Source: Acidobacteriota bacterium
GTDB lineage: Bacteria > Acidobacteriota > Blastocatellia > Pyrinomonadales > Pyrinomonadaceae
Reading direction: 5' to 3'
Length of the DNA: 45,137 bases
NCBI GenBank assembly: GCA_046733615.1
Contig: JBKPPP010000004.1
Location: 1 to 45,137 of the forward strand
In this document: in pieces, positions 1-45,137 of the stretch
How positions within the stretch are numbered: the stretch's first letter is position 1
Layout of the letters: each line of letters opens with the position of its first letter
Translations under genes and position numbers: made by a program
Notes under the pieces: generated by a model
Database searches by the model: none
Told to the model about the DNA's origin: nothing
Seen by the model: only the letters and a program-made list of their open reading frames with translations

Positions 1-1
1 G

Positions 2-505
2 ATCATTTTGGACGGCAAGTTGTGGCGCGGTGTTGACGGCGCGGCCGCGGAGATCGGTCACATGTGCGTCGATCCATTCGGCGGCGTGGCTTGCACGTGC
101 GGGAGTCGCGGCTGTCTCGAAGTGTTTGCGTCGGCGACTGCGATCGTTAGAATGACGCGCGAAGCGAGTCCGCGTTTTCCCGATTCCGTTTTGCACGCCA
201 GCGCTGAGCTGACGGCGGAAATGATCTTCGATGCGGGTCTCAAAGGCGACGAGCTGGCGCTCGAGATCTTTCGCCGCATGGGCGTTTACCTCGGCATCGG
301 TCTCGCAAATCTCATCAACATCCTCAACCCGGAGATGATCGTAATCGCGGGCGGCGTCGTGAATGGTTGGGGCCTGTTTGAAAAGCACATGCTCCAGCAA
401 GTCGAGGAGCGCGCGTTTCCGTTGCTGGCCGCGCGGGTGAAGATCGTACGCGCGGAGTGTGGCGACGACGCCGGGTTGCTCGGCGCTGCGCGCCTCGCCA
501 TTTAA
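2..505 (+). CDS. ROK-family sugar kinase (glucokinase-like), C-terminal part; 5' end lies outside the window
   Basis: Frame is open from the window edge (IILDGKLWRGVDGAAAEIGHM...). Contains the ROK EIGH region and the CxCGxxGCxE zinc motif (CTCGSRGCLE). Stop at 503-505. Confidence 0.8.
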   Translation: MILDGKLWRGVDGAAAEIGHMCVDPFGGVACTCGSRGCLEVFASATAIVRMTREASPRFPDSVLHASAELTAEMIFDAGLKGDELALEIFRRMGVYLGIGLANLINILNPEMIVIAGGVVNGWGLFEKHMLQQVEERAFPLLAARVKIVRAECGDDAGLLGAARLAI

Positions 506-511
506 GACAGA

Positions 512-2932
512 ATGAAAAGACTGCAAATTGTCTTTAGCGTTAGCGTGATATTTCTGCTGGTGGTCGTCACTGCTGCGCCGGCGTTGGCGCAGGATGTCAC
601 CGCGCTTCAGAAGATCGGCGCGATCGTCAGTTTTCAGCGCAACGATGACGGAATCACCTTTCGCTCCGACGACAACTCAGAAGTTCGGTTAACCATCCTG
701 GCTCCGGATCTGATTCGCGTGCGTGCGTCATTCGCCAAGCCGATCCCCGCACGCGATCATTCCTGGGCGATCGCCAAAGACACCTGGAATCCTTCGCGCT
801 GGACTCTCAAAAACACCGACGAGAGCGTGACGATCAGCACCGACGAGCTCCAAGTCATTGTGCGTCGCTCGCCGTTGCTGATCGAATTTCGCGACGCGCG
901 CACGCATCAACTCATCAATGCCGACGAGCAACCGATGGCGTATGACGCGAAAGAGGTGTTTGCGGCGATGATGTTCGATCCCCAGTCCGGCCCGTTTGTC
1001 GCCGCGTCGAAGAAGCTCGGCTTCGACGAACACTTTTACGGACTCGGCGAGAAAGCCGCCCGCCTCGACAAGCGGCGCGGCTTCTTCACCAACTGGAACT
1101 CCGACACGCCCGGTTACACCGAAGGGAAAGATCCGATCTATCAAACGATCCCGTTCTACATCGGCCTGCAACGTGGCGTCGCTTACGGGATCTTTTTCGA
1201 CAACAGTTATCGCAGCTATTTCGACTTCGGACGCTCGTCACAGGAGCGCGCGTGGTTCGGCGCGGAGGGCGGCGAGCTCAACTACTACTTTTTCTACGGT
1301 CCGCACATTAAAAAGATCCTCGGCCGCTACGCCGATCTGACGGGCCACATGCCGCTGCCGCCGCTGTGGGCGCTCGGTAACCAGCAGAGTCGCTGGAGTT
1401 ATTACCCCGACACGATGGTCGAAGAGGTCGCACGGCAATACCGCCAACACGATCTGCCGCTCGACGTGATTCACCTCGACATTCATTACATGGACGGCTA
1501 TCGCGTCTTCACTTTCGATCCGAAGCGTTTTCCGAATCCGAAAGCATTGGCGGAGAAACTCGGACAGCAGGGCGTAAAGCTCGTGACGATTGTCGATCCG
1601 GGCGTGAAAGCGCCGCCGCCAAGAGGTGGCCAGGACCAGCCGTATTTGGTCTTTGAAGAAGGCAGCCAGAAAAACTTTTTTCAGCACCGGCGCAACGGCC
1701 AACTGTTTGTGCCGCGCGTCTGGCCGGGCGAAAGCGTGTTTGTCGATTACACGCTTCCGGAAGCGCGTCGGTGGTGGGGCGATCTTCATCGCATCTATAC
1801 CGACAACGGCATTGCCGGAATCTGGAACGACATGAACGAGCCGTCCGATTTTATCGATCAGAGCGGCAAGAACCAGTTGGACGTTGTCAGCTTCGACGAG
1901 GGTGAGAAGACGACCCACGCCAAGAACCGCAACACGTTTGCGCTCCTGATGGCGCGCGCGACTTACGAAGGACTCGAACGCCTGCGCCCCGATCGCCGCC
2001 CGTACGTGATCACCCGCGCCGGCTATGCAGGCATTCAGCGTTACGCGACGATGTGGACCGGCGACACGAACAGTACGTGGGAAGCGCTCGCTCTGAACAT
2101 TCCGATGTTCACAACGCTGGGTTTGTCCGGTGAACCGTTTGTCGGTAGCGACGTCGGCGGCTTCATCGGCCGCGGCAACGGCGAGTTGCTCGTGCGTTCG
2201 TACCAGGTTGGATTCCTGGCGCCGTTCTGTCGCAACCACAAAGTGATGGACGGTTACGATCAGGAGCCGTGGCGCTTCGGCAAGTATTACGAAGACATTA
2301 TTCGCAGATTTCTGAAGCTGCGTTACGAGCTGTTGCCGTTCCTGTACACGGTGCTGGAAGAGGCGCATCGCACCGGTGTGCCGGTGTTCCGCCCGCTCGT
2401 CCTCAACTACCCGGACGATCCGAACACTTACAACATCGACGACCAGTTCATGATCGGTGACGACCTGCTCGTCGCGCCCATCCTGAAGCCGGATTTAACC
2501 CGACGGCTCGTCTATCTCCCCGCCGGCAAGTGGTACGACTACTGGACGAACAAGCAGATCGAGGGTGGAACGATGATCCCCATCGAAGCGCCGCTCGAAA
2601 CCGTGCCGATGTTTGTTCGCGCCGGGGCAATGATTCCCACCGCGCCGCCGCGCAACTACATTGGCGAGAAGCCGGCGGACCCGATTACGTTCAACATCTA
2701 CCCAACCGAGAGCGGCTCGGCTTCGGCTGCGCTCTACGAGGACGACGGGCTGAGTCCTGCCTATAAAACCGGCATGTTTTTGCGGACGACATTGAGTGTA
2801 AAACGCGTCCGAAACCGCTTTGAAGTATCGACGGACAAGACGGAAGGGCAGTACAACGCGGACCCGCGGAGGTTTAACTTCGTCATCAAGGGCAGCCAGA
2901 GTTCAGCAACGATCATCCGGATTAAAACATAA
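512..2932 (+). CDS. Glycoside hydrolase family 31 alpha-glucosidase, secreted
   Basis: 806 aa with a signal-peptide-like N-terminus (...VVTAAPALAQD). GH31 nucleophile region GIWNDMNEPS and acid/base region MWTGDTNS are present. Confidence 0.85.
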   Translation: MKRLQIVFSVSVIFLLVVVTAAPALAQDVTALQKIGAIVSFQRNDDGITFRSDDNSEVRLTILAPDLIRVRASFAKPIPARDHSWAIAKDTWNPSRWTLKNTDESVTISTDELQVIVRRSPLLIEFRDARTHQLINADEQPMAYDAKEVFAAMMFDPQSGPFVAASKKLGFDEHFYGLGEKAARLDKRRGFFTNWNSDTPGYTEGKDPIYQTIPFYIGLQRGVAYGIFFDNSYRSYFDFGRSSQERAWFGAEGGELNYYFFYGPHIKKILGRYADLTGHMPLPPLWALGNQQSRWSYYPDTMVEEVARQYRQHDLPLDVIHLDIHYMDGYRVFTFDPKRFPNPKALAEKLGQQGVKLVTIVDPGVKAPPPRGGQDQPYLVFEEGSQKNFFQHRRNGQLFVPRVWPGESVFVDYTLPEARRWWGDLHRIYTDNGIAGIWNDMNEPSDFIDQSGKNQLDVVSFDEGEKTTHAKNRNTFALLMARATYEGLERLRPDRRPYVITRAGYAGIQRYATMWTGDTNSTWEALALNIPMFTTLGLSGEPFVGSDVGGFIGRGNGELLVRSYQVGFLAPFCRNHKVMDGYDQEPWRFGKYYEDIIRRFLKLRYELLPFLYTVLEEAHRTGVPVFRPLVLNYPDDPNTYNIDDQFMIGDDLLVAPILKPDLTRRLVYLPAGKWYDYWTNKQIEGGTMIPIEAPLETVPMFVRAGAMIPTAPPRNYIGEKPADPITFNIYPTESGSASAALYEDDGLSPAYKTGMFLRTTLSVKRVRNRFEVSTDKTEGQYNADPRRFNFVIKGSQSSATIIRIKT

Positions 2933-3059
2933 TGGTTGCATTGCGGTGACAATTTCCACACACTTCGCCACTATTTTGGCGCGCACCCGCAAATTGTACC
3001 GAACATCCCCGATATGGAGGCCCCCAAGGGTTCAACTTTTTGAAAGTTTGGGTAAACGT

Positions 3060-3449
3060 ATGAGCAAACCAAGGGTTCTCACCTTAGCTGTGAGCGTGGT
3101 TTTTGTTTTAACTTTGGCTTCATCGGTTTTTGCCGATGCGATCAACACACCGCCCGGATTGGAAAAACTCAGTTTAGCGGGCGATAGTTTGAGCGCTCCC
3201 GACATCGTGAAGGGCGAAACCGGATACCTCTTCGCCGAACACTTTGCGAACAACAGCGGCAAGCATCTTGGCTTCAGTGTGGCAGCATTTCACGCGGGCC
3301 CGAAATTCGGCCTGACCAACCCGCGTAATCCACTCTCGTCTGCGGCGCCGACACAGAATCCTGAACCGACGGGCATGCTTCTTTTGGGAACTGGCCTGGC
3401 GGCAGGAGCGGCTTTCGCGCGACGTTGGAATCGGAAGCGTAGAGCCTAG
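3060..3449 (+). CDS. PEP-CTERM sorting-domain protein
   Basis: The internal ATG at 3060 gives signal peptide MSKPRVLTLAVSVVFVLTLASSVFA. The C-terminus PEPTGMLLLGTGLAAGAAFARRWNRKRRA has the PEP motif, a hydrophobic helix and an Arg-rich tail. The longer ORF from 2820 has an Arg/Thr-rich, non-protein-like N-terminus. Confidence 0.75.
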   Translation: MSKPRVLTLAVSVVFVLTLASSVFADAINTPPGLEKLSLAGDSLSAPDIVKGETGYLFAEHFANNSGKHLGFSVAAFHAGPKFGLTNPRNPLSSAAPTQNPEPTGMLLLGTGLAAGAAFARRWNRKRRA

Positions 3450-3452
3450 GGC

Positions 3453-3806
3453 TTATCGTCCAAGAACTATATCGAAAACGCCAGTCTGAAACTTCACACT
3501 ATTCTGCGTGTGCTCTCCGACGGCAATGGCATTCTCGATCCGGTACATCGGGTCGCTCTTTTTGGGATCCTCAAGGAAGTGGATCTCTGTGACTAGCGGC
3601 TTATATCCGGGGCAAACCGCGACCAGATAGTGTGCGCAGCGCCGGAACTCTGGCGCTCCGGTCGGATTAGGTCGATACGGAATCGGCCGAATACTCTCCA
3701 GTTCGTAAAGTCCCGTCTCCGCGGAAACCAAACGGCCACGATTGCGAAAGTCAGTCGTGCCGTTTGAGTATTTCTCCTGCATATCGACGTGCCAGAAATC
3801 GAGCAC
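3453..3806 (-). CDS. Intradiol ring-cleavage dioxygenase-like protein, apparently N-terminally short
   Basis: The pattern LDFWHVD...YS...RGRLVSAETGLYELESIRPIPY...AHYLVAVCPGYKPLVTEIHFLEDP resembles the dioxygenase core fold. It is only 117 aa, and no upstream in-frame extension is possible because the next gene starts at 3852. Confidence 0.4.
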   Translation of the reverse strand: MLDFWHVDMQEKYSNGTTDFRNRGRLVSAETGLYELESIRPIPYRPNPTGAPEFRRCAHYLVAVCPGYKPLVTEIHFLEDPKKSDPMYRIENAIAVGEHTQNSVKFQTGVFDIVLGR

Positions 3807-3851
3807 CGCGCCCGGTAATGGGCGTTTCGAGGCACCCTTGCGGACCGGTTT

Positions 3852-4892
3852 ATGACGAAATCGATGGTGCTCGCGTGGCTCATTCTGTGCGCTGCGGTTG
3901 TGGCGTCAGGGCAGACTGTTGACTCGTCTGCCCTCAACGTGCGGCTGGTGACGGACGAACCAGAGGCAGTGCTGGCGATACTCGCAAAAATCAAATCCAA
4001 CCAGACGGTTTCAGACGCCGACTGGCAGCGTGTGTTTCAAAGCGAGGGCTACACCCGGCTCAAGCAGCGTGAAATGTCGATGAAGCGCTCGTTTGAAGAT
4101 ACGGATTTCAAGACGTTCGTTCTTTCGGAGAAGCTTGCGGCGCGCGCGCAGTCACTCGAGGAGGCGCTTGCTCGCTGGCGCCGCGCCGATCTCACGCGTG
4201 CAGCGAAGCTGGCCCTGGCTTATCTGCCGGCGCAGGCGCGGATCAGAGTGAAGGTTTATCCCGTTATCAAACCGCGTGAGAACAGTTTTGTCTTTGACGT
4301 GAAGACCGATCCGGCGATCTTTCTTTATCTCGATCCGGCCATGGGCCAGGAGAAGTTTGAGAACACTCTGGCGCACGAGTTTCATCACATTGGCTACGGC
4401 GGCAGTTGTCCCGTGGCGGCGACCGAGAACGAGATCACAAAGTTGCCGGCGCCGTTACAGACTGTTCTGGGGTGGACCGGCGCGTTTGGAGAAGGTCTCG
4501 CGATGCTGGCCGCTGCGGGCGGACCGGATATTCATCCTCACGCAGTCAGCAGTGCGGCAGATCGTGCGCGTTGGGACAAAGACGTCGCCAACTTCAATGA
4601 CGATCTGAAGAAAGTCGAAAAGTTTTTTCTGGATATCCTGGACAAGAGACTGACGGAAGAGCAGGTTCAGCAAACAGGCTTTTCGTTCTTTGGCACGCAG
4701 GGACCCTGGTACACGGTTGGTTGGAAAATGTCGGTGGTGATCGAGCAGACTTTTGGACGGGCGCGTTTGATCGAATCGTTCTGCGATCCGCGAAAACTGC
4801 TGGCGACCTACAACGAAGCGGCGGCGAAACAGAACCGCAATCTGCGCGAGCCACTCGCGCTCTGGTCCACTTCTTTAACGGAAACGAAATGA
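3852..4892 (+). CDS. Secreted putative zinc metallopeptidase (HExxH)
   Basis: Signal peptide MTKSMVLAWLILCAAVVASGQ. Single HExxH motif in LAHEFHHIGYG. 346 aa. It may belong to the DUF5700-type putative peptidases (from memory, unverified). Confidence 0.5.
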   Translation: MTKSMVLAWLILCAAVVASGQTVDSSALNVRLVTDEPEAVLAILAKIKSNQTVSDADWQRVFQSEGYTRLKQREMSMKRSFEDTDFKTFVLSEKLAARAQSLEEALARWRRADLTRAAKLALAYLPAQARIRVKVYPVIKPRENSFVFDVKTDPAIFLYLDPAMGQEKFENTLAHEFHHIGYGGSCPVAATENEITKLPAPLQTVLGWTGAFGEGLAMLAAAGGPDIHPHAVSSAADRARWDKDVANFNDDLKKVEKFFLDILDKRLTEEQVQQTGFSFFGTQGPWYTVGWKMSVVIEQTFGRARLIESFCDPRKLLATYNEAAAKQNRNLREPLALWSTSLTETK

Positions 4893-5225
4893 GCTGTAGC
4901 CGATTATGCCGAAATAGACGACGAGTGTGATGGCGCTCCAGTATTCCATGGGAATCGAGTAGAGCGTGTGGCGCGGTCGTAGCAGTGTCACCGGTCCGGT
5001 TTTCTCATACGTGATTTCCTGGACCTTCTGCCGGTTGAGGCGCCGGCCCGTGACGAAGATGAGAATTGCTCCAAGCACGATCATTGAGTGCAGCGGCCAC
5101 CACGAAGACGTGCGCAGCACGTCGAAACCAAAACCGTAGTAGAGGATCGCGCTAATCACGATGAAGGGAGCGATCAAGAGCAAAGGGATCAGGTATCCCT
5201 GGCCGGTGTAGAAAATCATCAGCAA
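4875..5225 (-). CDS. Small integral membrane protein, unknown function
   Basis: 116 aa with three clearly hydrophobic segments. It starts 3 nt downstream of the stop of the 5229 gene (operon-like). No recognisable motif. Confidence 0.4.
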   Translation of the reverse strand: MLMIFYTGQGYLIPLLLIAPFIVISAILYYGFGFDVLRTSSWWPLHSMIVLGAILIFVTGRRLNRQKVQEITYEKTGPVTLLRPRHTLYSIPMEYWSAITLVVYFGIIGYSSFRFR

Positions 5226-5228
5226 ACC

Positions 5229-5723
5229 TCACATTGCGTCGGGACTTTGGCTGACGCTTTCACAGCCTTGATGGAGGATCTGTAAGATACTTCGGGTATC
5301 CATATCCAGGCCGCTGGTGCTGATGGAGAGGGAGCTCATGCCGAAAACGCGCTGCACCTGCGAGAGTAGCTTCAGCCACGCAGGCCGGCGCGCGTCGTAA
5401 GTCTCGTGGTTGCGAAGCTCCAGCGAGATGTAATCCGCGCCGTGAAGATTGTGCCACTTCATGCGCCGGATATCGTCCCAACGGATCACTCCGACCTTCA
5501 GCCGCCGATCAAACACGCCTTCGTCGTTGAGAACGATGCAGGGACCCTCGCCCTCCGGACGTATCAGTCTCACCACCAGGACCACCAGCATAACCCCGCC
5601 CGCAACCCACACTATGAACGGCAGGTAACCCAGCATGTAATAGAGGACGCCCGCCGCGACGAGCATGAGCAGGGCCATACGCCACTTGTGATTCGGTTCG
5701 ATTTTGATTTCGGTTGAGGACAT
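5229..5723 (-). CDS. Membrane protein with two N-terminal TM helices and a bacterial PH-like domain (STM3941-like)
   Basis: From the internal start MSSTEIKIEPNHKWRMALLMLVAAGVLYY...: two TM helices, then IVLNDEGVFDRRLKVGVIRWDDIRRM, typical of membrane-tethered bPH domains. The ORF could extend to 5762. Confidence 0.45.
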   Translation of the reverse strand: MSSTEIKIEPNHKWRMALLMLVAAGVLYYMLGYLPFIVWVAGGVMLVVLVVRLIRPEGEGPCIVLNDEGVFDRRLKVGVIRWDDIRRMKWHNLHGADYISLELRNHETYDARRPAWLKLLSQVQRVFGMSSLSISTSGLDMDTRSILQILHQGCESVSQSPDAM

Positions 5724-5879
5724 GCTGAAGGACGCGCGAGCCTGGGATTCGTCCTGACGCAAGTATCTATTGCGCGCCGAGCGGCTGTCAACAAATTTGT
5801 CTCAAGGCCTTTTCGGCAAAAAAGTGCCACCGTGCTATCTTGTTCGAGCTAAACGAAAAAAGTATCAAGGGGTAAGAGG

Positions 5880-7019
5880 ATGCATCACAAATGGTCTCGG
5901 GAGCGCCTCCCGTCTCTGTTGATTCTTGCGGGCCCCCTTCTGTTTGCGCCTACCGCCGGCGCGCAACAGGTCTGCTACACGGCTGGCGCTCGCGAGCAGG
6001 CCGAAAAAACAGCGAAGGTCTGGCGCACACCCGACGAGGGCTACGATCCGGTGCTCGGCTACAACCCGGCCAACGGCCCGCGCCGCGGCGCGCCCGAAGT
6101 GGATGCAAACGGCCTCGCGAAAGCCATCAAGTGCGTCGCGAACAAGGACGAAAACCCGGGCGCCGGCACGACACCGAAGTTTCATTGCTCAGTTCAAGGC
6201 GTGACTGACGAAGAAGGCAAACTGGTCCGTTACAAAATCAAGCCTCACTTCAAAGGGCAGTCGCCCGAAAAAAGAAATGGTGAGATCTACGGCGAGTTTT
6301 TGTCGTCGCGGTTTTCGAAAGCGCTCGGCTTCTTCGCCGACGACGAATGGGTCGCGGACGTTACCTGTCCGGACTGCAAGAAGAGTTTGACGCGCAGTTT
6401 TCAGGGCGCGCCTTTCTCGCCGTTTCAACCTGCCGCCGGCATCGAGCTTCCGCTCGCGCGCGGCCTCGACGTGAAGTGCGACGGCAAAGATTCCGCTCCG
6501 CTGGCGGGCTCGCTTCAGAAGCTGCTCGACAACGGCGGGTCGCGCGCGGAGATCGACGCCTTCAAACTCTGGCTGGCCTTTATCGATCATGGCGACACGA
6601 AGACTGACAATCACAAGATTGCGTGTCTCAAGTCTACGAAGGACGGCGACACTCGCAGGTGCGAACCCGGCGAAGCCGTCTTTTATGTCAGCGACATGGG
6701 TTCGACGTTCGGGTACTCGAGTTCGAGTGAGAGCAAAGCGCGGCTCGAAGTCTGGCGTAAGAAAGATCCCATCGAAGTGCGCGGCGGAAAGTGCACGGCG
6801 ACGGCGAAGAGTGTTGGCTCGACGGAGATTGGCGAAGGCGGACGGAAGTTGTTGGCGGATGGACTTCAGCGACTGCTCGACGCCGAGAAACAGAATCAGA
6901 CGATCACGAAGGTTTTTGCGGCTTCGCGAAACGCGGAGCGCGATCGACCCCCGGCGGAGTGGACCGCGGAATTCGAACGCAAGGCGCGCCTGATCATCGA
7001 CGCCCACTGCTCGAACTAG
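5880..7019 (+). CDS. Secreted hypothetical protein with protein-kinase-like motifs
   Basis: Signal peptide ...LLILAGPLLFAPTAGAQQ. Several Cys pairs. Kinase-like strings KLVRYKIKP, GEIYGEFLSSRFSKALGF, FIDHGDTKTDNHKI and YVSDMGSTFG (see finding). Confidence 0.55.
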   Translation: MHHKWSRERLPSLLILAGPLLFAPTAGAQQVCYTAGAREQAEKTAKVWRTPDEGYDPVLGYNPANGPRRGAPEVDANGLAKAIKCVANKDENPGAGTTPKFHCSVQGVTDEEGKLVRYKIKPHFKGQSPEKRNGEIYGEFLSSRFSKALGFFADDEWVADVTCPDCKKSLTRSFQGAPFSPFQPAAGIELPLARGLDVKCDGKDSAPLAGSLQKLLDNGGSRAEIDAFKLWLAFIDHGDTKTDNHKIACLKSTKDGDTRRCEPGEAVFYVSDMGSTFGYSSSSESKARLEVWRKKDPIEVRGGKCTATAKSVGSTEIGEGGRKLLADGLQRLLDAEKQNQTITKVFAASRNAERDRPPAEWTAEFERKARLIIDAHCSN

Positions 7020-7155
7020 TGGGTTCACCAGAACGTTTGAAACGCTCTTGAGCCGAGGTTTTTTAGCCAGAGATGAACGCAGAAAAAAGGGATAAGCAGT
7101 GGCCCGACTCCGTGTAAATCCGTGAAATCTGTGGCTAACTCTCAGACTCCTCAAA

Positions 7156-9336
7156 ATGAAAACTCAGGGTAAGAAGTTGATGCAATCCGAAAGTCCGAAG
7201 CCCGCGCCGTTGAAGCCGAAACGTTTCTTTGCCTGGTCAGTGCTGAACCGCGATCTGTGCCAGTTGGAGTTCTTCAGGCGAGTGCTGGAAGAGGCGCTCG
7301 ACAAATCATCACCAGTGCTAGAGCGGCTGAAGTTCCTCTCCGTCTTCTCGTCGAACCTGGACGAATTTTTCATGGTCCGCGTCTCGGGTATCAAGGAGAT
7401 GCTGGACATCGAGGATCTCGGCCCGATGCCCGGCGAGCTGACGCCGGTCGAGCAGCTTGCGGTGATTCGCAATCGCGTGCTGACGCTCGTCGAGGAGCAC
7501 ACGCGCTGTCTGCGTGAAGAAGTGATTCCGGAGCTCGGTGCAAACGGCGTGGTCATCGCGCCGTATGCGTCACTCAAAAAAGACGAGCAGCGCGGCCTGA
7601 ATCAGTACTTCATGAAAAACATCTTTCGCGTGCTGACACCGCAGGCTGTCGATCCGGCGCGCCCGTTTCCTTACATCTCGAACCTGAGCTTGAACATCGG
7701 TCTCACGGTTGAAAGCAATCCGGAAGACACGCTTGCGGGTGCGCCACTCGGCAACGAGAAGCGCTTCGTGCGAATTAAAGTTCCGCCCGTAGTGCCGCGG
7801 CTGATTCCGGTGAGTAAGAGCCAGGTGAAGTTTGCACTCGTGGAGGAAGTGATCGAGGCAAACATTCACCGGCTGTTTCCCAGCATGCACTTGAGCAAGG
7901 GGCACCTGTTTCGCGTGACGCGCGATGCCGACGTCGAGATCCGCGACGACAAGGCGGCGGACCTGCTCGCCTTGATCAAGGAATCGTTGCGCGAGCGGCG
8001 GTTTGGTTTGCCGGTGCGCCTGGAAGTGTCGTCGTCGATGCCCGCGGAGATGGTCGACTACCTCACGACGTCGCTGCGCATCGACTCGAATGATGTTTAC
8101 GCGATTGACGGGTTGCTGGACGCGCCCGACTTGATGGAGCTCTACAGCCTCCCGCGGCCTGATCTAAGAGATAAGCCGCTGAAGGCGACGGTGCCGGCGG
8201 TGTTGCGCAACAAGGAGTCGTTCTTTGACGCGCTCAAGAAGCAGGACGTGCTGCTGCATCATCCGTACACGTCGTTCGGAACGATCATCGATTTCATACG
8301 CGCCTCGGCGCAGGATCCGCAGGTAGTGGCGATCAAGATGTGTCTCTACCGCACCGGACAAAACTCGCCGATTGCGCAGGCGCTGATCGAAGCGAGTGAG
8401 CGAGGCAAGCAGGTCACCGCGGTAGTCGAGATCAAAGCGCGCTTCGACGAGGAGAACAACATCGAATGGGCCAAGCGGCTTGCCGAATCGGGCGTGCACG
8501 TCGTGTACGGTCTGATAGATCTGAAAACCCACAGCAAGGTCGCGCTGGTTGTGCGGCGCGAGGACGACGGTCTTCAAACGTACACGCACATCGCGACCGG
8601 CAACTACAACCCGACAACCTCGCGGCTTTACACCGATCTCGGTTTGCTGACCGCCGACACGGTAATCGGCGACGACGCCACTGACCTGTTCAACTTTCTC
8701 ACCGGATTCTCGATGCAGAAGGAGTACACGCGGCTGATGGTGGCGCCGCTGAATCTGCGCAAGCGCATGATGGCGCTGATCAAACGCGAAACGGCGCATG
8801 CGGAAGCAGGACGGCCGGCGCGGATCGCCGCGAAAGTGAATCGCCTGACGGATCTGAACATCATTGAAGCGCTTTACGAAGCGTCGCAGGCGGGAGTGCA
8901 GATCGATCTGATCGTGCGTGGCGCGTGCATGATTCGTCCAGGCGAGCCGGGACTCTCGCCCACGATTCACGTCCGCAGCATCGTCGGACGTTTTCTCGAG
9001 CACAGTCGCATCTTCTTCTTCGCGAATGGAGGCGATGAAGAAGTCTACATCGGCTCGGCTGACTGGATGACGCGCAATCTGGATCGTCGGGTCGAAGTGG
9101 TGACGCAGGTGCTCGATACACACGCGAAGAAGTATTTGAAAGACACCGTGCTGGGCGCGTATCTGCGCGACAACGTGAAGGCGCGCGTGATGAACTCCGA
9201 CGGCAGCTACGAACGCCCGCCGATGTCACCGGGCGAAGAGCCGTTCAATAGCCAGTTGTTTTTCGAGGGTCCAAACAGCTCACCGGCAGTCGCGAGCGTT
9301 CACCCGTTGAAGAAGCCGTTGTGGACTAAGCAGTAG
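7156..9336 (+). CDS. ppk1: Polyphosphate kinase 1
   Basis: 726 aa. N-terminal PPK1 signature NRDLCQLEFFRRVLEEA...PVLERLKFLSVFSSNLDEFFMVRVSG and C-terminal PLD-like repeats (HSKVALVVRRE..., FLEHSRIFFF). The start may be a few codons downstream. Confidence 0.92.
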   Translation: MKTQGKKLMQSESPKPAPLKPKRFFAWSVLNRDLCQLEFFRRVLEEALDKSSPVLERLKFLSVFSSNLDEFFMVRVSGIKEMLDIEDLGPMPGELTPVEQLAVIRNRVLTLVEEHTRCLREEVIPELGANGVVIAPYASLKKDEQRGLNQYFMKNIFRVLTPQAVDPARPFPYISNLSLNIGLTVESNPEDTLAGAPLGNEKRFVRIKVPPVVPRLIPVSKSQVKFALVEEVIEANIHRLFPSMHLSKGHLFRVTRDADVEIRDDKAADLLALIKESLRERRFGLPVRLEVSSSMPAEMVDYLTTSLRIDSNDVYAIDGLLDAPDLMELYSLPRPDLRDKPLKATVPAVLRNKESFFDALKKQDVLLHHPYTSFGTIIDFIRASAQDPQVVAIKMCLYRTGQNSPIAQALIEASERGKQVTAVVEIKARFDEENNIEWAKRLAESGVHVVYGLIDLKTHSKVALVVRREDDGLQTYTHIATGNYNPTTSRLYTDLGLLTADTVIGDDATDLFNFLTGFSMQKEYTRLMVAPLNLRKRMMALIKRETAHAEAGRPARIAAKVNRLTDLNIIEALYEASQAGVQIDLIVRGACMIRPGEPGLSPTIHVRSIVGRFLEHSRIFFFANGGDEEVYIGSADWMTRNLDRRVEVVTQVLDTHAKKYLKDTVLGAYLRDNVKARVMNSDGSYERPPMSPGEEPFNSQLFFEGPNSSPAVASVHPLKKPLWTKQ

Positions 9337-9371
9337 ATCGAGTTTTCGGAGCCGAGAAAGGAAGAGGAGAG

Positions 9372-10307
9372 ATGAACCGTTTGACTCTCGCGGTGTTGGC
9401 GATGTTTGTCGTCATCCTGCTGGGTAGCGGGCTGGTGGCTTACATGTTGCGCGATCAGGCGCCCGCAGGTGCGACACCGGCGAGCTCGCCGGGAAACACG
9501 AGCACAGCGCAAACAACACCAACCGAGAACCGAACGCCGGCGGAGAACCAACCGCAGCGCGAGACACTTCCGCAGGAAGTCCCGCTGCTCGGACAATTAT
9601 TCGGACCAGACGTCTCAGGCCTTTCGCCATCAACTCTGTCGAGTTGGGAATCACTCTCCGCGCGGATCGCCCTACGCTTCTCGCTCGCCGCGTTTCTCGC
9701 CGCCATTTTGGCATTCCGACCGCGGCGCGGTCTGTCACTAACGCGCCGCAATCCTTACGTCGCGCAGACGCAGATCCTGATGGCCGTCGTCGCGGGCGCG
9801 ATGATGATGGTGGTCGGCGACAGCGCGGCCCGCGCTTTCGGCATCTTCGCCGCCGCTTCACTCGTTCGCTTTCGCACCAACATTCGCGACCCGAAGGAGA
9901 TCACGGTCCTGCTGGTCTGTCTCGGCGTCGGTCTCGCCGCCGGCGTCGGCCGCTGGGACATGGCCATCATCCTGACGTTATTCGTACTCCTCTCACTGGC
10001 AATCCTCGAATACTTCGAACAGTTTCAAGTCTTCCGCTCGATGGAGCTCTGCGTCCAAACGCGCGACGTGGATCGCACCAACGACGTGCTGAGAGGTCTC
10101 TTCGTGCGTCACGATTTCGATTACGAGCTGCGCGAACTCAACCGGCAGGATGCGGAAGAACCGCTCGGCAAGATCGTTTACCTCGTAAACATCGATCCCG
10201 TGACCAGCACGAGTAAACTCAGTGACGAAATACTGTCGCGCGATGCCGACAACGTTGACAGTGTCGAGTGGGATCAGAAGGAAAGCAAGACGTATATTTA
10301 CAAGTAG
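9372..10307 (+). CDS. DUF4956-like multi-pass membrane protein
   Basis: N-terminal TM helix, a Pro/Thr/Ala-rich linker, then several TM helices with SLVRFRTNIRDPKEITVLLVCLGVGLAAGVG (DUF4956-like core), followed by a soluble tail. Lies immediately downstream of ppk1. Confidence 0.55.
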   Translation: MNRLTLAVLAMFVVILLGSGLVAYMLRDQAPAGATPASSPGNTSTAQTTPTENRTPAENQPQRETLPQEVPLLGQLFGPDVSGLSPSTLSSWESLSARIALRFSLAAFLAAILAFRPRRGLSLTRRNPYVAQTQILMAVVAGAMMMVVGDSAARAFGIFAAASLVRFRTNIRDPKEITVLLVCLGVGLAAGVGRWDMAIILTLFVLLSLAILEYFEQFQVFRSMELCVQTRDVDRTNDVLRGLFVRHDFDYELRELNRQDAEEPLGKIVYLVNIDPVTSTSKLSDEILSRDADNVDSVEWDQKESKTYIYK

Positions 10308-10331
10308 CACCGAACAAGCGGGAGGACTGGA

Positions 10332-10976
10332 TTGAGCCGAACGATAGTAGTGGGAGACATTCACGGTTGTTACGACGAGCTGACGGAGCTGCTCGCGAAG
10401 GTCGGCTTCACGGCGGACGATCGGGTCGTCGCCGTCGGTGATCTGATAACGAAAGGTCCGAAGAACCGCGAAGTGCTCGATCTGTTCATGACTGACGCGC
10501 GTTTCCGCACGGTAATCGGGAATCACGACCTTGCGATTCGTCGCAAGTGGAACGGCGAGAAGCTGAAGTTGCGCACGGCGCAAAAAGTGACTCACAAAGA
10601 GTTGAAAGCAGAAAAAGAGAAGTACCTGCCGTTTCTGAATCGCCTGCCGTTCACCATCGATCTCGGGACGCACCTCGTCGTGCACGCGGGCCTGCGGCCG
10701 GACATCGAGCTTTACTCACAGACGACCGAAGACATGACGCTCATGCGCACGCTCGGCAAGGACCGTGAAAAACATGACGGCACGCCGTGGTACGAGGTCT
10801 ACGACGGCGACAAGATCGTTTTGTTCGGACACTGGCCCTCGCCCGACCCACGCCGCGGGAAAAAGGCCCTGGGTCTCGACACCGGCTGCGTTTACGGTTA
10901 CAAATTAACTGCTTACATTATCGAGACGGACGAGTTAGTCACCGTCCCGGCAAAGCGTGGCTACGATGAATCGTGA
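10332..10976 (+). CDS. Calcineurin-like metallophosphoesterase (ApaH/PrpE-type Ser/Thr phosphatase or diadenosine tetraphosphatase)
   Basis: TTG start. Motifs [27 protein letters not shown] and VVHAG...GH match PPP-family metallophosphoesterases. Confidence 0.8.
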
Positions 10977-11005
10977 CTGTGGGAGGTCAGGTTCGCACAC
11001 TGGAT

Positions 11006-12436
11006 ATGCCTTCGAACATGAATGAACAAGTGCTGGTGGTCGACGACGATCAGGCGATACGCTGGACGTTGCGCGAAGCGTTGCAGAGCTGGGGCCTTGG
11101 CGCGACTGAAGCAGGCTCCGTAGCCGAAGCGCTCAAGCTCTTCAATTCGGAGCTGCCCGCCGTCGTGCTGCTCGATATCGATCTTCCCGATGGTTCCGGC
11201 CTCGACGTGTTGCGCGAGATCAAGCGCGAGCATCCGGAAACGGTGGTCATCATGATCACCGGCAATGTTCAGATCGAGAGCACTATCTCTGCGCTGCGTG
11301 GCGGCGCCTACGATTTCATCGGTAAGCCGATCAACCTGGAAGAGCTGCGCATCACGATTCGCAACGCGGTCGAAGCGCGCCAGTTGCGCAAGGAAGTAGC
11401 GGAAGTAAGAAAAGAGCGAGCGCGCGAGTTCAACTTCCGGCAGATTATCGGCGAGTCGCCGGCGATGAAGAAGATGCTGGGCCTGGCCGCGAAGGTCGCG
11501 GAGAGTGAAGTCTCGTCAGTGTTGCTGCAAGGCGAGTCGGGAACCGGCAAAGATCTCGTTGCGAAGGCGATTCATTACGGATCGCAGCGCGCCGAGCGTC
11601 CGTTCGTGGCGATCAACTGCGCCGCGCTGCCCGCGACACTGATCGAGTCGGAACTGTTTGGTTACGAAAAGGGCGCGTTCACCGACGCGAAGGCGCGCAA
11701 GGAAGGACTTTTCGAACAGGCTGAAGGCGGCACCATCCTGCTCGACGAGATCGGCGAGCTCGAGTTGTCGCTTCAGGCAAAGCTCCTGCGCGTGCTCGAA
11801 GAAGGAGCGTTTCGCCGCGTTGGTGGTTTGAAAGACATTCCACTCGACGTGCGCGTGCTGGCCGCGTCAAATCGCGACCTGAAAACCGAAAGCGAGGCGG
11901 GACGCTTTCGACTCGATCTCTACTATCGACTCTCGATCATCCAGATCGACATTCCGCCGCTGCGCGAGCGAGGCGACGACGTGCTGCTGCTGTCGCAACA
12001 CTACATCGACACGATCGGCTCGCGTCTCAAGCGAAACAAGATCACCGGACTGTCGCGCGAAGCGACCGAGGTTTTTCGCAACTACCGCTGGCCCGGCAAC
12101 GTGCGCGAACTGCGCAACGTGATCGAGCGCGCTTTGATTCTCGAAGACGCCGATAAGATCACCACTGAATACCTGCCCGGCAGCCTGCTCGCGCCGGCTC
12201 GACTCGATGCTTCGTCTTTGCCCGTCACGGGCGACGGCGCGCCCCGTTTCTTGTTGCCGGAAGAGGGCATTTCGCTCGACGAAGCAGAGCTCTCGTTTGT
12301 CAGACAGGCAATCCAGCGCAGCGGCGGCAACCAAACACGGGCCGCCGAGCTGTTGGGCATTTCACGCGATCAGCTTCGCTACCGTCTGAAGAAACTCGAA
12401 GACGCACGAACGGCCGCCGTGACCGACGCGACGTAA
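11006..12436 (+). CDS. Sigma54-dependent response regulator (NtrC family: REC + AAA+ + Fis-type HTH)
   Basis: REC domain (VLVVDDD...[11 protein letters not shown]). Walker A GESGTGKD, sigma54-contact loop EKGAFTDA, Walker [10 protein letters not shown]-finger region. C-terminal [34 protein letters not shown]-like string at 10981-10986 (about 19 nt upstream of ATG 11006); the ORF is open from GTG 10973. Confidence 0.9.
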
Positions 12437-12454
12437 CCCGCTTTCGAAACGCGC

Positions 12455-14386
12455 ATGACCACTGATCCGCAATCGCTCAATCCCCGGCTCAACACTGAAG
12501 CAGCGTTGCTGCGTTCGGAAAAAGAGCTGGCTGACATCAAGTTTGCGCTCGACGAGTCGGCCATCGTCGCGATTACCGATCAGCGCGGCATTATCAATTA
12601 CGCCAACGACAAGTTCTGCCAGATCTCGAAGTATTCCCGCGAGGAGCTGCTCGGTCAGGACCATCGCATCATCAATTCCGGTTACCATTCGAAAGAGTTC
12701 ATCAGAAATCTTTGGACGACGATAGCGAGCGGCCACGTTTGGCGCGGCGAGATCAAGAATCGCGCCAAGGACGGGAGTCACTACTGGGTCGACACGACCA
12801 TCGTTCCGTTTCTCAACGCGGAGGGAAAGCCTTACCAGTACGTCGCGATTCGCAGCGACATCACCGAGCGTAAACGCGCTGAAGAGCAGATTCGCGAACA
12901 GGCGGCACTGCTGGACCAGGCGCAGGATGCGATCCTGGTTCGCGACCTCGACCAGAACATTCTCTTCTGGAACAAGGGAGCCGAGCAGATGTATGGCTGG
13001 ACCGCCGAAGAGGTCATCGGCAAGAAGGTTCAGGATGTGCTCTTCAAAGAACGTTCGAGCCAGTTTGAAGCTGCTCGCAGCGCGATCGTCGAACAAGGAG
13101 AGTGGAAGGGTGAAATTCGCCAGACGCGTCGCGACGGCGCGCAGATCATTGTCGAGAGCCGTTGGACTCTCGTGCGCGACGAGCAGGGAAGTCCGAGATC
13201 GATTCTCGTTATCAACACCGACATCACCGAGAAGAAGCGGATGGAATCGCAGTTTCTGCGCGCGCAGAGAATGGAGTCCATCGGCACGCTTGCGGGCGGC
13301 ATCGCTCACGATCTCAATAACGTGCTTTCGCCGATCCTGATGGCCATCGACATGCTGCAACTGCGAACGACCGACGCGAGCAGCAAGAAATGGCTCGACG
13401 TGCTGCGCACGAACGCGGAGCGTGGCGGCAACATGGTGCGGCAAGTGCTTTCGTTTGCGCGCGGCGTCGAAGGCGAACGCGTTGCTTTGCAACCGAAGCA
13501 TTTGATTAAAGAGATCGTCAAGATCCTGCGCGAAACATTTCCGAAGTCCGTCGTGATCAGCTTTCACGTGCCTGACGACCTCTGGATCATCTCGGCGGAT
13601 GCGACGCAGATGCACCAGGTGCTGATGAATCTCTGCGTAAACGCGAGAGACGCGATGCCTGAAGGCGGCTCGATCTCGATCCGGGCGGAAAATATTTTTG
13701 TAGATGAAAACTACGCCCGCATGCACATCGAAGCGAAGGCCGGCCGCTTCGTTGTAATTCAGGTCTCGGACACGGGACCGGGAATGGCGCCCGAGATTCA
13801 AAGCCGCATCTTTGAACCGTTCTTCACCACGAAAGAGATGACGAAGGGAACCGGTCTCGGTCTCTCGACGGCGTTGACGATCGTCAAGAGTCACGGCGGA
13901 TTCATCAACGTCTATAGCGAGCTGCACAAAGGGAGTAGCTTCGCGCTCTATCTTCCGGCGCTCGACGCGCCGGGCGCTGCTGATGTCGCGGCATTGCAAA
14001 CGGATCTGCCGGTCGGCAACGGCGAGTTGATCCTAGTCGTCGACGACGAAGACTCGATTCGCGAAATCACTCGCAGCACGCTCGAGACGTTTGGCTATCG
14101 CGTGTTGACTGCCAGCGACGGCACGGAAGCATTGGCGGTGTATGCCGACAAGAAGAACGAGATCGCCGTTGTGTTGACGGACATGGTCATGCCGTTCATG
14201 GACGGTCCGGCCACGATTCGTGCGCTGCAAAGAATGAATCCCCGGGTGCGAATCATCGCGGCCAGCGGGTTGGGCACCGGACAGCATGCCGGCGAAGGCG
14301 CGTTGGAAGGCGTCGCCGTGTTTCTCACTAAACCCTACACCGCGGAGAAGTTGCTGAGAACCCTCGCGCAGGTTCTTCACGGCTGA
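12455..14386 (+). CDS. Hybrid sensor histidine kinase (PAS-PAS-HisKA-HATPase-REC)
   Basis: Two PAS/PAC units (...HRIINSGYH...YVAIRSDITERKRAEE; ...ILVINTDITEKKRME). H-box GGIAHDLNNVL, N/G boxes (NLCVNARDAM, DTGPGM, GTGLGL). C-terminal receiver LVVDDEDSI...VLTDMVMPFMDG. Confidence 0.9.
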   Translation: MTTDPQSLNPRLNTEAALLRSEKELADIKFALDESAIVAITDQRGIINYANDKFCQISKYSREELLGQDHRIINSGYHSKEFIRNLWTTIASGHVWRGEIKNRAKDGSHYWVDTTIVPFLNAEGKPYQYVAIRSDITERKRAEEQIREQAALLDQAQDAILVRDLDQNILFWNKGAEQMYGWTAEEVIGKKVQDVLFKERSSQFEAARSAIVEQGEWKGEIRQTRRDGAQIIVESRWTLVRDEQGSPRSILVINTDITEKKRMESQFLRAQRMESIGTLAGGIAHDLNNVLSPILMAIDMLQLRTTDASSKKWLDVLRTNAERGGNMVRQVLSFARGVEGERVALQPKHLIKEIVKILRETFPKSVVISFHVPDDLWIISADATQMHQVLMNLCVNARDAMPEGGSISIRAENIFVDENYARMHIEAKAGRFVVIQVSDTGPGMAPEIQSRIFEPFFTTKEMTKGTGLGLSTALTIVKSHGGFINVYSELHKGSSFALYLPALDAPGAADVAALQTDLPVGNGELILVVDDEDSIREITRSTLETFGYRVLTASDGTEALAVYADKKNEIAVVLTDMVMPFMDGPATIRALQRMNPRVRIIAASGLGTGQHAGEGALEGVAVFLTKPYTAEKLLRTLAQVLHG

Positions 14387-14391
14387 CCGCC

Positions 14392-14429
14392 CTGCGGGAA
14401 ATTCCTACCAGGCTGCGAAATACCTCGCA
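14392..14429. promoter_or_regulatory. Candidate enhancer (UAS): CTGCGGGAAATTCC plus inverted repeat TGCGA-N6-TCGCA
   Basis: GGAA-A-TTCC palindrome at 14392-14405 and a perfect TGCGA/TCGCA inverted repeat at 14414-14429. Both lie about 55-90 bp upstream of the -24 element at 14481. A related arrangement occurs at 28437-28475. Confidence 0.35.
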
Positions 14430-14480
14430 ATCGCGGCGGTTCACCCCCGAAAAATTCCCGTAACCAGCAGATACAGAAGG

Positions 14481-14496
14481 TGGTACGGCTCGTGCA
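14481..14496 (+). promoter_or_regulatory. Candidate sigma54 (-24/-12) promoter
   Basis: TGGTACGGCTCGTGCA versus consensus TGGCACG-N4-TTGCW. The GG and GC dinucleotides have correct spacing. Lies 62 nt upstream of ATG 14558 and directly downstream of the EBP/kinase pair. Confidence 0.55.
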
Positions 14497-14557
14497 CTCG
14501 CGCTGGCAGTTGCGAAGACGTGTGAAGGGCAACGTCGAAGGCGAAGGAACGATAAGA

Positions 14558-15709
14558 ATGGCGAAAGTCTTGATCCTGGGTGGTGGGTTTGCCGGCGTTG
14601 TTGTTGCGGAACGCCTCGCTGAGCAGTTGGGCGGCGAACACCAGATCACGCTCGTCTCGCGGAGCCGGCAGTTCATTTTTTATCCGGCGCTGGTGCGACT
14701 CGCGTTCGGCAAAAACCAGCCGGAAGATGTTTCGTTCGATCTCCGACACACGCTATTGAGCCGGCGCGTTAACTTCGTCGAAGCGGAAGTTGCCCATATC
14801 GATCACGTTGAAAGACGAGTGACGATCGCTTACGGCGAAGTCGAAGGAAAACTCTCGTACGACTATCTCGTGTTTGCACTCGGCCGCCGGCTCGCGACCG
14901 AGCACATTCTCGGATTCTACGAGCACGCGCATCATCTGCTGAACGTCGACAAAGCGATCAAATTTCACAGGGCCATGGGCGAGCTTCACAAAGGACGGGC
15001 TGTCTTTGGTCAATGCGAGGGCGCTCGCCTGCCGGTTCCCGTTTACGAAAGTGCTTTTGCGCTGGCGCGCCGTCTTGAAGACAGCGGCGAACGTGACAGC
15101 GTGAACATAACAGTCGTGAGCCCGAGCACGCTCGAGGCGGAGCTCGGAGACTCGCGCGCGGCCGGCGCGATCGAGAACGCGCTGACGACCCAGCAGATCG
15201 AGTTCGTGCCTGACTTCAATATCACTTCAGTGACGGAAAACTCGGCGTTGACGGACAGCGGAGAAGCGCTCGAGTTCAACCTCCTAATGCTCGTGCCGCC
15301 GTTTCGCGGGCCTTCAGCCGCTTCATTCATGGGAGCGACCAATGAGGAAGGTTACCTCAGTGTCGAACTGACGATGCGCGTGCTGGGTCTGGATCGAATC
15401 TACGCCGTCGGCGATTGCGTGAACTTCGAAGGCCCTAAGATGGGCCACATGGCCGTGCGCCAGGGCGAAGTCGCGGCGGCGAATCTCGCGTCGGAACTTG
15501 CCGGACACGAACCCGCAGTGCGCTACCAGCATGAGATGAGATTCGTGATCGACGCCGCCGGAGACGACGCCGTCTATCTACACAAAGACATGGATGCCGA
15601 TGAAGCGTCCACAGTCAGACAAGGCCGCTTTTGGAGTTGGGCCAAACGCGCCCAACAACAGTATTGGGAATTCGGAGCAAGGAGGGGCGCCTCGCCCAAA
15701 ACTTTATGA
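14558..15709 (+). CDS. FAD-dependent pyridine nucleotide-disulfide oxidoreductase (sulfide:quinone oxidoreductase / NDH-2-like)
   Basis: The internal ATG at 14558 gives MAKVLILGGGFAGVVVA (Rossmann GxGxxG) with GAAGGA upstream. AVGDC...GPKMGHMAVRQG is typical of the SQR/NDH-2 C-terminal FAD region. The upstream extension from 14480 is basic and non-protein-like. Confidence 0.7.
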   Translation: MAKVLILGGGFAGVVVAERLAEQLGGEHQITLVSRSRQFIFYPALVRLAFGKNQPEDVSFDLRHTLLSRRVNFVEAEVAHIDHVERRVTIAYGEVEGKLSYDYLVFALGRRLATEHILGFYEHAHHLLNVDKAIKFHRAMGELHKGRAVFGQCEGARLPVPVYESAFALARRLEDSGERDSVNITVVSPSTLEAELGDSRAAGAIENALTTQQIEFVPDFNITSVTENSALTDSGEALEFNLLMLVPPFRGPSAASFMGATNEEGYLSVELTMRVLGLDRIYAVGDCVNFEGPKMGHMAVRQGEVAAANLASELAGHEPAVRYQHEMRFVIDAAGDDAVYLHKDMDADEASTVRQGRFWSWAKRAQQQYWEFGARRGASPKTL

Positions 15710-16659
15710 TGACTATCAAACGCATTGTTTGTCCCACTGACTTGTCCGCATACTCAGTCGGCGCGGTGCGTTACGCGCTGGCGCTGTCGCGCGTCCACGA
15801 TGCCGAGTTGATCCTTTTGCACTGCGAACCGCCTTCGGATCGTCTCGACAACGACGAAGAGCTCGGCATTCTGGAGTCGTCGGCGTTGGCTGAGATCAAC
15901 CCGCAGGAGCTCGTTGGCGCGCGCTGGCGGGCGATTGTCGCGACCGCGGAGGACGTGGGCGAGGAGATCATGAACCAGGCACAGTCGCAACACGCCGACT
16001 TGATCGTGATGAGATCGCGACGCCGGCCGCATCGCGCGGCCCTGCTCGGCTCGACGGCCGAAGCGGTGTGTCGCCGCGCGCCGTGCCCGGTGCTGGTGAT
16101 GCACGGCGACGAGCGCGAGTGGGTTGACGACGAGCTCCGCATCGATCTGCGCCGCGTGCTGGTTGCTTACGACTTCTCTGATTACTCCGAGCTGGCGCTC
16201 AACTACGCACTGTCAGTCGCGCAGGAGCATCAGGCAGAGCTCCATCTGCTGCACGTGTTGCCGCCGCGTTCGATAAACGATCCGGAGATTGCGTGGTATC
16301 CGAGCAAAGGCGAGTCGGCTTATCACACGGCTGCGCGCCGTTTGCAGCGAGCCGTGCCGGCTGAGGTCCATCTCTGGTGCACCGTCAAAACGGCCGTCAG
16401 CGAAGGACATCCTTATCGCGAGATTCTCAACTACGCCGAGAAGAACGACATCGACTTGATCAGCGTTGGCGCGCACGGCGCGGGGTTCGGCATGCGGGCT
16501 TTGTTTGGCTCGAACGTCGATCGCGTGTTGCGGCAGTCGCCTTGTCCGGTGCTGGTGGCACGCCCGTTGAAACCGGGAGTGATGCGGGCCAGAGAGGAAG
16601 CAAGCGTTTCGCTCACTTACGAAGGCGAGGGCGAGCGTGAGTTCGAACTGAGCTACTAA
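15706..16659 (+). CDS. Tandem universal stress protein (two UspA domains)
   Basis: ATG 15706 overlaps the upstream stop (ATGA). Two repeats each have ...LLHC/LLHV... and GS(T/N)...V(C/L)R...CPVLV motifs (GSTAEAVCRRAPCPVLVM; GSNVDRVLRQSPCPVLVA). Confidence 0.85.
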   Translation: MMTIKRIVCPTDLSAYSVGAVRYALALSRVHDAELILLHCEPPSDRLDNDEELGILESSALAEINPQELVGARWRAIVATAEDVGEEIMNQAQSQHADLIVMRSRRRPHRAALLGSTAEAVCRRAPCPVLVMHGDEREWVDDELRIDLRRVLVAYDFSDYSELALNYALSVAQEHQAELHLLHVLPPRSINDPEIAWYPSKGESAYHTAARRLQRAVPAEVHLWCTVKTAVSEGHPYREILNYAEKNDIDLISVGAHGAGFGMRALFGSNVDRVLRQSPCPVLVARPLKPGVMRAREEASVSLTYEGEGEREFELSY

Positions 16660-16677
16660 TCTCGCCCGGGAGTCGAT

Positions 16678-18621
16678 ATGGGAGAGCACAACGTCGAACA
16701 AGACTTTCAAGAGACGGACGCGCGGATCTTTATGAAGGCGCTGCTGGAAGATCTGCGGGCGCTGTCGTTCATGCTCGAAAACGGACGCGTTGAGAGCGGC
16801 ATCCGGCGCATCGGAGCGGAGCAGGAGATGTTTCTGATCGACAGCTACCTGCGACCCGCTCCGGTGTCGTTGGAAGTGCTGAGCCAGATTGACGACCCGC
16901 GGCTCACGACTGAGATCGCGCGTTTCAATCTGGAAGCGAACCTCACGCCGCTGCGTTTGACCGGCGCCTGTTTCAGCGAGATGCAGCAGGAGCTCGAGAA
17001 ACTGATCGCGCTGGCGCGGCGCAGTGCGGTCAGCCAGGGCGCAGACATCCTCCTCTCAGGCATTCTGCCGACGCTGCAAAAGTCAGACTTGACGCTCGAT
17101 AACCTCACGCCGGTCGCACGCTATCACGAGTTGAATCGCGGTGTTATTCGTCTGCGCGGCGGCCCGCTTTCGATTCACATCAAAGGGCTCGACGAGCTGC
17201 AGGCCACCCACGACAACATCATGATGGAGTCGTGCAACACCAGCTTCCAGGTCCACTTTCAAAGCACTGCCGGCGAGTTTGTGAATCACTACAACGTGGC
17301 GCAGGCGATCACGGCGCCGGTGCTCGCAGTCGCGGTTAACTCGCCGTTGCTGTTCGGCCGGCGCTTGTGGCAGGAGACGCGCGTCGCGCTGTTCCAGCAT
17401 TCGACTGATGAGCGTTCGTCGTCACAGCTCGCGCGCAGCCAGCCGACACGCGTGAGTTTTGGCGACGAGTGGTTGCGCAACTCGATCGTGGAGCTTTACC
17501 ACGAGCAGATTCTGCGTTTTCGTCCGATCATGATCAGCCGGGCGGACGAGAATCCTTTTGCCGTGCTCGCCCGCGGCGAGACGCCTTCGCTCTCGGCGCT
17601 GCGAATGCACAACGGAACCGTTTGGCGCTGGAATCGCGCCTGCTACGGCGTGACTGACGGCGTGCCGCACCTGCGCATCGAGAACCGCGCGTTGCCGTCC
17701 GGCCCAACGATTACAGACGAGATAGCTAACGCAGCTTTCTTCAGCGGCCTGATGCTGGCGCTCCCTGAAGAGTACGGCGAGATCGCGACGCAGATGGAGT
17801 TTGAAGAGGCGAAGTTGAACTTCTTCCGCGCGGCGCGACACGGCCTCGACGCTCAGTTCCGCTGGATAGGTGGGCAGAGTCTCAGCGCGTCGAAGCTGAT
17901 TTTGAACCACCTCCTGCCGCTCGCGAAACAGGGATTGAGCAGTGCGGAAGTGGCGAGTGAAGACATCGATCGTTACCTCGGCATTATCGAGGAGCGCGCG
18001 CGTTGCGGGCAGACAGGCGCGCGCTGGATCACGAAGTCCTGGGCGGCGATGGGAAACTCGACGTCGAGAGAAACGCGCCGCATGGCACTGACGTCCGCGA
18101 TGTTGAGCAATCAGAAGCAGAATCAACCGGGACACTGTTGGCCCGTGGTTGAAGTCGCCGAGACTGAGCAATGGGAACAGCACTACCAGGTCGTCAGCCA
18201 GTTTATGTCGACCGACTTGTTTACGGTCCATCCGGGCGACTTGATCGATCTCGCGGCAAGCGCGATGAATTGGCGGCACATCCGGCATGTGCCGGTGGAG
18301 GATGAGGATGGACGGCTGGTAGGTTTAGTGACTCATCGCGGTCTGTTGCGAATGATGAGTGGTGGAAGGAGCGAAGCGCTCACCGTGCGGGAGATCATGA
18401 TCGAGAATCCGGTCACCGTTTCGCCGTCGACGACGTCGTTGGAGGCGATGGATCTCATGCGCGGCAATCGCATCGGCTGTTTGCCGGTGGTGGAAGACAA
18501 TCGCCTCGTCGGGATCGTCACGTCGTACGACTTTCTCGAAGCGACGGCAGCACTTTTCAGGCAGCATCTTTCAGCGAAGACGGAAGCGCCCAAGTTTCTG
18601 GCGCAGGCAAACAATGGGTGA
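16678..18621 (+). CDS. Glutamate-cysteine ligase family 2 (carboxylate-amine ligase)-like domain fused to a C-terminal CBS pair
   Basis: N-terminal [12 protein letters not shown] and later GCS2-like blocks. The last ~130 aa form two CBS motifs ([16 protein letters not shown]...[16 protein letters not shown]; [16 protein letters not shown]...[20 protein letters not shown]). Confidence 0.65.
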
Positions 18622-18809
18622 GCGGTACATGTGGAAAATATCCCAAGCAGCGCGGTTTTCTTTGCGACAATATCTCAGTAGTGGGTCATGGCATGAGTAA
18701 AACGCCAGCAAATTTACTAGTTGATTCCTTTGTGCTCTTTGGTACACTCATTGCCAATGACCCTCTGGAGGGCGAGCCAGGGCTCGGTACAGGCGCTCGC
18801 AGTAAGCAC

Positions 18810-19523
18810 ATGGTCGGCGCAAAGCGATGTGCAGTTACGGAGGAGCGGGATCCGCTTATCCCCGAAACGGTTTGTTGTAATTCGGCTTTAGGTGCGCTTC
18901 GCGGCCTGAACGCCGTCAAAACCAGCAGACACCATGCACGCGGTTCGGTGCTGTTTGTCGAAGGTCAAATGCCACGAGGAGTCTATATCCTGTGTGAAGG
19001 TCGTGCGAAAATCTCAATCGCGTCACCCGAAGGCAAGACACTCGTGCTTAGGATTGTTCAGCCTGGTGACGTTTTAGGATTGAATGCCGCACTCACCGGC
19101 TCAACACATACTGCGACGATGCAGGCGCTCGAGCCCTGCCGCGTCGACTTTATACCTCGGAAAGATCTGCTGCGGCTGCTCGATCGTGACAAGCGTGTCT
19201 ATGCCGATGTGGCGCAGGCGTTGAGCTACAAGCTCAATAGCGTGGTAGATCACACCCGGCTGCTGTTCCTGTCGCATTCAGTAACCGAAAGACTGGCGCG
19301 ACTGATGGTTCGGTGGTGTGATGAGGGTGGGAAACGAACCAGCCAGGGAATCAAGATCGTCACAGGTCTTACTCACGAAGAAATCGCCCAGATGATTTGC
19401 ACGTCGCGTGAGACCGTCACGCGACTACTAAGCAAGTTCAAGAAGCAGCATCTGGTCAGCCTTGTCGGCACGACGATTTTTATTCGCAATCGTAAAGCGC
19501 TCGAAGCTCTCGCGGGATTCTGA
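18810..19523 (+). CDS. Crp/Fnr-family transcriptional regulator
   Basis: cNMP-binding-like barrel (GSVLFVEGQMPRGVYILCEGRAKISIASPEGKTLVLRIVQPGDVLG) and C-terminal HTH (LTHEEIAQMICTSRETVTRLLSKFKK). The start was chosen at the internal ATG giving 237 aa; the ORF is open from 18618. Confidence 0.8.
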   Translation: MVGAKRCAVTEERDPLIPETVCCNSALGALRGLNAVKTSRHHARGSVLFVEGQMPRGVYILCEGRAKISIASPEGKTLVLRIVQPGDVLGLNAALTGSTHTATMQALEPCRVDFIPRKDLLRLLDRDKRVYADVAQALSYKLNSVVDHTRLLFLSHSVTERLARLMVRWCDEGGKRTSQGIKIVTGLTHEEIAQMICTSRETVTRLLSKFKKQHLVSLVGTTIFIRNRKALEALAGF

Positions 19524-19534
19524 AGTTCGACTTG

Positions 19535-19550
19535 TGTGATGAGCGTCACA
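19535..19550. promoter_or_regulatory. Perfect CRP-type palindrome TGTGA-N6-TCACA
   Basis: TGTGATGAGCGTCACA lies in the 91-nt gap between the Crp/Fnr gene and the decaheme gene. Its centre is about 72 nt upstream of ATG 19615. Confidence 0.55.
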
Positions 19551-19614
19551 GCCATCGGCACAAACTTATCATTAAAATTGGCGGCATTTTGAGGGCCTGA
19601 GGTGAAACACCACC

Positions 19615-20622
19615 ATGATTAAGTTTCTTATTATTCTCGCTCTGCTTGTAGCGGTGATGTGGCTCGCCACGGGAACCTATTCACAGTCTGCCCCGACAGG
19701 CCAGTCTCAAGCTAAGACTCAAACGCAATCACCCCACGCCAACAGCGGCGACTACGTGGGCAGCGAAGCGTGCAAGGATTGTCACGAGGATCAATTCAAA
19801 AACTTCTCTCATACGACGCACGCGCGTCTGACCATGCTCGCCAGTTGGAAAGATCGCGTGACAGGCTGTGAATCATGTCACGGACCCGGCAAGGCCCACA
19901 TCGAAGAAGGCGATCCCAAAAAGATCATGTCCTTCAAGAACAAGCCGCCCAAGGAGATCTCCGAGACCTGTTTGACTTGTCACTCCGGCAGGGAAGAGCA
20001 CAACAACTTCCGCCGCGGCGAGCACTGGCGTAATGATATCGGGTGCATCGATTGCCATGCGCCCCATTCACCGGCCACTGGCCGGCAACTTGCCGCTTCC
20101 AACGTCTTCGTTTCACCCGCAAACGCACAGAAGCCCGGTTTCTCCACGATTAAGCTGCTCAGAAATAGCGAGCCGCAATTGTGCCTGGGCTGTCATGGCG
20201 AAATGAAGCACCAGTTTAATTTGCCCTTCCATCACAAGGTGCTGGAAGGAGCAATGAAGTGCAGCGATTGCCACAATCCGCACGGCGGTTTCGAACTTAA
20301 ACAAACGCGATTGGCGACAGGCGCGGATGCGGCCTGTATCAAGTGTCACGCTGACAAACAAGGCCCATTCGTATACGAGCACGCGCCGGTCAAGACCGAA
20401 GGTTGCATCGCGTGTCATACACCTCACGGGTCGTCCAACCCACGGCTGTTGATTACGAGCAGGGTCGGACAGCTCTGTCTGACGTGTCACAGCTCGGCCC
20501 ACGGGGTTGGCGCCGACGAACCGGCAGGTCCGCAGCATAACCAAAATGCGCAATACGCTAATTGCACAAACTGTCACGTCAAGATTCACGGTTCACGTAC
20601 GAGTCCAGTCTTTTTCAGGTAA
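19615..20622 (+). CDS. Periplasmic decaheme c-type cytochrome, MtrA/DmsE/PioA/MtoA-like
   Basis: 335 aa with a signal peptide. Exactly ten CXXCH motifs (CKDCH, CESCH, CLTCH, CIDCH, CLGCH, CSDCH, CIKCH, CIACH, CLTCH, CTNCH). C-terminal CTNCHVKIHGS resembles the MtrA-family ending. GAGGTG RBS. Confidence 0.85.
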   Translation: MIKFLIILALLVAVMWLATGTYSQSAPTGQSQAKTQTQSPHANSGDYVGSEACKDCHEDQFKNFSHTTHARLTMLASWKDRVTGCESCHGPGKAHIEEGDPKKIMSFKNKPPKEISETCLTCHSGREEHNNFRRGEHWRNDIGCIDCHAPHSPATGRQLAASNVFVSPANAQKPGFSTIKLLRNSEPQLCLGCHGEMKHQFNLPFHHKVLEGAMKCSDCHNPHGGFELKQTRLATGADAACIKCHADKQGPFVYEHAPVKTEGCIACHTPHGSSNPRLLITSRVGQLCLTCHSSAHGVGADEPAGPQHNQNAQYANCTNCHVKIHGSRTSPVFFR

Positions 20623-20667
20623 CCGTATTGTGAATCGTGGCGGCGGGCTAAGTCGGGAGGATGTCCC

Positions 20668-22860
20668 ATGACAAGGAAACCAGAGCGAGCGTACTTGATA
20701 CTTTCGGGAATAGTATTGTTGCTGATGATAGTGTCGGCGCAAGCTCAGCAACCGTCGCCCACGCCAAAAACCGATAACAATCAACCTGGTGCGCCCGTCG
20801 AAGCAGGCGAGGACGCAGGTGACTACACGGTCATCTCGAGTTTGGAGTTCGGTTATCGGGGAATAAGACTCGACGGCGACGAGAACAAGTACAAGAGCGA
20901 TCTCAATTACAAGGCTGGCCCACGCCTGTTCGACAGTAGTTTCCTAATGAGATCGCAGGACGGCAAATCGAATTTTTTCAATACCCTGCTCGTGACTTCG
21001 ACTGGTTGGGGAGCTGACCCGCAGGGCAATTTCAGAATAAGCGTCGAGAATCCAAAGTGGTATCGCTTTGACGGCACTTACCGCCGTTTCAAATACTTTC
21101 GTTTTCTGAATACCTTTGCCAATCCAAACTGGGTATTTAGTCCGCCGCAGTTTAGTGTGCCGCCGAAGCCCGGGACCGGTGAGCACGGCTTCAACACGAA
21201 AACCACGATGGGAGATTTTGATCTCACCATCCTGCCGAAGAACGAACGAATCAGATTCAACGTCGGATACTCGCCGGAACGTTACAATGGCCCTGCGTTC
21301 ACGAACTACCACTCCGGCGGAAACGAATTCAATCTCCTGTCGAATCTCAGATCCCGAGCGAACGACTTCCGCGTGGGAGCGGACGGGCGGATTGGCGGGG
21401 TCAATTTCTCGTTCCTCCAGGGTTTTCGCCGTTTTCGTGACGACAGCTCTATCGATTCCGGCGTGAATCCGGGCATCAACGTGAACCCGACCGCCGCGAA
21501 TCTCACCACTTTCCACCGCAACGAGCCCGCGCGCGGCAGCGTTAATTACACGCGCTTCAGCTTGCAGACGCTGATTGCCGGAAAACTCGATATCACAGGC
21601 CGCATCATCTACAGCAAGGCGAAGCAGACCTACGATTTTGCTGAGAACTTCACCGGCCGCAACTGGAACCCGCGAATCACGGGATTCCCGCCCAGCCCGC
21701 CGGCCGCAACGCCGAATATTCTCAACCTGGGCCAGTACGTTCTGAATGGTGAATCCGAACGGCCCAATACGCTCGGAGACATCGGATTGACGTACCGCTT
21801 CAACGAGCATTTCCGGCTTTCAAACACGTTTCGCGTAGAAGATTTCAAGATCGACGGCTTCGCCCTGTTCAGTGATTTCTTCTCGCTCACGCGCGGAACG
21901 AGGACCGATACGATCGGATTCAGTAACAACAACGTAAACACGTTGACCAAGTACCGGAAATACCAGAACCTGGTCGAAGGCGACTACCAGTTCAATAATC
22001 GCTACTCGGTCCACCTTGGATATCGTTACGCGAGGCGCCGGATCGAGGAAGAGCTGAGCGGTTTTAACCTCGGCTCGAATTCGCCCACGCCGCTAACTCC
22101 GGAGAGTTTTGAGGAACACAACAACACCAACGTAGTGATTGGCGGTTTCAAAGCGCGGCCGCTCACTGACTGGACGATCTACTTCGACGCCGAACACGGC
22201 ACGGCCGACAACGTCTTCACTCGAATCGGAAACTACAACTTCACCAATGTTCGAGCTAAGAGCCGGTACAAACCGAGTCGAAATGTGGCGTTCAATGTGT
22301 CGTACATTACGAAAAACAATTCCAACCCTTCGGAGATCGCCGGTGTTTCGCTCGAAGACTTTGGCGTAAGCGTGAAATCGCGTCTCTTCTCCACGACTCT
22401 TGATTGGACTCCTGATTCAAGAGCGTCGTTCAGCACCGGATACAACTACCACTGGATCACCAGCAATTCCGCTATTGAATACTTCTTCAATAGTGTACAG
22501 CACCCGTTTGGTCACAGTGTCTATTACAGCCGGAACAACTTCTTCTTTATCGATGCGGTGCTCCAGCCGGCTCGCCGCGTGACACTATTCACGTCGTACC
22601 GGATCAATAAAGATAACGGTCAGGGCAATCGAGTTGCCGACCCGACCGGTAATCCCGGATTGCTGATCGCTTCTTATCCGATGAGTTTCCAGTCACCCGA
22701 AGCGCGGCTGGCGATCAAGTTACATCATCGACTTGATTGGAACATTGGCTACCAGTATTACAACTACGACGAAAGCGCGATTGTCGGTCCAAGACCGCAG
22801 AACTATCACGTACACCTCCCATACACGTCGTTGCGAATTTACATCGGTCGAAGAGAATAG
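20668..22860 (+). CDS. Large outer-membrane beta-barrel protein, MtrB/PioB-like porin partner of the decaheme
   Basis: 730 aa, signal peptide ...LLLMIVSAQAQQ, no Cys. Alternating aromatic/polar beta-strand pattern throughout (many Y/F/W-x-G/N/D turns). GGGAGG RBS. Position immediately 3' of an MtrA-like gene and a size like MtrB (about 700 aa). Family assignment is inferred, not searched. Confidence 0.6.
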   Translation: MTRKPERAYLILSGIVLLLMIVSAQAQQPSPTPKTDNNQPGAPVEAGEDAGDYTVISSLEFGYRGIRLDGDENKYKSDLNYKAGPRLFDSSFLMRSQDGKSNFFNTLLVTSTGWGADPQGNFRISVENPKWYRFDGTYRRFKYFRFLNTFANPNWVFSPPQFSVPPKPGTGEHGFNTKTTMGDFDLTILPKNERIRFNVGYSPERYNGPAFTNYHSGGNEFNLLSNLRSRANDFRVGADGRIGGVNFSFLQGFRRFRDDSSIDSGVNPGINVNPTAANLTTFHRNEPARGSVNYTRFSLQTLIAGKLDITGRIIYSKAKQTYDFAENFTGRNWNPRITGFPPSPPAATPNILNLGQYVLNGESERPNTLGDIGLTYRFNEHFRLSNTFRVEDFKIDGFALFSDFFSLTRGTRTDTIGFSNNNVNTLTKYRKYQNLVEGDYQFNNRYSVHLGYRYARRRIEEELSGFNLGSNSPTPLTPESFEEHNNTNVVIGGFKARPLTDWTIYFDAEHGTADNVFTRIGNYNFTNVRAKSRYKPSRNVAFNVSYITKNNSNPSEIAGVSLEDFGVSVKSRLFSTTLDWTPDSRASFSTGYNYHWITSNSAIEYFFNSVQHPFGHSVYYSRNNFFFIDAVLQPARRVTLFTSYRINKDNGQGNRVADPTGNPGLLIASYPMSFQSPEARLAIKLHHRLDWNIGYQYYNYDESAIVGPRPQNYHVHLPYTSLRIYIGRRE

Positions 22861-22920
22861 AGTTAGAAACGAAGGCCACGGTAAGTTGCAGTTTCAGTTC
22901 TGATAACTCCGGAGGACTGA

Positions 22921-23403
22921 GTGGGCGACATTATTGCCGATAAGACAACTGGCCCAGGCCGCGATCCTGCATTACAAACAACGTCCCGTCGCAAGTTCCT
23001 CGATTACTTGCTCGGAACCAGTGCAGTCGCGACCCTGGGTGCGATCTTGTATCCGATCATCCGGTTCATGGTGCCGCCGCACATCGTGGAGGCACTGCAA
23101 AACTCCGTGGTGGCCGCCAAGGTGACTGAGCTCCCGCCAAACTCGGCGAAGATCTTCAAATTCGGCAGCAAACCCGGGATTGTTATCCGCACGGCGTCCG
23201 GAGAATTGAAGGCCTTCTCAGCCGTGTGCACCCACCTCGACTGCATCGTGCAGTATCGTCAGGATACGAAACAGATCTGGTGCGCCTGCCATAACGGTCA
23301 ATACAACCTCAACGGAGAAAACATCGGCGGTCCCCCGCCGCGGCCCCTGGAAGAATATGTAGTGAACAAACGAGGCGACGACATTGTAGTAAACAGATCC
23401 TGA
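22921..23403 (+). CDS. Rieske [2Fe-2S] subunit of a cytochrome bc/b6f-type complex, Tat-exported
   Basis: GTG start after GGAGGA. Twin-arginine motif [11 protein letters not shown] plus TM helix. Rieske boxes CTHLDC and CACHNG. Confidence 0.88.
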
Positions 23404-23408
23404 AGCCG

Positions 23409-24473
23409 ATGAAAGTCGACACAGTGAAAAGCTGGCTTGATGAGCGTCTCTACATAAGCGCGCTCACCCAGGCGGCGCAGAAGAAAGAAGTTCCGCTTCA
23501 CCGTCAGTCAATCTGGTACTACTTCGGTGGTATGACGCTGTTTCTTTTCGTGGTCCAGGTGGTCACGGGAATCCTGTTATTGCTCTACTACCGGCCGAGC
23601 GCTGAAAACGCGTTTGAGAGCGTTCAGTTCATCATGACTGAGGTGAAGTTTGGCTGGCTGATCCGTTCAATTCATAGTTGGTCGGCGAACCTGATGATTC
23701 TGACGCTGTTCATCCACCTGTTCAGCGTCTATTTCATGCGCGCTTACAACCGGCCTCGCGAGATCACGTGGGTCAGCGGCGTGGTGCTGCTGTTCATTTC
23801 CATCTGTTTTGGGTTCAGCGGGTATTTACTGCCGTGGAACGAGGTCTCGTTCTTTGCTACGAAGGTGGGCACTGAGATTGCCGGCGTCATTCCAGTCGTC
23901 GGCAAGACAATGTTGCGCTTCCTGCGCGGCGGTGACGAAGTGACCGGCGCCACGTTGACGCGCTTTTTCGGATTTCACGTCGCAGTGCTACCGGCAATGG
24001 CGACGGTATTTGTATTTGTGCACGTCCTGCTGGTCCAGGTGCACGGCATGCATGTTCCGGCTCGTTATGAACAGAATAGCCGGCGCATAAAATTCTTTCC
24101 AAACTTCATAATGCGCGACGCGATCGGGTGGTTATTCGCAATTGGCGCGTTGGCTGCACTCGCCGCCATTTTCCCTTGGGAGCTCGGCGTCAAAGCGGAT
24201 CCGTTTGCGCCGGCCCCGGCCGGAATAAAACCGGAATGGTATTTCCTGTTCATGTTTCAAACACTGAAATACATTCCAGCGAAGATTCTCAGTATTGATG
24301 GCGAAGTTCTCGGCATTCTTTTTTTCATGTTGGCAGGCGGCGCCCTGTTTCTGGTGCCGTTCATTAATCGCTCTGCGGAGCAGCATCCGCGCCGCAGGCT
24401 GGTGTTCAATCTACTCGGAATTATCGCGATCTTGTTCATGGCAGTTATGACGGTGATCGGGTATTTAGCGTGA
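23409..24473 (+). CDS. Cytochrome b (fused b6 + subunit IV type)
   Basis: [30 protein letters not shown]. Helix B has H-x13-H ([15 protein letters not shown]) and helix D has H-x14-H ([16 protein letters not shown]), which is b6-like spacing. Qo-site PEWY motif ([15 protein letters not shown]). Confidence 0.9.
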
Positions 24474-25756
24474 TAACGAGAATCCGATTACTTTTGCTGT
24501 TTGCGGCCGGCGTGTTGTTGATTACTGCCTGCCCGGCCGCTGCTCAGCAGAAAAACTCGTGTCTCGAGTGTCACAGCAAACTGGAAGGAGAATTCGGCGC
24601 GCCCGCGCGTTCGATTAAAGACGACATTCATCTTTCCAGAGGTCTCTCCTGCAACGATTGCCACGGCGGCGATCCGACCAAGGACGACAAGGACGCCGCG
24701 AAAGACAGATCGAAAGGTTATTTGGGGCGGCCTCGAACGGTAGATATTCCCGCCTTCTGCGGCAAGTGTCACAACGATGCGAGCTTTATGAAGAAGTTTA
24801 ATCCGGCTTTGCGAGTGGACCAGGAGAAGGAGTACTCGACCAGCGTTCACGGACAACTGCTAAAAAAGGGAAACGAGAAGGTCGCCACCTGTATCAGTTG
24901 TCATGGCGTGCACGGAATTCGCGCCGTGAGCGACGCTCTTTCTTCAGTGTACCCGTCGAACGTTGCGGAGACCTGTTCCAAGTGCCACAGCGAAGCGGGC
25001 CGGATGGCCGAATTCAAAATTCCGACAGATCAATACTCGAGGTACAAGAAGAGTGTTCATGCGAAGGCGTTGTATGAGAAGCAGGATCTCAGTGCTCCGA
25101 CATGCAACGACTGTCATGGTAATCATGGCGCGGCTCCTCCGGGCATCGCGTCGGTGGCAAATGTTTGCGGGCAGTGTCACGCACGGCAGGCGGAGCTGTT
25201 TCAAGCCAGCCCACACAAAGTCGCGTTCGATAACGCGGGATTTGGCGAGTGCATCAAGTGTCATAACAACCACGACATCTACCCGCCCACCGATGCTCTG
25301 ATAGGCACAGGCGAAAACTCTATTTGTATATCGTGTCATAAACCGGGCGACAAAGGATTCATCGCTGCCGGCCAAATGCGCGGCGCGATCGACGACCTGT
25401 TGGCTCGTATCAAGCGCTCGGAGGAGATACTGGGTCGGGCGGAACGCGCAGGCATGGAAGTAAGTAAGCCCAAGTTTGATTTGCGTGAGGCAATTGACGG
25501 CGTTACTCATGCACGCGTGCTGATCCACACCTCATCTCCCGCGGAAGTCGACAAGCTGGTTGTGCCGGCGGTCGGGGTTGCGACAAAGGCGTACGAGTCT
25601 GGACAGGGCGCGCTTGCGGAGTTGAATGTTAGACGCAAAGGTCTGGTGGTCTCACTATTTTTTATCCTGTTCCTGGCGTTTCTGGTGTATTTAAAGCTGA
25701 GAGAAATTGAGAGACGGCGGCCAGCCGAGGGATTTTCAAAGAGTGGCGGCACCTAA
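24470..25756 (+). CDS. Membrane-anchored nonaheme c-type cytochrome (occupies the cytochrome c1/f position of the Rieske/cyt b operon)
   Basis: GTG start overlaps the cyt b stop (GTGA). Nine CXXCH motifs. N-terminal signal with possible lipobox LITAC. Helical region and C-terminal TM helix [18 protein letters not shown]. Three motifs are of the CxxCHxxHxI type. Confidence 0.8.
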
Positions 25757-25765
25757 AAAGGACAA

Positions 25766-26968
25766 ATGCGCATACCGGTACAAGGGACAATCTCCTTCTT
25801 AGCGTGTCTCGTTTTCTTGCTCTGCTTCGGCGGTTTCATCGACGCGCACGATTCGTCGGTAGTCGCTCAGACGCGTCGTCGTGCGCGGCCACGACAGAGT
25901 CAACCACAGAAGCCGCGCATCGACTACTCGAGATTTTCGCACCACACTCACGTCCAGACGCAAAAGCTTGCCTGTGATTCGTGCCATAAGTTTCCCTCGA
26001 AAAACTGGAAAGAAGTTCGTAAGGGCGACGATGCGTTCGCCGACGTGACTGACTTTCCCGAACACCAGGCCTGTCTCAACTGTCATCGCACACAGTTCTT
26101 CGCGCGTGAACGGCCGGCGCCGGTCATCTGTTCGAACTGTCACGTTGCGGTTACTCCAAAAAACACCGCGCGGCATCCATTTCCAAGTCTGGGCGCACCA
26201 TTCCTGAGCACGCGTCCGGATTTCGTTTCGGAGTTCAAGGTTGCGTTTCCACATGAGAAACACGTGGACGTGGTGGGTAGCCTGCGTTTCAGACTTCGCG
26301 ATGATCGGACATTCGCTTTTGCTCATGCATCGTACACGCGGGATGATGCGCAGTCTAAGAGTTGCGTCGTATGCCATCACACCTACCAGCCCCAGGGAAA
26401 GTCGAGTGACGAGTTTGTTACCCCGCCGCCGAAGAACCTGCCCGAAGACGCGTTCTGGTTGAAGAAGGGCGCCTTCAAAACAACACCGACTACCCACAGC
26501 GATTGTTCCACTTGTCACAACGAAGAGGCGGGGATCGCTCCTTCGCCAAAGGACTGTGCTGCCTGTCATAAGTTTTCGCCTGCGGTTACTGAGCCGCTGC
26601 GCGACTTCGATCCAAAACTCGCCGCGACGATGCGCGTAACTGATTGGGTGATGCTGCGAAAGTGGTCACGACGCAGCGCCGGACGTTATCGACACGAGTT
26701 CGATGTTCATAATGAGATGGGTTGTACGTCCTGCCATAACCCGGCCGTGATGAACACGCTCGACGAGAGAACGTTTGTTTCGGTGAAGTCGTGCGGCGGG
26801 AGCGGTGGCTGTCACATTGAAACAAATACGGAAGGCATTCTGAACTACGAGATCGAACAGAAGAAAAAGAATCCGGCGTTCCATTGTGTCAAGTGCCACA
26901 TCATAATAGGCAAGAACCCCGTTCCGCAGGATCACCTGGACGCGATCCCGAAAGCGCCAACGAAATAA
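25766..26968 (+). CDS. Multiheme c-type cytochrome, c7/c3-like repeats (8 CXXCH + 1 CX5CH)
   Basis: 400 aa with a hydrophobic N-terminus. Eight CXXCH motifs plus CGGSGGCH. Repeated F-x-H-x-x-H strings (FSHHTH, FPHEKH) are typical of c7/c3 domains. Confidence 0.8.
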   Translation: MRIPVQGTISFLACLVFLLCFGGFIDAHDSSVVAQTRRRARPRQSQPQKPRIDYSRFSHHTHVQTQKLACDSCHKFPSKNWKEVRKGDDAFADVTDFPEHQACLNCHRTQFFARERPAPVICSNCHVAVTPKNTARHPFPSLGAPFLSTRPDFVSEFKVAFPHEKHVDVVGSLRFRLRDDRTFAFAHASYTRDDAQSKSCVVCHHTYQPQGKSSDEFVTPPPKNLPEDAFWLKKGAFKTTPTTHSDCSTCHNEEAGIAPSPKDCAACHKFSPAVTEPLRDFDPKLAATMRVTDWVMLRKWSRRSAGRYRHEFDVHNEMGCTSCHNPAVMNTLDERTFVSVKSCGGSGGCHIETNTEGILNYEIEQKKKNPAFHCVKCHIIIGKNPVPQDHLDAIPKAPTK

Positions 26969-27792
26969 TGCTGGAAGAGACTACAGGCAAACCGCGCGTA
27001 TCGTTATTGCTTTGCGCCTTCATGGGCGTCGTCGTCTTTTGTATGGCCCAACCGAGCGCCGCGGCGCAGGAGCCGAGTCTTGATTACTCGAAGTTTCTTC
27101 ACACGACGCAGAACCATGCGCGCATGCCTTGTTTGTTATGTCACAGGCGAGAGAGCAATTCGCCCCGGCCTGCTCTGCCGGGTGCGGCGCAGCACGCCCC
27201 TTGCGCGGGATGCCATGCGCAGCAGTTTGCGAATAAAGAGAGTCCCATCTGCACGATTTGTCATACCGACGTCAATTCCGGCGCGACGAAGCCTTTCCCG
27301 CCGCTGAAGAGTTTCCGCGTCAACTTCGATCACGGAAAACACTTGAGTATGGGTGGCGTGAGTTGTGCTACCTGTCATCGGCCCGCAAGAGGCGGTGTCG
27401 CGCTCTCGATTCCGGCCGGCTTCAATGCCCATTCGACCTGCTTTACCTGTCACACGCCTCGTGCAAAATCCGGCGATCGAGACATTTCTTCCTGCGGAAC
27501 GTGCCATAAAGTCGGCGGTTACTCCAGAACGCCTCAGTGGACCGCGGCTTTTCGCATGAGTTTCAGTCACGCTAAACATGGCTCGGGGCAGAAGCTGAGT
27601 TGTGACGACTGTCATCAGGTGAGAACCGGCTTGCCGCAGAGCCGACAAGTGACTGCTCCGGAGCCTGCTAATCATCACGCGAGCGGGCGAACCCAGAGTT
27701 GCATGACTTGTCATGATGGCAAGCGGGCGTTTGGCGGTGATGATTTCTCTGTTTGCAAGCGATGTCACACAGGAGTGCGGTGGCAGTTTTGA
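26968..27792 (+). CDS. Nonaheme c-type cytochrome built of c7-type triheme modules
   Basis: ATG 26968 overlaps the preceding TAA (TAATG). Signal peptide ...VVFCMAQPSAAAQ. Nine CXXCH in about 250 mature residues, with FDHGKH and FSHAKH strings. Confidence 0.8.
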   Translation: MLEETTGKPRVSLLLCAFMGVVVFCMAQPSAAAQEPSLDYSKFLHTTQNHARMPCLLCHRRESNSPRPALPGAAQHAPCAGCHAQQFANKESPICTICHTDVNSGATKPFPPLKSFRVNFDHGKHLSMGGVSCATCHRPARGGVALSIPAGFNAHSTCFTCHTPRAKSGDRDISSCGTCHKVGGYSRTPQWTAAFRMSFSHAKHGSGQKLSCDDCHQVRTGLPQSRQVTAPEPANHHASGRTQSCMTCHDGKRAFGGDDFSVCKRCHTGVRWQF

Positions 27793-27845
27793 TGTGAAGC
27801 CCCCAACGTTGAATTCGTTTTGAGAAGTTTCCAGGAGGTGTGAAC

Positions 27846-28421
27846 ATGAAGCGCTTCATCGCTGTCGTTATCGTTTTCGGCGCGCTTGTCCTTTACTTCA
27901 ACTTGGCGGGGCCACTCCGCGATGCAGCAGCACAGGATGCTAAGAAGCCGCAGGATACTTATGTGCTCGCTCAGGAGGCGAAACTGGGTACGGTTACCTT
28001 CAGTCATCTCAATCACACGACAAAGAATCGCAATTCCGAAGGCACCGGCCCGAGTGCGTGTATTGAGTGTCACCATACAGCACAGCCTGCTGCTGAGGCA
28101 GCCAAGCATCCGCCACTCAAGACGGTCTGGCCTGCGGATCGAACCACGACGCTGACTGCTGAAACGTTGGCGAAGGATCCAAACGCCGTCGGCGCAGTCT
28201 GCCGCGACTGTCACGCGCGCGCCGATACCAAGCCGAAATTGCTGCCGGAGATTCCGCAGATAAAACTTGAAGTTGGCACCGAGCTGGTGACGCTGACAAA
28301 CCAGCAGGCATTCCATCGCAACTGTGCCGGGTGTCATGACCAGGTCGCCAAGGCGAGGACTGACGTGAATCCTCCCACTTCGAAGAAGTGCACGGCTTGT
28401 CACAAGAAAACAGCCGCCTGA
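27846..28421 (+). CDS. Tetraheme cytochrome c3-family protein
   Basis: MKRFIAVVIVFGALVLYFNLA signal/anchor. Four CXXCH (CIECH, CRDCH, CAGCH, CTACH). VTFSHLNH string. GGAGGTG RBS. Confidence 0.8.
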   Translation: MKRFIAVVIVFGALVLYFNLAGPLRDAAAQDAKKPQDTYVLAQEAKLGTVTFSHLNHTTKNRNSEGTGPSACIECHHTAQPAAEAAKHPPLKTVWPADRTTTLTAETLAKDPNAVGAVCRDCHARADTKPKLLPEIPQIKLEVGTELVTLTNQQAFHRNCAGCHDQVAKARTDVNPPTSKKCTACHKKTAA

Positions 28422-28436
28422 TGCGGGTGAGAGTGA

Positions 28437-28475
28437 CTGCGGAAAGTTTCCCAGTTCTGCGCCAACAACCGCAGA
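28437..28475. promoter_or_regulatory. Candidate enhancer (UAS): CTGCGGAAAGTTTCC plus inverted repeat TCTGCG-N8-CGCAGA
   Basis: GGAAA-G-TTTCC palindrome preceded by CTGCG (28437-28452), and an inverted repeat at 28456-28475. Both lie about 40-78 bp upstream of the -24 element at 28514. Same architecture as 14392-14429. Confidence 0.35.
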
Positions 28476-28513
28476 TTTGCCGGATTTTCAGGCGTTTTGC
28501 TGTGTATAAGAAG

Positions 28514-28529
28514 CGGCACGCTCATTGCT
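28514..28529 (+). promoter_or_regulatory. Candidate sigma54 (-24/-12) promoter
   Basis: CGGCACGCTCATTGCT matches TGGCACG-N4-TTGCW at all conserved positions except the first T. Lies 63 nt upstream of ATG 28592 in a 170-nt gap. Confidence 0.6.
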
Positions 28530-28591
28530 CCTCGAACGGCGCGGGAGGCTAACCCCGGCTCGTAAAGTTGCTACATGAGAGGGCTGAAGCG

Positions 28592-28921
28592 ATGAAAAAC
28601 TTGATTGGTTGGACCAGACTAACGCTCATGCTGGGCGGTATCATATCTGTGGCGGCATTATTCATGGTGACGGCGGCGCCTGCGCGCACGAGTAATGATG
28701 ACGACGCGGCCGCAATGTTTAAATCAAAATGTGTCGCGTGCCACGGAGCAACGGCCGAGAAGAAGTTCGACGCGACCAAAGCTGACGATGTGCTTGTCCA
28801 GACTGTCTTGAAAGGCAGAAAGCTGGAGAAGCCACCGAACATGCCGGCCTACGAAGAGAAGGGCATTACAGAAGACCAGGCCAAGGCACTGGTCGCCTTT
28901 ATGAAATCGTTGAAGAAGTAG
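28592..28921 (+). CDS. Monoheme class I cytochrome c
   Basis: ATG after GAGGG. Signal/anchor helix. Single CVACHG with distal Met candidate in PPNMPAY. 109 aa. Confidence 0.8.
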   Translation: MKNLIGWTRLTLMLGGIISVAALFMVTAAPARTSNDDDAAAMFKSKCVACHGATAEKKFDATKADDVLVQTVLKGRKLEKPPNMPAYEEKGITEDQAKALVAFMKSLKK

Positions 28922-29034
28922 CTGCCGATTTAGAAAAACTGAACGGGCCATAAACAGACACAGAGCACAAGCAGAGTGAATTTTACTTCGCTTGTGCGCT
29001 TGTGTTTGTTATGGCTCTTTACTGCATCCGCTTA

Positions 29035-30930
29035 ATGAAACGTTGGGCAACATTTCTGGTAGTGTTGTTCGCCTTGTCTTTCGTGTGCGTTGGTTTGCAA
29101 ACGCAGTTGAGTCATGCGCAGCGTTCGGCAGCCACACCAACGCCATCGCCCAGTCCGTCCCCCGCTCAAACGAGCGCACCGAATCTGCAATGTCAGGGTT
29201 GTCACGCGCCCGGTAAGACTCTGCCGTATCTCGGCGGCGCCAAGTTCCACACGGACGTGCACACCGCCTACGACCACGGCTTTCACGCTCAGGCAATTCA
29301 GGGTGGACGCAAAGCCGCGACTTGCATCGATTGCCATACTCGAAACGGAGACATGACGACGATCCTGCCCGGTGCGGATCCAAATTCGACTATTCATCGC
29401 AGAAACATCGCCGACACTTGCGGCCGCTGTCATGGCGACAAGTCGGTCATGCAAGGCAGCGGGATTAGCGATCGGCCGTTTCTTTCCTATCGCGAGAGCG
29501 TGCATGCGAAGGCGATCGCGCAGGGTAATATCAACGCGGCCGTTTGCACTGACTGTCACAACAGTCACGACATTCTTCCCGCTTCCAATCCCCAGTCGCC
29601 GATCACAAAGGTGAACATACCCGCGACGTGTAGCAAGTGTCACAAGGCTGAAACCGCGGAGTTCATGCAGAGTATTCACGGCCAAGCGGTGACGCGCGGT
29701 GTGTCGCGCTCTCCGGTGTGCACGGACTGTCACGGAATTCACAACATCGTCGCGCCGGTTGAGCGAGCCACCGCGACAGTCTCGAGCGCTGTCGCCACTG
29801 AAACCTGTGCTCGTTGTCATGAAGGCGTTACGCTGACCAAGGAATTCGGCGTCGCCGGCGAGCGCGTCAGCAGCTACAAGGATAGTTACCACGGGCTGGC
29901 GTCACGGATGGGTTCGCGCGTGGTGGCAAACTGTGCGAGCTGTCACGGTGTACACAACATCCTCCCCTCATCGGATCCGAGCTCGATGATCAATATAAGC
30001 AACCTGCCTCACACCTGCGGACAGTGTCACGTTGGCGCGGGTGCTAAATTCGCCACCGGCAGGATTCATCTGACTTCAGAGTTGATCGCTGCAAATGGCG
30101 CACGCGATCTGGGTGCAATCGGGACGCGTATTGTTCGCTGGATTTACATTCCGCTGATCGTGCTGGTGATTGGAGGGATGGTGGTTCACAACGCGCTCGT
30201 TTGGGGGCGCAAGGTCGTAGCGCGCAAGCACGAGAAACGCGAGATTGTTCGTCTGACTCGCAATCAGCGAGTGCAGCACTGGCTATTGCTGACCAGCTTT
30301 ATCGTCCTCGTGCTGAGTGGCTTCGCGCTTCAATATCCTGACTCCTGGCTCGCAGCGATGTTAGGTGGTAACGAGTATCTGCGACGAATAATTCATCGCG
30401 TCGCCGCCGTAGTGATGCTGGTTGTCGGCGCGTATCATCTCGTCTACCTGGCCAAAGCAAAAGAAGGCCGCCTGTGGGTGAAAGACATGCTTGTCAGGGG
30501 CAAAGACTTCAGAGATTTGCTCGGCAACTTCGGCTATTATCTCGGCATGTCGAAAGCCAGGCCGAAGTTTGCTCGGTTCGGCTATGCTGAGAAGGCTGAG
30601 TATTGGGCCGTGTTGTGGGGAACGCTCGTCATGGGCCTCACCGGTCTGATGATCTGGTTCAAGCTGGGCATTTTTGCATTTCTGCCGCGATGGGCCATCG
30701 ACGTCGCGCTCTCGATTCACTTTTACGAAGCGGTGCTGGCGACGCTCGCGATTGTGGTTTGGCACTTCTATCACGTAATTTTTGACCCCGACGTCTATCC
30801 CGTCAACTTCGCCTTTCTGGATGGCCGTGTCTCCACCGAGCATTACCGAGAAGAGCACGGACTAGCCTACGAACAACAACAGCAAGAACAAACTGAAGAA
30901 CAAGCTGGAGAACAAACAGGTACGCCATGA
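29035..30930 (+). CDS. Fusion of a periplasmic nonaheme c-type cytochrome domain with a C-terminal membrane b-type cytochrome domain (HydC/FdnI-like); CbcL-like
   Basis: Signal peptide MKRWATFLVVLFALSFVCVGLQ. Nine CXXCH. Then at least four hydrophobic segments with conserved His (VQHWLLL, IHRVAAVVMLVVGAYHLVY, HFYEAVLATLAIVVWHFYH). GTG 29002 or ATG 29011 are alternative starts. Confidence 0.8.
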   Translation: MKRWATFLVVLFALSFVCVGLQTQLSHAQRSAATPTPSPSPSPAQTSAPNLQCQGCHAPGKTLPYLGGAKFHTDVHTAYDHGFHAQAIQGGRKAATCIDCHTRNGDMTTILPGADPNSTIHRRNIADTCGRCHGDKSVMQGSGISDRPFLSYRESVHAKAIAQGNINAAVCTDCHNSHDILPASNPQSPITKVNIPATCSKCHKAETAEFMQSIHGQAVTRGVSRSPVCTDCHGIHNIVAPVERATATVSSAVATETCARCHEGVTLTKEFGVAGERVSSYKDSYHGLASRMGSRVVANCASCHGVHNILPSSDPSSMINISNLPHTCGQCHVGAGAKFATGRIHLTSELIAANGARDLGAIGTRIVRWIYIPLIVLVIGGMVVHNALVWGRKVVARKHEKREIVRLTRNQRVQHWLLLTSFIVLVLSGFALQYPDSWLAAMLGGNEYLRRIIHRVAAVVMLVVGAYHLVYLAKAKEGRLWVKDMLVRGKDFRDLLGNFGYYLGMSKARPKFARFGYAEKAEYWAVLWGTLVMGLTGLMIWFKLGIFAFLPRWAIDVALSIHFYEAVLATLAIVVWHFYHVIFDPDVYPVNFAFLDGRVSTEHYREEHGLAYEQQQQEQTEEQAGEQTGTP

Positions 30931-32501
30931 GCGAAACTAAAAAGCCGAGCACGAGACTAACCAGTCTTTTCCGCAACTACATCAGTTTCGTCGGTGCAGC
31001 GATCGCCACTGCGGCTCTCGTAAGCACTGTGCTGTTGTTTTTGGTTGAGATTAGTTCGCACCTGGAAAATCCTTATCTTGGCATTCTGACTTACATAATC
31101 TTTCCGTCGATTCTCTTGCTGGGTTTGATAATCGTGGTCATCGGGATGATGGTCGAGAGACGCCGGCGGCATCGCGGATCGCCCGAACAGATCGCAGCTT
31201 ACCCGAAACTGGATCTGAACGACCCACGCGCACGTAAGGCATTCTTCGTCTTTCTCGTGGCCACGTTTCTTTTCATCTGTGCGAGCGCCTTCGGCAGTTA
31301 CAAAGCTTACGAATACACGGAGTCGGTCGAGTTTTGTGGTGCGACCTGTCACAAGCCGATGAAACCCGAGTACACGGCTTACAGGGCCGGAGCCCACGCG
31401 CGCGTCGGCTGTGTTGGCTGTCACGTCGGACCAGGGGCCGGTTGGTACGTCCGTTCGAAACTCTCCGGCGCGTATCAGCTCTATTCCGTGTCTTTCAATA
31501 AGTATCCTAGGCCGATCACAACGCCCGTTCATAATCTTCGGCCGGCGCCTGAGACATGCGAGCAGTGTCACTGGCCCGAGAAGTTCTTTGGCGCTCAACT
31601 GAAAGTCTTTAATCATTACGCGTACGACGAGAAAAACACGTTACGGCAAATGCGCCTGCTGATTAACGTCGGCGGCGGCAGCCCAACCACCGGTGCGGTC
31701 GCGGGAATTCATTGGCACATGAACATCTCCAATACCATCGACTACATCTCGACCGACGATCATCGCCAGGTGATACCGTGGATACGCATCAAGGATCGCC
31801 AGGGAAACGTGACCGAGTACTACGATCGTTCGCGGCCACTGACGCAGCAACAGATCGCCGGCTCTGAAAAGCGGCGCATGGACTGCGTCGACTGTCATAA
31901 TCGTCCGGCGCATTCATACCTTCCGCCGGACGTCGCGGTGGACCATTCCCTCGCCGCGGGTAGACTCGATCCATCCTTACCCTATCTCAAGCGACAGGCA
32001 GTCGGAGCGCTGAACAAGGAATACAGTACCGAGGATGAAGCGGTGAAGACGATCGCGCAGAGTCTCGACGGCTTTTACCGGACAAACTACAGCGATCTGT
32101 ATGCGCAGAAACCCGATGTCATCAAAGGCGCGATCGACGAGACACAGCGAATCTACAAGACCTATTTCTTTCCGGAGATGAAGACCAATTGGGAGACTCA
32201 TCCCAACAACATCGGCCATCTCTATTCATCGGGTTGTTTTCGCTGTCATGACGGTGAGCACGTCAGTAACACGGGGAAGGTGATTCGTAACGACTGCACT
32301 ATTTGTCACACTATGCTGTCCGACTCCGCGCGCCCCGCGGCAGCCAATCAAACACCCACACCTCAGCATCCGGTTGATCTGGGTGGACTGGCCGATCGCA
32401 AGTGCGAAACGTGTCACAAAGCGAATGAGCCGTTTCGCCATCCGGTTAATCTGGGAGACATTTCGATGTTTCAGTGCGTGGAGTGTCACCCGAAGAAGTG
32501 A
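30927..32501 (+). CDS. Inner-membrane multiheme cytochrome with three N-terminal TM helices and a NapC/NirT-like region (7 CXXCH + 1 CX3CH); ImcH-like
   Basis: ATG overlaps the upstream stop (ATGA). Three hydrophobic helices in the first 125 aa. NapC/NirT-like string SVEFCGATCHKPMKPEYTAYRAGAHARVGCVGCH. Seven canonical CXXCH. Confidence 0.75.
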   Translation: MSETKKPSTRLTSLFRNYISFVGAAIATAALVSTVLLFLVEISSHLENPYLGILTYIIFPSILLLGLIIVVIGMMVERRRRHRGSPEQIAAYPKLDLNDPRARKAFFVFLVATFLFICASAFGSYKAYEYTESVEFCGATCHKPMKPEYTAYRAGAHARVGCVGCHVGPGAGWYVRSKLSGAYQLYSVSFNKYPRPITTPVHNLRPAPETCEQCHWPEKFFGAQLKVFNHYAYDEKNTLRQMRLLINVGGGSPTTGAVAGIHWHMNISNTIDYISTDDHRQVIPWIRIKDRQGNVTEYYDRSRPLTQQQIAGSEKRRMDCVDCHNRPAHSYLPPDVAVDHSLAAGRLDPSLPYLKRQAVGALNKEYSTEDEAVKTIAQSLDGFYRTNYSDLYAQKPDVIKGAIDETQRIYKTYFFPEMKTNWETHPNNIGHLYSSGCFRCHDGEHVSNTGKVIRNDCTICHTMLSDSARPAAANQTPTPQHPVDLGGLADRKCETCHKANEPFRHPVNLGDISMFQCVECHPKK

Positions 32502-32502
32502 G

Positions 32503-32688
32503 TTACCAGCGATTGCCGCAGTCGGGACAGATCCATTGTGCGGATGGATCGTGTGACCGTGCCGGTAAAACGAGGTGAGAGCACTGCGAGCACTTCACGC
32601 TCAAATCGAGTAAGTTAACGAAACCCCAGCTTGATAGCCGCACAAAAATATTTCGAATCATCTTTTCAAACAATGGCACCGCAGGCAC
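32503..32688 (-). CDS. Possible small zinc-ribbon protein
   Basis: 61 aa ORF with two CxxC pairs (CSQC ... CPDC). No RBS was evaluated and there is no other support. Confidence 0.25.
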   Translation of the reverse strand: MPAVPLFEKMIRNIFVRLSSWGFVNLLDLSVKCSQCSHLVLPARSHDPSAQWICPDCGNRW

Positions 32689-33118
32689 AGCAGTCTTCTC
32701 CTTCCAGGAAGAGAGTGAAGTTTCCCCTTTTTCTTCTCGCGCCCTGTGTAGCTTCCGCGCTTAGCGAGGACATGGATGGAATTCCCGTGATAACGCGCGT
32801 GAGTATGCGACGAACCGGATTTGAGCGCAAGCAGAAAATCACGATTGTGTGTTTAATCGCTTGCGGAGCGTGACAGCTTTGTTGCGGCAGGATTCTGCGA
32901 TGTGACGACTAAGATTTAGCAAGACAAACCCGGCACTCAAGCGTAGAATGGCCGCTCCCGACCTGACCGGCAACTCCCCAACTCTACAATGGCAAGCCTC
33001 ACAGCACGTGCTGGTGATGACGGCGCTTGCCCGATAACAAACCTCTGCGCTCATTGTGCGAGCCTTTCACGACATCTCGCACCTCGAGTCGTACAAGCCA
33101 ACAAAGGAGCCTCAAGCT

Positions 33119-33778
33119 ATGTTTTCAGTTCGTCGCCGAATTTCAATCTGCGCCTTCGGTTTCCTGATCATTCTGTCTCTCGTCGTAATGCCCGGACTTA
33201 CTCCCGTTAACATTCCCGGCAGCATTACTTCAGCCGATCCAAACACGCCGCGATCGTACGTCGAGTTTATCGACGGTGCGTATTTTGGCGCGCTGGGCCG
33301 GTTTCCCACCTGTTTTGAAGAGCAAGCGGAATACGATGCGCTCGTGAATGCCGCCGCCGGCGGTGGTCTGCACGAGGAAGCGGAACGTTTCGTCAGCACG
33401 CTTTTCGAGACGCAGGCCTCGTACAACGTGCCTGACATTTATACCTACTGCCAGTCGTCGGAGTACGAAGCGATCAACCCGGCGTACTGTAATCCCTTCA
33501 TCAACACGCGCTCGGAGGAGTTTCTGACGGCTCAGTACCGCGCGTTTTTGCTGCGCGAGCCTGATCCGGACGGTTTCAATTTCTGGTTGAGCACCGTTCC
33601 CGGGGATGGGCGCAAGCATCTCATACTGGCCTTCGCGGACAGTATTGAGTTTTCAACTTTGGTCGATCATCTTTACGCGGGCACTCGCCCGACGTGCACG
33701 ATAGAGTGTCCGGAGTGCAACCCGGATCCCTGTGAAGGTCCGAACACGGACGGTCACTATTCGAAGCTTTGCCAATGA
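33119..33778 (+). CDS. Secreted DUF4214-domain protein
   Basis: ATG 33119 preceded by AAAGGAG. Signal peptide MFSVRRRISICAFGFLIILSLVV. DUF4214-like repeat FLTAQYRAFLLREPDPDGFNFWLSTV...AFADSIEF, and a weaker first copy. Confidence 0.65.
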   Translation: MFSVRRRISICAFGFLIILSLVVMPGLTPVNIPGSITSADPNTPRSYVEFIDGAYFGALGRFPTCFEEQAEYDALVNAAAGGGLHEEAERFVSTLFETQASYNVPDIYTYCQSSEYEAINPAYCNPFINTRSEEFLTAQYRAFLLREPDPDGFNFWLSTVPGDGRKHLILAFADSIEFSTLVDHLYAGTRPTCTIECPECNPDPCEGPNTDGHYSKLCQ

Positions 33779-33831
33779 GGCTTCAATCTTCCGGCACCGT
33801 GTGAACTAACAGCTCTGTTATTACTCAAGCC

Positions 33832-33870
33832 GAGAGCCGCGGTTTTTGCAGCCGCGGCTCTCGCTTTATT
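33832..33870 (+). terminator. Rho-independent terminator
   Basis: 11-bp GC-rich stem GAGAGCCGCGG / CCGCGGCTCTC with a 9-nt loop, followed by GCTTTATT. Lies between convergent genes. Confidence 0.65.
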
Positions 33871-33903
33871 CAGCCGTCACATTTCTATAGTGACGCGGAG
33901 TCT

Positions 33904-34464
33904 TCAGAATCTAACGCTGACGCCCAAACTCAGCTGAAGATTATGCGTTGTGCCGAGGCGCTGAGCGAACAAGCCTTCTCCGACGATATTATTTCCGAAC
34001 GGGATGATGACGTCGCCCGCGTCGACGCGCAGGAGCACGTGACGGGTGGGATAGAATTCGGCAACGCCACCCACGTCGAATGCGAATCTTGCCTGCTCGC
34101 GGTCGTTGACGACAAAGTTGGTCTGAAAGCCTGGTCTTGCTTTCGCAAAGACGCCCACGTACTTGGTGCGCTGGCCGGCCTTGATTCCGAACAGGCCTTG
34201 TGTTGCGTAAGCTGGTCCTTCGTCGGGAAGGAAGAAGTTCACGTCGTTATCGAGCGCTATGTGGTTATTGAGATTGTAGGTGAATCTAACGCCGGCACCC
34301 CAACCGTTTCCCAGATCATGTCCACTAAAGGAAAAGATCTGCCCACCGACCTCGTAGGTTGGGACCTCGTCAACAAAACTGTTCGTGTTCTGCGCCTGTG
34401 CCAGCAAACAACTGAGACACAGTACGAGCATGCTCGATGCGACGATGAGAAGGCTCTTTTGCAT
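33904..34464 (-). CDS. Small outer-membrane beta-barrel protein (OmpA-like / OMP_b-brl type)
   Basis: Internal start gives signal peptide MQKSLLIVASSMLVLCLSCLLAQAQ. Alternating beta-strand pattern. C-terminal ...LSLGVSVRF with terminal Phe. Confidence 0.7.
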   Translation of the reverse strand: MQKSLLIVASSMLVLCLSCLLAQAQNTNSFVDEVPTYEVGGQIFSFSGHDLGNGWGAGVRFTYNLNNHIALDNDVNFFLPDEGPAYATQGLFGIKAGQRTKYVGVFAKARPGFQTNFVVNDREQARFAFDVGGVAEFYPTRHVLLRVDAGDVIIPFGNNIVGEGLFAQRLGTTHNLQLSLGVSVRF

Positions 34465-34506
34465 AATCACTTCTCCGATCTGGAGCTGAGATACCAAACT
34501 CAGCAT

Positions 34507-34521
34507 TGGCAATCGGAGTGC
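34507..34521 (+). promoter_or_regulatory. Possible sigma54 promoter upstream of the permease
   Basis: TGGCAATCGGAGTGC has correctly spaced GG/GC, with two mismatches to TGGCAC-N5-TTGC. Lies about 136 nt upstream of ATG 34657. Confidence 0.3.
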
Positions 34522-34656
34522 CCTTTATGGACCAGGTTTTTTGTTGGAATTTCTGTGAGTTAGAAACTTGGCGTTGCAGCGGAACGAGAACAAATGGTGC
34601 AGGAATATTCTGCTCATCCGTGGTAAAATTCGCGAAATCGTCCAGACTCCCGACGC

Positions 34657-36048
34657 ATGATATCAGTGGACTCCGAGCTAAAGACTCATGACGTTCGCGT
34701 GTCCACCAGACGCCGTCTAAATCTCATCCCCCTTATCGGCACCATCTTTTTCATCGTATGTGGCGGCGCCTATGGCCTCGAGCCTCTCGTGGGTGCGGTT
34801 GGTCCCGGTTGGGCAGTAATCCTGATTCTCCTGACTCCAATCTTCTGGAGTCTTCCCATCGCGCTGATGGTAGCCGAGCTTTCAAGTGCGATGCCTGTAG
34901 ATGGTGGCTATTACATCTGGGTTCGCACTGCGCTCGGGGAGTTCTGGGCGTTTCAGGAAGGTTGGTGGACCATCTGCTACATGGTCGTTGACCTGGCAGT
35001 GTTCCCTGTACTATTCGTCAATTATTTCGCCTATTTTTTCCCGACATTGCAACTGGACGGCAGCGGATCTGCCTCGTGGCATACCTGGCTTTTGCGCTGG
35101 GCAATCGCGGTTGCTGTAATCGCAGTAGCTTTCGTTGTTAACACTCAAGGCGCGAAGCTCGTGGGCCAGAGTTCGACGTTCAATCTGCTATTACTGTTTC
35201 TGCCTTTCGCAGCCATTGTCATTGGTGCTTTCGCACAGGAAGGAAGCGCAGGTCGGGCAATTTCTGCCATATCTCAGGATCTGGCCCATAACCGTGGCGC
35301 CACACTGCTTGTACTCGGTCTCTCGACAGTCATGTGGAACTACATGGCCTGGGACAATGTTTCAACCTTTGCCGGTGAGGTCAATCATCCGCAGCGAAAC
35401 TATCCTCGCGCAATCGCCGTGTCCCTCGTCTTGACGGTCGTATCCTATTTGATCCCCACGATAGCAGGCATTGCCGTGACAACTGATCCGGAGGTCTGGA
35501 ACGAATCCAGCGGCTGGCCGAGTATCGCCCGCCTGGTCGGAGGAGATCTACTCGGTCCAATTGTAGCCGGTGGGGCTCTCCTCGCAACCTGGTCACTATT
35601 TAACGGACAACTGCTTTATGTTTCGCGCTTGCCTTATGCGATGGCGCTGGATGGATGGATGCCTTCACCCCTCAAACATGTTTCTGAAACCACCGGCGTA
35701 CCCGTAGGTTCTCTCCTCGCTGCTTGCAGTGTTGCGGCAGTATTCGCAGCGCTCTCGTTCGGTAAGCTGGTCTTGATAGACGTGCTCTTGTACTCGGCAG
35801 CTTTGTCGCTTGAATTTGCGGCATTGATAGCGCTGCGCCTGAAAGCACCCGAGATGTATCGACCATTTCGCATACCGGGCGGTTGGCCTGGAGTCGTTCT
35901 CGTTGCGCTCGCGCCGATGTGCTGCGGCGCATTGCTTGTGATCACAACTATCGGGAGTGGATCCGCGGAACCGCGTCAAGCATTGATTGTAGTTGGAGCC
36001 CTGATTACCGGCGTACTACTGTTTGTCGCTAAACGTCTGAGGAGTTAA
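34657..36048 (+). CDS. APC-superfamily amino acid/polyamine permease
   Basis: 463 aa with about 12 hydrophobic helices. N-terminal FFIVCGGAYGLEPLVG (APC GxG motif region). Confidence 0.8.
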   Translation: MISVDSELKTHDVRVSTRRRLNLIPLIGTIFFIVCGGAYGLEPLVGAVGPGWAVILILLTPIFWSLPIALMVAELSSAMPVDGGYYIWVRTALGEFWAFQEGWWTICYMVVDLAVFPVLFVNYFAYFFPTLQLDGSGSASWHTWLLRWAIAVAVIAVAFVVNTQGAKLVGQSSTFNLLLLFLPFAAIVIGAFAQEGSAGRAISAISQDLAHNRGATLLVLGLSTVMWNYMAWDNVSTFAGEVNHPQRNYPRAIAVSLVLTVVSYLIPTIAGIAVTTDPEVWNESSGWPSIARLVGGDLLGPIVAGGALLATWSLFNGQLLYVSRLPYAMALDGWMPSPLKHVSETTGVPVGSLLAACSVAAVFAALSFGKLVLIDVLLYSAALSLEFAALIALRLKAPEMYRPFRIPGGWPGVVLVALAPMCCGALLVITTIGSGSAEPRQALIVVGALITGVLLFVAKRLRS

Positions 36049-36057
36049 CAGTCCTCT

Positions 36058-37773
36058 CTACTGGAACTCCTTATCGCGGTAAGTGTCCCTGCCACCCATC
36101 ACCGTGAGTAACACTCTCGTCTTCAGAATCTCTGACGGTGGAATAGTCAATAGATCCTGCGAAAGCACTACGAGGTCTGCAAGCTTCCCCGGCGCCAGCG
36201 TTCCGCGAATATCTTCGTCAAAATTTGCATAGGCCCCGTCAATTGTATAGTGGCGCAACGCTGCTTCAACTGAGATTCGATTTTGCGGATACCAGCCTTC
36301 TTTCGGCGTGCCCTCGGGCGTGGTCCGGTTGACGGCGCAATAGATACCTTTGAGCGGCGCGAAATCAAAGACTCCCCAATCGCTACCGAATGCCTGCACT
36401 GCTCCCGCATCGTCATACAGCTTAAAGGCGTTTGCGTGCGAGGCTCTTTCCGGTCCCAGCAGTACAGCATAGTTCTTTAGTGTTGTGTCATCCGGATTCG
36501 CAAACAAGGCTTGGGTTGAGGCAATCACTCCTAATTCCTTGAAGCGAGGTAGATCAGCCAGGCTGGGAACCTCTCCGTGCTCTACTCGATGACGGCGGCC
36601 GGTAGTGCCGTTAGTCTTTGCCGCATACTCGAAGGCATTCAAGGCCATGTTGATGGCTTTGTCACCAATTGCGTGAAGCAATACTTGAAAGCCTTCCTTA
36701 TCGTAGAGAGCGACCGTTTTATTCAAGTCATCTTGCTCCCAAAAAGGCATTCCGGTTCCGCCACCAACATAGGGCTTGGACATTGCTGCTGTTCGGCCAT
36801 CCACCGTTCCATCAAGCATTCCCTTGATGGAACCAAACTTGATCAGGGGACCCTGAAACGTATCCCGCAGTTCTTTGTAGTACTTCAGATCTTCTGCGGT
36901 TAGTGGAGTCTTCAACGTGTGATCTCGCGGCGAGAGTCCTTCTCCAGGCAGAATCGGAGGCGCAAAGCGGAAGCGAAGTTTCAAAGCGCCCGCGGCCAAT
37001 GCACGCAAATACACTGGTTGATCCCGCGGCGACCACGAAGCGTTTTGCACAGATGTAAGGCCATCTGCCGCAGCCTCGTCCATGTGCTTGAGCAATGTTT
37101 CGTAGACTTCCTGCTCCGTTTGTCGCGGCGTATGACGACGTAACAAACCTTGTGCGGCTTCTTTCAATTCACCGGTTGGTTCCCCTCGTTCATCTTTCAT
37201 GATGTGGCCATTTGGAGGATCAGGCGTATCGCGAGTGATGCCTGCAATCGCGAGGGCCTTCGAGTTGGCCAAACCCATATGACCATCGCGTTCGCTTACA
37301 TATACCGGCAGATCAGAAACGACTGCATCGATGTACTTTTTATTTGGAGCTTGATTGGGAAATGCGGAATAGCCCCACCCCCCGCCTGAGATCCACTTTA
37401 GATTTGGATGCGACTTCACAAATGCAGCCAGCGTTTTTTGAAATGCATCCAGCGTTTCCAACCCCTCGAGTCGCACGGCATTGATCGAAGGTCCGGGAAA
37501 GTGGACATGTGAATCCTGAAACCCCGGAACTACAAACCTGCCCTTTAGGTCCACGACCGAAGTATCCTCGTCACGCAGTGCAAGAATCTCTGTGTTAGAC
37601 CCAACTGCCAGAATCTTGTCGCCGTTAATTGCGACGGCTTCCGCTCTCGGCCGAGACTTATCGGCGGTCCAAAGCTTTCCATTTATGAAGATCCGATCCG
37701 CACGTGGGCCTTTTGGCCCCGTGGCCACTCCAATGAGCGACAGACAGAGCAGGACTAGTATAAATAGGCGCAT
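36058..37773 (-). CDS. Secreted amidohydrolase-family metal-dependent hydrolase (Amidohydro_3 / YtcJ-like)
   Basis: Signal peptide MRLFILVLLCLSLIGVATG. FQDSHVHF metal-binding motif, HAIGD and GSDW blocks. 571 aa. Confidence 0.8.
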   Translation of the reverse strand: MRLFILVLLCLSLIGVATGPKGPRADRIFINGKLWTADKSRPRAEAVAINGDKILAVGSNTEILALRDEDTSVVDLKGRFVVPGFQDSHVHFPGPSINAVRLEGLETLDAFQKTLAAFVKSHPNLKWISGGGWGYSAFPNQAPNKKYIDAVVSDLPVYVSERDGHMGLANSKALAIAGITRDTPDPPNGHIMKDERGEPTGELKEAAQGLLRRHTPRQTEQEVYETLLKHMDEAAADGLTSVQNASWSPRDQPVYLRALAAGALKLRFRFAPPILPGEGLSPRDHTLKTPLTAEDLKYYKELRDTFQGPLIKFGSIKGMLDGTVDGRTAAMSKPYVGGGTGMPFWEQDDLNKTVALYDKEGFQVLLHAIGDKAINMALNAFEYAAKTNGTTGRRHRVEHGEVPSLADLPRFKELGVIASTQALFANPDDTTLKNYAVLLGPERASHANAFKLYDDAGAVQAFGSDWGVFDFAPLKGIYCAVNRTTPEGTPKEGWYPQNRISVEAALRHYTIDGAYANFDEDIRGTLAPGKLADLVVLSQDLLTIPPSEILKTRVLLTVMGGRDTYRDKEFQ

Positions 37774-38176
37774 CGAGTTGACTCCGGTCGAAGTATTGAA
37801 AAGCGAGCGCTACAGGTTATTACAATAGAAAACGGCAGTCCATCAATCTATTGACACCTGCACGACTCGACCGGAATCTTCGCGGTGGAAGACATTTGAA
37901 CAAAAATACAGATGAGAGAGTGCTTCCCGGCAACGCTATCGTGAGCGTGATTCAGGTGGGGCGCTACGACAAAACGTGGTGCAGGAATCGGGCGCGAGAA
38001 GTTTGAGCTATTTGAACCACAGCTATGTCGCTCGATTAGCTCGCGGATTCTGCTTTGCCGACGGCAGGGCTTCAATTATCGAGCGCAAAAGTGCGTAAAC
38101 TTCGAACTCAACGAGCCGCTGACTATTGGAGCGGAGTAGCTGGTTGTAGTGTTAGACTGAACTCAGGAGGAAACAA

Positions 38177-38656
38177 ATGACACTTCGGGATTTCTATTTA
38201 AAACGTGCAAAGGCGGAGTTTCCAGTCTTTCTAAAGGTACTTAGGGCCTTGCCCTCTGACCTGAGCTACAAACCGGATGAGCGTTCACCTTCGGCCGAGC
38301 AACTAGTATGGACCTTGACTTATGAATTGAAAGCGTTGATTGATGTCGTCGACACTGGCAAATCTGAATGGCAAAACATTACTCCACCGGGTTTGGATGA
38401 GATGACCGGGATGTATGAGAAGTGGTCGACTGAGTTACTCGATAAGGTTGCAAAGCTGGATGATGCTTCCCAGGAACGCAACGCCCAGTTTCTTTACCAG
38501 GGCCAAGTCGTGATGGAGAAACCATTGGTAGAGTTTCTTTGGGACTTCATGTTCGATGCGATCCATCATCGTGGACAGTTAAGTGCGTACCTACGACCTA
38601 TGGGAGGGAAGGTTCCCTCGATTTATGGACCTTCCGCTGATGAGCCGGGGATGTAG
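38177..38656 (+). CDS. DinB-family protein
   Basis: 159 aa four-helix-bundle pattern with C-terminal HHRGQLSAYLRPMGGKVPSIYGPS, typical of the DinB/YfiT superfamily. AGGAGG RBS. Confidence 0.75.
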   Translation: MTLRDFYLKRAKAEFPVFLKVLRALPSDLSYKPDERSPSAEQLVWTLTYELKALIDVVDTGKSEWQNITPPGLDEMTGMYEKWSTELLDKVAKLDDASQERNAQFLYQGQVVMEKPLVEFLWDFMFDAIHHRGQLSAYLRPMGGKVPSIYGPSADEPGM

Positions 38657-38746
38657 TTCATCACAGCCTGCGATCCCAAAATGCTGGCGTTGTCGACGCA
38701 GTATTGCACTTCTCCCATGCCCCCCTCGCCAACCTTCGAGCGAATT

Positions 38747-39145
38747 TCATAGCGGCCCAGTCGTGTGCCGACAGCGGGCCAATCCATCAGCCACGTGTTC
38801 CAAGTTGCGCAAGAGCTTTGCGAGATCAGTTTGTATTCCGTGAATTAATTCGCGCAGTGTCAAGCCATCGACGAATTCCATCGCAATAAAGGGAGTGCCG
38901 GCGCTTTCCCCAATCTCGTAAATGTGTGCGATGTCCGGATGGTTGAGGGCCGCCGCTGCTGTCGCTTCCTGTTTGAATCTACGCATCCGATCTTTATTGG
39001 TGCCAACGTCGCCGGGCAAAACCTTTAATGCAACTTTGCGATGAAGCTGATTGTCCTCCGCAAGGTACACGTCACCCATTCCGCCTGCACCAAGCTGCGA
39101 GCGGATTTCATAACGACCGAGTTTGGTGCGGGCGGCGAGTGTCAT
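38747..39145 (-). pseudogene. Truncated Ser/Thr protein kinase paralog (N-lobe only)
   Basis: Has RYEIRSQLGAGGMGDVYLA (G-loop), KVALKVL (beta3 Lys), RFKQEA (alphaC Glu) and hinge AMEFVDG. The frame ends before any HRD or DFG motif. ATG overlaps the stop of the full-length kinase (ATGA). Confidence 0.6.
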
Positions 39146-41823
39146 CGTTTCGTTAAAGCGATCCAGTTCTTCACTACATTGATTGGAGTCGCTCCTCTAT
39201 CTTCCGGGAAAGAGTTAATCAGAAACCGCTGACCGTCAGCAGTGACCACATAATGATTTCTAAAGTCAGTTGTAGTGAGAACGCGGGTATCGAAGAGCCT
39301 CCTCGGTACACCAGCTTCGAACCTTGGGCTAAGACTTATGTCCACAGCCATTAGCTTTCTGTCGGGAGCGATGTAAAAAAGCTCTCGGCCGTCGTGTCGC
39401 CATTTCGGCTGAGCTCCCCCACCTGCTGAGATACGAAATTCGCTGCCCGAAGCAGGAAATGTCTGGACATAAACTCCTGGTGATCCGGATTTATCTGATA
39501 CGTACGCTACATATTTTCCGTCGGGCGAGAATTGTGCTTGTTTTTCATTGAAGTTTAATTGCACCAGTGGCGTCGACGTTTTGTCGTTTACTCGCAACAC
39601 CCACAAGTCCCATTTTGTATTCGGATTGAATGATTCGTAGGCTATGAATTGTCCGTCGCTGGACCAATCATCAGGAAATTTCTCTTCAGTTGACTTCAGC
39701 AACAGCTCTTCATTCCCCCCTCCGCTCGCAGATTTGCGATACAGATTCGATGCACCTTCACGATTCGACGCGAAAACGATCGAGTTCCCGTCCGGCGACC
39801 AAAGCGGCGTGGAGTCACCGCCGGGATCGGTTGTAAAGCGCGTCGAGACACCATCCCGAAAAAGATCGTAGAGCCAAATGTCGTTCGTTCCAGTTTGAGG
39901 ATCAGTGCGGTCGACGGCGACTTGACGTTGGTCAACTGGTGAGAGCCCCAGATTGAAATACATGCCTGGTTCACCGACAGCACCAATCTGTTTTCCGGTG
40001 CGATCGAACCAGAGCGGCTGATCGATGTAACCACCGCCAGCGCGAAAAACTAGTATTCCGTTATCCGCCACTGAAAAAGCGCCACGACCTAGTCCAGGGT
40101 TGTAGGCTACATGATCGGCGATCGGAACTTGTTCACCAGTCAGCTTAAGTTCGTTGACGTCGAATGGCTGCGCCAGCAGCGACTCATTTCGCAAGAACAG
40201 CAAAAATCCCGGAGGCGCGTACACAGCACTAACCATGCTCGGCATTAGCTGTTTTGTGTCTTTGGAGTTAAGCGAGCCAACATAGGTGCCGGTTGTTTCA
40301 ACCCGCCCTGTGCGCACGAAATAGAGGAAGTGTTGACCGTCAGGTAAAAAATAGGGCCAGCGATGAGAAGTTTCGAAACGCGACTCGTCAAGTGATGTGA
40401 GACGCGTAGGCTCGCCTCCTGCCTGGGAAACGCTATATAGGGGACCCGCGATAGATCCAATAATGATGATGCCATCGCGATTCCAGGTTCCACCGCGAGA
40501 GGCCGGACAATCACAGATTATCTGAGGAGGTCCACCCGCGGCGTCGATTTTCTTGAGCTTACCTCCCGAGAAGAAGGCGATAAAACGACTGTCGGGGGAC
40601 CAAAATGGAGGTGAAGGCGCTCCGCCACTGTCAACAGCGTCGAGCGGCTGCGGAGTGAATGACTCGAGGGGGCGGACCCACAACAAATTCTCACCATCCT
40701 TGGTCGCAACGAAGGCTATACGTCGACCGTCTGGTGAAATCACCGCTGTCGGTATTGTTCCGCTCATACCGACGTCTGCCGGCAGCGCCACTGATAATCG
40801 CAGAACACTTTCGTCTGTTTGAGTATTGGGCGACTTCCTAATCAAAAAAACAAGCATAGCCAGAAACCCGAGCAGGACGGCGGCTGCAACGATCCAGCCT
40901 AAATACTCGCGTTGTTTGAATCGACTCGGCTCTGAGACGACGCTGGCGGCATTTTGGTCCGACGGAACACTGCCTGCTGAAAGCGCTTCCAGTGCGAACG
41001 CTAAATCGCTAGCCGAATGGAAACGCGCTTCTGGATTCTTTTCTAAACAACGATTGACCAGCCGTTCGAGTGCTGGTGAAACATTCTTGTTTGTGTTCGA
41101 CAGGTCGGGCGGATCTTCCCTCAAGATCGCGCTCATCGTTTCAGCTACTGACTCGCTGTGAAACGCGCGCCGACCAGATAGCATCTCGTAAAGAATTGCG
41201 CCGAAGGAAAAGATGTCAGAGCGTTGATCGAGCGCTCGTCCTTTTAACTGTTCGGGTGACATGTAACCGACCGTGCCCATAACCACACCGGGATCGGTAT
41301 CCACGCGACGCGTTGGAATATCTGTTTGCGCCTGGTTTCCATCGAGTTGCGTGAGTTTCGCCAGGCCGAAGTCGAGGATCTTCGCTCGACCGTCCTTCGT
41401 GATGAAGATGTTGTCGGGCTTCAGATCGCGGTGGATGATTCCCTTTTCGTGAGCTGCCGCAAGCCCGTTCGCGATCTGGAGTGCGTAGTCGATCGCACGA
41501 CGTTGGGCCAACGGAGCGCCGCTAATCCGTTTGCGTAAGGTGTCGCCCACCAGTAGCTCTGACACGACGTAAGGTGACCCATCATGCTTGCCGACATCAT
41601 AAATTGACAGGATGTTGGGATGGTTCAGTGCTCCGGCCGCACAGGCCTCCTGCTGAAAACGCTTCAGGCGATCTTGATCGGCCGAGAATGTTGATGGCAG
41701 AACTTTAACCGCAACATCGCGTCCGATTTCCAAGTCGCGCGCCAGGTAAACCTCGCCCATGCCACCCGCCCCGACTTGTGAGCGGATTTCATACCGGGCG
41801 AGTTTTGTGCCGGTTTCGATCAT
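39142..41823 (-). CDS. Ser/Thr protein kinase with TM helix and C-terminal TolB-like (PD40/WD40-like) beta-propeller
   Basis: Complete Hanks kinase (GAGGMGEVYLA, VAVKVL, HRDLKPDNIF, DFGLA, GYMSPEQ). TM helix WIVAAAVLLGFLAMLVFLI. Repeated SPDG/WSPDG propeller blades. Confidence 0.92.
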   Translation of the reverse strand: MIETGTKLARYEIRSQVGAGGMGEVYLARDLEIGRDVAVKVLPSTFSADQDRLKRFQQEACAAGALNHPNILSIYDVGKHDGSPYVVSELLVGDTLRKRISGAPLAQRRAIDYALQIANGLAAAHEKGIIHRDLKPDNIFITKDGRAKILDFGLAKLTQLDGNQAQTDIPTRRVDTDPGVVMGTVGYMSPEQLKGRALDQRSDIFSFGAILYEMLSGRRAFHSESVAETMSAILREDPPDLSNTNKNVSPALERLVNRCLEKNPEARFHSASDLAFALEALSAGSVPSDQNAASVVSEPSRFKQREYLGWIVAAAVLLGFLAMLVFLIRKSPNTQTDESVLRLSVALPADVGMSGTIPTAVISPDGRRIAFVATKDGENLLWVRPLESFTPQPLDAVDSGGAPSPPFWSPDSRFIAFFSGGKLKKIDAAGGPPQIICDCPASRGGTWNRDGIIIIGSIAGPLYSVSQAGGEPTRLTSLDESRFETSHRWPYFLPDGQHFLYFVRTGRVETTGTYVGSLNSKDTKQLMPSMVSAVYAPPGFLLFLRNESLLAQPFDVNELKLTGEQVPIADHVAYNPGLGRGAFSVADNGILVFRAGGGYIDQPLWFDRTGKQIGAVGEPGMYFNLGLSPVDQRQVAVDRTDPQTGTNDIWLYDLFRDGVSTRFTTDPGGDSTPLWSPDGNSIVFASNREGASNLYRKSASGGGNEELLLKSTEEKFPDDWSSDGQFIAYESFNPNTKWDLWVLRVNDKTSTPLVQLNFNEKQAQFSPDGKYVAYVSDKSGSPGVYVQTFPASGSEFRISAGGGAQPKWRHDGRELFYIAPDRKLMAVDISLSPRFEAGVPRRLFDTRVLTTTDFRNHYVVTADGQRFLINSFPEDRGATPINVVKNWIALTKR

Positions 41824-42125
41824 GGGCTTGTGCTTTGCGAGTTGAGCGCGCAGCGCCCAACGCGCTTCTGGAATTCCTCAAGGCGCGACTCGTGGCGTAG
41901 TTGTATCTGACATCGCCGGCTACTTGCAGTTCAACCTCTTGGGTTCAGACATGCCCGCATGTTCGCGCTAGTCAGACGTCCCGAAGCATAAACCATCCAC
42001 CGCTCTAATGGGAGGAAGAATTAATTCCTTCTTAGAATAGCTACTCCTCACGGATTTACCCGTCTATGGCACGAACCGCACTAAGCGCAACACCTAAACT
42101 CGAAGTTGGTCTTGACGATTATATA

Positions 42126-42137
42126 TATCATATGATA
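42126..42137. promoter_or_regulatory. 12-bp perfect palindrome TATCATATGATA, candidate PadR operator
   Basis: Ends 12 nt upstream of ATG 42149 of the PadR gene. A TTGACG -35-like hexamer lies at 42112-42117. Confidence 0.3.
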
Positions 42138-42148
42138 CACAGACGCTC

Positions 42149-42505
42149 ATGCCAAGAAAGAAAGCGGAGATTTTCCTGCCGCTCAAGAGCAATTGGTTCC
42201 ACATCCTCGTGTCACTCGTGGACAGCGAGCAGCACGGCTACGGCATCATGCAGGAGGTGCTGGAGCGCACAGAGGGTAAGATCCGACTCTGGCCCGCAAC
42301 CTTGTACGGGTCACTAAAGCAGCTCATTGATCACGGATTGATCGTTGAATCCGGTGACCGTCCGGCCCCCGAGTTCGACGATGCCCGGCGGCGATATTAC
42401 AAGTTGACGTCGCTGGGCAAACGAGTTCTCGACTTAGAGAGCCAGCGGCTTCGAGATCTAGTCGGAATCCTTGATGCCAAACGCCGGCAGGAGGCGCGCT
42501 CGTGA
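42149..42505 (+). CDS. PadR-family transcriptional regulator
   Basis: 118 aa. Winged-helix string ILVSLVDSEQHGYGIMQEV...GKIRLWPATLYGSLKQLIDHGLIV...RRYYKLTSLG. Confidence 0.88.
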   Translation: MPRKKAEIFLPLKSNWFHILVSLVDSEQHGYGIMQEVLERTEGKIRLWPATLYGSLKQLIDHGLIVESGDRPAPEFDDARRRYYKLTSLGKRVLDLESQRLRDLVGILDAKRRQEARS

Positions 42506-43191
42506 ATCAGTGGGTGATCGGCTGTACTGGCATATACCGTCGTTTGGCGCGGGCCTTTCCGCGTGAGTTTCGGATGATTTGCGGCGATGGCCTAGAGCAG
42601 TTGGGAGCTGACGTTGTGCCGCTTATCTGGCGCGAGCAGGGTGTCCTTGGCCTCGTGCGGTGTTTTGCGGATCTTACTCGGCGACTGCCACTAGAATACG
42701 TATCTAGTTGGACCAGTAAATTTAAGGAGATGACAATGACTGGCGACCTGTTTGAAGGAACTTGGAAAGCTAAAAACGACGAATCACAGTGGGACCCGGC
42801 CTATACGCCGGAACAGGCCTGCCTGCGGTTCGAAGCCACCGACGACGGTTACCTTCTGGTGGCGTATGGAATCAAGGACGGCCAGGCGGTTGCCGAGCGC
42901 CCTACCCGAATAATCCCGGACGGAAGGCGTCGCCCAATTGTCGACTTAAACGGGCGTCCAATTCCGGGAGCGCCTCCGGGCGCGGTAGCATTCGGCTCGC
43001 AGCCTGACACGCATACCATTGAAGCCGGAGCAGAGGCCGATGGTCAGGTGCTGGGCAGGGGAACTTACACGGTATCGGACGACGGTCAGACGCTCACGGT
43101 CACGACAGAAGGCGTGGGACTGACGGGACCATTCAAGGTTCTCGCCATCTTTGAACGCGTTGTGCCTGACCCATACGTGCCTCAAGGTTGA
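42502..43191 (+). CDS. Hypothetical protein co-transcribed with PadR; C-terminal lipocalin-like beta-rich region
   Basis: GTG start overlaps the PadR stop. The C-terminal half (FEGTWKAKNDES...GTYTVSDDGQTLTVT...) resembles small beta-barrel/lipocalin-like domains. No firm family. Confidence 0.45.
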   Translation: MNQWVIGCTGIYRRLARAFPREFRMICGDGLEQLGADVVPLIWREQGVLGLVRCFADLTRRLPLEYVSSWTSKFKEMTMTGDLFEGTWKAKNDESQWDPAYTPEQACLRFEATDDGYLLVAYGIKDGQAVAERPTRIIPDGRRRPIVDLNGRPIPGAPPGAVAFGSQPDTHTIEAGAEADGQVLGRGTYTVSDDGQTLTVTTEGVGLTGPFKVLAIFERVVPDPYVPQG

Positions 43192-43404
43192 TCGTGTGTA
43201 GTCCCGATGGAATTCACACTCCCCCAAAAAAACGCCGGAGTAGTTGATCAATTGTTGGCCTTAGTCGTCCGTTCTCGTCTGTCGCCAAGATTGGCGGGTG
43301 ATACGGTTTTCGGAGGCACTCCATTGAGACTGTTGCTCGTAATCGTGCCTTTCGAGACGATCAGTGTTCACGGCGTTCTTATATAGTGGGCCGCAACTGT
43401 GACA

Positions 43405-43515
43405 ATGTGAACTCTGCGAATAGGGCGAACATGCGAACAGTCAATGAACATCGTGTCGAGATTGTCTTTGTCGATTGTGTCCACAGTGCGAACAGTGCGA
43501 ACACACAGTGCGGTT
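43405..43515. repeat. Cluster of short direct/inverted repeats (GCGAACA / TGTTCAC family; tandem CAGTGCGAA x2)
   Basis: GTGAACTCTGCGAA, GGCGAACATGCGAACAG, AATGAACA, CAGTGCGAACAGTGCGAACACACAGTGCGG, plus inverted copies at 43363-43371 and 43533-43541. All lie in an AT-richer region with no convincing ORF. Confidence 0.6.
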
Positions 43516-44371
43516 TGCTGTGGTTTCTTCTTCACTGTTCAAATTCCACTATATAAAAACGAATGTCTTCATCGGTGAAAATGCCGTTATTTCAACATCG
43601 TAAAATGAGCCCTACCACAATCCAACAACCGTGGAAGGAACGAAACTGCAACAGTGTGCCAAGCAGAAAATGCAAAAGCAGAAATTTTCGGCGGCCAACG
43701 TGTTATGGTTGAAGTTGGCCCACTGGCCCACATGTATTGATACGATTGCTCGGAGATGCATGCTCAGGAAGGCTCTACCCGAATCAATACGTGTCCTTCA
43801 CGACCTGAAACAATACAAGGCACGCGCGCGAAGCTTGGTAGGTACCGCGAGGCGGCAGAGTCGTTCCGGGTTTTGTTGGTTGACCGTTAATTGGGCTGAA
43901 CGTCGTTCATTCCAATCTAGACGAATCGCTTACCGTTCAGCATCGTGGATCACGGTGACAGCGATCTTCCATCTGCTATAAGACTTCTGAAGAATGTATG
44001 TAACGCCAACGGGTTCGAGCTCCTGCCCGTCAGCTTTGTAAAAATCCGCAATCCCACTCGCCAACGTTGTCGTGTCGCTAAGCTGCTGTACTTTCAGGTT
44101 GATTAATTCATGAAATCGACGCACGACAAGGAGTTCGACGTTTCTCTGTGCACATCGTGCACGCGATGTGCACTTTGTGCCGCAGTTGGGTCGGCATCTG
44201 ACGTGCTCGATTTCATCACTTGGCCTCACGTTTATTCTGCAAAGGTGGCCGGATGGCAACGCCACCCTGTAGCAACGGTGGATATAGCTTGGACAGAGCT
44301 GATTAAGTTTGGGCGCGGATACGAGGCGAGGCGAAACGAGATGCAAATGTATGATGCAGGACGGGTTAAAT

Positions 44372-44441
44372 TGGTGCCGAGGGCGGGAGTCGAACCCGCA
44401 CGTCCTTTCGGACAACGGATTTTAAGTCCGTTGACGCCTTC
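44372..44441 (-). tRNA. tRNA-Leu(UAA) 3' portion only (anticodon arm, long variable arm, T-arm, 3' acceptor strand, CCA); 5' acceptor strand and D-arm not foldable
   Basis: The minus strand reads AACGGA-CTTAAAA-TCCGTT (anticodon UAA), GTCCGAAAGGAC (variable arm), GCGGG-TTCGACT-CCCGC (T-arm), CCTCGGC-A-CCA. The required 5' strand G[CT][CT]G[AG]GG is absent upstream. Confidence 0.6.
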
Positions 44442-44532
44442 TGCACCTAGTCTCACCACACACGATAAACCAATATTTATCGGAATATGTAGCCGTCAAA
44501 GTCAGCTACATTCAGTTAAGTTTGATATGCGA

Positions 44533-44630
44533 TCACGTCATCTTCACGTCATCCGACTAACGGAGTTTCATCCGTTGGGAATGGCCGATGAACATCATCA
44601 CGTCACCTTCAGTCATGATAGATGACGTCA
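44533..44630. repeat. Four copies of a (T)CACGTCA / TGACGTCA motif next to the tRNA fragment
   Basis: TCACGTCATC at 44533-44542 and 44544-44553 (tandem), TCACGTCACC at 44598-44607, and palindromic TGACGTCA at 44623-44630. Confidence 0.55.
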
Positions 44631-45004
44631 GTGACTCAAAGACAGGCAACCCGCCCCAAGGTGAGAAGTATCGAACGTGCTGCGATCTTTTCTCGTAGAA
44701 AGATCTTGACACGATCGCTATTGATACTTTATACAAGAAAGTTCGCGCGATGGACCAGTCGCGTACTGTGAGGAAGAAAACTTCAATGCTGAGAAGCAGG
44801 ACATACCAGAAACATTCGACGAAATGGCAGCCGTGCGCCGCCATGTATCCAGTCGTCTGTTCGTTAGGCCTGACCTTGTCAGCGACCAATATTTTTGGCG
44901 GCAGACTCGGACAAGAAACGTCCATAGATAGCCGTAATATCAAGATTTAATTCAGCGGGAGCGGACTCCCGCTCCCAAATCTCGAAGCAAATTCAAGAGA
45001 ATTG

Positions 45005-45056
45005 AAGGAGCGGGCAGCTTCCCTGGGAGGCTTAAAGCCCGCTCCTTTAGTTTTTT
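45005..45056 (+). terminator. Rho-independent terminator
   Basis: 11-bp stem AAGGAGCGGGC / GCCCGCTCCTT enclosing a 21-nt loop that can extend the helix, followed by TTTAGTTTTTT. Confidence 0.6.
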
Positions 45057-45137
45057 GACAATCGAAGTACCTATTTGCGAGAGATGAAGGCAGGGAGCCT
45101 TCAACGGATGACGATCTCGGTCCTTTGCGAGAGTCCG

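Follow-up and report, generated by a model that had tools for sequence, protein, structure and literature searches.

A probable sigma-54 regulon with phased upstream dyads around the cytochrome gene cluster of a Pyrinomonadaceae bacterium

Can a regulator and a kinase encoded side by side control both the stress genes next to them and a cytochrome module 14 kb away? This question was raised by an earlier note on an Acidobacteriota contig (JBKPPP010000004.1), of which the whole stretch analysed, 45,137 nucleotides, is called the window here. The pair in question is the following.

11006-12436, + strand: NtrC-family response-regulator enhancer-binding protein with REC, AAA+ sigma-54 interaction domain and Fis-type HTH (the activator)
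12455-14386, + strand: soluble hybrid histidine kinase, PAS-PAS-HisKA-HATPase-REC according to Pfam

The activator has a listed reading frame that starts at GTG 10973, while the likely start is ATG 11006 and its orthologues align from residues 7-17. Pfam identifies Sigma54_activat (6.8e-68), Response_reg, AAA_lid_14 and HTH_8 in it, and its receiver, AAA+ and HTH domains are intact. The acceptor Asp, the Walker motif and a GAFTDA loop can be read from its sequence, and this loop variant is regarded as compatible with function (PMC4641369). Among solved structures its closest matches are 4l4u and 1ny5, with the annotation "Transcriptional regulator (NtrC family)", and the protein scores below the curated cut-offs of the NtrC and AtoC equivalog models. 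In the kinase, the best matches of the first PAS domain (residues 32-158) are redox PAS domains of the FAD type: PDB 3ewk (8.8e-56), which we take to be the sensor domain of Methylococcus MmoS, the aerotaxis receptor Aer (8dik) and NifL (2gj3). Judged by its sequence, the kinase is a candidate redox sensor.

The earlier note described two sigma-54 promoters, and a third one of the same class (P3) was found here.

14481-14496, + strand: P1, sigma-54 -24/-12 element TGGTACGGCTCGTGCA, conserved 5′ of the flavoprotein gene
28514-28529, + strand: P2, sigma-54 -24/-12 element CGGCACGCTCATTGCT, conserved 5′ of the small cytochrome c gene
18740-18755, + strand: P3, sigma-54 -24/-12 element TGGTACACTCATTGCC, 5′ of the Crp-family gene

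All three are intergenic and oriented with the downstream gene, and in each the GG and GC lie exactly 10 nt apart, which is the canonical spacing. Compared with TGGCACG-N4-TTGCW (12 specified positions), P1 has two mismatches, P2 one and P3 three. Among all sigma-54 matches on both strands of the whole window, scored with an approximate weight matrix of our own, P2 takes first place (14.8 bits) and P1 second (12.9 bits), with P3 in fourth (12.0 bits). Transcription from P1 is predicted to start at about 14507, so that some 51 nt of 5′ UTR would precede the ATG at 14558; from P2 the predicted start is about 28540, with some 52 nt of 5′ UTR ahead of the ATG at 28592, and from P3 it is about 18766, 44 nt 5′ of the likely Crp-family ATG at 18810. 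The end of the element lies 62 nt before the ATG at P1, 63 nt at P2 and 54 nt at P3. The near equality of the first two distances, to which the note drew attention, is real in the window, but it is a coincidence, because in orthologues the distance ranges between 24 and 89 nt.

The genes behind the first two promoters are these.

14558-15709, + strand: SQR/NDH-2-like flavoprotein, P1 operon (Pfam, NCBIfam)
about 15706-16659, + strand: tandem Usp, P1 operon (start inferred from a tblastn alignment)
16678-18621, + strand: GCS2 ligase fused to a CBS pair, P1 operon (Pfam, NCBIfam)
28592-28921, + strand: small mono-haem cytochrome c, P2 sub-operon (Pfam, NCBIfam)
29002-30930, + strand: CbcL-like fusion of multihaem cytochrome and cytochrome b, P2 sub-operon (Pfam, NCBIfam)
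30927-32501, + strand: ImcH/NapC-NirT-like cytochrome, P2 sub-operon (Pfam, NCBIfam)

The gene order of the P1 operon (14558-18621) is kept in relatives, as is the unit of cytochrome c, CbcL (not always present) and ImcH. There is no rpoN gene within the 45-kb window and no RpoN box in the fetched loci, which are regions around the cluster and uninformative for the genome; what points to rpoN in the genome is one feature of the activator, whose sigma-54 interaction domain is intact. No RNA run holding the locus was found, and the DNA runs that hold it were soil metagenomes only.

How far do such elements exceed chance? Counted singly within the window, they do not. At a threshold of 12.5 bits we observed two sigma-54 elements, where 1000 first-order Markov simulations gave 2.0 on average, and matches to the sigma-54 consensus numbered 63 against 80 expected from shuffles. 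The dyad TGCG-N8-CGCA, which is found upstream of both P1 and P2, is likewise not over-represented in its bare form (4 against 2.6 expected), and with one mismatch allowed there were 52 against 47 expected. The combination gives another picture: an element with a perfect dyad between -135 and -30 occurs twice, the two dyads sitting 56-67 nt 5′ of the sigma-54 elements, against a simulated mean of 0.013, and none of the 1000 simulations reached two. It is the conjunction of promoter and dyad, and not the number of either, that is non-random. Taken alone this test is post hoc, because we built the dyad pattern partly from the very data under test. A matrix trained only on the sites of relatives, and thus independent of the window, places 14414-14429 first and 28438-28453 second within it.

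The strings quoted in the note (CTGCGGGAAATTCC at 14392-14405 and GCTGCGA-aatacc-TCGCA at 14412-14429; near P2, CTGCGGAAAGTTTCC at 28437-28451 and TCTGCG-N8-CGCAGA at 28456-28475) were all read directly from the sequence where it had placed them, together with the canonical GG/GC spacing of both promoters. Its motif CTGCGG-GAAA-N-TTCC has to be replaced; it covers the left portion of a single dyad. The actual unit consists of two 16-bp dyads in tandem, with the consensus TGCGRAAWWTTYCGCA, represented in the window by the following putative enhancer sites, whose centres lie about 75-130 bp 5′ of the predicted starts.

14393-14408: P1 distal site A, TGCGGGAAATTCCTAC, centre about -106.5, a conserved block in 22 orthologous spacers
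14414-14429: P1 proximal site B, TGCGAAATACCTCGCA, centre about -85.5, a perfect TGCG-N8-CGCA dyad
28438-28453: P2 distal site A, TGCGGAAAGTTTCCCA, centre about -94.5, with orthologous sites in relatives
28458-28473: P2 proximal site B, TGCGCCAACAACCGCA, centre about -74.5, a perfect core with an atypical GC-rich spacer
18630-18645: P3 distal enhancer-like dyad, TGTGGAAAATATCCCA, centre about -128.5, aligned with TGGGGAATCTCCCGCA of orthologues
18663-18677: P3 proximal half-dyad, TGCGACAATATCTCA, centre about -95.5, aligned with the conserved CTGCGnAATATTCC block of orthologues

The sites differ in quality. With the matrix from relatives only, P1 site B has the top score of the window (22.5 bits) and P2 site A the second (16.9 bits); the P3 distal dyad ranks 9, P2 site B ranks 21, and P1 site A, which is degenerate and has one T fewer than the orthologue consensus TGCGGGAAATTTC, ranks 47. 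The proximal site of P3 is a half-site only and scores poorly with the 16-bp matrix. The spacing of the pair is 20-21 bp at P1 and P2 and 33 bp at P3; N8 is constant within a dyad, while the gap between dyads is variable (4-6 nt). A single symmetric matrix finds sites at all three promoters.

It is useful to trace these elements across relatives. Our comparison set consisted of about 130 related Pyrinomonadaceae/Blastocatellia loci, picked for proximity to this activator or its cytochrome cluster, while the two window spacers, whose MAFFT alignment was uninformative, had to be anchored on the -24 element. Throughout these loci the P1 and P2 promoters and their upstream dyads persist as footprints in otherwise divergent spacers. 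The P1 element reaches at least 11 bits in 21 of the 31 loci that hold the flavoprotein gene, and TGGTACG-N4-GTGCA is kept 5′ of this gene in 21 loci. Only three blocks are conserved in the 22 aligned P1 spacers, namely site A, site B and the -24/-12 element, and site B is near-invariant in 21 of the 22. Of 31 genome loci, 23 have a P2 element of at least 9 bits before the small cytochrome c gene, even where the identity of the cytochrome is only 41-72%, and in distant relatives the element is conserved up to TGGCACGCACGTTGCA; it is absent where the cytochrome c gene abuts the preceding gene, and in one further locus (L042). The position orthologous to P2 site B, at -55 to -58, is filled in L001, L002, L004, L014, L016, L017 and L039. 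A P3-type element of at least 11 bits lies 5′ of the Crp orthologues in the window and in 20 other loci. Together with the top two ranks in the window, these conserved elements strongly support the two promoters of the earlier note.

The note would count it against the motif if it were frequent at random locations, and the degenerate dyad core (at most one mismatch) does occur 0.93 times per kb over 1.48 Mb of loci; yet it is about tenfold enriched in the zone from -110 to -51 relative to the -24 element, where 161 dyads lie, against about three per 10-bp bin elsewhere. It is present between -135 and -30 at 20 of 24 P2-type and 21 of 22 P1-type promoters, and at 152 of the 329 sigma-54 hits overall. 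Its positions peak at -57, -67, -78, -88, -98 and -108, a periodicity of 10.5 bp relative to the -24 element (313 promoter-like elements). The dyads are the sole other conserved blocks of the spacers and are helically phased to the promoter, so the note's suggestion of an upstream motif common to both promoters holds well. The regulon also extends beyond the two operons it had considered. In relatives, the same class of promoter stands before genes for Usp, CBS-pair proteins, qNOR, P-type ATPase, ResB, Zn-dependent alcohol dehydrogenase and PEP synthase, a set that looks like a hypoxia/redox theme.

The gene behind P3 and its neighbourhood add a further level.

18810-19523, + strand: Crp/Fnr-family regulator gene (Pfam cNMP_binding, HTH_Crp_2)
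19535-19550: CRP-type box TGTGATGAGCGTCACA, TGTGA-N6-TCACA, 80 nt 5′ of the ATG of the first multihaem cytochrome
19615-28421, + strand: porin-cytochrome and Rieske/cytochrome b cluster (Pfam, synteny)

GTG 18618 is too early as a start of the Crp-family gene, because the cNMP domain would begin at residue 104 of that 301-aa reading frame. NCBIfam describes the protein as CRP/Fnr/FixK-like, with scores below the curated cut-offs. The CRP-type box would be centred near -42, because a -10-like hexamer TAAAAT lies at 19573-19578, and with one half-site mismatch allowed a box of this type is found 5′ of the orthologous first cytochrome gene in 24 of 51 other loci. The cluster behind it includes multihaem cytochromes, a 730-aa outer-membrane barrel (a barrel-like sequence with a signal peptide), a Rieske protein, a cytochrome b and four more multihaem cytochromes. 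The presence of P3 before the Crp-family gene and of a conserved CRP box before the porin-cytochrome operon suggests a cascade, of which we propose that the Crp-family regulator is the second tier.

If the promoters and dyads are real, then we can ask: which protein binds them? The candidate is the adjacent activator, assigned by its adjacency. The synteny of activator, kinase and P1 was found in 27 of 80 metagenome loci, many of the others ending before the gene. In two distant relatives, L045 and L052, an activator orthologue of 62-63% identity lies divergent to the cytochrome operon, with a single dyad (17.9 or 23.7 bits) directly 5′ of its own gene. More generally, 22 of 70 loci have a dyad of at least 12 bits before the activator gene, against 5.5% of background windows; in the window itself we found no dyad 5′ of the activator gene. 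The control of both operons by the neighbouring activator and PAS hybrid kinase was inferred in the earlier note and is still inferred here, with more behind it: the synteny, the dyads of L045 and L052, and the intact domains.

An unlikely alternative is that the promoters and dyads are real and are served by an unlinked enhancer-binding protein or by overlapping paralogues, the adjacent pair controlling P1 only or something else. Relatives may indeed have paralogous activators of similar specificity. This class of dyad accompanies nearly half of the sigma-54-like elements of the fetched loci, before many unrelated gene families, and so wide an occurrence might reflect a global regulator or a specificity that is shared; this high share is, however, expected from loci selected near this activator or its cytochrome cluster. 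The spacer of P1 site B, AAATACCY, is almost invariant and unlike the spacers at P2 and P3, and the missing dyad before the window's own activator gene fits the same view. Against these points, a single symmetric matrix covers the sites of P1, P2 and P3, dozens of loci have the activator linked to P1, and in L045 and L052 it adjoins the cytochrome operon and has the strong dyad directly before its own gene.

There is little reason to regard the dyads as operators of a repressor or of the cluster's Crp/Fnr-family protein instead of enhancer sites, a reading to which we give very low probability. One gene of the cluster does encode a Crp-family protein, and regulators of this kind typically have sites with dyad symmetry. 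However, the first cytochrome gene is preceded by a separate canonical TGTGA-N6-TCACA box, whose half-site and spacing differ from TGCG-N8-CGCA; tandem phased dyads 75-130 bp 5′ of sigma-54 elements have the geometry of enhancers, not of operators; and in loci without a Crp gene the same dyads still accompany the sigma-54 elements. It is just as improbable that the -24/-12 matches are due to chance, the palindromes are RNA hairpins or terminators and downstream transcription comes from read-through or sigma-70, for although the single counts in the window are at chance level and both palindromes sit just 3′ of stop codons, both modules are kept as sequence, not as compensatory pairs, at orthologous positions in divergent spacers, with the dyads in 10.5-bp phase with the -24 element. 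The hairpin or terminator reading was rejected on its own ground too, since the predicted folds (z = -1.4 and -1.5) are no better than those of shuffles; neither the P1 nor the P2 spacer showed a terminator-like or sigma-70-like site, and Rfam gave no match in the window.

We therefore consider it probable that the window holds a sigma-54 regulon made of P1, P2 and P3, each with one or two phased dyads upstream, together with the adjacent activator-kinase pair and a Crp tier. The presence of the same conserved upstream sites at three promoters means that one adjacent redox-sensing pair probably activates stress genes and cytochromes together. The existence, conservation, tandem layout and phasing of promoters and dyads, like the domain make-up of the proteins, are computational observations, while the dyad-binding protein, the signal, the transcription starts and the cascade are inferred from them. 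The likely signal would be low oxygen or a reduced redox state of the cell. Through its first PAS domain, of FAD redox-sensing type, the hybrid kinase would perceive this state and phosphorylate the NtrC-family regulator, which would bind the dyads as dimers and then assemble an AAA+ ring that spends ATP to open sigma-54 closed complexes. P1 would serve the flavoprotein, the tandem Usp and the GCS2-CBS protein; P2, as an internal promoter, the quinol-cytochrome module of cytochrome c, CbcL-like and ImcH-like proteins; and P3 the Crp-family regulator, which would probably activate the porin-cytochrome operon through its TGTGA-N6-TCACA box in a class-II arrangement.

How does this arrangement compare with known systems? 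In classical NtrC/DctD enhancers, such as those of glnAp2 and dctA, two tandem dyads lie on the same helix face about 70-140 bp 5′ of a GG-N10-GC promoter and are bound by a REC-AAA+-Fis-HTH activator that its cognate kinase phosphorylates. The window resembles them in its tandem phased dyads and in the domain order of the activator. It differs in the recognition sequence, in sites nearer to the promoter (centres from -75) and in its predicted targets, which are redox and stress genes instead of nitrogen or dicarboxylate genes.

Among described systems, NmpRSTU of Myxococcus xanthus (PMC11841059) comes closest. NmpR, an NtrC-like response regulator, serves sigma-54 promoters from tandem sites that have dyad symmetry and GCGCA-like half-sites, and its hypoxia-induced regulon includes CBS-domain and universal stress proteins, a P-type ATPase and respiratory cytochromes (PMC11841059). 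Common to both are an NtrC-like regulator, tandem dyads at sigma-54 promoters, a hybrid kinase and a soil bacterium as host (PMC11841059). The same families (CBS, Usp, P-type ATPase, respiratory) stand behind the promoters of NmpRSTU and those of the window and its relatives, as far as the genes alone allow comparison. In contrast to this general similarity, the NmpR site GCGCA-N5-TGCGC has 15 bp, 10 bp from centre to centre and half-sites in the opposite orientation (PMC11841059), while TGCG-N8-CGCA of the window has 16 bp and 12 bp from centre to centre and does not match the NmpR consensus. The sensor is also different: in NmpRSTU a haem protoglobin kinase, NmpU, feeds the REC-HisKA hybrid NmpS (PMC11841059), whereas here one soluble kinase with an Aer/NifL-like FAD-type PAS adjoins the activator. 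NmpRSTU targets a cbb3 oxidase, and the candidate targets in the window are porin-cytochrome and CbcL/ImcH-like modules. Because of the dyad geometry and the sensor type we reject membership in the NmpR system.

The sigma-54 regulome of Desulfovibrio vulgaris, in which regulons of enhancer-binding proteins were reconstructed by comparative genomics, also has co-localised activators, upstream dyads, -24/-12 elements and GAFTDA variants (PMC4641369), in another phylum and with other motifs. Our literature searches on sigma-54 in Acidobacteria found no Acidobacteriota regulon of such a type. The P2 sub-operon shares its architectures with Geobacter CbcL/ImcH, a fusion of multihaem cytochrome and cytochrome b and a NapC/NirT-type multihaem cytochrome, and this likeness is one of domain architecture only. 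A genomic survey of CbcL/ImcH-type quinol oxidases reportedly mentions Acidobacteria.

The system is probably a well-supported switch of an ordinary bacterial kind, and because its mechanism is standard it does not change the understanding of sigma-54/enhancer systems. Its interest lies in the organisms. Acidobacteriota rank with the most abundant bacteria of soil, and to our knowledge almost nothing is known of their respiratory regulation. Pyrinomonadaceae and other Blastocatellia are usually regarded as aerobic heterotrophs. It is possible, and we propose it tentatively, that Blastocatellia including soil Pyrinomonadaceae carry a conserved sigma-54 regulon under an FAD-PAS kinase, which on loss of oxygen would turn on extracellular electron transfer of porin-cytochrome/CbcL/ImcH type together with a dormancy-like Usp/CBS/qNOR set, directly in some lineages and through Crp in others. 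If this is true, the interposition of Crp in some lineages only would exemplify natural rewiring of regulation inside a single family.

If the prediction for the window holds, it supplies a defined motif, TGCGRAAWWTTYCGCA, with three mapped promoters and a candidate sensor-regulator pair, and it ties a redox signal to stress proteins and to genes like those of the Geobacter-type machinery of electron export. The motif permits regulon scans across many uncultured genomes of the family. Extracellular respiration or survival of anoxia in supposedly aerobic soil bacteria, and the signal for it, would then become testable.

Genes around two predicted sigma-54 promoters, P1 (before a flavoprotein gene) and P2 (before a small cytochrome c gene), were called in agreement with the description in the earlier note. 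The genes of an NtrC-type activator and a PAS hybrid kinase are followed, in order, by those of a Pyr_redox_2 flavoprotein, a tandem Usp protein, a GCS2-CBS protein, and a Crp-family regulator, after which multihaem cytochromes follow in a long series that also includes an outer-membrane barrel and a Rieske/cytochrome b pair. Behind P2 lie the small cytochrome c, a CbcL-like fusion, and an ImcH/NapC-like protein. The earlier note missed a third element, P3, predicted before the Crp-family gene. The letters A and B denote the distal and proximal copies of a dyad upstream of a promoter.

Regulatory features of the window
10973/11006-12436, NtrC-type activator (REC, sigma-54 AAA+ domain, HTH_8)
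12455-14386, hybrid kinase (PAS-PAS-HisKA-HATPase-REC)
14393-14408, dyad P1-A
14414-14429, dyad P1-B
14481-14496, P1 sigma-54 element, TGGTACGGCTCGTGCA, 62 nt before ATG 14558
18630-18645, distal dyad of P3
18663-18677, proximal half-dyad of P3
18740-18755, P3 sigma-54 element, TGGTACACTCATTGCC, fourth-best sigma-54 matrix match
19535-19550, perfect CRP-type box, TGTGATGAGCGTCACA, in the spacer separating the Crp gene from the first multihaem cytochrome gene
19573-19578, TAAAAT hexamer, 23 nt downstream of the CRP-type box (class-II geometry)
28438-28453, dyad P2-A
28458-28473, dyad P2-B
28514-28529, P2 sigma-54 element, CGGCACGCTCATTGCT, 63 nt before ATG 28592

Polyphosphate kinase 1, a DUF4956/MgtC-like protein, and a metallophosphoesterase are encoded directly 5′ of the activator gene (7156-9336, 9372-10976). 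The metallophosphoesterase gene overlaps the listed start of the activator, which may thus be co-transcribed with these upstream genes. Elsewhere in the window, a 132-aa ORF (38747-39145, minus strand) encodes no more of a protein kinase domain than its N-terminal lobe and lies directly 3′ of a full-length Ser/Thr kinase-PD40 gene (39142-41823, minus strand); truncation of a duplicate copy or a frameshift may account for it.

All strings quoted in the earlier note were found in their places when the sequence was read directly, and GG and GC are spaced by ten bases in P1 and P2 alike. The near-equal distance of both promoters from their ATG, to which that note had drawn attention, is coincidental. 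With a simple weight matrix of our own, P2 and P1 were the top two sigma-54 matches on both strands of the 45 kb, although the number of such hits was at the random level (2 versus 2.0 in 1000 Markov simulations of the window), and matches to the sigma-54 consensus numbered 63 versus 80 in shuffles. The core dyad TGCG-N8-CGCA was not enriched within the window either. A perfect dyad stands 56-67 nt upstream of both the P1 and P2 elements, and this conjunction occurred twice in none of the 1000 simulations (simulated mean 0.013); because the dyad pattern was partly taken from these same sites, we did not make this test the basis of our case.

How well, then, are these elements preserved in relatives? 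Scanning genomes with the outer-membrane barrel yielded 52 loci, which belong to MAGs of Pyrinomonadaceae/Blastocatellia, and 80 loci came from metagenomes scanned with the activator (activator identity 81-89%). Two units recur in the synteny maps: activator, kinase, an insert of 0-3 kb, flavoprotein, Usp, GCS2/CBS, Crp, cytochrome, and barrel; and small cytochrome c, sometimes CbcL, and ImcH. Of 31 loci, 23 have a P2-type -24/-12 element of at least 9 bits ahead of the small cytochrome c gene; the element is close to consensus in distant relatives (TGGCACGCACGTTGCA) and is absent from locus L042 and from loci in which this gene directly adjoins the one before it. TGGTACG-N4-GTGCA (at least 11 bits) was found 5′ of the flavoprotein gene in 21 loci. 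The 22 aligned P1 spacers share only three conserved blocks, namely TGCGGGAAATTTC, CTGCGAAATACCYCGCAA, and the -24/-12 element, while the remainder has diverged. The pattern amounts to a phylogenetic footprint that coincides with the very elements singled out in the earlier note.

The upstream motif proposed there is indeed conserved and shared, but its definition was wrong. What is conserved is TGCG-N8-CGCA, a dyad of 16 bp whose centre is A/T-rich and whose symmetrised consensus is TGCGRAAWWTTYCGCA (120 non-redundant sites from relatives); it is usually present in two copies 20-21 bp apart. The strings CTGCGGGAAATTCC and CTGCGGAAAGTTTCC of that note cover the left two-thirds of the distal copies, while the inverted repeats noticed are the proximal ones. 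Across 1.48 Mb of loci the degenerate core (at most one mismatch) occurs 0.93 times per kb; between -135 and -30, counted from the -24 element, it accompanies 20/24 P2-type promoters, 21/22 P1-type promoters, and 152 of the 329 sigma-54-like elements overall. In the histogram for 313 non-redundant elements, 161 dyads fall at -110 to -51, versus about three per 10-bp bin elsewhere, with sharp peaks at -57, -67, -78, -88, -98, and -108. Peaks one helical turn apart are the signature of an activator obliged to face the polymerase. A dyad matrix trained on relatives without the window, whose training set included P1 orthologues and so favoured P1-B, ranked P1-B first in the window, P2-A second, the distal P3 dyad ninth, P2-B twenty-first, and P1-A forty-seventh.

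Another dyad-like site, CGCGAAATCACTCGCA (14060-14075; 14.8 bits, fourth in the window), lies 421 nt before P1, within the 3′ portion of the kinase coding sequence. Many loci also carry divergent pairs of sigma-54 elements around one common dyad region, with the dyad distance phased in each arm, for example L056 9312(-)/9445(+), L117 5002(-)/5154(+), and L048 1981(-)/2123(+).

Several observations support the adjacent activator as the candidate binder of the dyads. Its sequence retains the acceptor Asp, Walker motifs, and a Fis-type HTH; the sigma-54 contact loop reads GAFTDA in place of GAFTGA, a variant with which Desulfovibrio activators are considered to function (PMC4641369). Its best solved relatives, 4l4u and 1ny5, are annotated as NtrC-family transcriptional regulators, and it reached the cut-off of no NCBIfam equivalog model. 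Dozens of loci keep the gene and P1 linked. In L045 and L052 an orthologue with 62-63% identity lies divergently beside the cytochrome operon, and the divergent spacer (L045 17620-17690, L052 8870-8950) contains a CRP box together with a single strong dyad (TGTGAAGTTTTCCGCA or TGCGAAAATTTTCGCA; 17.9 and 23.7 bits) directly 5′ of the activator gene, with no sigma-54 element in this spacer, which suggests autoregulation. Dyads of at least 12 bits occur within 300 nt 5′ of the activator gene in 22/70 loci versus 5.5% of background windows; the window's own activator gene has none there. The serious rival, in which the sites serve a different activator or a set of paralogues, seems to us improbable, at roughly one chance in five or six.

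P3 sits inside the mechanically listed Crp ORF (start GTG 18618). This ORF was judged too long because the cNMP domain begins at residue 104, and the true start is likely ATG 18810, giving a normal 237-aa protein. Apart from the window, the P3 position is occupied by a sigma-54 element scoring 11 bits or more in 20 loci with a Crp orthologue, and eight aligned P3 spacers, the window's among them, have two dyad blocks and the -24/-12 block in common. Of 51 other loci, 24 have a box of the TGTGA-N6-TCACA type, with one half-site mismatch tolerated, ahead of the orthologue of the first multihaem cytochrome gene. In L003, L012, L016, L039, L048, L061, and L088, seven loci without a detected Crp orthologue, this gene has its own sigma-54 element, paired with a dyad of this class in five. 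The locus would therefore be a two-tier cascade in some lineages and under direct control in others, which looks like regulatory rewiring. That the Crp-family protein itself binds the dyads is unlikely, since it has a separate canonical box available and the dyads remain in loci without a Crp gene. Equally unlikely is an RNA hairpin or terminator in place of binding sites: fold z-scores were -1.4 and -1.5, searches for terminator or sigma-70 sites and in Rfam gave nothing, and the half-sites are kept as sequence rather than via compensation.

No obvious membrane segment was seen in the kinase. Its first PAS domain (residues about 32-158; 12455-12930) matches PDB 3ewk (8.8e-56), Aer, and NifL, whose PAS domains are established FAD-binding redox sensors, and thus points to flavin-based redox sensing. 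In relatives, genes behind this promoter class encode Usp proteins, CBS-pair proteins, qNOR, a P-type ATPase, ResB, VIT1, a Zn-dependent alcohol dehydrogenase, PEP synthase, an ABC ATPase, and a small Cys-rich protein. Given the FAD-type PAS and these genes, low oxygen or a reducing condition would be the most economical reading of the signal. The Cys-rich protein (120-148 aa, conserved, of no Pfam family) stands behind a sigma-54 element and dyad in 17 loci, for example L059 about 9500-9880(-); its gene, absent from the window, often lies just 5′ of the activator gene and in many loci is divergent from it.

The predicted mode of action resembles a classical NtrC/DctD enhancer. Among described regulons, NmpRSTU of Myxococcus comes closest, with an NtrC-like regulator, tandem dyads, CBS, Usp, P-type ATPase, and respiratory targets, and a hypoxia response (PMC11841059). 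Membership in it was rejected: the NmpR site, GCGCA-N5-TGCGC, carries its half-sites in the reverse orientation and at another spacing, and its sensor is a haem protoglobin kinase, whereas the kinase here carries an Aer/NifL-like PAS. The literature searched contained no description of a sigma-54 regulon in Acidobacteriota. Footprints, dyad phasing, and matrix ranks support the interpretation of P1 and P2 as sigma-54 promoters with a common upstream motif, and the comparative data extend it by a putative third promoter, a probable Crp cascade, and a wider regulon. As a prediction the regulon is solid, and its interest is moderate, mainly for the physiology of soil Acidobacteriota.

Follow-up and report, generated by a model that had tools for sequence, protein, structure and literature searches.

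Three described systems come closest to the locus reported here: the Mto clusters, the mtr cluster of Rhodoferax ferrireducens and the ext cluster of Geobacter sulfurreducens. In Mto clusters (Sideroxydans, Gallionella and Dechloromonas), as in PioAB of Rhodopseudomonas, a decaheme cytochrome is followed by a large barrel, with no MtrC-type partner; two-component systems of this kind (MtoAB, PioAB) are best known in Fe(II) oxidisers. Mto clusters also encode a class I monoheme cytochrome c together with an inner-membrane cytochrome of NapC/NirT or CbcL type, and inward flow has been proposed for the mtoAB–mtoD–cymA/mtoC arrangement (PMC6295460; PMC10654088). [quoted passage not shown] Geobacter extHIJKLMNOPQS encodes the porin ExtI, ExtKL, the multihemes ExtM, ExtN and ExtS (ext multihemes have 10–12 hemes), the Rieske protein ExtO, the cytochrome b ExtP, and ExtQ (PMC5877670), with ImcH and CbcL encoded away from the cluster. 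A 2018 survey found no imcH adjoined by mtrAB or mtoAB (PMC6295460).

The window analysed here, a 45,137-nucleotide stretch from an uncultured soil acidobacterium of the family Pyrinomonadaceae, contains a real, regulator-controlled cluster of 11 genes, which seems to link the quinone pool of the membrane with the cell surface by way of three different quinol-oxidising modules. Like the Mto clusters it pairs a decaheme with a large downstream barrel and has no partner of the MtrC type, and it encodes a class I monoheme cytochrome c as well as inner-membrane cytochromes of the NapC/NirT or CbcL type. It differs from them in that its NapC/NirT-like protein is of the ImcH type, with three helices and eight heme motifs in place of the tetraheme CymA, in its additional c7-type nona- and tetrahemes and Rieske/cytochrome b complex, in a barrel that only borders on the Pfam family, and in a heterotrophic acidobacterial host for which we propose the opposite direction of flow. 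With the Rhodoferax cluster it shares several alternative quinol oxidases beside one conduit, but it lacks MtrC, has ImcH in place of CymA and adds the Rieske/cytochrome b complex. As in ext, a porin–cytochrome conduit adjoins a Rieske protein and a b6-like cytochrome b; the conduit proteins differ, however, being an MtrA/MtrB-like pair here but the 45-kDa phosphate-porin-like ExtI and the pentaheme selenoprotein ExtKL in Geobacter. The window locus has no rhodanese gene, and both ImcH and CbcL types lie within it. The earlier note's description of the modules as normally described separately is therefore only partly true, since all three precedents already pair a porin conduit with quinol-oxidoreductase genes. 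A literature search found no published description of the 11-gene locus itself.

Gene layout and heme content

In the ORF list of the source contig all 11 ORFs lie on the forward strand at the coordinates given by the earlier note, and the recomputed spacing agrees with its account of close packing: successive intergenic distances are 45, 60, 5, −4, 9, −1, 47, 170, 80 and −4 nt, with three start/stop overlaps and a largest gap of 170 nt. Recounting likewise returned the 57 canonical CXXCH motifs claimed for eight ORFs (10, 9, 8, 9, 4, 1, 9 and 7 in gene order, within 2905 aa). Residue-shuffled versions of the eight cytochromes average 0.28 such motifs and never exceed 3, and the remaining 19 ORFs of the window (8308 aa) contain none. 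One CX3CH and one CX5CH site would bring the locus to about 59 hemes. Profile, structure or architecture tests upheld all of the module assignments, and the predicted location of each protein matches its proposed compartment.

A putative outer-membrane conduit

The first gene (19615–20622) encodes a decaheme cytochrome c of the DmsE/MtrA/MtoA family, which passes the DmsE-family model TIGR03508 (236.5 bits, cutoff 192.2) and matches MtrA of the Shewanella MtrCAB complex (PDB 6R2Q, 6r2q_A; E = 1e-31); its ten motifs are retained in 45 of the 46 homologues counted. The protein that follows (20668–22860) has a signal peptide and, as its translation reconfirmed, 730 residues without a single cysteine. 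Its AlphaFold2 model (pLDDT 62) is an outer-membrane β-barrel of about 26–28 strands with no plug, whose top Foldseek match in the PDB is MtrB (6r2q_B, TM 0.54/0.59), compared with TM 0.34–0.44 for TonB receptors. Membership of MtrB/PioB at the sequence level is borderline: the window barrel does not pass Pfam MtrB_PioB (PF11854) and its profile has no significant sequence similarity to genuine MtrB, and homologues at 73–79% identity do pass PF11854. The suggested likeness to cytochrome-sheathing porins is supported by the best PDB fold match and by near homologues, and the barrel is presumed to be an MtrB/PioB-like sheath into which the decaheme, proposed to be periplasmic, would insert. MtrB from metal-reducing Gammaproteobacteria typically carries an N-terminal CXXC, which the window barrel, having no cysteine, also lacks; the locus differs further from Shewanella MtrCAB in the absence of MtrC. 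The locus encodes neither a surface cytochrome of the MtrC/OmcA type nor a lipoprotein cytochrome.

CbcL-type and ImcH-type inner-membrane cytochromes

The CbcL/MtoC/MtrH-type protein (29002–30930; nine CXXCH; Ni_hydr_CYTB 52.7 bits, cutoff 30.1) fuses a nonaheme c domain to an FdnI/HydC-like b-type membrane domain (E = 2.6e-6 to FdnI, 1kqf_C), and its last five motifs are spaced 30/29/42/28, against 29/28/43/28 in Geobacter CbcL (GSU0274). The ImcH-type protein (30927–32501; Cytochrom_NNT 33.6 bits, cutoff 24.1) has three transmembrane helices, a NapC/NirT-like region and one CX3CH plus seven CXXCH motifs. The first motif, at residue 137, is CXXXCH, as in ImcH, and the series 137, 162, 211, 320, 437, 457 and 493 compares with 132, 156, 205, 311, 428, 448 and 486 in Geobacter ImcH (GSU3259); an extra C-terminal motif at 517 sets it apart from the latter and is shared with the soil acidobacterial homologue OLE50779.1. 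Domain architecture and transmembrane layout, like motif spacing, match the two Geobacter proteins, bearing out the identity proposed earlier for the last two genes. Unlike their Geobacter counterparts, these genes are adjacent, overlap by 4 nt and share one operon with the outer-membrane conduit.

Periplasmic cytochromes

Three multihemes, here called c8, c9 and c4, are predicted to be periplasmic. Besides eight CXXCH motifs, c8 (25766–26968; Pfam Cytochrome_C7) has one CX5CH, CGGSGGCH, which aligns with CXXCH or CX3CH of homologues and with canonical CXXCH in distant ones, and the protein probably carries nine hemes. The nonaheme c9 (26968–27792; nine CXXCH) matches Cytochrome_C7 over three stretches (76 bits) and TIGR04257 nanowire_3heme (45.6 bits, cutoff 40), as a protein built from c7-type triheme units would. 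The tetraheme c4 (27840–28421; four CXXCH; Cytochrom_CIII match) is of the c3/c7 class and accessory, being found in some related loci only. A class I monoheme cytochrome c, c1 (28592–28921; one CXXCH; Pfam Cytochrome_CBB3 40.1 bits), is encoded immediately 5′ of imcH in most imcH-bearing loci.

A Crp/Fnr regulator and its presumed site

Both regulatory elements reported ahead of the cluster were located just upstream of it. A Crp/Fnr-family transcription factor (18810–19523, forward strand; Pfam cNMP_binding, HTH_Crp_2 and Crp; recognition helix RETVTR) is followed by the palindrome TGTGATGAGCGTCACA (19535–19550), which in a motif scan is the sole perfect TGTGA-N6-TCACA match within the window. 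This box is presumed to be bound by the adjacent regulator and overlaps with the −35 hexamer of a promoter-like sequence, GTCACA-16-TATCAT (19545–19572). Most related loci preserve the synteny of the regulator and decaheme genes, and a perfect or one-mismatch box stands upstream of the decaheme where the regulator gene is present and never where it is lacking. In a distant clade c8–c9–c1–imcH stand apart as an operon of the other strand, and 10 of 13 loci have a perfect box 45–105 nt ahead of that operon (background, 0.053 perfect sites per kb); loci split into two operons have the same Crp-type box ahead of both. The shared box and conserved synteny support a functional linkage of the genes. 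Regulators of the distant clade have an FNR-like N-terminus, C-x2-C-x8-C; the window regulator sequence has no FNR-type Cys cluster.

Distribution, core and accessory modules

A gene-neighbourhood search showed that the gene order recurs widely: the locus is present in more than 50 Pyrinomonadaceae/Blastocatellia MAGs and in no isolate, and the same gene set is found in 52 barrel-selected and 4/4 cytochrome b-selected loci, with conserved heme-motif numbers. The conserved core comprises the regulator, decaheme, barrel and c8–c9–c1–ImcH. ImcH occurs in 24 of 25 related loci, with CbcL (13/25) and the Rieske/cytochrome b module (7/25) as accessory parts; five of the 25 have all three. Of the three inner-membrane entry points envisaged in the earlier note, whose family assignments are confirmed here, two, CbcL and Rieske/cytochrome b, are not universal. 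Genes for Usp, CBS, HSP20 and pyruvate:ferredoxin oxidoreductase neighbour the locus.

Direction of electron flow

We consider it most likely, with a probability of about 0.6, that the locus serves extracellular respiration when oxygen is limiting, with electrons flowing outward from the menaquinol pool. In such an inducible pathway, respiratory electrons would be fed into the periplasm by the universal ImcH type and, optionally, by the CbcL type and by the Rieske/cytochrome b complex, whose c-subunit would be the anchored nonaheme, a relative of the heme domain in CbcL; we infer that the three oxidases may serve acceptors of different potential. The soluble c7/c3-type multihemes c8, c9 and c4 and the monoheme c would bridge the periplasm, and the MtrA-family decaheme, threaded through the large MtrB-like barrel, would pass electrons through the outer membrane to acceptors outside the cell such as Fe(III), Mn(IV) or humics. 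The adjacent Crp/Fnr-family regulator would activate transcription at the class-II-like TGTGA-N6-TCACA site, probably under oxygen or energy limitation.

The only role known for ImcH is quinol oxidation in outward transfer (PMC4251993; PMC6295460), and its near-universal presence favours this direction. So do the quinol-oxidising modules, for which a heterotroph would have no need if it took up electrons to supply an oxidase, the FNR-like regulators of the distant clade and the Usp, CBS, HSP20 and pyruvate:ferredoxin oxidoreductase neighbours. Counting against it are the lack of an MtrC/OmcA-type or lipoprotein cytochrome in the locus, a gene order (decaheme, barrel, monoheme c, then a NapC/NirT-like or CbcL-like cytochrome) that parallels the mtoAB–mtoD–cymA/mtoC clusters, a barrel without the MtrB CXXC and a window regulator without the FNR-type Cys cluster. 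Described Pyrinomonadaceae are, to our knowledge, aerobes with no reported metal reduction, which also counts against outward respiration.

Inward flow of the Mto/Pio type is possible but clearly less probable. The decaheme–barrel complex would then draw electrons from Fe(II), reduced humics or minerals outside the cell. The monoheme c, in the role of MtoD, would hand electrons on to a terminal oxidase, and menaquinone would be reduced by ImcH, CbcL and the Rieske/cytochrome b complex working backwards; a system that runs in both directions would be a variant of this. The two-component outer-membrane system with no MtrC-like partner, the cysteine-free barrel and the class I monoheme c in the conserved core all suit such a scheme, but reverse flow to quinone serves autotrophy, of which the window bears no sign. 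CbcL homologues (MtoC) are located in mto clusters of Fe(II) oxidisers (PMC6295460) and PioAB homologues are reported to be common in Acidobacteria (PMC10654088), whereas ImcH homologues have so far been linked only to outward transfer, none of them adjoining mtoAB (PMC6295460). The anaerobic/stress-type neighbours and the FNR-like regulators of sister loci are easier to reconcile with low oxygen than with aerobic Fe(II) oxidation.

The Rieske/cytochrome b module

A Tat-exported Rieske [2Fe-2S] subunit (22921–23403; Pfam Rieske 52.6 bits; TM_PetC match; Tat motif SRRKFL; cluster boxes CTHLDC and CACHNG) precedes a cytochrome b (23409–24473; Pfam Cytochrome_B 189.6 bits, Cytochrom_B_C 48.8 bits) in which b6-like and subunit-IV-like parts are fused into a single protein. 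The latter contains PEWY, keeps all four His ligands (E = 3e-62 to cytochrome b6 in the PDB) and has Tyr at the position of the heme ci-binding Cys. Its score against the ExtP model is 212.6 bits, below the equivalog cutoff of 290, and the ExtM, ExtN, ExtO and ExtS models score just 17–25 bits in the window. Overlapping the cytochrome b stop by 4 nt is the start of a nonaheme cytochrome c (24470–25756; nine CXXCH) with a predicted C-terminal transmembrane helix (387–414) kept in 12/12 homologues. Its heme domain is paralogous to that of CbcL (E = 3e-22), it co-occurs with Rieske/cytochrome b in every case among the related loci compared, and it is the presumed c-subunit of the complex.

It is unlikely that these genes encode a housekeeping complex III for aerobic respiration that lies in the cluster by chance, leaving two dedicated entries only. 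Rieske/cytochrome b complexes are indeed general respiratory enzymes, but the c-subunit here is a nonaheme paralogue of the CbcL heme domain, not of c1, f or diheme type. The module is absent from most related loci, yet genes with so patchy a presence are unlikely to encode the sole complex III. In one locus (L017) it stands at the opposite end, whereas all four long contigs from the cytochrome b search (77–86% identical) have it in the same locus, and its genes are translationally coupled inside the operon. That the decaheme–barrel pair serves a surface reductase of soluble substrates, as DmsEF does for DmsAB (DMSO), instead of mineral or humic transfer is highly improbable: DmsE is the best curated family for the decaheme, but neither the window nor the related loci examined contain a molybdopterin or other catalytic reductase gene.

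Gene starts

The mechanical ORF of the Crp/Fnr gene begins at 18618; its true start is most likely 18810, giving a 237-aa product, because homologues measure 228–244 aa. The c9 gene begins with the ATG at 26968 and not with a TTG further upstream.

Composition and layout of the locus

Twelve consecutive genes were called on the + strand of the window at 18618–32501; the locus within this run reads decaheme cytochrome, barrel, Rieske protein, cytochrome b, an anchored nonaheme (hereafter c9TM), the cytochromes c8, c9, c4 and c1, a CbcL-type protein and an ImcH-type protein. Translation bears out the 57 CXXCH motifs that the earlier note had counted in eight ORFs (10, 9, 8, 9, 4, 1, 9 and 7 per protein, in 2905 residues). 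The window's 19 other ORFs (8308 aa) contain none and shuffling the residues of the eight cytochromes yields a mean of 0.28 and a maximum of 3, confirming that the eleven-gene locus proposed in that note is real and non-random. Two non-canonical sites, a CX3CH at residue 137 of the ImcH-type protein and a CX5CH (CGGSGGCH) in c8 (25766–26968), which had been listed as an '8+1' protein, bring the likely heme total predicted for the locus to 59. In a homolog alignment the latter column is CX3CH in L012, a related locus from another metagenome-assembled genome (MAG), and canonical CXXCH in a distant clade; the c8 homologs form a natural series of loop expansions at one heme site (CXXCH, CX3CH, CX5CH).

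Intergenic gaps between the eleven genes are, in order, 45, 60, 5, −4, 9, −1, 47, 170, 80 and −4 nt. Hydropathy assigns signal peptides to the decaheme, the barrel and the soluble cytochromes, one helix to the Rieske protein, several hydrophobic segments over the full length of cytochrome b, a C-terminal anchor to c9TM (24470–25756), several transmembrane segments behind the heme domain of the CbcL-type protein and three N-terminal helices to the ImcH-type protein, giving each a sensible predicted location. The repeats detected in the window are heme-motif codons only, and a terminator scan remained at background level except for a strong hairpin at 33831–33863, beyond the locus.

The decaheme and its putative barrel partner

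The decaheme (19615–20622) carries a signal peptide and 10 CXXCH motifs in 335 aa, and is followed after 45 nt by the barrel gene (20668–22860). It belongs to the DmsE/MtrA/MtoA family, for which the earlier note had suggested a profile search: it scores 236.5 bits on TIGR03508 (cutoff 192.2) and matches MtrA, chain A of the Shewanella MtrCAB structure, in a search of PDB sequences (6R2Q, E = 1e-31). It falls below the cutoff of the narrower GSU2203 model (235 versus 325). All 10 motifs are kept in 45 of the 46 homologs counted.

At sequence level the barrel is the weakest link of the locus, and its supposed resemblance to MtrB/PioB stands in part: fold and the Pfam matches of close homologs favour it, whereas Pfam on the window protein and profile searches do not. 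PF11854 (MtrB/PioB) finds no match in the window protein, matches one of 20 diverse family members (E = 0.002) and none of 10 distant representatives. A profile built from the 20 members did not find MtrB among PDB sequences, and its comparison with a Photobacterium MtrB profile was not significant (probability 0.7%; the reference itself is a genuine MtrB, with 510 bits on PF11854). Six homologs that are 73–79% identical to the window barrel do pass PF11854 (24.5–31.8 bits, threshold 23), always through the same co-linear central region, and one of them is annotated by NCBI as an MtrB/PioB family protein. A single-chain AlphaFold2 model of moderate confidence (mean pLDDT 62, pTM 0.54) has approximately 26–28 strands and no plug; its top Foldseek match in the PDB is MtrB (6r2q_B, E = 1.7e-11, TM 0.54/0.59), followed by TonB-dependent receptors (TM 0.34–0.44). 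Adjacency of decaheme and barrel genes is kept in nearly all of 52 related loci. The close-homolog matches, the fold and the position after an MtrA-family decaheme gene support a barrel that works like MtrB; strict membership of the MtrB/PioB family appears borderline.

Two related loci contain tandem decaheme–barrel pairs (L014, at ~4332–7600 and 8897–12208; L030, at 8961–12148 and 12646–15800), each pair in L030 being preceded by an identical TGTGACGCGGCTCACA box. In a further locus (L054, on a 123-kb contig) the decaheme and barrel region at 6350–8910 is split into several short ORFs with the rest of the locus intact, which could reflect pseudogenisation or assembly frameshifts.

Candidate quinol-oxidising modules and periplasmic cytochromes

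The Rieske protein has a Tat motif (SRRKFL) and the boxes CTHLDC and CACHNG, the latter standing where CPCHGS might be expected, which predicts a cluster of low potential suited to menaquinol; cytochrome b aligns to cytochrome b6 (E = 3e-62) with four His ligands and PEWY. These CxH/CxxH boxes, heme-ligand histidines and PEWY place the pair among Rieske/cytochrome b (bc-type) complexes. It is not of the b6f subtype, because the heme ci Cys is replaced by Tyr (IWYYFGG versus IFYCLGG) and a subunit-IV-like C-terminus with PEWY is fused to the b6-like part in one 354-aa protein; moreover, the partner is a nonaheme. This partner, c9TM, has a start codon overlapping the cytochrome b stop and a C-terminal helix that is highly conserved in 12 homologs. 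Its heme domain is a paralog of that of the CbcL-type protein (29002–30930; 30% identity, E = 3e-22, with internal repeats), so that a paralogous periplasmic 'output' heme domain is paired with two different quinol-oxidising membrane modules. We rejected c9TM as an MtrC-like surface lipoprotein: the Cys of a lipobox-like I-T-A-C in the window copy is unconserved in the 12 homologs, and the C-terminal anchor is conserved.

When a search was seeded with cytochrome b (hits 77–86% identical), all four long contigs examined carried the same locus, and we therefore regard the Rieske/cytochrome b module as dedicated to it. The same placement, together with the paralogy of its c-subunit to the CbcL heme domain, makes it unlikely that the module is simply a housekeeping complex III.

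Profile matches identify c8, c9 (26968–27792) and c4 (27840–28421) as c7/c3-class cytochromes, and c1 (28592–28921) as a class I monoheme cytochrome c. The two last genes, described from inspection as a nonaheme fused to a b-type membrane domain and a NapC/NirT-like protein, match the architectures of CbcL and ImcH, respectively. The former combines 9 CXXCH motifs (all kept in 16 of 18 homologs counted) with a HydC/FdnI-like membrane domain (PF01292, 52.7 bits, cutoff 30.1; FdnI match in the PDB, E = 2.6e-6), as in the CbcL/MtoC/MtrH group, and its last five heme motifs are spaced 30/29/42/28 versus 29/28/43/28 tabulated for Geobacter CbcL (GSU0274). The ImcH-type protein (30927–32501) has transmembrane segments at residues ~18–44, 49–80 and 101–126 and a NapC/NirT-like region (Cytochrom_NNT, 33.6 bits versus cutoff 24.1). 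Its heme motifs lie at 137, 162, 211, 320, 437, 457 and 493, with an extra one at 517; those tabulated for Geobacter ImcH (GSU3259) lie at 132, 156, 205, 311, 428, 448 and 486, giving spacings of 25/49/109/117/20/36 versus 24/49/106/117/20/38. The positions are identical to those of a soil acidobacterial ImcH homolog in the same table, and, in agreement with published ImcH, the first motif reads CXXXCH. Transmembrane layout, NapC/NirT-like region and motif spacing thus place it in the ImcH family. Searching PDB sequences found no informative solved relatives of either c9TM or the ImcH-type protein.

A Crp-type regulator and its presumed box

The regulator gene upstream (18810–19523) encodes a Crp/Fnr protein with a cNMP-binding-like domain and a Crp-type helix-turn-helix, whose putative palindromic operator is conserved across loci; its recognition helix reads RETVTR, the pattern with which CRP contacts TGTGA. 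The sole perfect match to the box in the window, TGTGATGAGCGTCACA at 19535–19550, overlaps the −35 hexamer of a promoter-like site, a geometry that would suit a class II activator. Loci in which a regulator gene lies close by have a perfect or one-mismatch box ahead of the decaheme gene; loci lacking the regulator gene have none. Where c8-c9-c1-imcH forms an operon apart, as in the distant clade, a further box precedes c8: it is perfect and 45–105 nt away in 10 of 13 loci and has one mismatch in another two, against a background of 0.053 perfect sites per kb. This is good evidence, at the level of predicted operators, that the genes of the locus form one regulon. The earlier note had reckoned a lack of co-regulation as a point against its reading; as far as sequence allows a judgement, boxes that track the regulator and a second operon with a box of its own speak for co-regulation. 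Metatranscriptomes can also be searched for the regulon by means of this conserved box.

The window regulator is not of the FNR subtype, as it has no N-terminal Cys cluster; an FNR-like C-x2-C-x8-C N-terminus occurs only in regulators of the distant clade (L027–L038). Loss of the Cys motif in the window clade, with the same DNA box kept, suggests that the sensed signal changed and the regulon stayed the same. One-mismatch matches inside genes (19867–19882, 29728–29743 and 32403–32418) coincide with CXXCH-coding DNA (TGY...TGYCAY), and we discarded them as by-products of these codons, which mimic the box and so inflate its background in heme-rich genes.

Distribution across genomes

A scan of species-representative genomes returned 52 related loci, all from MAGs and none from an isolate. 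Their hosts are labelled Pyrinomonadaceae, Blastocatellia or Acidobacteriota, the exceptions being one labelled only 'bacterium' and one labelled Actinomycetota. The gene-neighbourhood comparison proposed in the earlier note shows that the order recurs in public MAGs: the full eleven-gene order is found in L002 and L004, the same order minus c4 in L039, L012 and L016 (the last cut off after CbcL), and the order up to c1, where the locus ends, in L014. Heme-motif counts are conserved across related loci. The distant clade (barrels 32–43% identical) has regulator, decaheme and barrel on one strand, with or without Rieske/cytochrome b/c9TM and with or without CbcL, and c8-c9-c1-imcH converging from the opposite strand. 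Downstream sequence sufficed for a count in 25 loci: 24 carry imcH, 13 carry cbcL, seven the Rieske/cytochrome b module and five all three. This amounts to a natural experiment, in which one, two or three candidate quinol-oxidising modules, depending on the genome, accompany one conserved conduit; the variation could be used to test the matching of chain to acceptor potential and the energy conserved per route.

Probable direction of electron flow and relation to known systems

Outward extracellular respiration is the best-supported reading of the locus (probability approximately 0.6). We infer this direction because nearly every locus has ImcH, which is known from outward pathways alone, because quinol-oxidising modules would be needless for electron uptake by a heterotroph, and because the regulators and neighbouring genes have a low-oxygen flavour. 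ImcH, CbcL or the Rieske/cytochrome b–nonaheme complex would take electrons from menaquinol, c7-type multihemes would carry them over the periplasm, and the decaheme–barrel complex would let them out of the cell. The three oxidases might be matched to acceptors of different potential, the Rieske/cytochrome b route conserving most energy where the acceptor, such as Mn(IV), has a high potential. In outline this agrees with what the earlier note had proposed, a wire from the quinone pool to the cell surface or the reverse. The main rival is a pathway of Mto type that runs inward or in both directions, for which the lack of an MtrC-type partner, the monoheme c in the core and the Cys-free barrel speak; we judge it considerably less likely than outward flow. 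We rejected a DmsEFAB-like role, since a reductase gene is missing from the window and from the related loci examined.

Widespread soil Pyrinomonadaceae are regarded as aerobic oligotrophs. It is a tentative and somewhat doubtful extension of the outward reading that these soil bacteria carry out extracellular respiration with a proton-motive Rieske/cytochrome b Q-cycle complex that recruited a CbcL-type nonaheme as its c-subunit, with three tiers of potential-matched oxidases feeding one MtrAB-like conduit. If true, extracellular electron transfer would have its first specialised complex III, and a lineage dominant in dryland soils would be expected to respire minerals or humics in anoxic pulses. 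The locus would gain in interest if it could be shown that its complex III is reserved for extracellular electron transfer and that its oxidases are tuned to potential.

None of the components is of a new kind, and parts of the arrangement have precedents. In Mto clusters CymA or MtoC accompanies a decaheme, a barrel and a monoheme c, the Rhodoferax mtr cluster contains two cymA genes and mtrH, and in the Geobacter ext cluster a porin conduit adjoins a Rieske protein, a b6-like cytochrome b and large multihemes. The window proteins score below all of the Ext equivalog cutoffs of NCBIfam (ExtP 212.6 versus 290, ExtM 25.4 versus 800, ExtN and ExtO 17.1 versus 200, ExtS 16.9 versus 100). Porin-cytochrome genes had already been noted in other Acidobacteria (for example in PMC10654088), and a 2018 genomic survey did not find imcH beside mtrAB or mtoAB (PMC6295460). 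The linkage of imcH to an MtrAB-like pair is new, and makes the locus a counter-example to that survey. Also new are the joining of imcH and cbcL in one operon with a conduit, the apparent association of a Rieske/cytochrome b complex with a CbcL-type nonaheme as its predicted cytochrome subunit, and the host lineage for such a system. The literature searched contained no description of the locus; one paper in it treats Pyrinomonadaceae and extracellular electron transfer together, without this gene cluster. Should the locus work as proposed, extracellular electron transfer would reach an abundant, mostly uncultured soil lineage.

Flanking genes

Three genes directly border the locus upstream (14480–18621): one for an SQR-like flavoprotein, which with 148 bits falls far short of the cutoff of a type III sulfide:quinone reductase model, one for a universal stress protein with tandem domains and one for a GCS2-like/CBS protein of 647 aa. 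In other MAGs, too, the universal stress protein and CBS genes keep synteny with the locus. A pyruvate:ferredoxin oxidoreductase gene adjoins the locus in several MAGs and an HSP20 gene in one. Further upstream, polyphosphate kinase 1, a DUF4956/MgtC-like membrane protein and metallophosphoesterase genes (7156–10976) form a possible polyphosphate-handling unit, followed by a sigma-54 response regulator and a PAS hybrid histidine kinase (10973–14386). Scanning the whole window against Rfam at gathering thresholds gave no match, the tRNA family included; ARAGORN calls a tRNA-Leu(TAA) on the − strand at 44372–44457. The G+C content is 0.58–0.61 in the first 18 kb of the window and falls to 0.51–0.56 from about position 18000 on, in the locus as well as in all the sequence that follows.

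Follow-up and report, generated by a model that had tools for sequence, protein, structure and literature searches.

An MtrAB-type electron conduit without an adjacent MtrC heads a respiratory gene cluster in a Pyrinomonadaceae bacterium, with outward transfer the favoured direction

The window, by which we mean the whole 45,137-nucleotide stretch analysed here, carries a respiratory gene cluster of ~13 kb on one strand (19615-32501), headed by a decaheme cytochrome and a beta-barrel of the MtrA/MtrB type that have no MtrC/OmcA-type surface cytochrome beside them. With roughly even confidence, we favour an MtrC-less conduit working outward over one taking electrons up, because the Rieske module of the cluster is variable, while the inner-membrane, quinol-side partner kept most constantly with the pair is an ImcH-like gene, whose family has to date been linked to Fe(III) reducers alone. 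We take the cluster to be one functional unit on the basis of its tight or overlapping gene junctions, a conserved CRP box and the recurrence of its genes, differently ordered, on other Pyrinomonadaceae contigs. Its host, a soil bacterium of the Pyrinomonadaceae (Acidobacteriota), comes from an abundant soil group. Cultured Pyrinomonadaceae are aerobic chemo-organotrophs, and the cultured members of the host lineage live as heterotrophs, which speaks for outward transfer and against uptake.

The MtrA-like, periplasmic/transmembrane decaheme (19615-20622, + strand, 335 aa) has an N-terminal signal peptide and exactly ten CXXCH motifs (residues 53, 85, 119, 144, 190, 216, 241, 264, 288 and 317). 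It passes TIGR03508, named 'DmsE family decaheme' (236.5 bits, cutoff 192.2), the generic model for the MtrA/DmsE/PioA/MtoA subfamily, and its closest solved structure is chain A of 6r2q, MtrA of the S. baltica Mtr complex (E 1e-31), although in our tree it falls inside an Acidobacteriota clade, far from that protein. Candidate distal heme ligands are six histidines outside the motifs that never vary in a 39-sequence alignment, and three others that hardly vary. The MtrB/PioB-like outer-membrane sheath starts 45 nt after the decaheme stop (20668-22860, +, 730 aa), with a signal peptide and no heme motif. Its AF2 model, of moderate confidence (mean pLDDT 60), is all-beta with about 26 long strands, and Foldseek matched it to MtrB (6r2q_B, E 1.5e-8, top TM-score 0.43/0.47). 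A sequence search of the barrel against MtrB gave no match, the two being too divergent, and a Pfam scan of the window copy matched no model, including PF11854, which 32 of 50 close homologues touch; it is homologous over its full length to the barrels of Bryobacterales mtrC-mtrA-mtrB clusters (hhalign probability 100%, E 2.8e-43, 632 columns). In about 60 related loci, too, a barrel gene immediately follows that for the decaheme. MtrB surrounds MtrA as a sheath of 26 strands (PMC7198977), and the pair described here is a porin-cytochrome conduit of that type, in which a ten-heme wire would run inside the barrel. The size, order and spacing of the two genes given in the preliminary description are thus confirmed.

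Directly downstream lie a Rieske [2Fe-2S] subunit with an N-terminal membrane anchor (22921-23403, +; PF00355, TM_PetC; motifs CTHLDC...CACHNG) and a cytochrome b with seven hydrophobic helices, combining a b6-like N-terminal part with a subunit-IV-like C-terminal part (23409-24473, +; PF00033 at 189.6 bits, also PF00032; cytochrome b6 model 244 bits and ExtP-like model 212 bits, each under its own cutoff). The start of a nonaheme cytochrome c (24470-25756, +; nine CXXCH, C-terminal hydrophobic helix as membrane anchor) overlaps the cytochrome b stop by 4 nt, and this protein is the presumed c-subunit of the complex. It accompanies Rieske and cytochrome b in four of the six loci having both (L001, L003, L004 and L016); L015 has a 49%-identity tblastn match right after cytochrome b, under the phmmer threshold, and no homologue was detected in L026. 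The Rieske/cytochrome b module adjoins the pair in the window, L003 and L004 and sits at the cluster end in L001. Most of the other Blastocatellia-type clusters do not include it, and the only Rieske gene of L006 stands far off on the reverse strand.

Three further multiheme cytochromes follow on the same strand: a c3/c7-type octaheme (25766-26968; 400 aa, eight CXXCH, Cytochrome_C7/CIII domains), a GSU1996-like nonaheme of three c7-type triheme domains (26968-27792; nine CXXCH; TIGR04257 44.6 bits, cutoff 40; top PDB match 3ov0, E 2.1e-9), and a c3-type tetraheme (27840-28421; 193 aa, four CXXCH; Cytochrom_CIII 28.7 bits). The octaheme, found directly after the barrel in L001 and L005-L010, is probably periplasmic; its N-terminal Cys is not conserved, and we therefore assign it no lipobox. 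Next comes a membrane-anchored monoheme cytochrome (28568-28921, +; 117 aa, PF13442), which 12 of 13 related Blastocatellia-type loci retain. Its PNMP Met-ligand-like motif gives it the look of a His/Met class-I cytochrome; its top PDB matches are actinobacterial QcrC domains, aligned on PxNMP, and the same search gave no match to MtoD.

Two inner-membrane cytochromes close the cluster. The first is of the CbcL/MtoC/MtrH type (29002-30930, +), with nine CXXCH and a HydC/FdnI-like b-type domain (PF01292 E 5.7e-14; TIGR01583 E 2.4e-16), an architecture that agrees with published family tables, which give six TM helices where our simple scan found five hydrophobic segments (PMC6295460). The second, ImcH-like protein (30927-32501, +; 524 aa) has three N-terminal TM helices, a CX3CH at 137 and seven CXXCH, with motif spacing of 25/49/109/117/20/36 against 24/49/106/117/20/38 in G. 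sulfurreducens ImcH GSU3259, and almost identical to that of the Acidobacteria homologue OLE50779.1 (Table S3, PMC6295460). The pair has an ImcH-like gene no more than 8-10 kb away in the window and in 10 of 13 Blastocatellia-type loci, as well as in Telmatobacter bradus and other Terriglobia, and no other inner-membrane partner is as constant. Fe(III) reducers are the only organisms in which ImcH homologues, considered quinol oxidases, have been found to date; the CbcL/MtoC family is found in oxidisers and reducers alike (PMC6295460).

Upstream of the pair is a Crp/Fnr-family transcription regulator (18810-19523, +; cNMP_binding, HTH_Crp_2 and Crp domains), whose ORF opens at 18618 and whose start at 18810 was picked by homologue alignment; homologues of it immediately precede the decaheme in L001, L003-L006 and L010-L013. 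A perfect palindrome, TGTGA-N6-TCACA (19535-19550), the one such site in the whole 45 kb (0.05 expected), stands 65 nt before the start codon of the decaheme gene and overlaps a -35-like hexamer, with a promoter-like site at 19545-19572. Of 13 other Blastocatellia-type loci, 10 carry the box at the same position with at most one mismatch, as do several Terriglobia loci, and the adjacent regulator probably switches the cluster on through it. The regulator lacks a conserved Cys cluster of the FNR type, so its sequence gives no support for anaerobic induction.

The absence of a surface cytochrome, noted in the preliminary description, holds and extends well beyond the window. Exactly eight heme-motif ORFs were found, all on the + strand (CXXCH counts 10, 9, 8, 9, 4, 1, 9 and 7, the last with one CX3CH as well), with no other CXXCH-rich frame on either strand of the window and no MtrC/OmcA-type decaheme of 650-800 aa among the eight. 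PF22113 (MtrC/MtrF domain) reached at best 23.2 bits in the window, on the 193-aa tetraheme, under the cutoff of 30, and an HMM from genuine acidobacterial MtrC proteins found no match there. The only long ORF of the eight, the 642-aa, nine-heme CbcL-like one, was considered and ruled out, since its C-terminal multi-helix b-type domain (five hydrophobic segments, PF01292) marks it as an inner-membrane protein. The 8-10 kb around the pair are free of MtrC/OmcA-type genes at all 36 loci of the Blastocatellia+Terriglobia clade, which takes in Acidobacteriaceae genera. A bootstrap of 100 splits this clade from a Bryobacterales sister clade, where MtrC stands immediately upstream of mtrA in 10 of 12 loci and the remaining two are truncated upstream.

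Working outward, up to three alternative modules (ImcH-like, CbcL-like, and Rieske/cytochrome b with its nonaheme c-subunit) would oxidise quinol at the inner membrane, c3/c7-type multiheme cytochromes would then carry electrons across the periplasm, and the decaheme, threaded through its ~26-strand barrel, would let them leave the cell. Without MtrC, the outermost heme may reduce acceptors able to reach the barrel mouth, candidates being chelated Fe(III), humic quinones, shuttles and closely apposed oxides; such a conduit would be an auxiliary electron sink for a heterotroph. The GSU1996-like c7-repeat protein and the Geobacter-like c7/c3 types of the periplasmic carriers argue for this direction, and the several quinol-oxidising modules parallel the potential-dependent ImcH/CbcL/CbcBA branching of G. 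sulfurreducens (PMC12133095). The MtrC-less clade also includes Acidobacteriaceae, a family for whose isolates Fe(III) reduction has been reported and Fe(II) oxidation has not (PMC8100337). Against outward transfer stand the missing MtrC/OmcA, a combination of decaheme, barrel, CbcL/MtoC-type protein and monoheme that equals the gene content of mtoABCD, the conserved class-I-like monoheme, Rieske/cytochrome b itself, a regulator without the FNR-type Cys cluster, and the reversibility of Mtr-type conduits, whose direction is not given by sequence (PMC8805035). His/Met class-I cytochromes usually feed terminal oxidases, and we know of no characterised outward extracellular electron transfer (EET) chain that includes a Rieske/cytochrome b complex.

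Electron uptake of the MtoAB/PioAB kind is a less likely reading. Extracellular Fe(II), reduced humics or minerals would be oxidised at the barrel mouth, and the multiheme cytochromes would hand the electrons to the class-I monoheme and on to a terminal oxidase; alternatively, the quinone pool would receive them via the CbcL/MtoC-like protein or a Rieske/cytochrome b complex running in reverse. Lack of MtrC/OmcA, seen here in the window and in 36 of 36 clade loci, is the hallmark of Fe(II)-oxidising MtoAB/PioAB systems and is shared by the genomes of Fe(II)-oxidising bacteria (FeOB), and mtoABCD offers the same core gene content (PMC5566968); the CbcL/MtoC family, as noted, includes oxidisers, the conserved monoheme, with its PNMP Met-ligand motif, resembles bc-complex- or oxidase-linked cytochromes, and Rieske/cytochrome b modules recur beside the pair in two separate acidobacterial clades. 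However, the ImcH-like partner comes from a family known in reducers only, the monoheme has no detectable similarity to MtoD, neither HiPIP nor Cyc2 was seen among the ORFs examined, and most Blastocatellia-type clusters do without the Rieske module. To our knowledge there are no Fe(II)-oxidising Acidobacteriota. The preliminary description had held uptake to be equally or more compatible than metal reduction; its MtrAB-type pair without MtrC stands, and the mtoABCD-like gene set and the monoheme speak in its favour, but that weighting is not supported in the form given, in view of the variable Rieske module, the constancy of the ImcH-like gene and the Geobacter-like carriers. MtoA and PioA sit among MtrA sequences in published trees and form no function-specific clades (PMC8805035), so the phylogeny of the decaheme cannot settle the direction.

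Rather unlikely, in our judgement, is a bidirectional conduit that balances redox, discharging electrons at low oxygen and, once oxygen returns, drawing on reduced humics or Fe(II) as donors, with separate inner-membrane modules serving each direction. It would suit the mixture of reducer parts (ImcH-like, c7-repeat) with oxidiser-like ones (class-I monoheme, MtoC-like, Rieske/cytochrome b), and MtrCAB is reversible in the laboratory, with MtoA and PioA placed among MtrA sequences in trees (PMC8805035); yet module content differs between genomes, many of which retain the ImcH-like protein only, so the genomes do not share a fixed two-way design. We consider it improbable that this is a canonical MtrCAB with its surface cytochrome encoded elsewhere: our MtrC search of this genome covers 45 kb, and in Desulfobacterota, where mtrAB are always clustered, mtrC may occupy a separate operon (PMC12133095), but the 36 clade loci lack an MtrC-like gene over 8-10 kb and acidobacterial MtrC, where present, directly precedes mtrA. 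A DmsEF-like conduit feeding an extracellular catalytic enzyme rather than metals can hardly be entertained despite the name of TIGR03508 and a molybdopterin oxidoreductase operon upstream of the pair, on the other strand, in L003, since that model is generic, that molybdoenzyme is not conserved in other loci, and the window has no DmsAB-like or other exported catalytic subunit, so the cluster is not of the DmsEFAB type.

Compared with known systems, the pair resembles Shewanella MtrCAB (6R2Q) in its MtrA-related decaheme of ~335 aa and the large barrel directly downstream, with MtrB as top structural match by TM-score, and differs in the lack of an MtrC/OmcA lipoprotein decaheme and of CymA in the window and in a barrel that neither PF11854 nor MtrB matches by sequence. 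With MtoAB(CD) of Gallionella, Sideroxydans and Dechloromonas and PioABC of Rhodopseudomonas it shares an MtrAB-type pair without a surface decaheme, clustered with a nonaheme plus b-type cytochrome (MtoC/CbcL family) and a monoheme (PMC5566968, PMC6295460), whereas our cluster adds ImcH-like and c7/c3-type cytochromes and Rieske/cytochrome b, has neither a detectably MtoD-like monoheme nor a HiPIP among the ORFs seen, and belongs to a soil acidobacterium that is no known iron oxidiser. Geobacter sulfurreducens offers counterparts of inner-membrane and periplasmic parts: ImcH GSU3259 (TM number, CX3CH motif, heme spacing), CbcL GSU0274 (nine hemes and a HydC/FdnI-like domain; last three heme intervals 29/42/28 in the window, 28/43/28 in CbcL and 25/30/28 in MtoC, thus closer to CbcL) and the GSU1996-type c7 polymers, although in Geobacter the partners of ImcH, CbcL and c7 are not an MtrAB-type pair but Pcc/Ext porin-cytochrome complexes whose outer cytochromes are lipoproteins. 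Within the phylum, the Bryobacterales mtrC-mtrA-mtrB clusters (L042-L045, L047, L048, L050-L052 and L059) have a decaheme of 35-38% identity, the homologous barrel and, in some, ImcH- or CbcL-like neighbours, but in them that decaheme is directly preceded by another, of the MtrC/MtrF family (669-766 aa; PF22113, 155-177 bits), which the window's clade lacks. The outer-membrane electron conduit is real, fairly ordinary and of an already known kind; a 2018 survey found no mtrAB or mtoAB adjacent to imcH (PMC6295460), an adjacency that occurs in the window and in many Acidobacteriota loci.

The gene at 19615-20622 (+) encodes a 335-aa protein with a signal peptide and exactly 10 CXXCH motifs, a periplasmic decaheme within the ~300-350 aa range of the DmsE/MtrA subfamily. 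It scored 236.5 bits (cutoff 192.2) against NCBIfam TIGR03508, 'DmsE family decaheme c-type cytochrome', the generic model of the MtrA/MtrD/DmsE/PioA/MtoA subfamily. Its closest solved relative in a PDB search was 6R2Q chain A (E = 1e-31); since that entry is the 'Structure of the Mtr complex', chain A is MtrA. Between hemes 4 and 5, the window decaheme and the closest cluster representative share a ~22-residue insertion (residues ~153-178), which seven more distant aligned decaheme-family representatives, only some of them assignable to Acidobacteriota, lack. The adjoining gene on the same strand, at 20668-22860 (+), encodes a 730-aa protein, probably an MtrB-type barrel, with a signal peptide and without a heme motif. 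ORF and motif counts therefore bear out the preliminary description of a 335-aa decaheme followed 45 nt later by a 730-aa barrel, and searches with tblastn, phmmer and HMMs recovered about 60 related loci in which a homologous barrel lies directly 3' of the decaheme.

The window barrel had no match to any Pfam or NCBIfam family, PF11854 (MtrB_PioB) included, and none to PDB sequences, even as a 50-sequence profile. PF11854 was matched at E ≤ 1 by 32 of 50 homologues scanned (73-86% identity to the window barrel; best E = 7.8e-8), and is also missed by most barrels of genuine acidobacterial mtrCAB clusters from Bryobacterales, so that the model is insensitive in this phylum and its negative result says little about membership. 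The barrel returned 1,393 matches, the best 120 of them at 73-86% identity; clusters at 90% identity that reach ≥73% identity to it number 120 or more. The named sequences among these 120 were nearly all Pyrinomonadaceae MAGs, and a minority of the matches listed bore an MtrB/PioB annotation or score. With those homologues as input, AlphaFold2 gave an all-beta model of moderate confidence, with ~26 strands of at least six residues and a mean pLDDT of only 60 (80-93 in the strand cores); MtrB itself is a 26-strand sheath (PMC7198977). When the model was searched against the PDB with Foldseek, MtrB (6r2q_B) ranked second by E-value (1.5e-8) with the highest TM-score (0.43/0.47), the remaining matches being generic 22-strand TonB-dependent receptors with similar E-values. 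Alignment of the window barrel family with the MtrB-position barrels of Bryobacterales mtrC-mtrA-mtrB clusters in hhalign gave a probability of 100% (E = 2.8e-43; 632 aligned columns, 23% identity). The window barrel was thus tied to MtrB only by comparing folds and by comparing profiles, and of the two the profile-profile test is the decisive one.

A scan with an alignment of nine decaheme sequences, taking one genome per GTDB species, yielded 80 loci, which were analysed by local tblastn, phmmer and HMM searches with ±8-10 kb inspected per genome. Identity to the window decaheme was 55-76% in Pyrinomonadaceae, 56% in a 'Chloracidobacterium' MAG, 39-49% in Terriglobia, Acidobacteriaceae and Acidoferrum, 39% in the isolate Telmatobacter bradus DSM 23630, 35-41% in Bryobacteraceae and 31-36% in other phyla. 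Two contigs from MAGs labelled 'Bifidobacteriaceae' (L077) and 'Clostridia' (L080) carried a Gram-negative-type decaheme, the former together with a barrel and an ImcH-like gene, and are probably mis-binned. Loci from Armatimonadetes and Planctomycetota had exceptionally heme-dense ORFs adjoining the decaheme (L046, 5903-7693, 26 CXXCH in 596 aa; L064, 6834-8765, 22 CXXCH in 643 aa).

All eight heme-motif ORFs of the window lie on the + strand, with 10, 9, 8, 9, 4, 1, 9 and 7 CXXCH motifs (the eighth has one additional CX3CH), and no hidden CXXCH-rich frame occurs on either strand of the window. As the preliminary description had proposed for these ORFs, none resembles a surface decaheme of the MtrC/OmcA type: no window ORF reached the PF22113 cutoff (best 23.2 bits, a 193-aa tetraheme), and an HMM built from acidobacterial (Bryobacterales) MtrC proteins had no match in the window, nor in the ±8-10 kb inspected at each of the 35 further loci that make up the MtrC-less clade. 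No lipoprotein decaheme with two PF22113 pentaheme domains is thus encoded with the pair. In ten loci from Bryobacterales/Bryobacteraceae MAGs (L042-L045, L047, L048, L050-L052 and L059), by comparison, a decaheme of 669-766 aa stands immediately 5' of the MtrA-like gene, as in L044 (mtrC 5344-7560, mtrA 7899-8933, mtrB 8765-10996). The five of these proteins that were tested each had two MtrC/MtrF pentaheme domains and scored 155-177 bits against PF22113, so that Acidobacteriota do include canonical mtrCAB clusters. Neighbour joining of 82 decahemes (274 columns, 100 bootstraps), with Shewanella baltica MtrA from the PDB alignment as the only reference, grouped the MtrC-less pairs of Blastocatellia and Terriglobia in 36 tips (support 100), within which the Blastocatellia-type subgroup holding the window was likewise supported at 100. 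The MtrC-bearing Bryobacterales formed a group of 12 tips (support 100), the sister clade of the acidobacterial pairs that lack MtrC; the whole acidobacterial assemblage had a support of 91, and S. baltica MtrA was distant, among proteobacterial sequences. Because no MtrC was found within the ±8-10 kb inspected at any locus of the 36-tip clade, its absence beside the pair is a clade-level trait and not an accident of the window. The octaheme cytochrome at 25766-26968 (+), which lies directly 3' of the barrel in several loci, was considered as a lipoprotein surface partner and rejected, as its N-terminal Cys is not conserved as a lipobox and it holds c3/c7-type domains only.

From 19615 to 32501 all genes are on the + strand and are separated by short gaps or overlap by 4 nt. 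Downstream of the barrel are genes for a Rieske protein (22921-23403; PF00355), a cytochrome b in which a b6-like part is fused to a subunit-IV-like part (23409-24473; PF00033, PF00032) and a C-terminally anchored nonaheme cytochrome (24470-25756), its start overlapping the cytochrome b stop. Together these correspond to the Rieske, cytochrome b (b6 and subunit IV parts) and c-type subunits of a Rieske/cytochrome b complex, for which a c subunit with nine hemes is unusual. The octaheme is followed by a nonaheme with three c7 triheme domains (26968-27792, +), whose closest PDB relative was 3ov0, the Geobacter sulfurreducens GSU1996 polymer, by a tetraheme c3 (27840-28421, +; 193 aa, 4 CXXCH) and by an anchored class-I monoheme of 117 aa with a PNMP Met-ligand-like motif (28568-28921, +), which resembled QcrC/class-I cytochromes in the PDB search.

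The products of the last two genes fit the published definitions of two protein families (PMC6295460). The 642-aa product of 29002-30930 (+) is a CbcL/MtoC/MtrH-type protein with nine CXXCH motifs and a HydC/FdnI-like b-type membrane domain (PF01292, E = 5.7e-14; TIGR01583, E = 2.4e-16), in agreement with published family tables listing nine CXXCH in the N-terminal half and, in the C-terminal half, six TM helices of a HydC/FdnI-like dihaem b domain (PMC6295460); a simple hydrophobicity scan found five hydrophobic segments past residue 372 and no sixth. Proteins of the ImcH family, considered inner-membrane quinol oxidases of Geobacter-type extracellular electron transfer, are ~500 aa long and have three TM helices at the N terminus, an atypical CX3CH by TM3 and at least 5-6 CXXCH with characteristic spacing (PMC6295460). 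The 524-aa product of 30927-32501 (+) agrees with this definition motif by motif. Its helices lie at 18-36, 49-67 and 101-119, its CX3CH (CGATCH) at 137 and its seven CXXCH at 162, 211, 320, 437, 457, 493 and 517, compared with motifs at 132, 156, 205, 311, 428, 448 and 486 and helices at 13-35, 45-67 and 100-122 in G. sulfurreducens ImcH (GSU3259), and motifs at 137, 161, 210, 319, 436, 456, 493 and 517 in the Acidobacteria homologue OLE50779.1 (PMC6295460); the helix positions also agree. Elsewhere in the window, a PPK1 polyphosphate kinase (7156-9336) and a GH31 glycosidase (512-2932) are ordinary housekeeping or heterotrophic genes beside the respiratory cluster.

Contigs with close barrel homologues (L001-L005) carried the same set of genes, rearranged but always with the Crp gene, decaheme and barrel first. 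The Rieske/cytochrome b/nonaheme block adjoins the pair in the window, L003 and L004, is shifted to the cluster end in L001 and is absent within 10 kb in L005; across all loci, Rieske/cytochrome b modules were confined to the window, L001, L003 and L004, apart from an independent occurrence in four Terriglobia loci. Of 13 Blastocatellia-type loci, 10 had an ImcH-like gene within 8-10 kb, and such a gene was also present in several loci of Terriglobia (T. bradus included), Bryobacterales and Vicinamibacterales. A CbcL-like gene occurred in only about 5 of 14 Blastocatellia-type loci, and the monoheme was conserved in 12 of 13 related ones. In T. bradus DSM 23630 (L036; NZ_CP184532.1, 4772952-4789848), an MtrC-less pair has an ImcH-like gene ~4 kb 3' of it. 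L005, a Pyrinomonadaceae contig, differs in detail: a single 589-aa, 17-heme ORF (12224-13993) joins the octaheme to the c7-repeat nonaheme, and a cytochrome c552 gene (NrfA-like, PF02335; 16542-17924) lies beside the ImcH-like gene, where the CbcL and Rieske modules would be.

A Crp/Fnr-family regulator gene (18810-19523, +) lies 5' of the decaheme gene, and a perfect TGTGA-N6-TCACA palindrome at 19535-19550, between the two genes, is the sole occurrence of this pattern in the window, against 0.05 expected by chance. Among the 13 other Blastocatellia-type loci, 10 have a CRP-type box with at most one mismatch 70-140 nt 5' of the decaheme, and several Terriglobia loci have one too (boxes from this whole set include L001 8841-8856; L003 8687-8702; L010-L013 and L030 around 7872-7895). 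The cluster is probably under the adjacent Crp-family regulator. The regulator was ruled out as an FNR-type oxygen sensor, having no conserved N-terminal Cys cluster, and regulation consequently gives no hint on the direction of electron flow. Farther 5', the stretch 10973-14386 encodes a sigma-54-dependent response regulator of the NtrC type together with a hybrid histidine kinase (PAS/PAS), and sigma-54 activators or kinases of similar kind stand beside the cluster in L001, L003, L004 and L005, which suggests a second regulatory layer. The stretch 5' of the regulator (14480-18621) encodes a flavoprotein resembling type III SQR (148 bits, below cutoff), as well as a tandem universal stress protein and a GCS2-like protein with a CBS pair; the latter two are kept in position before the regulator in L001, L005 and L010, and a pyruvate:ferredoxin oxidoreductase is encoded nearby in L001.

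Gene identities, the tight operon structure and conserved linkage indicate that the pair is an outer-membrane conduit, with the decaheme predicted to be seated in the barrel and to conduct electrons across the outer membrane. The cluster adds multiheme carriers for the periplasm and as many as three inner-membrane modules coupled to quinones. As to direction, we favour outward flow, to which we give around an even chance. Cultured Pyrinomonadaceae are aerobic organotrophs and the periplasmic carriers of the cluster are Geobacter-like c7/c3 types, both of which argue for electron export. So does the ImcH-like protein, the most constant inner-membrane (quinol-side) partner, from a family so far restricted to Fe(III) reducers (PMC6295460); the presence of multiple quinol oxidases parallels the potential-dependent branching of Geobacter (PMC12133095), and the MtrC-less clade includes Acidobacteriaceae, from which isolates with Fe(III) reduction have been reported (PMC8100337).

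The preliminary description had judged the architecture equally or more compatible with electron uptake than with metal reduction, a weighting that the ImcH-like partner and the c7/c3 carriers do not support. Inward flow nevertheless stands as the strongest of the competing readings, if an unlikely one: MtrC is absent, as in all known Fe(II)-oxidising bacteria (PMC5566968), the core gene content resembles mtoABCD (PMC5566968, PMC6295460), the monoheme kept in 12 of 13 loci appears to be of a high-potential class-I type, and a Rieske/cytochrome b complex is present. MtoA and PioA do not form function-specific clades and direction is not inferable from sequence (PMC8805035); a truly bidirectional conduit seems quite improbable to us. 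The little probability that remains falls to an MtrC encoded unlinked elsewhere in the genome, as may happen in Desulfobacterota, where mtrC may sit in a separate operon (PMC12133095), or to another partner.

An MtrC-less clade beside an MtrC-bearing clade in one phylum offers a natural comparison for what MtrC adds, and T. bradus DSM 23630, which is cultured and carries an MtrC-less pair and an ImcH-like gene, a possible experimental system. Pyrinomonadaceae and related Acidobacteriota are abundant, presumed aerobic soil heterotrophs. The carriers are very common soil bacteria from an ecologically important lineage, and the cluster, if active, bears on soil iron and humic redox cycling under fluctuating oxygen. 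We offer, as a speculative proposal, that these bacteria might run a hitherto undescribed hybrid chain of extracellular electron transfer, in which an MtrC-less MtrAB-type wire is fed by Geobacter-type ImcH/CbcL modules and, in some genomes, also by a Q-cycle Rieske/cytochrome b complex with a nonaheme subunit. Energy could then be conserved through the bc-type complex as extracellular acceptors are respired (or electrons taken up), and the lineage would be an unrecognised participant in soil iron and humic redox cycling.

Among known systems, the window pair is a divergent member of the porin-cytochrome family of MtrAB, MtoAB and PioAB. A DmsEFAB system was considered and rejected, as the window has no DmsAB-type molybdoenzyme genes and no molybdopterin oxidoreductase. 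Without MtrC, the locus as encoded does not qualify as MtrCAB. With MtoAB(CD) and PioAB(C) it shares the absent surface decaheme and an MtoC (CbcL-family) inner-membrane partner in the cluster. Its monoheme had no MtoD match in the PDB at E ≤ 1, which lends no support to an MtoD-like identity, and no HiPIP, of the PioC type or otherwise, was found among window ORFs of at least 100 aa. MtrAB-type pairs without MtrC are well known from MtoAB and PioAB. Counts of PioA/MtoA homologues already exist for Acidobacteria (PMC10654088), so that the pair alone is no surprise, and nothing in the system is categorically new. What is new lies in the detail: in the well-supported MtrC-less clade next to an MtrC-bearing one within a single phylum, in the occurrence of the pair in very common soil bacteria, and in the physical linkage of the pair to an ImcH-like gene and, in some genomes, also to a Rieske/cytochrome b complex with a nonaheme subunit. 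A survey in 2018 found no mtrAB/mtoAB next to imcH (PMC6295460), and we found no description in the literature of the putative system as a whole, which by its gene content would join a Shewanella/Mto-type outer-membrane wire to Geobacter-type ImcH/CbcL modules and, optionally, to a Rieske/cytochrome b complex with a nonaheme subunit.

Follow-up and report, generated by a model that had tools for sequence, protein, structure and literature searches.

The Rieske, cytochrome b and nonaheme cytochrome genes found side by side in the window (i.e., the whole stretch of 45,137 nucleotides analysed here, from a soil acidobacterium of the Pyrinomonadaceae) probably encode one membrane complex of the bc1/b6f superfamily, in which the nonaheme protein would be the c-type subunit and which would likely act as a gate for extracellular electron transfer. 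The three genes are as follows:

22921..23403, + strand: Rieske [2Fe-2S] subunit, 160 aa (open reading frame, domains and motifs)
23409..24473, + strand: cytochrome b, 354 aa, with b6-like and subunit-IV-like parts in a single chain
24470..25756, + strand: nonaheme c-type cytochrome, proposed c1/f-equivalent, 428 aa, with nine CXXCH motifs and multiheme Pfam domains

The Rieske gene starts with a GTG codon, with GGAGGA 7 nt upstream, and its product carries a twin-arginine motif (SRRKFL at residue 23) and one TM segment (29-47); the Tat motif likely belongs to an uncleaved TM anchor formed by this segment. The two cluster boxes, CTHLDC at residue 103 and CACH(NG) at residue 121 (CACHNGQY), were recovered at these coordinates as the first-pass annotation had described them, together with RRKFL and the 5-nt gap that separates the Rieske stop codon (TGA, 23401-23403) from the cytochrome b start (ATG, 23409). 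Pfam searches matched the Rieske domain (4.5e-14) and also the PetC TM anchor (TM_PetC), and the nearest NCBIfam models were of the b6f/PetC type, yet with scores under their cut-offs. Among solved structures, the best match was the Rieske protein of Chlorobaculum tepidum (8hn2, 5e-17), and the Kuenenia Rieske proteins ranked second as structural relatives (9rk4, 9e-13). In addition, the window protein has Gly where high-potential Rieske proteins have Ser (CPCHGS), which according to established knowledge would indicate a low- to mid-potential cluster of the menaquinol type.

Cytochrome b matched PF00033 (6.7e-56) and PF00032 (8.9e-13) and displays seven hydrophobic TM helices. Motif and domain analysis bore out the H-x13-H and H-x14-H spacings first noticed (haem ligands His89/His103 and His190/His205, respectively), as well as the Qo motif PEWY, located at residue 275. 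The nearest structures to its N-terminal part are those of cytochrome b6 (3e-62), the NCBIfam scores remain under cut-off (244 bits vs 325 for b6 and 212.6 vs 290 for ExtP), and the Cys that binds haem cn covalently is absent, with YFGG in place of CxGG. Both proteins belong to the Rieske/cytochrome b (bc) superfamily. The trio has in common with canonical bc1 and b6f complexes the boxes of the Rieske protein, the four histidines that ligate haem and the PEWY motif, and its proposed c-type subunit has, like theirs, a TM anchor at the C-terminus. Compared to b6f, its cytochrome b has the same H-x14-H in helix D but lacks the haem-cn cysteine and is not encoded by a split gene, and cytochrome f is absent. 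Compared to bc1, its cytochrome b has seven helices instead of eight, helix D displays H-x14-H where bc1 has H-x13-H on both helices, and c1 is absent as well. The seven-helix PEWY cytochrome b and the predicted Rieske potential fit the Chlorobi/NC10/Acidobacteria clade of Kao and Hunte 2014 (PMC4122944).

The third gene starts at the GTG of a GTGA sequence, which gives a 4-nt overlap with cytochrome b. Its 428-aa product has, as initially reported, nine CXXCH motifs (at residues 31, 61, 97, 141, 169, 212, 233, 261 and 286) and one C-terminal TM helix. This number of motifs is far above chance, a rough estimate from typical Cys/His frequencies giving ~0.002 CXXCH in 428 aa, and all nine are invariant among 78 family representatives (with <=50% mutual identity). 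Note that the present annotation of the protein in Acidobacteriota MAGs is just 'cytochrome c3 family protein'. It can be divided into the following parts:

24470..24544, + strand: signal peptide (MITRIR, then a hydrophobic stretch and AAA|QQ), residues 1-25
24545..25351, + strand: periplasmic nine-haem domain, residues 26-294
25352..25642, + strand: helical stalk, residues 295-391 (AlphaFold2 pLDDT 75-95)
25643..25699, + strand: C-terminal TM anchor, residues 392-410 from hydropathy, then a short basic cytoplasmic tail

The sequence LITAC, initially taken for a possible lipobox, does exist, but its Cys21 is missing from most close homologues and is kept in 1% of the 78 representatives, and a signal-peptidase-I site (A-x-A|Q) is general among the relatives. 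Lipidation is therefore unlikely as a family trait, and the poor conservation of Cys21 led us to rule out the lipoprotein reading. The TM anchor, in turn, was found in 74 of the 78 representatives. Within the nine-haem domain, the candidate distal ligands conserved in the same set are His54, 127, 148, 197, 219, (249) and 268, plus Met107/Met179, and the stalk contains a 97% conserved residue, His353, which is a candidate distal ligand of a membrane-proximal haem. AlphaFold2, used with a 22-sequence alignment, gave three confident long helices (295-326, 332-351 and 357-416) and thus substantiated the helical region of the first description; the haem domain was poorly predicted (pLDDT <50) and only the C-terminal helices are usable. 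Compared with the sequences in the PDB, the nonaheme protein gave marginal NrfB-like matches only. Within the window, its haem domain is paralogous to that of a CbcL-like protein (BLASTP 3e-22, 30% identity).

Using a genome set of 80 GTDB species loci, nearly all from Pyrinomonadaceae/Blastocatellia MAGs, we found that the order of Rieske, cytochrome b and nonaheme genes was kept at every locus with upstream DNA. Cytochrome b and the nonaheme gene were both present at 72/72 evaluable genome loci, the latter directly after Rieske and cytochrome b, and the neighbours of the trio were permuted in L022, L027, L036 and L043 and inverted in L061-L075. The metagenome set (64 evaluable loci, 44-84% identity) gave a similar picture, with cytochrome b directly upstream of the nonaheme gene in 62 loci and all three genes clustered in 64/64, down to 44% identity, despite rearranged flanks. 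As for the exceptions, a 580-aa polytopic membrane protein is inserted in L121, where Rieske and cytochrome b are still in the cluster, and L158 displays the order nonaheme, Rieske, cytochrome b. The 4-nt overlap, to which attention had been drawn at first, is real in the window but is shared only with the closest relative (L001). The spacing between cytochrome b and the nonaheme gene ranges from -4 to ~300 nt over 72 loci (with start codons chosen approximately). Judging from these loci, the conserved trait is the adjacency of the two genes, the overlap being variable.

Natural fusions between cytochrome b and multiheme domains were also found, with modules orthologous to cytochrome b and the nonaheme protein joined in a single polypeptide. 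Among the 119 matches to one of them (P0274), 93 were cytochrome b-multiheme fusions, which corresponds to at least 93 protein clusters, mostly from Thermoanaerobaculia, and such fusions were seen repeatedly in independent assemblies. They contain 11 haems (n=66), 10 haems (n=9) or 9 haems (n=18), and those with 9 haems display the haem spacing of the window protein and its C-terminal TM helix. As an example, fusion P0379 aligns with residues 4-352 of the window cytochrome b at 60% identity and with residues 27-416 of the window nonaheme protein at 48%. Predicted with 57 fusions as alignment, P0379 reached a mean pLDDT of 78.7 and a pTM of 0.59, with 80-90 in the haem domain, and a Foldseek search with this model gave cytochrome b matches only, among the 50 matches listed. 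In most fusions, the count of linking TM helices would place the haem domain in the periplasm. The Rieske gene ends 1-35 nt upstream of the fusion gene in 4/4 inspected loci (L081, L082, L083 and L084). A further fusion (P0188, 790 aa) was set aside, as it is a single instance whose junction runs through a series of lysines, presumably poly-A in the DNA; its even count of added helices, as read from the sequence, would leave the haem domain in the cytoplasm.

Because the gene order is conserved (72/72 and 62/64) and natural fusions occur with an upstream Rieske gene, the role of third subunit replacing c1/f that had been proposed for the nonaheme protein appears strongly supported, and adjacency and fusions together strongly imply that it would be physically part of the complex. 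It could also be argued that the nonaheme protein is a co-transcribed but separately anchored redox partner and that the true c1-equivalent is another protein (e.g., the monohaem class I cytochrome at 28568-28921) or is absent, as in green sulfur bacteria, in which the acceptor is encoded elsewhere. The nearest Rieske structure is indeed that of Chlorobaculum, whose complex comes from a two-gene operon and whose monohaem acceptor c-556 comes from a separately named gene, CT0073 (PMC10172866), and the monohaem gene is conserved at most Pyrinomonadaceae loci. This gene is, however, never adjacent to the trio, variable in position and missing beside the fusions. In relatives, moreover, the fusions tie each cytochrome b to one nonaheme module (1:1). 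No c1 or f gene was found in the window, in which no gene had a cytochrome f or c1 family match; a separate gene of this type had been named at the outset as counter-evidence. A separately anchored partner therefore seems very improbable to us.

A few lineages are already known to have Rieske/cytochrome b complexes with a multiheme protein in place of c1/f, as the first-pass annotation correctly stated. In Geobacter, the products of GSU2930-2937 include a Rieske protein, a cytochrome b of the b6-like kind and large c-type cytochromes with many haems (PMC2825233). In Kuenenia (Kustd1480-1485 and Kuste4569-4574), the place of cytochrome f is taken by a c-type cytochrome with six or eight haems (PMC12954380). 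The Geobacter Cbc6/Ext system (cbcMNOPQR / extKLMNOPQS) resembles the window trio in its Rieske protein and b6-like cytochrome b, in the replacement of c1/f by multihemes and in its setting, since both are found where the organism or the gene cluster is specialised in extracellular electron transfer. In contrast, the Cbc6 partners, whose haem counts are 10, 12, 5 and 2, are not orthologous to the window nonaheme protein (ExtM gave 25 bits, at the N-terminus only, for a cut-off of 800; ExtN gave no match; the Rieske protein had no ExtO match), whereas the window has one nonaheme subunit with a C-terminal anchor and a seven-helix cytochrome b in which b6-like and subunit-IV-like parts are fused. 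Concerning Kuenenia, the TM helix of the multihaem protein holds a fixed place on the complex in AlphaFold models, and Kuste3096-3097 has a c domain fused to cytochrome b, with two haems only (PMC12954380). The anammox complexes differ from the window trio by a split b6/subunit IV and a subunit of the NAD(P) oxidoreductase type, and one of them also by an HAO-like octahaem; the window has no counterpart of these features.

A parallel for the haem domain is Geobacter CbcL (GSU0274), which likewise has a nine-haem periplasmic domain of a shared repeat family. In CbcL as in the proposed window complex, a b-type membrane module that oxidises quinol is coupled to a wire of nine haems. The CbcL membrane module is, however, a dihaem b of the FdnI/HydC type, with neither Rieske protein nor Q cycle, and its haem domain is N-terminal and fused, whereas that of the window is a separate protein with a C-terminal stalk and anchor beside a bc-type cytochrome b. 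Since the nonaheme subunit has no b-type domain, it does not display the CbcL architecture, which is that of a neighbouring 642-aa protein. The trio is thus a new and widespread variant among the already known Rieske/b complexes with large multiheme partners, and its novelty is lowered by these precedents. Our literature searches found no account of such a nonaheme subunit in Acidobacteriota, nor of fusions between cytochrome b and multiheme domains, although one may exist.

The trio sits in the middle of a cluster of ~13 kb (19.6-32.5 kb) with short or overlapping gene spacings, which also includes, or directly follows, these genes:

18618..19523, + strand: Crp/Fnr-family regulator, directly upstream of the cluster
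19615..20622, + strand: MtrA/DmsE-family decaheme cytochrome, 335 aa, 10 CXXCH
20668..22860, + strand: 730-aa secreted protein with signal peptide, putative outer-membrane barrel partner of the decaheme
25766-26968, + strand: 8-haem c-type cytochrome (motifs, domains)
26884/26968-27792, + strand: 9-haem c7-type cytochrome (motifs, domains)
27840-28421, + strand: 4-haem c-type cytochrome (motifs, domains)
28568-28921, + strand: monohaem class I cytochrome c (motifs, domains)
29002..30930, + strand: CbcL-like quinol oxidase, 642 aa, nine CXXCH and an FdnI/HydC-type dihaem b membrane domain
30927..32501, + strand: ImcH-like quinol oxidase, 524 aa, 3 TM segments and an NapC/NirT-type N-terminal region

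Tandem universal-stress-protein genes are also located upstream of the cluster. The decaheme scored 236 bits with the NCBIfam model decahem_SO (over cut-off) and matched PDB 6r2q chain A at 1e-31; this chain is labelled 'Cystathionine beta-synthase' in the result table, and we take 6r2q to be the Shewanella MtrCAB structure, with MtrA as chain A. The 730-aa protein has no Cys and a high share of Asn, Gly, Ser, Tyr and Phe, and Pfam and PDB sequence searches with it gave no match; its position beside the MtrA-like gene and its composition make it a putative outer-membrane partner. The 642-aa protein was assigned from the CbcL architecture (preprint 10.1101/2021.04.15.440034) and the 524-aa protein from the ImcH hallmarks (PMC4251993), its first haem motif being CX3CH (CGATCH), followed by seven CXXCH, and its gene overlapping the preceding CbcL-like gene by 4 nt. 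Outside 19.6-32.5 kb, no c-type cytochrome ORF was found in the window, and a promoter/terminator scan of the cluster gave results close to chance level. The content of the cluster points to extracellular electron transfer, with a direction of flow that would be outward.

At the scale of the family, 61/63 unfused-family loci with enough flank have at least one nearby gene for a decaheme, an outer-membrane protein, a CbcL-like or an ImcH-like protein. This frequency, as well as the location of the window trio amid closely spaced or overlapping genes of the cluster, argues against a general menaquinol:cytochrome c oxidoreductase, i.e., the organism's complex III, whose nine-haem subunit would feed any periplasmic or membrane acceptor at hand (e.g., terminal oxidases or N-oxide reductases) and for which the transfer genes would be only one client. 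Such a general role would nevertheless agree with the very wide spread of the family (626 clusters at 50% identity and E<=1e-30, with some members in Armatimonadota). In addition, extracellular-electron-transfer genes were not near the fusions in 3/4 inspected loci (L081, L082 and L083), in which two-gene units made of Rieske and fusion lie amid housekeeping and regulatory genes without a porin-cytochrome module; the family may thus serve general respiration and not extracellular transfer specifically. On balance, we consider the general role somewhat unlikely for the window.

The same complex might also work in the reverse direction, with electrons being taken up outside the cell, from Fe(II), reduced humics or minerals, entering through an MtrA/MtoA-like module, the periplasmic cytochromes and the nonaheme protein, and then being driven uphill to menaquinone by the proton-motive force or split to an oxidase via the monohaem c. 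Acidithiobacillus ferrooxidans, with its petI bc1 complex, provides the established model for such uphill flow. Described Pyrinomonadaceae are aerobes, the cluster encodes a class I monohaem cytochrome c, which is a typical oxidase donor, and Fe(II) oxidisers also use decahaems of the DmsE/MtrA family with an outer-membrane partner (MtoAB, PioAB). CbcL homologues have, moreover, been grouped with MtoC/MtrH (PMC6295460). In contrast, the cluster contains an ImcH-like gene, and the only role linked with ImcH to date is the outward transfer of electrons to acceptors of high potential (PMC4251993); the Crp/Fnr regulator and the tandem universal-stress-protein genes upstream fit low-oxygen induction, and carbon-fixation and oxidase genes are absent from the window. 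None of these points against reversed flow is decisive, and we regard this direction as unlikely.

Coming back to the outward gate, we infer the physical assembly, the Q cycle, the identity of the entry haem and the direction of flow as parts of the following path. The PEWY loop and the Rieske cluster would form the Qo site, where menaquinol would lose its electrons; one of these would travel over both b haems towards the Qi site, in a proton-motive Q cycle, and the other would be carried by the mobile Rieske head to a haem of the nonaheme subunit that lies close to the membrane. A three-helix stalk and the TM helix at the C-terminus would keep this subunit attached to the complex. The electron would then pass along the nine-haem wire and, most likely, reach the co-encoded periplasmic multihemes and the MtrA-like decaheme/outer-membrane module. 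The earlier suggestion that electrons may be handed straight into a periplasmic multiheme chain fits the MtrA-like decaheme and the 8-, 9- and 4-heme cytochromes of the cluster. In this view, extracellular electron transfer would start at the inner membrane with a proton-motive gate, the complex, standing beside gates that do not use a Q cycle (CbcL-like and ImcH-like). Note that bis-His multiheme cytochromes are usually low-potential. Low-potential haems would be an awkward acceptor for a Rieske cluster near +100 to +150 mV, which counts against this path; one or two conserved Met (M107 and M179) give a hint of a higher-potential His/Met haem.

Of all steps of extracellular transfer, the one by which electrons leave the quinone pool is understood least, and it sets the energy yield. 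To our knowledge, none of the known gates (CymA, ImcH, CbcL and CbcBA) is a Q-cycle enzyme. In this context, the family described here offers a single, well-defined nonaheme c subunit, together with fusions that join it to cytochrome b. The bacteria concerned are abundant in soil, and their trio lies in tight linkage with genes of the porin-cytochrome, CbcL-like and ImcH-like types. The trio is thus a clean candidate with which to ask whether a proton-motive complex III can feed an extracellular or periplasmic multiheme chain. We would also suggest, as a possibility to be held tentatively, that Blastocatellia/Pyrinomonadaceae (and Thermoanaerobaculia in the fused form) use a Q-cycle nonaheme gate beside CbcL-like and ImcH-like gates, that the cell could choose between high- and low-yield routes according to the acceptor potential, and that the nonaheme domain, found in CbcL too, may be a portable wire placed in evolution on two unrelated quinol-oxidising modules. 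Altogether, the association of Rieske, cytochrome b and nonaheme genes may serve as a marker for respiratory potential in Acidobacteriota MAGs.

Three closely packed genes on the + strand (22921-25756) encode a Rieske protein, a cytochrome b and a nonaheme cytochrome:

22921-23403, + strand, Rieske gene (160 aa), GTG start with GGAGGA 7 nt upstream
23409-24473, + strand, cytochrome b gene (354 aa), beginning 5 nt past the Rieske stop
24470-25756, + strand, nonaheme gene (428 aa), GTG start within GTGA, at the cytochrome b stop

As claimed in the first-pass annotation, the Rieske protein carries a twin-arginine motif (SRRKFL) and both cluster boxes (CTHLDC at 103, CACH at 121), and its gene ends 5 nt before that of cytochrome b; it also displays a single hydrophobic anchor (29-47) and Pfam matches to Rieske and the PetC TM anchor. 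The H-x13-H, H-x14-H and PEWY features read in cytochrome b are indeed found (His89/His103 with 13 residues between, His190/His205 with 14, PEWY at 275), within a single chain of seven hydrophobic helices (PF00033 and PF00032) that combines a b6-like part with a subunit-IV-like part and lacks the cysteine binding haem cn in b6 (YFGG where b6 has CxGG). The description of the third protein also stood, with its 4-nt GTGA overlap, nine CXXCH and C-terminal hydrophobic helix (392-410), to which a signal peptide can be added; AlphaFold2 predicted the claimed helical region as three confident long helices (295-326, 332-351 and 357-416), the third continuing into the membrane anchor. The possible lipobox (LITAC) stood only in part: the window protein has Cys21, a residue that only 1% of family representatives share. 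A cleavage site between A-x-A and Q is general across the family.

The same annotation had proposed the nonaheme protein as the third subunit, replacing c1 or f, and comparative genomics supports this reading well. Because its neighbourhood is conserved, its relatives are naturally fused to cytochrome b (a 'Rosetta stone' argument) and no competing c1 or f gene was found in the window, the nonaheme protein is well supported as the predicted c subunit of a Rieske/b complex. Indeed, both cytochrome b and nonaheme genes turned up in 72/72 genome loci, and across 80 genome loci Rieske is followed by cytochrome b and then by the nonaheme gene wherever upstream DNA exists, the surrounding genes being permuted in some loci (L022, L027, L036 and L043 have the CbcL-like and ImcH-like genes, coding for putative quinol-oxidising gates, on the upstream side) and, in L061-L075, inverted. 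In a wider sample of 80 metagenome loci (44-84% identity), 64 had room upstream, and 62 of these 64 have cytochrome b directly upstream and Rieske ahead of it. Both exceptions keep all three genes together:

L121 2996-4738, 580-aa polytopic membrane protein inserted, separating cytochrome b from the nonaheme gene
L158 6001-8833, gene order nonaheme, Rieske, cytochrome b

The L121 insert recalls the additional TM helices of some fusions. Conservation does not extend to the 4-nt overlap: across genome loci the spacing ranges from -4 to about 300 nt. No c-type cytochrome ORF was found in the window outside 19.6-32.5 kb, and the sole monohaem cytochrome (28568-28921) never adjoins the trio and is absent beside the fusions.

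These fusions appeared as several long hits of the nonaheme search, in which cytochrome b is joined to a multiheme module. With P0274, one of these hits, as the query, 119 proteins were retrieved, 93 of which are cytochrome b + multiheme fusions with 11 (n=66), 10 (n=9) or 9 (n=18) CXXCH; they come mostly from Thermoanaerobaculia, combine the Pfam cytochrome b N- and C-terminal domains with multiheme domains, and were found repeatedly in independent assemblies. Note that databases describe the fusion family P0275-P0388 (about 790-1012 aa) only as 'cytochrome b N-terminal domain-containing protein' or 'cytochrome b6'. In the nine-haem fusions, the inter-haem spacing equals that of the window protein and the C-terminal anchor lies about 107 residues past the last haem. 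As an example, P0379 shares 60% identity with the window cytochrome b (residues 4-352) and 48% with the nonaheme protein (residues 27-416). Most fusions have 0, 2 or 4 linking helices, which on our reading would place the haem domain in the periplasm; the singleton fusion P0188, of doubtful topology, was set aside. A Rieske gene bearing the same signature, CTHL(D/S)C / CACHNG or CNCHGG, ends 1-35 nt ahead of the fusion gene at all four loci examined:

L081 8001-10856, Rieske directly upstream of the fusion
L082 8001-10862, likewise
L083 9001-11370, likewise
L084 9001-11409, likewise

The best nonaheme homologues, annotated 'cytochrome c3 family protein', belong to MAGs named Pyrinomonadaceae, Blastocatellia or 'Chloracidobacterium sp.' (Acidobacteriota). 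A close relative is encoded in at least 238 species-level GTDB genomes, and an exhaustive profile-free search gave 626 relative clusters (50% identity) at E<=1e-30, many of them full-length (about 415-445 aa). Full-length members also occur in Armatimonadota-named MAGs (P0200 and P0218, 35-36% identity), and a bin labelled as Alphaproteobacteria holds a 53%-identical locus (L080). The family may reach beyond Acidobacteriota, or else these bins may be contaminated. In P0121 (760 aa), found on two contigs of up to 95 kb, the nonaheme module is tandemly duplicated (18 CXXCH) with one C-terminal stalk and anchor.

Among 78 full-length representatives (pairwise identity no more than 50%), all nine CXXCH are invariant, as are His54, 127, 148, 197, 219 and 268, while His249 (86%), His353 in the second stalk helix (97%), Met107 and Met179 (94-96%) are highly conserved and His347 is not. 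Conserved candidate ligands for the nine distal positions thus amount to eight histidines and one or two methionines, suggesting that seven or eight haems are bis-His and that one may be a His/Met haem of higher potential. One haem would be ligated from the helical stalk, which would place it near the membrane and make it the candidate entry haem. The CbcL-like protein encoded 3 kb downstream has a nine-haem domain paralogous to this haem domain (30% identity, E 3e-22).

The multiheme replacements that the first-pass annotation had mentioned for a few lineages are documented in Geobacter, where GSU2930-2937 combines Rieske/b with 10- and 12-haem cytochromes (noted in 2010; PMC2825233), and in Kuenenia, where the subunits are hexa- or octahaem and one fusion joins cytochrome b to a dihaem domain (PMC12954380). 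Tetrahaem counterparts have been cited from deltaproteobacteria, and fusions of cytochrome b with a class I cytochrome c domain are known (PMC4122944). The trio proteins are not orthologues of the Geobacter Ext proteins, the system lacks the anammox-specific subunits, and the c subunit forms a distinct family, related to the CbcL haem domain and carrying a helical stalk and a C-terminal anchor. No published account of the nonaheme family or of cytochrome b-nonaheme/undecahaem fusions was found in an incomplete coverage of the literature. Rieske/b with multiheme subunits is therefore a known kind, and within it this trio is a new form, one that is widespread and unusually clean.

The trio lies inside a + strand gene run (19615-32501) with short or overlapping spacings, surrounded as follows:

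10973-14386, upstream of the cluster, PAS histidine kinase and sigma-54 response regulator
14480-19523, just upstream, pyridine-nucleotide-disulfide oxidoreductase, tandem universal stress protein, two-CBS-domain protein and Crp/Fnr
19615-20622, + strand, MtrA/DmsE-family decaheme (NCBIfam above cut-off; PDB 6r2q chain A, 1e-31)
after the decaheme, + strand, 730-aa secreted protein, Cys-free and rich in Asn, Gly and Tyr
after the trio, + strand, 8-, 9-, 4- and 1-haem cytochromes
from 29002, + strand, CbcL-like gene (642 aa), nine haems and an FdnI-type b domain
to 32501, + strand, ImcH-like gene (524 aa), three TM segments and a NapC/NirT region, overlapped by 4 nt by the CbcL-like gene

The PDB table names 6r2q chain A 'Cystathionine beta-synthase'; we take it to be MtrA of the Shewanella MtrCAB structure. 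No family match was found for the 730-aa protein (Pfam, PDB sequence). The 302-aa nine-haem c7-type gene has a listed TTG start (26884) overlapping the preceding gene by 85 nt; the ATG at 26968, which overlaps the preceding stop by 1 nt and yields a normal signal peptide, is more likely the true start. The ImcH-like protein begins with a CX3CH motif (CGATCH), as described for ImcH (PMC4251993), followed by seven CXXCH. The genes at 14480-19523 look like a low-oxygen or stress regulon, the N-terminal part of the two-CBS protein matching, weakly, only a glutamate-cysteine-ligase-family domain. Similar regulators (PAS kinase, protoglobin-domain kinase, sigma-54 activator) and a small c554-like cytochrome flank the fusions (L083 14423-19302; L084 3580-8422); the regulators may reflect a conserved regulatory link, recalling BccR control of cbcBA in Geobacter. 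Farther upstream, a polyphosphate kinase 1 gene (7156-9336) and the DUF4956/MgtC-like and metallophosphoesterase genes that follow it are unrelated to the trio.

Since box II of the Rieske protein is CACHNGQY (Gly stands in the position that Ser takes in high-potential Rieske proteins), the Chlorobaculum protein, of menaquinol type, is the nearest solved structure, and the cytochrome b features agree with the PEWY-bearing Chlorobi/NC10/Acidobacteria clade, a low-potential chain would be expected. In that clade, Rieske is predicted to be of low to mid potential (PMC4122944). Menaquinol would be oxidised at Qo, one electron passing through the b haems in a Q cycle and the other leaving the Rieske head for the nonaheme subunit, entering at its membrane-proximal haem, following its wire and continuing to the multiheme proteins of the periplasm and to the MtrA-like module; we infer this flow direction, entry haem and Q cycle, and a complex running in reverse, in electron-uptake mode, is a live alternative. 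At least one extracellular-transfer-type gene occurs nearby in 61/63 family loci with enough flanking DNA; the fused homologues mostly have none nearby (L081-L083), and a general complex-III role is likewise live. That the complex acts as a proton-motive gate feeding a multiheme or extracellular chain is a plausible hypothesis. Altogether, one Acidobacteriota cluster encodes three different putative quinol-oxidising gates beside an MtrA-like decaheme.

Follow-up and report, generated by a model that had tools for sequence, protein, structure and literature searches.

A conserved gene pair for CbcL-like and ImcH-like cytochromes in a multihaem cytochrome cluster of a Pyrinomonadaceae-like acidobacterium

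What does it mean for electron transfer when two inner-membrane cytochromes that Geobacter sulfurreducens encodes at separate loci (GSU0274 for CbcL and GSU3259 for ImcH, with imcH monocistronic; PMC4251993; PMC6295460 supplements) stand back to back in another genome? CbcL is needed for acceptors below about -0.1 V and is inactivated at high potential (residues V205 and F525); ImcH is needed for the reduction of acceptors above about -0.1 V. We analysed a window of 45,137 nucleotides from an Acidobacteriota bacterium (GCA_046733615.1 JBKPPP010000004.1:1-45137), the whole stretch being meant by that word, whose host is a Pyrinomonadaceae-like acidobacterium and whose features described below all lie on the plus strand. 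A first-pass annotation had described a monohaem cytochrome c gene, a nonahaem-cytochrome b fusion and an ImcH-like gene in succession (here genes D, E and F), and had proposed that the overlap of the last two implies co-production rather than a potential-dependent choice between them. The features it described are present at the coordinates it gave, its separate loci in G. sulfurreducens are borne out by the literature cited above, and its family assignments are upheld by motifs, residues and alignment.

Gene E (29035..30930) starts, by the consensus of its homologs, at the MKR encoded from ATG 29035 (631 aa), in an open reading frame that opens at GTG 29002 and that the public gene call begins at ATG 29011 (639 aa). 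Its product is laid out as a periplasmic nonahaem domain, a first transmembrane (TM) helix with an FdnI/HydC-like four-helix dihaem b domain, and an acidic cytoplasmic tail. The nine CXXCH motifs lie at residues 64-339 (642-aa numbering), residues 421-595 match Ni_hydr_CYTB (PF01292, E = 5.7e-14, 52.7 bits against a cut-off of 30.1), TIGR01583 matches as well (E = 2.4e-16), and residues 413-634 weakly resemble FdnI, the cytochrome b556 subunit of formate dehydrogenase-N (1kqf chain C, E = 2.6e-6). E aligns from end to end with a reconstructed Desulfuromonas thiophila CbcL ortholog that has the haem positions of GSU0274 (32/57/81/104/128/156/184/227/255), at 29% identity over 578 aa (E = 2e-63), with eight CXXCH motifs and four membrane histidines (H423, H462, H570 and H585 of E) in register; when the ortholog was searched against the window, E was best at 203 bits and the next match reached 72 bits. 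On sequence grounds, E is a member of the CbcL family (CbcL/MtrH/MtoC). The earlier description of a CbcL architecture holds for the nonahaem and b domains but not for the membrane helices, of which five rather than six are predicted: the sixth TM helix of CbcL is absent from E both by hydropathy and in a low-confidence AF2 model, and the alignment stops before the sixth TM helix of the D. thiophila protein.

Gene F (30927..32501) encodes 524 aa, all of which (residues 1-524) are spanned by homologs. Three TM helices appear as hydropathy segments at 18-46, 49-80 and 101-126 (13-35, 45-67 and 100-122 in GSU3259), residues 102-193 match NapC/NirT (PF03264, E = 4.1e-8, 33.6 bits against a cut-off of 24.1), the NrfH model TIGR03153 matches at E = 1.5e-13, and residues 121-226 weakly resemble the quinol-binding tetrahaem anchor NrfH (2j7a chain C, E = 0.045). 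The first-pass annotation had recognized the helices, the NapC/NirT-like region and seven CXXCH motifs but had missed a CX3CH (C137GATCH142, codons 31335..31352), so that the haem motifs number eight. This atypical haem 1 motif marks ImcH homologs (PMC4251993; PMC6295460), and C137, C141 and H142 do not vary among 36 aligned, diverse homologs of the F family. The motifs at 137/162/211/320/437/457/493 parallel those of GSU3259 at 132/156/205/311/428/448/486, and a further haem, that of the final CXXCH at residue 517, is peculiar to F's clade. The residues singled out in ImcH, namely E127, H137, K173, Q179 (the distal ligand) and Y188 (bioRxiv 10.1101/2023.05.03.539133), are all present in F at an offset of +5 (E132, H142, K178, Q184 and Y193); across the 36 aligned sequences, conservation of K178 reaches at least 90%, and most sequences have the E and Q found at positions 132 and 184. 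F is also 40% identical over 465 aa to an ImcH-like gene product encoded beside a Desulfuromonadia-type cbcL, and an acidobacterial protein of its subtype with the same eight motif positions, OLE50779.1, is an ImcH homolog in Table S3 of PMC6295460. Bearing every published sequence feature of ImcH, F can be assigned to that family. One CX3CH plus seven CXXCH recur in 118 of 118 close homologs of F, as do nine CXXCH in 117 of 117 close homologs of E, so the motif counts of the two proteins are not chance.

The two genes meet at an ATGA (30927..30930), as first described, where ...CCA TGA closes E and ATG AGC opens F. The overlap is not a conserved feature, because the junction ranges from -11 to +576 nt in relatives; within the same cluster, overlaps of 1 or 4 nt occur at three further junctions. 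What is conserved is the pairing. A CbcL-like gene lies directly upstream of the ImcH-like gene in 47 of the 74 assessable species genomes with an ImcH-like gene, in constant order and strand across several phyla, and the divergence of the two partners is correlated over 44 pairs (r = 0.95 for the b domain and 0.88 for the c domain). On metagenome contigs, Desulfuromonadia-type cbcL is linked to imcH in 15 of 21. Soil Acidobacteria and several other phyla usually have the two genes paired, and these comparisons indicate an old, widely inherited unit and no peculiarity of the host genome. Even so, 18 of the 74 genomes lack an adjoining CbcL-like gene, and 13 of 17 Pyrinomonadaceae-like genomes carry ImcH without one, so E is dispensable for F there. 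The adjacency that had been flagged as possibly common and already documented is common; its documentation is marginal, the homologs in Desulfuromonas soudanensis having been placed 'in the vicinity' of each other (PMC4914508).

Does the pairing, then, point to a different division of labour? G. sulfurreducens expresses both imcH and cbcL constitutively and switches between them at the protein level within minutes (PMC5322298; bioRxiv 10.1101/2022.08.31.506072). Geobacter thus already co-produces both proteins and chooses between them post-translationally, so co-production is uninformative on the division of labour, and the opposition of co-production to potential-dependent choice falls away. 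The pairing does not show that the work is shared differently from Geobacter.

Upstream of the pair, gene D (28592..28921, from ATG 28592) encodes a monohaem class I cytochrome c of 109 aa with one CXXCH and a match to Cytochrome_CBB3 (PF13442, E = 4.5e-10). D-like matches lie directly upstream of E or F in loci L001-L023, and relatives carry a D-like gene 5' of the pair or of ImcH alone. The D-E spacer folds into a very stable RNA hairpin (28949..29013; fold of 28922-29013, minimum free energy -40.3 kcal/mol, z = -7.1), a stability equalled by 0 of 200 shuffles, and its 3' arm covers the ATG at 29011. A strong hairpin also occupies this spacer in all six relatives compared, each time with an unrelated sequence. 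The hairpin is probably an intra-operon attenuator or mRNA-stability element, and it may uncouple E and F from the genes upstream.

The pair closes a 12-gene, same-strand cytochrome cluster (19615-32501), of which E and F are the last two genes and whose content is conserved in relatives. Immediately 5' lies a Crp/Fnr-family regulator (18618..19523), found at the same place in L002 and L003. The first cluster gene (19615..20622) encodes a DmsE/MtrA-family periplasmic decahaem cytochrome with ten CXXCH (TIGR03508, 236.5 bits against a curated cut-off of 192.2; best PDB match 6r2q chain A, E = 1e-31). It is always followed directly by a 730-aa secreted protein (20668..22860), as mtrA is by mtrB. 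The 730-aa protein has no match in Pfam, NCBIfam or PDB profiles, and AF2 without an alignment gave a pLDDT of 28; its signal peptide is its sole hydrophobic stretch, it has no Cys, it is rich in N, G, S, T, F and Y, and it holds 26 amphipathic beta windows against 10 +/- 6.7 in shuffles. Terriglobia homologs end in ...LRYAF or ...LKYEF, an outer-membrane-type aromatic C-terminus. Composition, signal peptide and the homologs' terminal aromatic suggest a putative outer-membrane beta-barrel, the porin partner of the decahaem. A Rieske protein (22921-23403), a cytochrome b6/subunit IV-type cytochrome b (23409-24473) and a membrane-anchored nonahaem cytochrome (24470-25756), the nonahaem domain of which is a paralog of E's c domain, make up a predicted third quinol-oxidising module (22921..25756). 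Three periplasmic multihaems follow, with eight (25766-26968), nine (26968-27792, the start being probable at a TAATG overlap) and four haems (27840-28421).

From these architectures, family relationships and the conserved synteny, we infer, with a probability of about 0.6, that E and F are two menaquinol-oxidising inner-membrane cytochromes, used separately, that feed an extracellular route. In F, quinol would be oxidised on the periplasmic face, at an NrfH-type site (haem 1, with His/Gln ligation), and electrons would pass along the eight c haems; in E, quinol would be oxidised at the FdnI-type dihaem b domain, from which electrons would cross the membrane to the nine c haems. Both would deliver to a common pool of periplasmic cytochromes encoded just upstream in the presumed operon, and from there electrons would reach extracellular acceptors through the MtrA-family decahaem and the putative porin. 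The two proteins would be made together, with their use set by acceptor potential through thermodynamics or protein-level gating, as in Geobacter.

E and F might instead be subunits of one membrane complex, perhaps with D as a soluble partner: a single respiratory enzyme with two quinol sites on opposite membrane faces. The 47 of 74 genomes in several phyla with the genes directly adjacent in the same order and strand are consistent with this, although adjacency alone does not show contact, and the 18 genomes with ImcH-like but no adjacent CbcL-like genes argue against it, as do the mutant phenotypes by which Geobacter CbcL and ImcH act independently (PMC5322298). Protein architecture gives it some support: in Acidobacteriota, Ignavibacteriota and other phyla, every compared E-like protein with an ImcH-like gene nearby, apart from one whose gene is frameshifted, has five TM helices and an acidic cytoplasmic tail, where stand-alone Desulfuromonadia CbcL has a sixth helix. 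The topology permits contact, as E would end and F would begin on the cytoplasmic side. In one genome, L086, the same modules are cut differently, running from a monohaem c through a 13-haem c to a cytochrome b-ImcH fusion with a clean TAATG gene boundary. However, a second b-ImcH fusion, in L087, sits within a [NiFe]-hydrogenase operon and not in a CbcL context, and each fusion protein is a single-member cluster at 90% identity. We therefore regard it as doubtful that five-TM CbcL-like and ImcH-like proteins make up one unrecognised quinol:cytochrome c oxidoreductase, possibly with the upstream monohaem cytochrome. Were it so, the oxidoreductase would be conserved in at least Acidobacteriota, Ignavibacteriota and Bacteroidota, its b-haem quinol site would face the cytoplasm and its NrfH-type site the periplasm, and the unlinked, independent CbcL and ImcH of G. 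sulfurreducens would be a derived split of the module.

Described Pyrinomonadaceae are aerobes, which may count against an extracellular-respiration role for the cluster and would suit its running in reverse, with electrons taken up from Fe(II), Mn(II) or reduced humics as in Mto systems, E acting as an MtoC-like quinone reductase and the Rieske/cytochrome b complex sending electrons to oxygen. The parts do resemble mtoA-mtoB-mtoD-mtoC (PMC6295460), since the decahaem is of the MtrA/MtoA family, a putative porin is present, the monohaem cytochrome is of class I and E is of the CbcL/MtrH/MtoC family, but the sole role so far attributed to ImcH homologs is the oxidation of quinol in Fe(III) reducers (PMC6295460). 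The last five haem-motif spacings of E (28/30/29/42/28) follow CbcL (24/29/28/43/28) and not MtoC (31/31/25/30/28), D has no specific match to MtoD, and the Crp/Fnr regulator, with universal-stress proteins and a PAS kinase nearby, suggests a low-oxygen response; reverse flow thus appears improbable. We give still less credence to a periplasmic network, unrelated to extracellular electron transfer, that would link the quinone pool to soluble acceptors or terminal oxidases and in which the decahaem and the 730-aa protein would serve another role. Both the monohaem cytochrome c and the Rieske/cytochrome b module belong to the ordinary equipment of respiration, the nitrite reductase genes nrfHA lie just downstream in L002, and the 730-aa protein matches no porin family; yet its homologs bear the outer-membrane-type terminal aromatic, the decahaem exceeds the curated DmsE/MtrA cut-off and always precedes the 730-aa gene in the manner of mtrA-mtrB, and, in the only organism so far tested, ImcH and CbcL serve extracellular acceptors specifically (PMC4251993, PMC5322298).

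Read as two separately used quinol oxidases of an extracellular route, the pair can be set beside its known relatives. Like CbcL (GSU0274), E joins an N-terminal periplasmic domain of nine CXXCH motifs to a C-terminal FdnI/HydC-type dihaem cytochrome b domain and shares the spacing of the last five haem motifs, whereas its first four motifs are more widely spaced and its TM helices number five against six in G. sulfurreducens; its subtype is not among the CbcL homologs listed for acidobacterial ImcH-bearing genomes in PMC6295460. F shares with ImcH (GSU3259) the three N-terminal TM helices, the NapC/NirT-like region after TM3, and a CX3CH haem 1 followed by six CXXCH at nearly identical spacing, but it is longer (524 against 507 aa) and has a C-terminal haem motif (C517) that ImcH of G. 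sulfurreducens does not. Unlike NrfH and FdnI, neither protein is attached to a catalytic subunit, and both have long multihaem extensions. Whereas imcH of G. sulfurreducens is monocistronic, F follows a CbcL-like gene with a 4-nt overlap in a cluster with an MtrA-family decahaem; PMC6295460 reports no mtrAB beside imcH. With the Mtr/Mto clusters (mtrAB, mtoAB-mtoD-mtoC/cymA) this one has in common an MtrA/DmsE-family decahaem followed by a large secreted protein, which here has no detectable MtrB/PioB similarity, as well as a monohaem cytochrome of class I and a membrane cytochrome of the CbcL/MtoC family. An outer cytochrome of the MtrC type was not seen in the cluster, which, unlike the Mtr/Mto clusters, adds to these parts an ImcH, a Rieske/cytochrome b complex and three further multihaem cytochromes.

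We describe here a CbcL-like gene followed directly by an ImcH-like gene, a pair that is a widespread, conserved and apparently undescribed unit and that lies, in this host from a lineage known as aerobic, within an Mtr-like cluster. All the genes concerned are on the forward strand. Gene D (ATG 28592 to 28921) encodes one CXXCH motif and matches the class I cytochrome c family. Gene E, whose open reading frame opens at 29002 and whose public gene call begins at 29011 (639 aa), runs to 30930 and encodes nine CXXCH motifs followed by a Ni_hydr_CYTB domain, and gene F (524 aa) begins within the ATGA at 30927-30930 that also contains the stop of E. The monohaem gene, the fusion of nine haem motifs to a cytochrome b domain and the four-nucleotide overlap had all been reported in the first-pass annotation, and each was confirmed in the sequence. 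An alignment of 35 homologues places the start of E most likely at ATG 29035 (MKR), giving about 631 aa. Its C-terminal domain matches PF01292 (E-value 5.7e-14) and the formate dehydrogenase gamma subunit (TIGR01583, E-value 2.4e-16), with FdnI (1kqf chain C) as the closest solved structure. The nearest homologues of E and F, at most 86% identical, come from soil and other metagenomes, and those that are named belong to Pyrinomonadaceae bacterium (Acidobacteriota, Blastocatellia).

Gene F is predicted to encode an ImcH-family protein. The published hallmarks of ImcH are three transmembrane (TM) helices, a NapC/NirT-like region, a CX3CH as the first haem motif, six CXXCH motifs and the residues E127, K173, Q179 and Y188 around haem 1 (PMC4251993; PMC6295460; bioRxiv 10.1101/2023.05.03.539133). 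All five published features are present in F, which matches NapC/NirT (PF03264), has hydrophobic segments at 18-46, 49-80 and 101-126, and carries the equivalents of the four residues at an exact +5 offset fixed by H137 -> H142. Its haem positions also track those tabulated for GSU3259, the Geobacter sulfurreducens ImcH. The first-pass assignment to ImcH is thus borne out, as are the seven CXXCH motifs, the length and the three hydrophobic segments on which it drew; what had been missed is the CX3CH at residues 137-142. In 36 diverse aligned members the CX3CH never varies, nor do five of the six CXXCH motifs of the family; the sixth, C493, reaches at least 90% conservation. The eighth motif, C517, adds to the family set and recurs in 118 of 118 close homologues of F. 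The acidobacterial ImcH homologue OLE50779.1, with motifs at 137, 161, 210, 319, 436, 456, 493 and 517 (PMC6295460 supplement), is of the same subtype. Of 1.8 billion representative proteins searched, 835, one per 50%-identity cluster, had an E-value below 1e-30, and the exact motif positions of GSU3259 were seen in 0 of 150 representative ImcH-like proteins. Our search for an NCBIfam model or PDB entry for G. sulfurreducens ImcH or CbcL found none.

For E, the reference was the Desulfuromonas thiophila ortholog of CbcL, a frameshift-split gene reached through a homolog search with supplement fragments, which stood in for the G. sulfurreducens protein GSU0274 and whose haem motifs (32/57/81/104/128/156/184/227/255) reproduce the GSU0274 pattern. 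E aligns to it at 29% identity over 578 residues (E-value 2e-63), with eight CXXCH motifs and four membrane histidines in register, and in a reverse search within the window the ortholog scored best against E (203 bits; next match, 72 bits). CbcL has six TM helices (PMC9129911); in E there are five, and its C-terminus is an acidic tail, the helix list being drawn partly from an AF2 model with a pLDDT of 46. The CbcL-like alignment, taken with five helices instead of six, makes E a distinct subtype of the CbcL family, and the earlier description of E as CbcL-like is correct with that one reservation. The sixth helix is missing from every E-like protein of the surveyed loci, with a frameshifted gene as the sole exception. 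Four ImcH-bearing genomes, three from acidobacteria and one from Ignavibacteria, were checked in PMC6295460, which lists no CbcL homologue for any of them.

The adjacency, which the first-pass annotation had flagged for comparison with other genomes, recurs widely. We used an ImcH alignment to scan GTDB at one genome per species, retained the 80 best of at least 600 hits and located CbcL-like genes by tblastn. Among the 74 of these best 80 loci that had enough flank, a CbcL-like gene lies directly upstream on the same strand in 47 and elsewhere within 10 kb in nine, and none is found within the flank in 18. The genes are separated by 0-576 nt in 34 of the 47 pairs and are predicted to overlap by 4 or 11 nt in the other 13, sizes that are approximate, the F starts having been set by rule. 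Within the same best 80 hits, the pair is adjacent at nearly all Terriglobia-type loci (34/35) and also in Thermoanaerobaculia, Binatia, Bacteroidota and Ignavibacteriota, and at only 4 of 17 Pyrinomonadaceae-like loci, the remainder having D directly before the ImcH-like gene. The CbcL-like gene has been repeatedly gained or lost within Pyrinomonadaceae. Many Pyrinomonadaceae-like loci (L005, L009-L011, L014, L016, L018-L021 and L061) have the same cluster minus this gene. The adjacency is not mentioned in PMC6295460, and in the literature we found it stated for imcH and cbcL homologues only in a remark on Desulfuromonas soudanensis.

The overlap between E and F had been read as implying co-production of the two proteins instead of a potential-dependent choice, and this reading does not hold. 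G. sulfurreducens expresses both imcH and cbcL constitutively, cells switch between the two pathways in a matter of minutes, and the window of CbcL moves when individual residues are altered (PMC5322298; bioRxiv 10.1101/2022.08.31.506072). Co-production is therefore the state already known, with the choice made at the protein level, and an operon with overlapping codons would be no argument for an altered division of labour. Nor is the overlap conserved, since the junction in the closest relatives measures -8, -4, +23, +45, +120 or +156 nt. The idea that it is peculiar to this junction was likewise rejected, because overlaps occur at three more junctions of the cluster: 4 nt at 18618-18621 and at 24470-24473, and 1 nt (TAATG) at 26968, the most likely real start of a 302-aa ORF listed at 26884. 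The novelty here is modest, and the functional inference drawn from the overlap is unsupported.

Regulatory signals were sought as well. Between D and E, a very stable hairpin at 28949-29013 extends over ATG 29011 (MFE -40.3 kcal/mol, z -7.1). In all six related D-E-F loci (6/6) this spacer contains a hairpin that is just as strong and unrelated in sequence, which points to a conserved attenuator or mRNA-stability element governing how much soluble cytochrome is made relative to membrane cytochrome. A promoter and terminator scan inside the cluster gave signals not above chance. FNR/CRP boxes were rejected as regulatory sites of the cluster, with 23 matches against 16 +/- 4 expected and none suitably placed.

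The pair closes a run of 12 same-strand genes with short gaps. At its head, a decahaem cytochrome (19615-20622) scores above the curated NCBIfam cut-off for the DmsE/MtrA family and has as its best PDB match 6r2q chain A, which we take to be MtrA of the Shewanella MtrCAB complex. The 730-aa secreted protein that follows (20668-22860) has no family match, only one chance match in a profile search against the PDB and a single-sequence model with a pLDDT of 28; we take it to be a putative porin, and it may represent an undescribed porin family. The decahaem and 730-aa genes (19615-22860) share a cluster with imcH here and at roughly 20 further loci in acidobacteria. No mtrAB neighbouring imcH was reported in the 2018 survey of the family (PMC6295460). 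A Rieske protein, a b6-type cytochrome b and a membrane-anchored nonahaem cytochrome (22921-25756) make up a third quinol-oxidising module, so that three different ones occur in one cluster. The nonahaem cytochrome is a paralog of the E c domain, and the cytochrome b reaches 212 bits with the Geobacter ExtP model, short of that model's cut-off of 290. Periplasmic cytochromes with 8, 9 and 4 haems lie between the nonahaem gene and D, E and F, and related contigs have the same cluster, its Rieske block lying ahead of the pair in some and behind it in others. Directly upstream of the cluster is a Crp/Fnr regulator, and further upstream are a GCS2-CBS protein, a tandem universal-stress protein (Usp), a sulfide:quinone reductase-like flavoprotein, a hybrid PAS histidine kinase and a sigma-54 activator/response regulator, the whole block spanning 10973-19523. 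On the related contig L001, GCS2-CBS, sigma-54 activator, PAS and Usp proteins are encoded on the opposite side of the cluster, an arrangement that suggests a shared low-oxygen or energy-stress regulon.

Most likely, in our view, E and F are two menaquinol oxidases that are produced together. From their family relationships, F would deliver protons and electrons to the periplasmic face, following the proposal for ImcH, and E would take electrons from a b-haem site and move them through the membrane, following the one for CbcL. The periplasmic cytochromes of the upstream genes would be reduced by both and would in turn supply the decahaem and the putative porin. Across 44 pairs, the divergence of E correlates with that of F (r 0.95 with the b domain, 0.88 with the c domain), which fits joint inheritance and is predicted by shared phylogeny too. 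That the two proteins form one complex we hold to be unlikely, and whether E-like and F-like proteins act together is a testable question raised by the pair. Inward electron flow, as in Mto systems, seems more doubtful still, and the spacing of the last five haems in E resembles that of CbcL, not MtoC. We give least credence to a purely periplasmic network, which would leave the decahaem and putative porin out of the route.

Fusions offer another view of these modules. Two representative proteins carry an FdnI/HydC-type cytochrome b domain on the N-terminus of an ImcH-like protein. At one locus (L086:1684-6465; GCA_053998095.1, JBMXWU010000346.1), a Rieske-like protein, a monohaem c and a 13-haem c precede a 734-aa fusion, with a clean TAATG boundary before it; this is the D-E-F set of modules cut at another place. 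The other (L087:1-4297, a Logan SRR22507543 contig) has a 771-aa HydC-type cytochrome b::ImcH-like fusion between a [NiFe]-hydrogenase large subunit and a HycI protease, which would wire the hydrogenase membrane anchor straight to the ImcH module. Because both fusions are single-member clusters at 90% identity, they are suggestive only.

ImcH and CbcL serve as metagenomic marker genes for extracellular electron transfer and are the basis of the idea that mineral redox potential sets the respiratory route of bacteria. 'Two-gear' quinol oxidation may thus reach abundant soil Acidobacteria, lineages regarded as aerobes included, and a simple annotation rule for the pair follows. The division-of-labour model of ImcH and CbcL is unchanged on present evidence.

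Linkage extends to the Desulfuromonadia-type clade. Among its 21 assessable metagenome contigs, cbcL lies about 400-600 nt upstream of imcH in eight and 2.4-7.7 kb upstream in seven, with no linked cbcL in 6/21, and a published paper shows the Desulfuromonas soudanensis ImcH and CbcL homologues (DSOUD_0207 and DSOUD_0214) in one neighbourhood; linkage is therefore common. On one contig (L085), a Geobacter-type six-TM cbcL is followed by a small membrane-protein gene and then, about 270 nt on, by an ImcH-like gene. Such a protein, conserved and of 71-79 aa, is encoded right after Desulfuromonadia-type cbcL on two contigs (L084:6659-6898 and L085:6590-6805), and on the latter it sits between cbcL and imcH. 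[quoted passage not shown]
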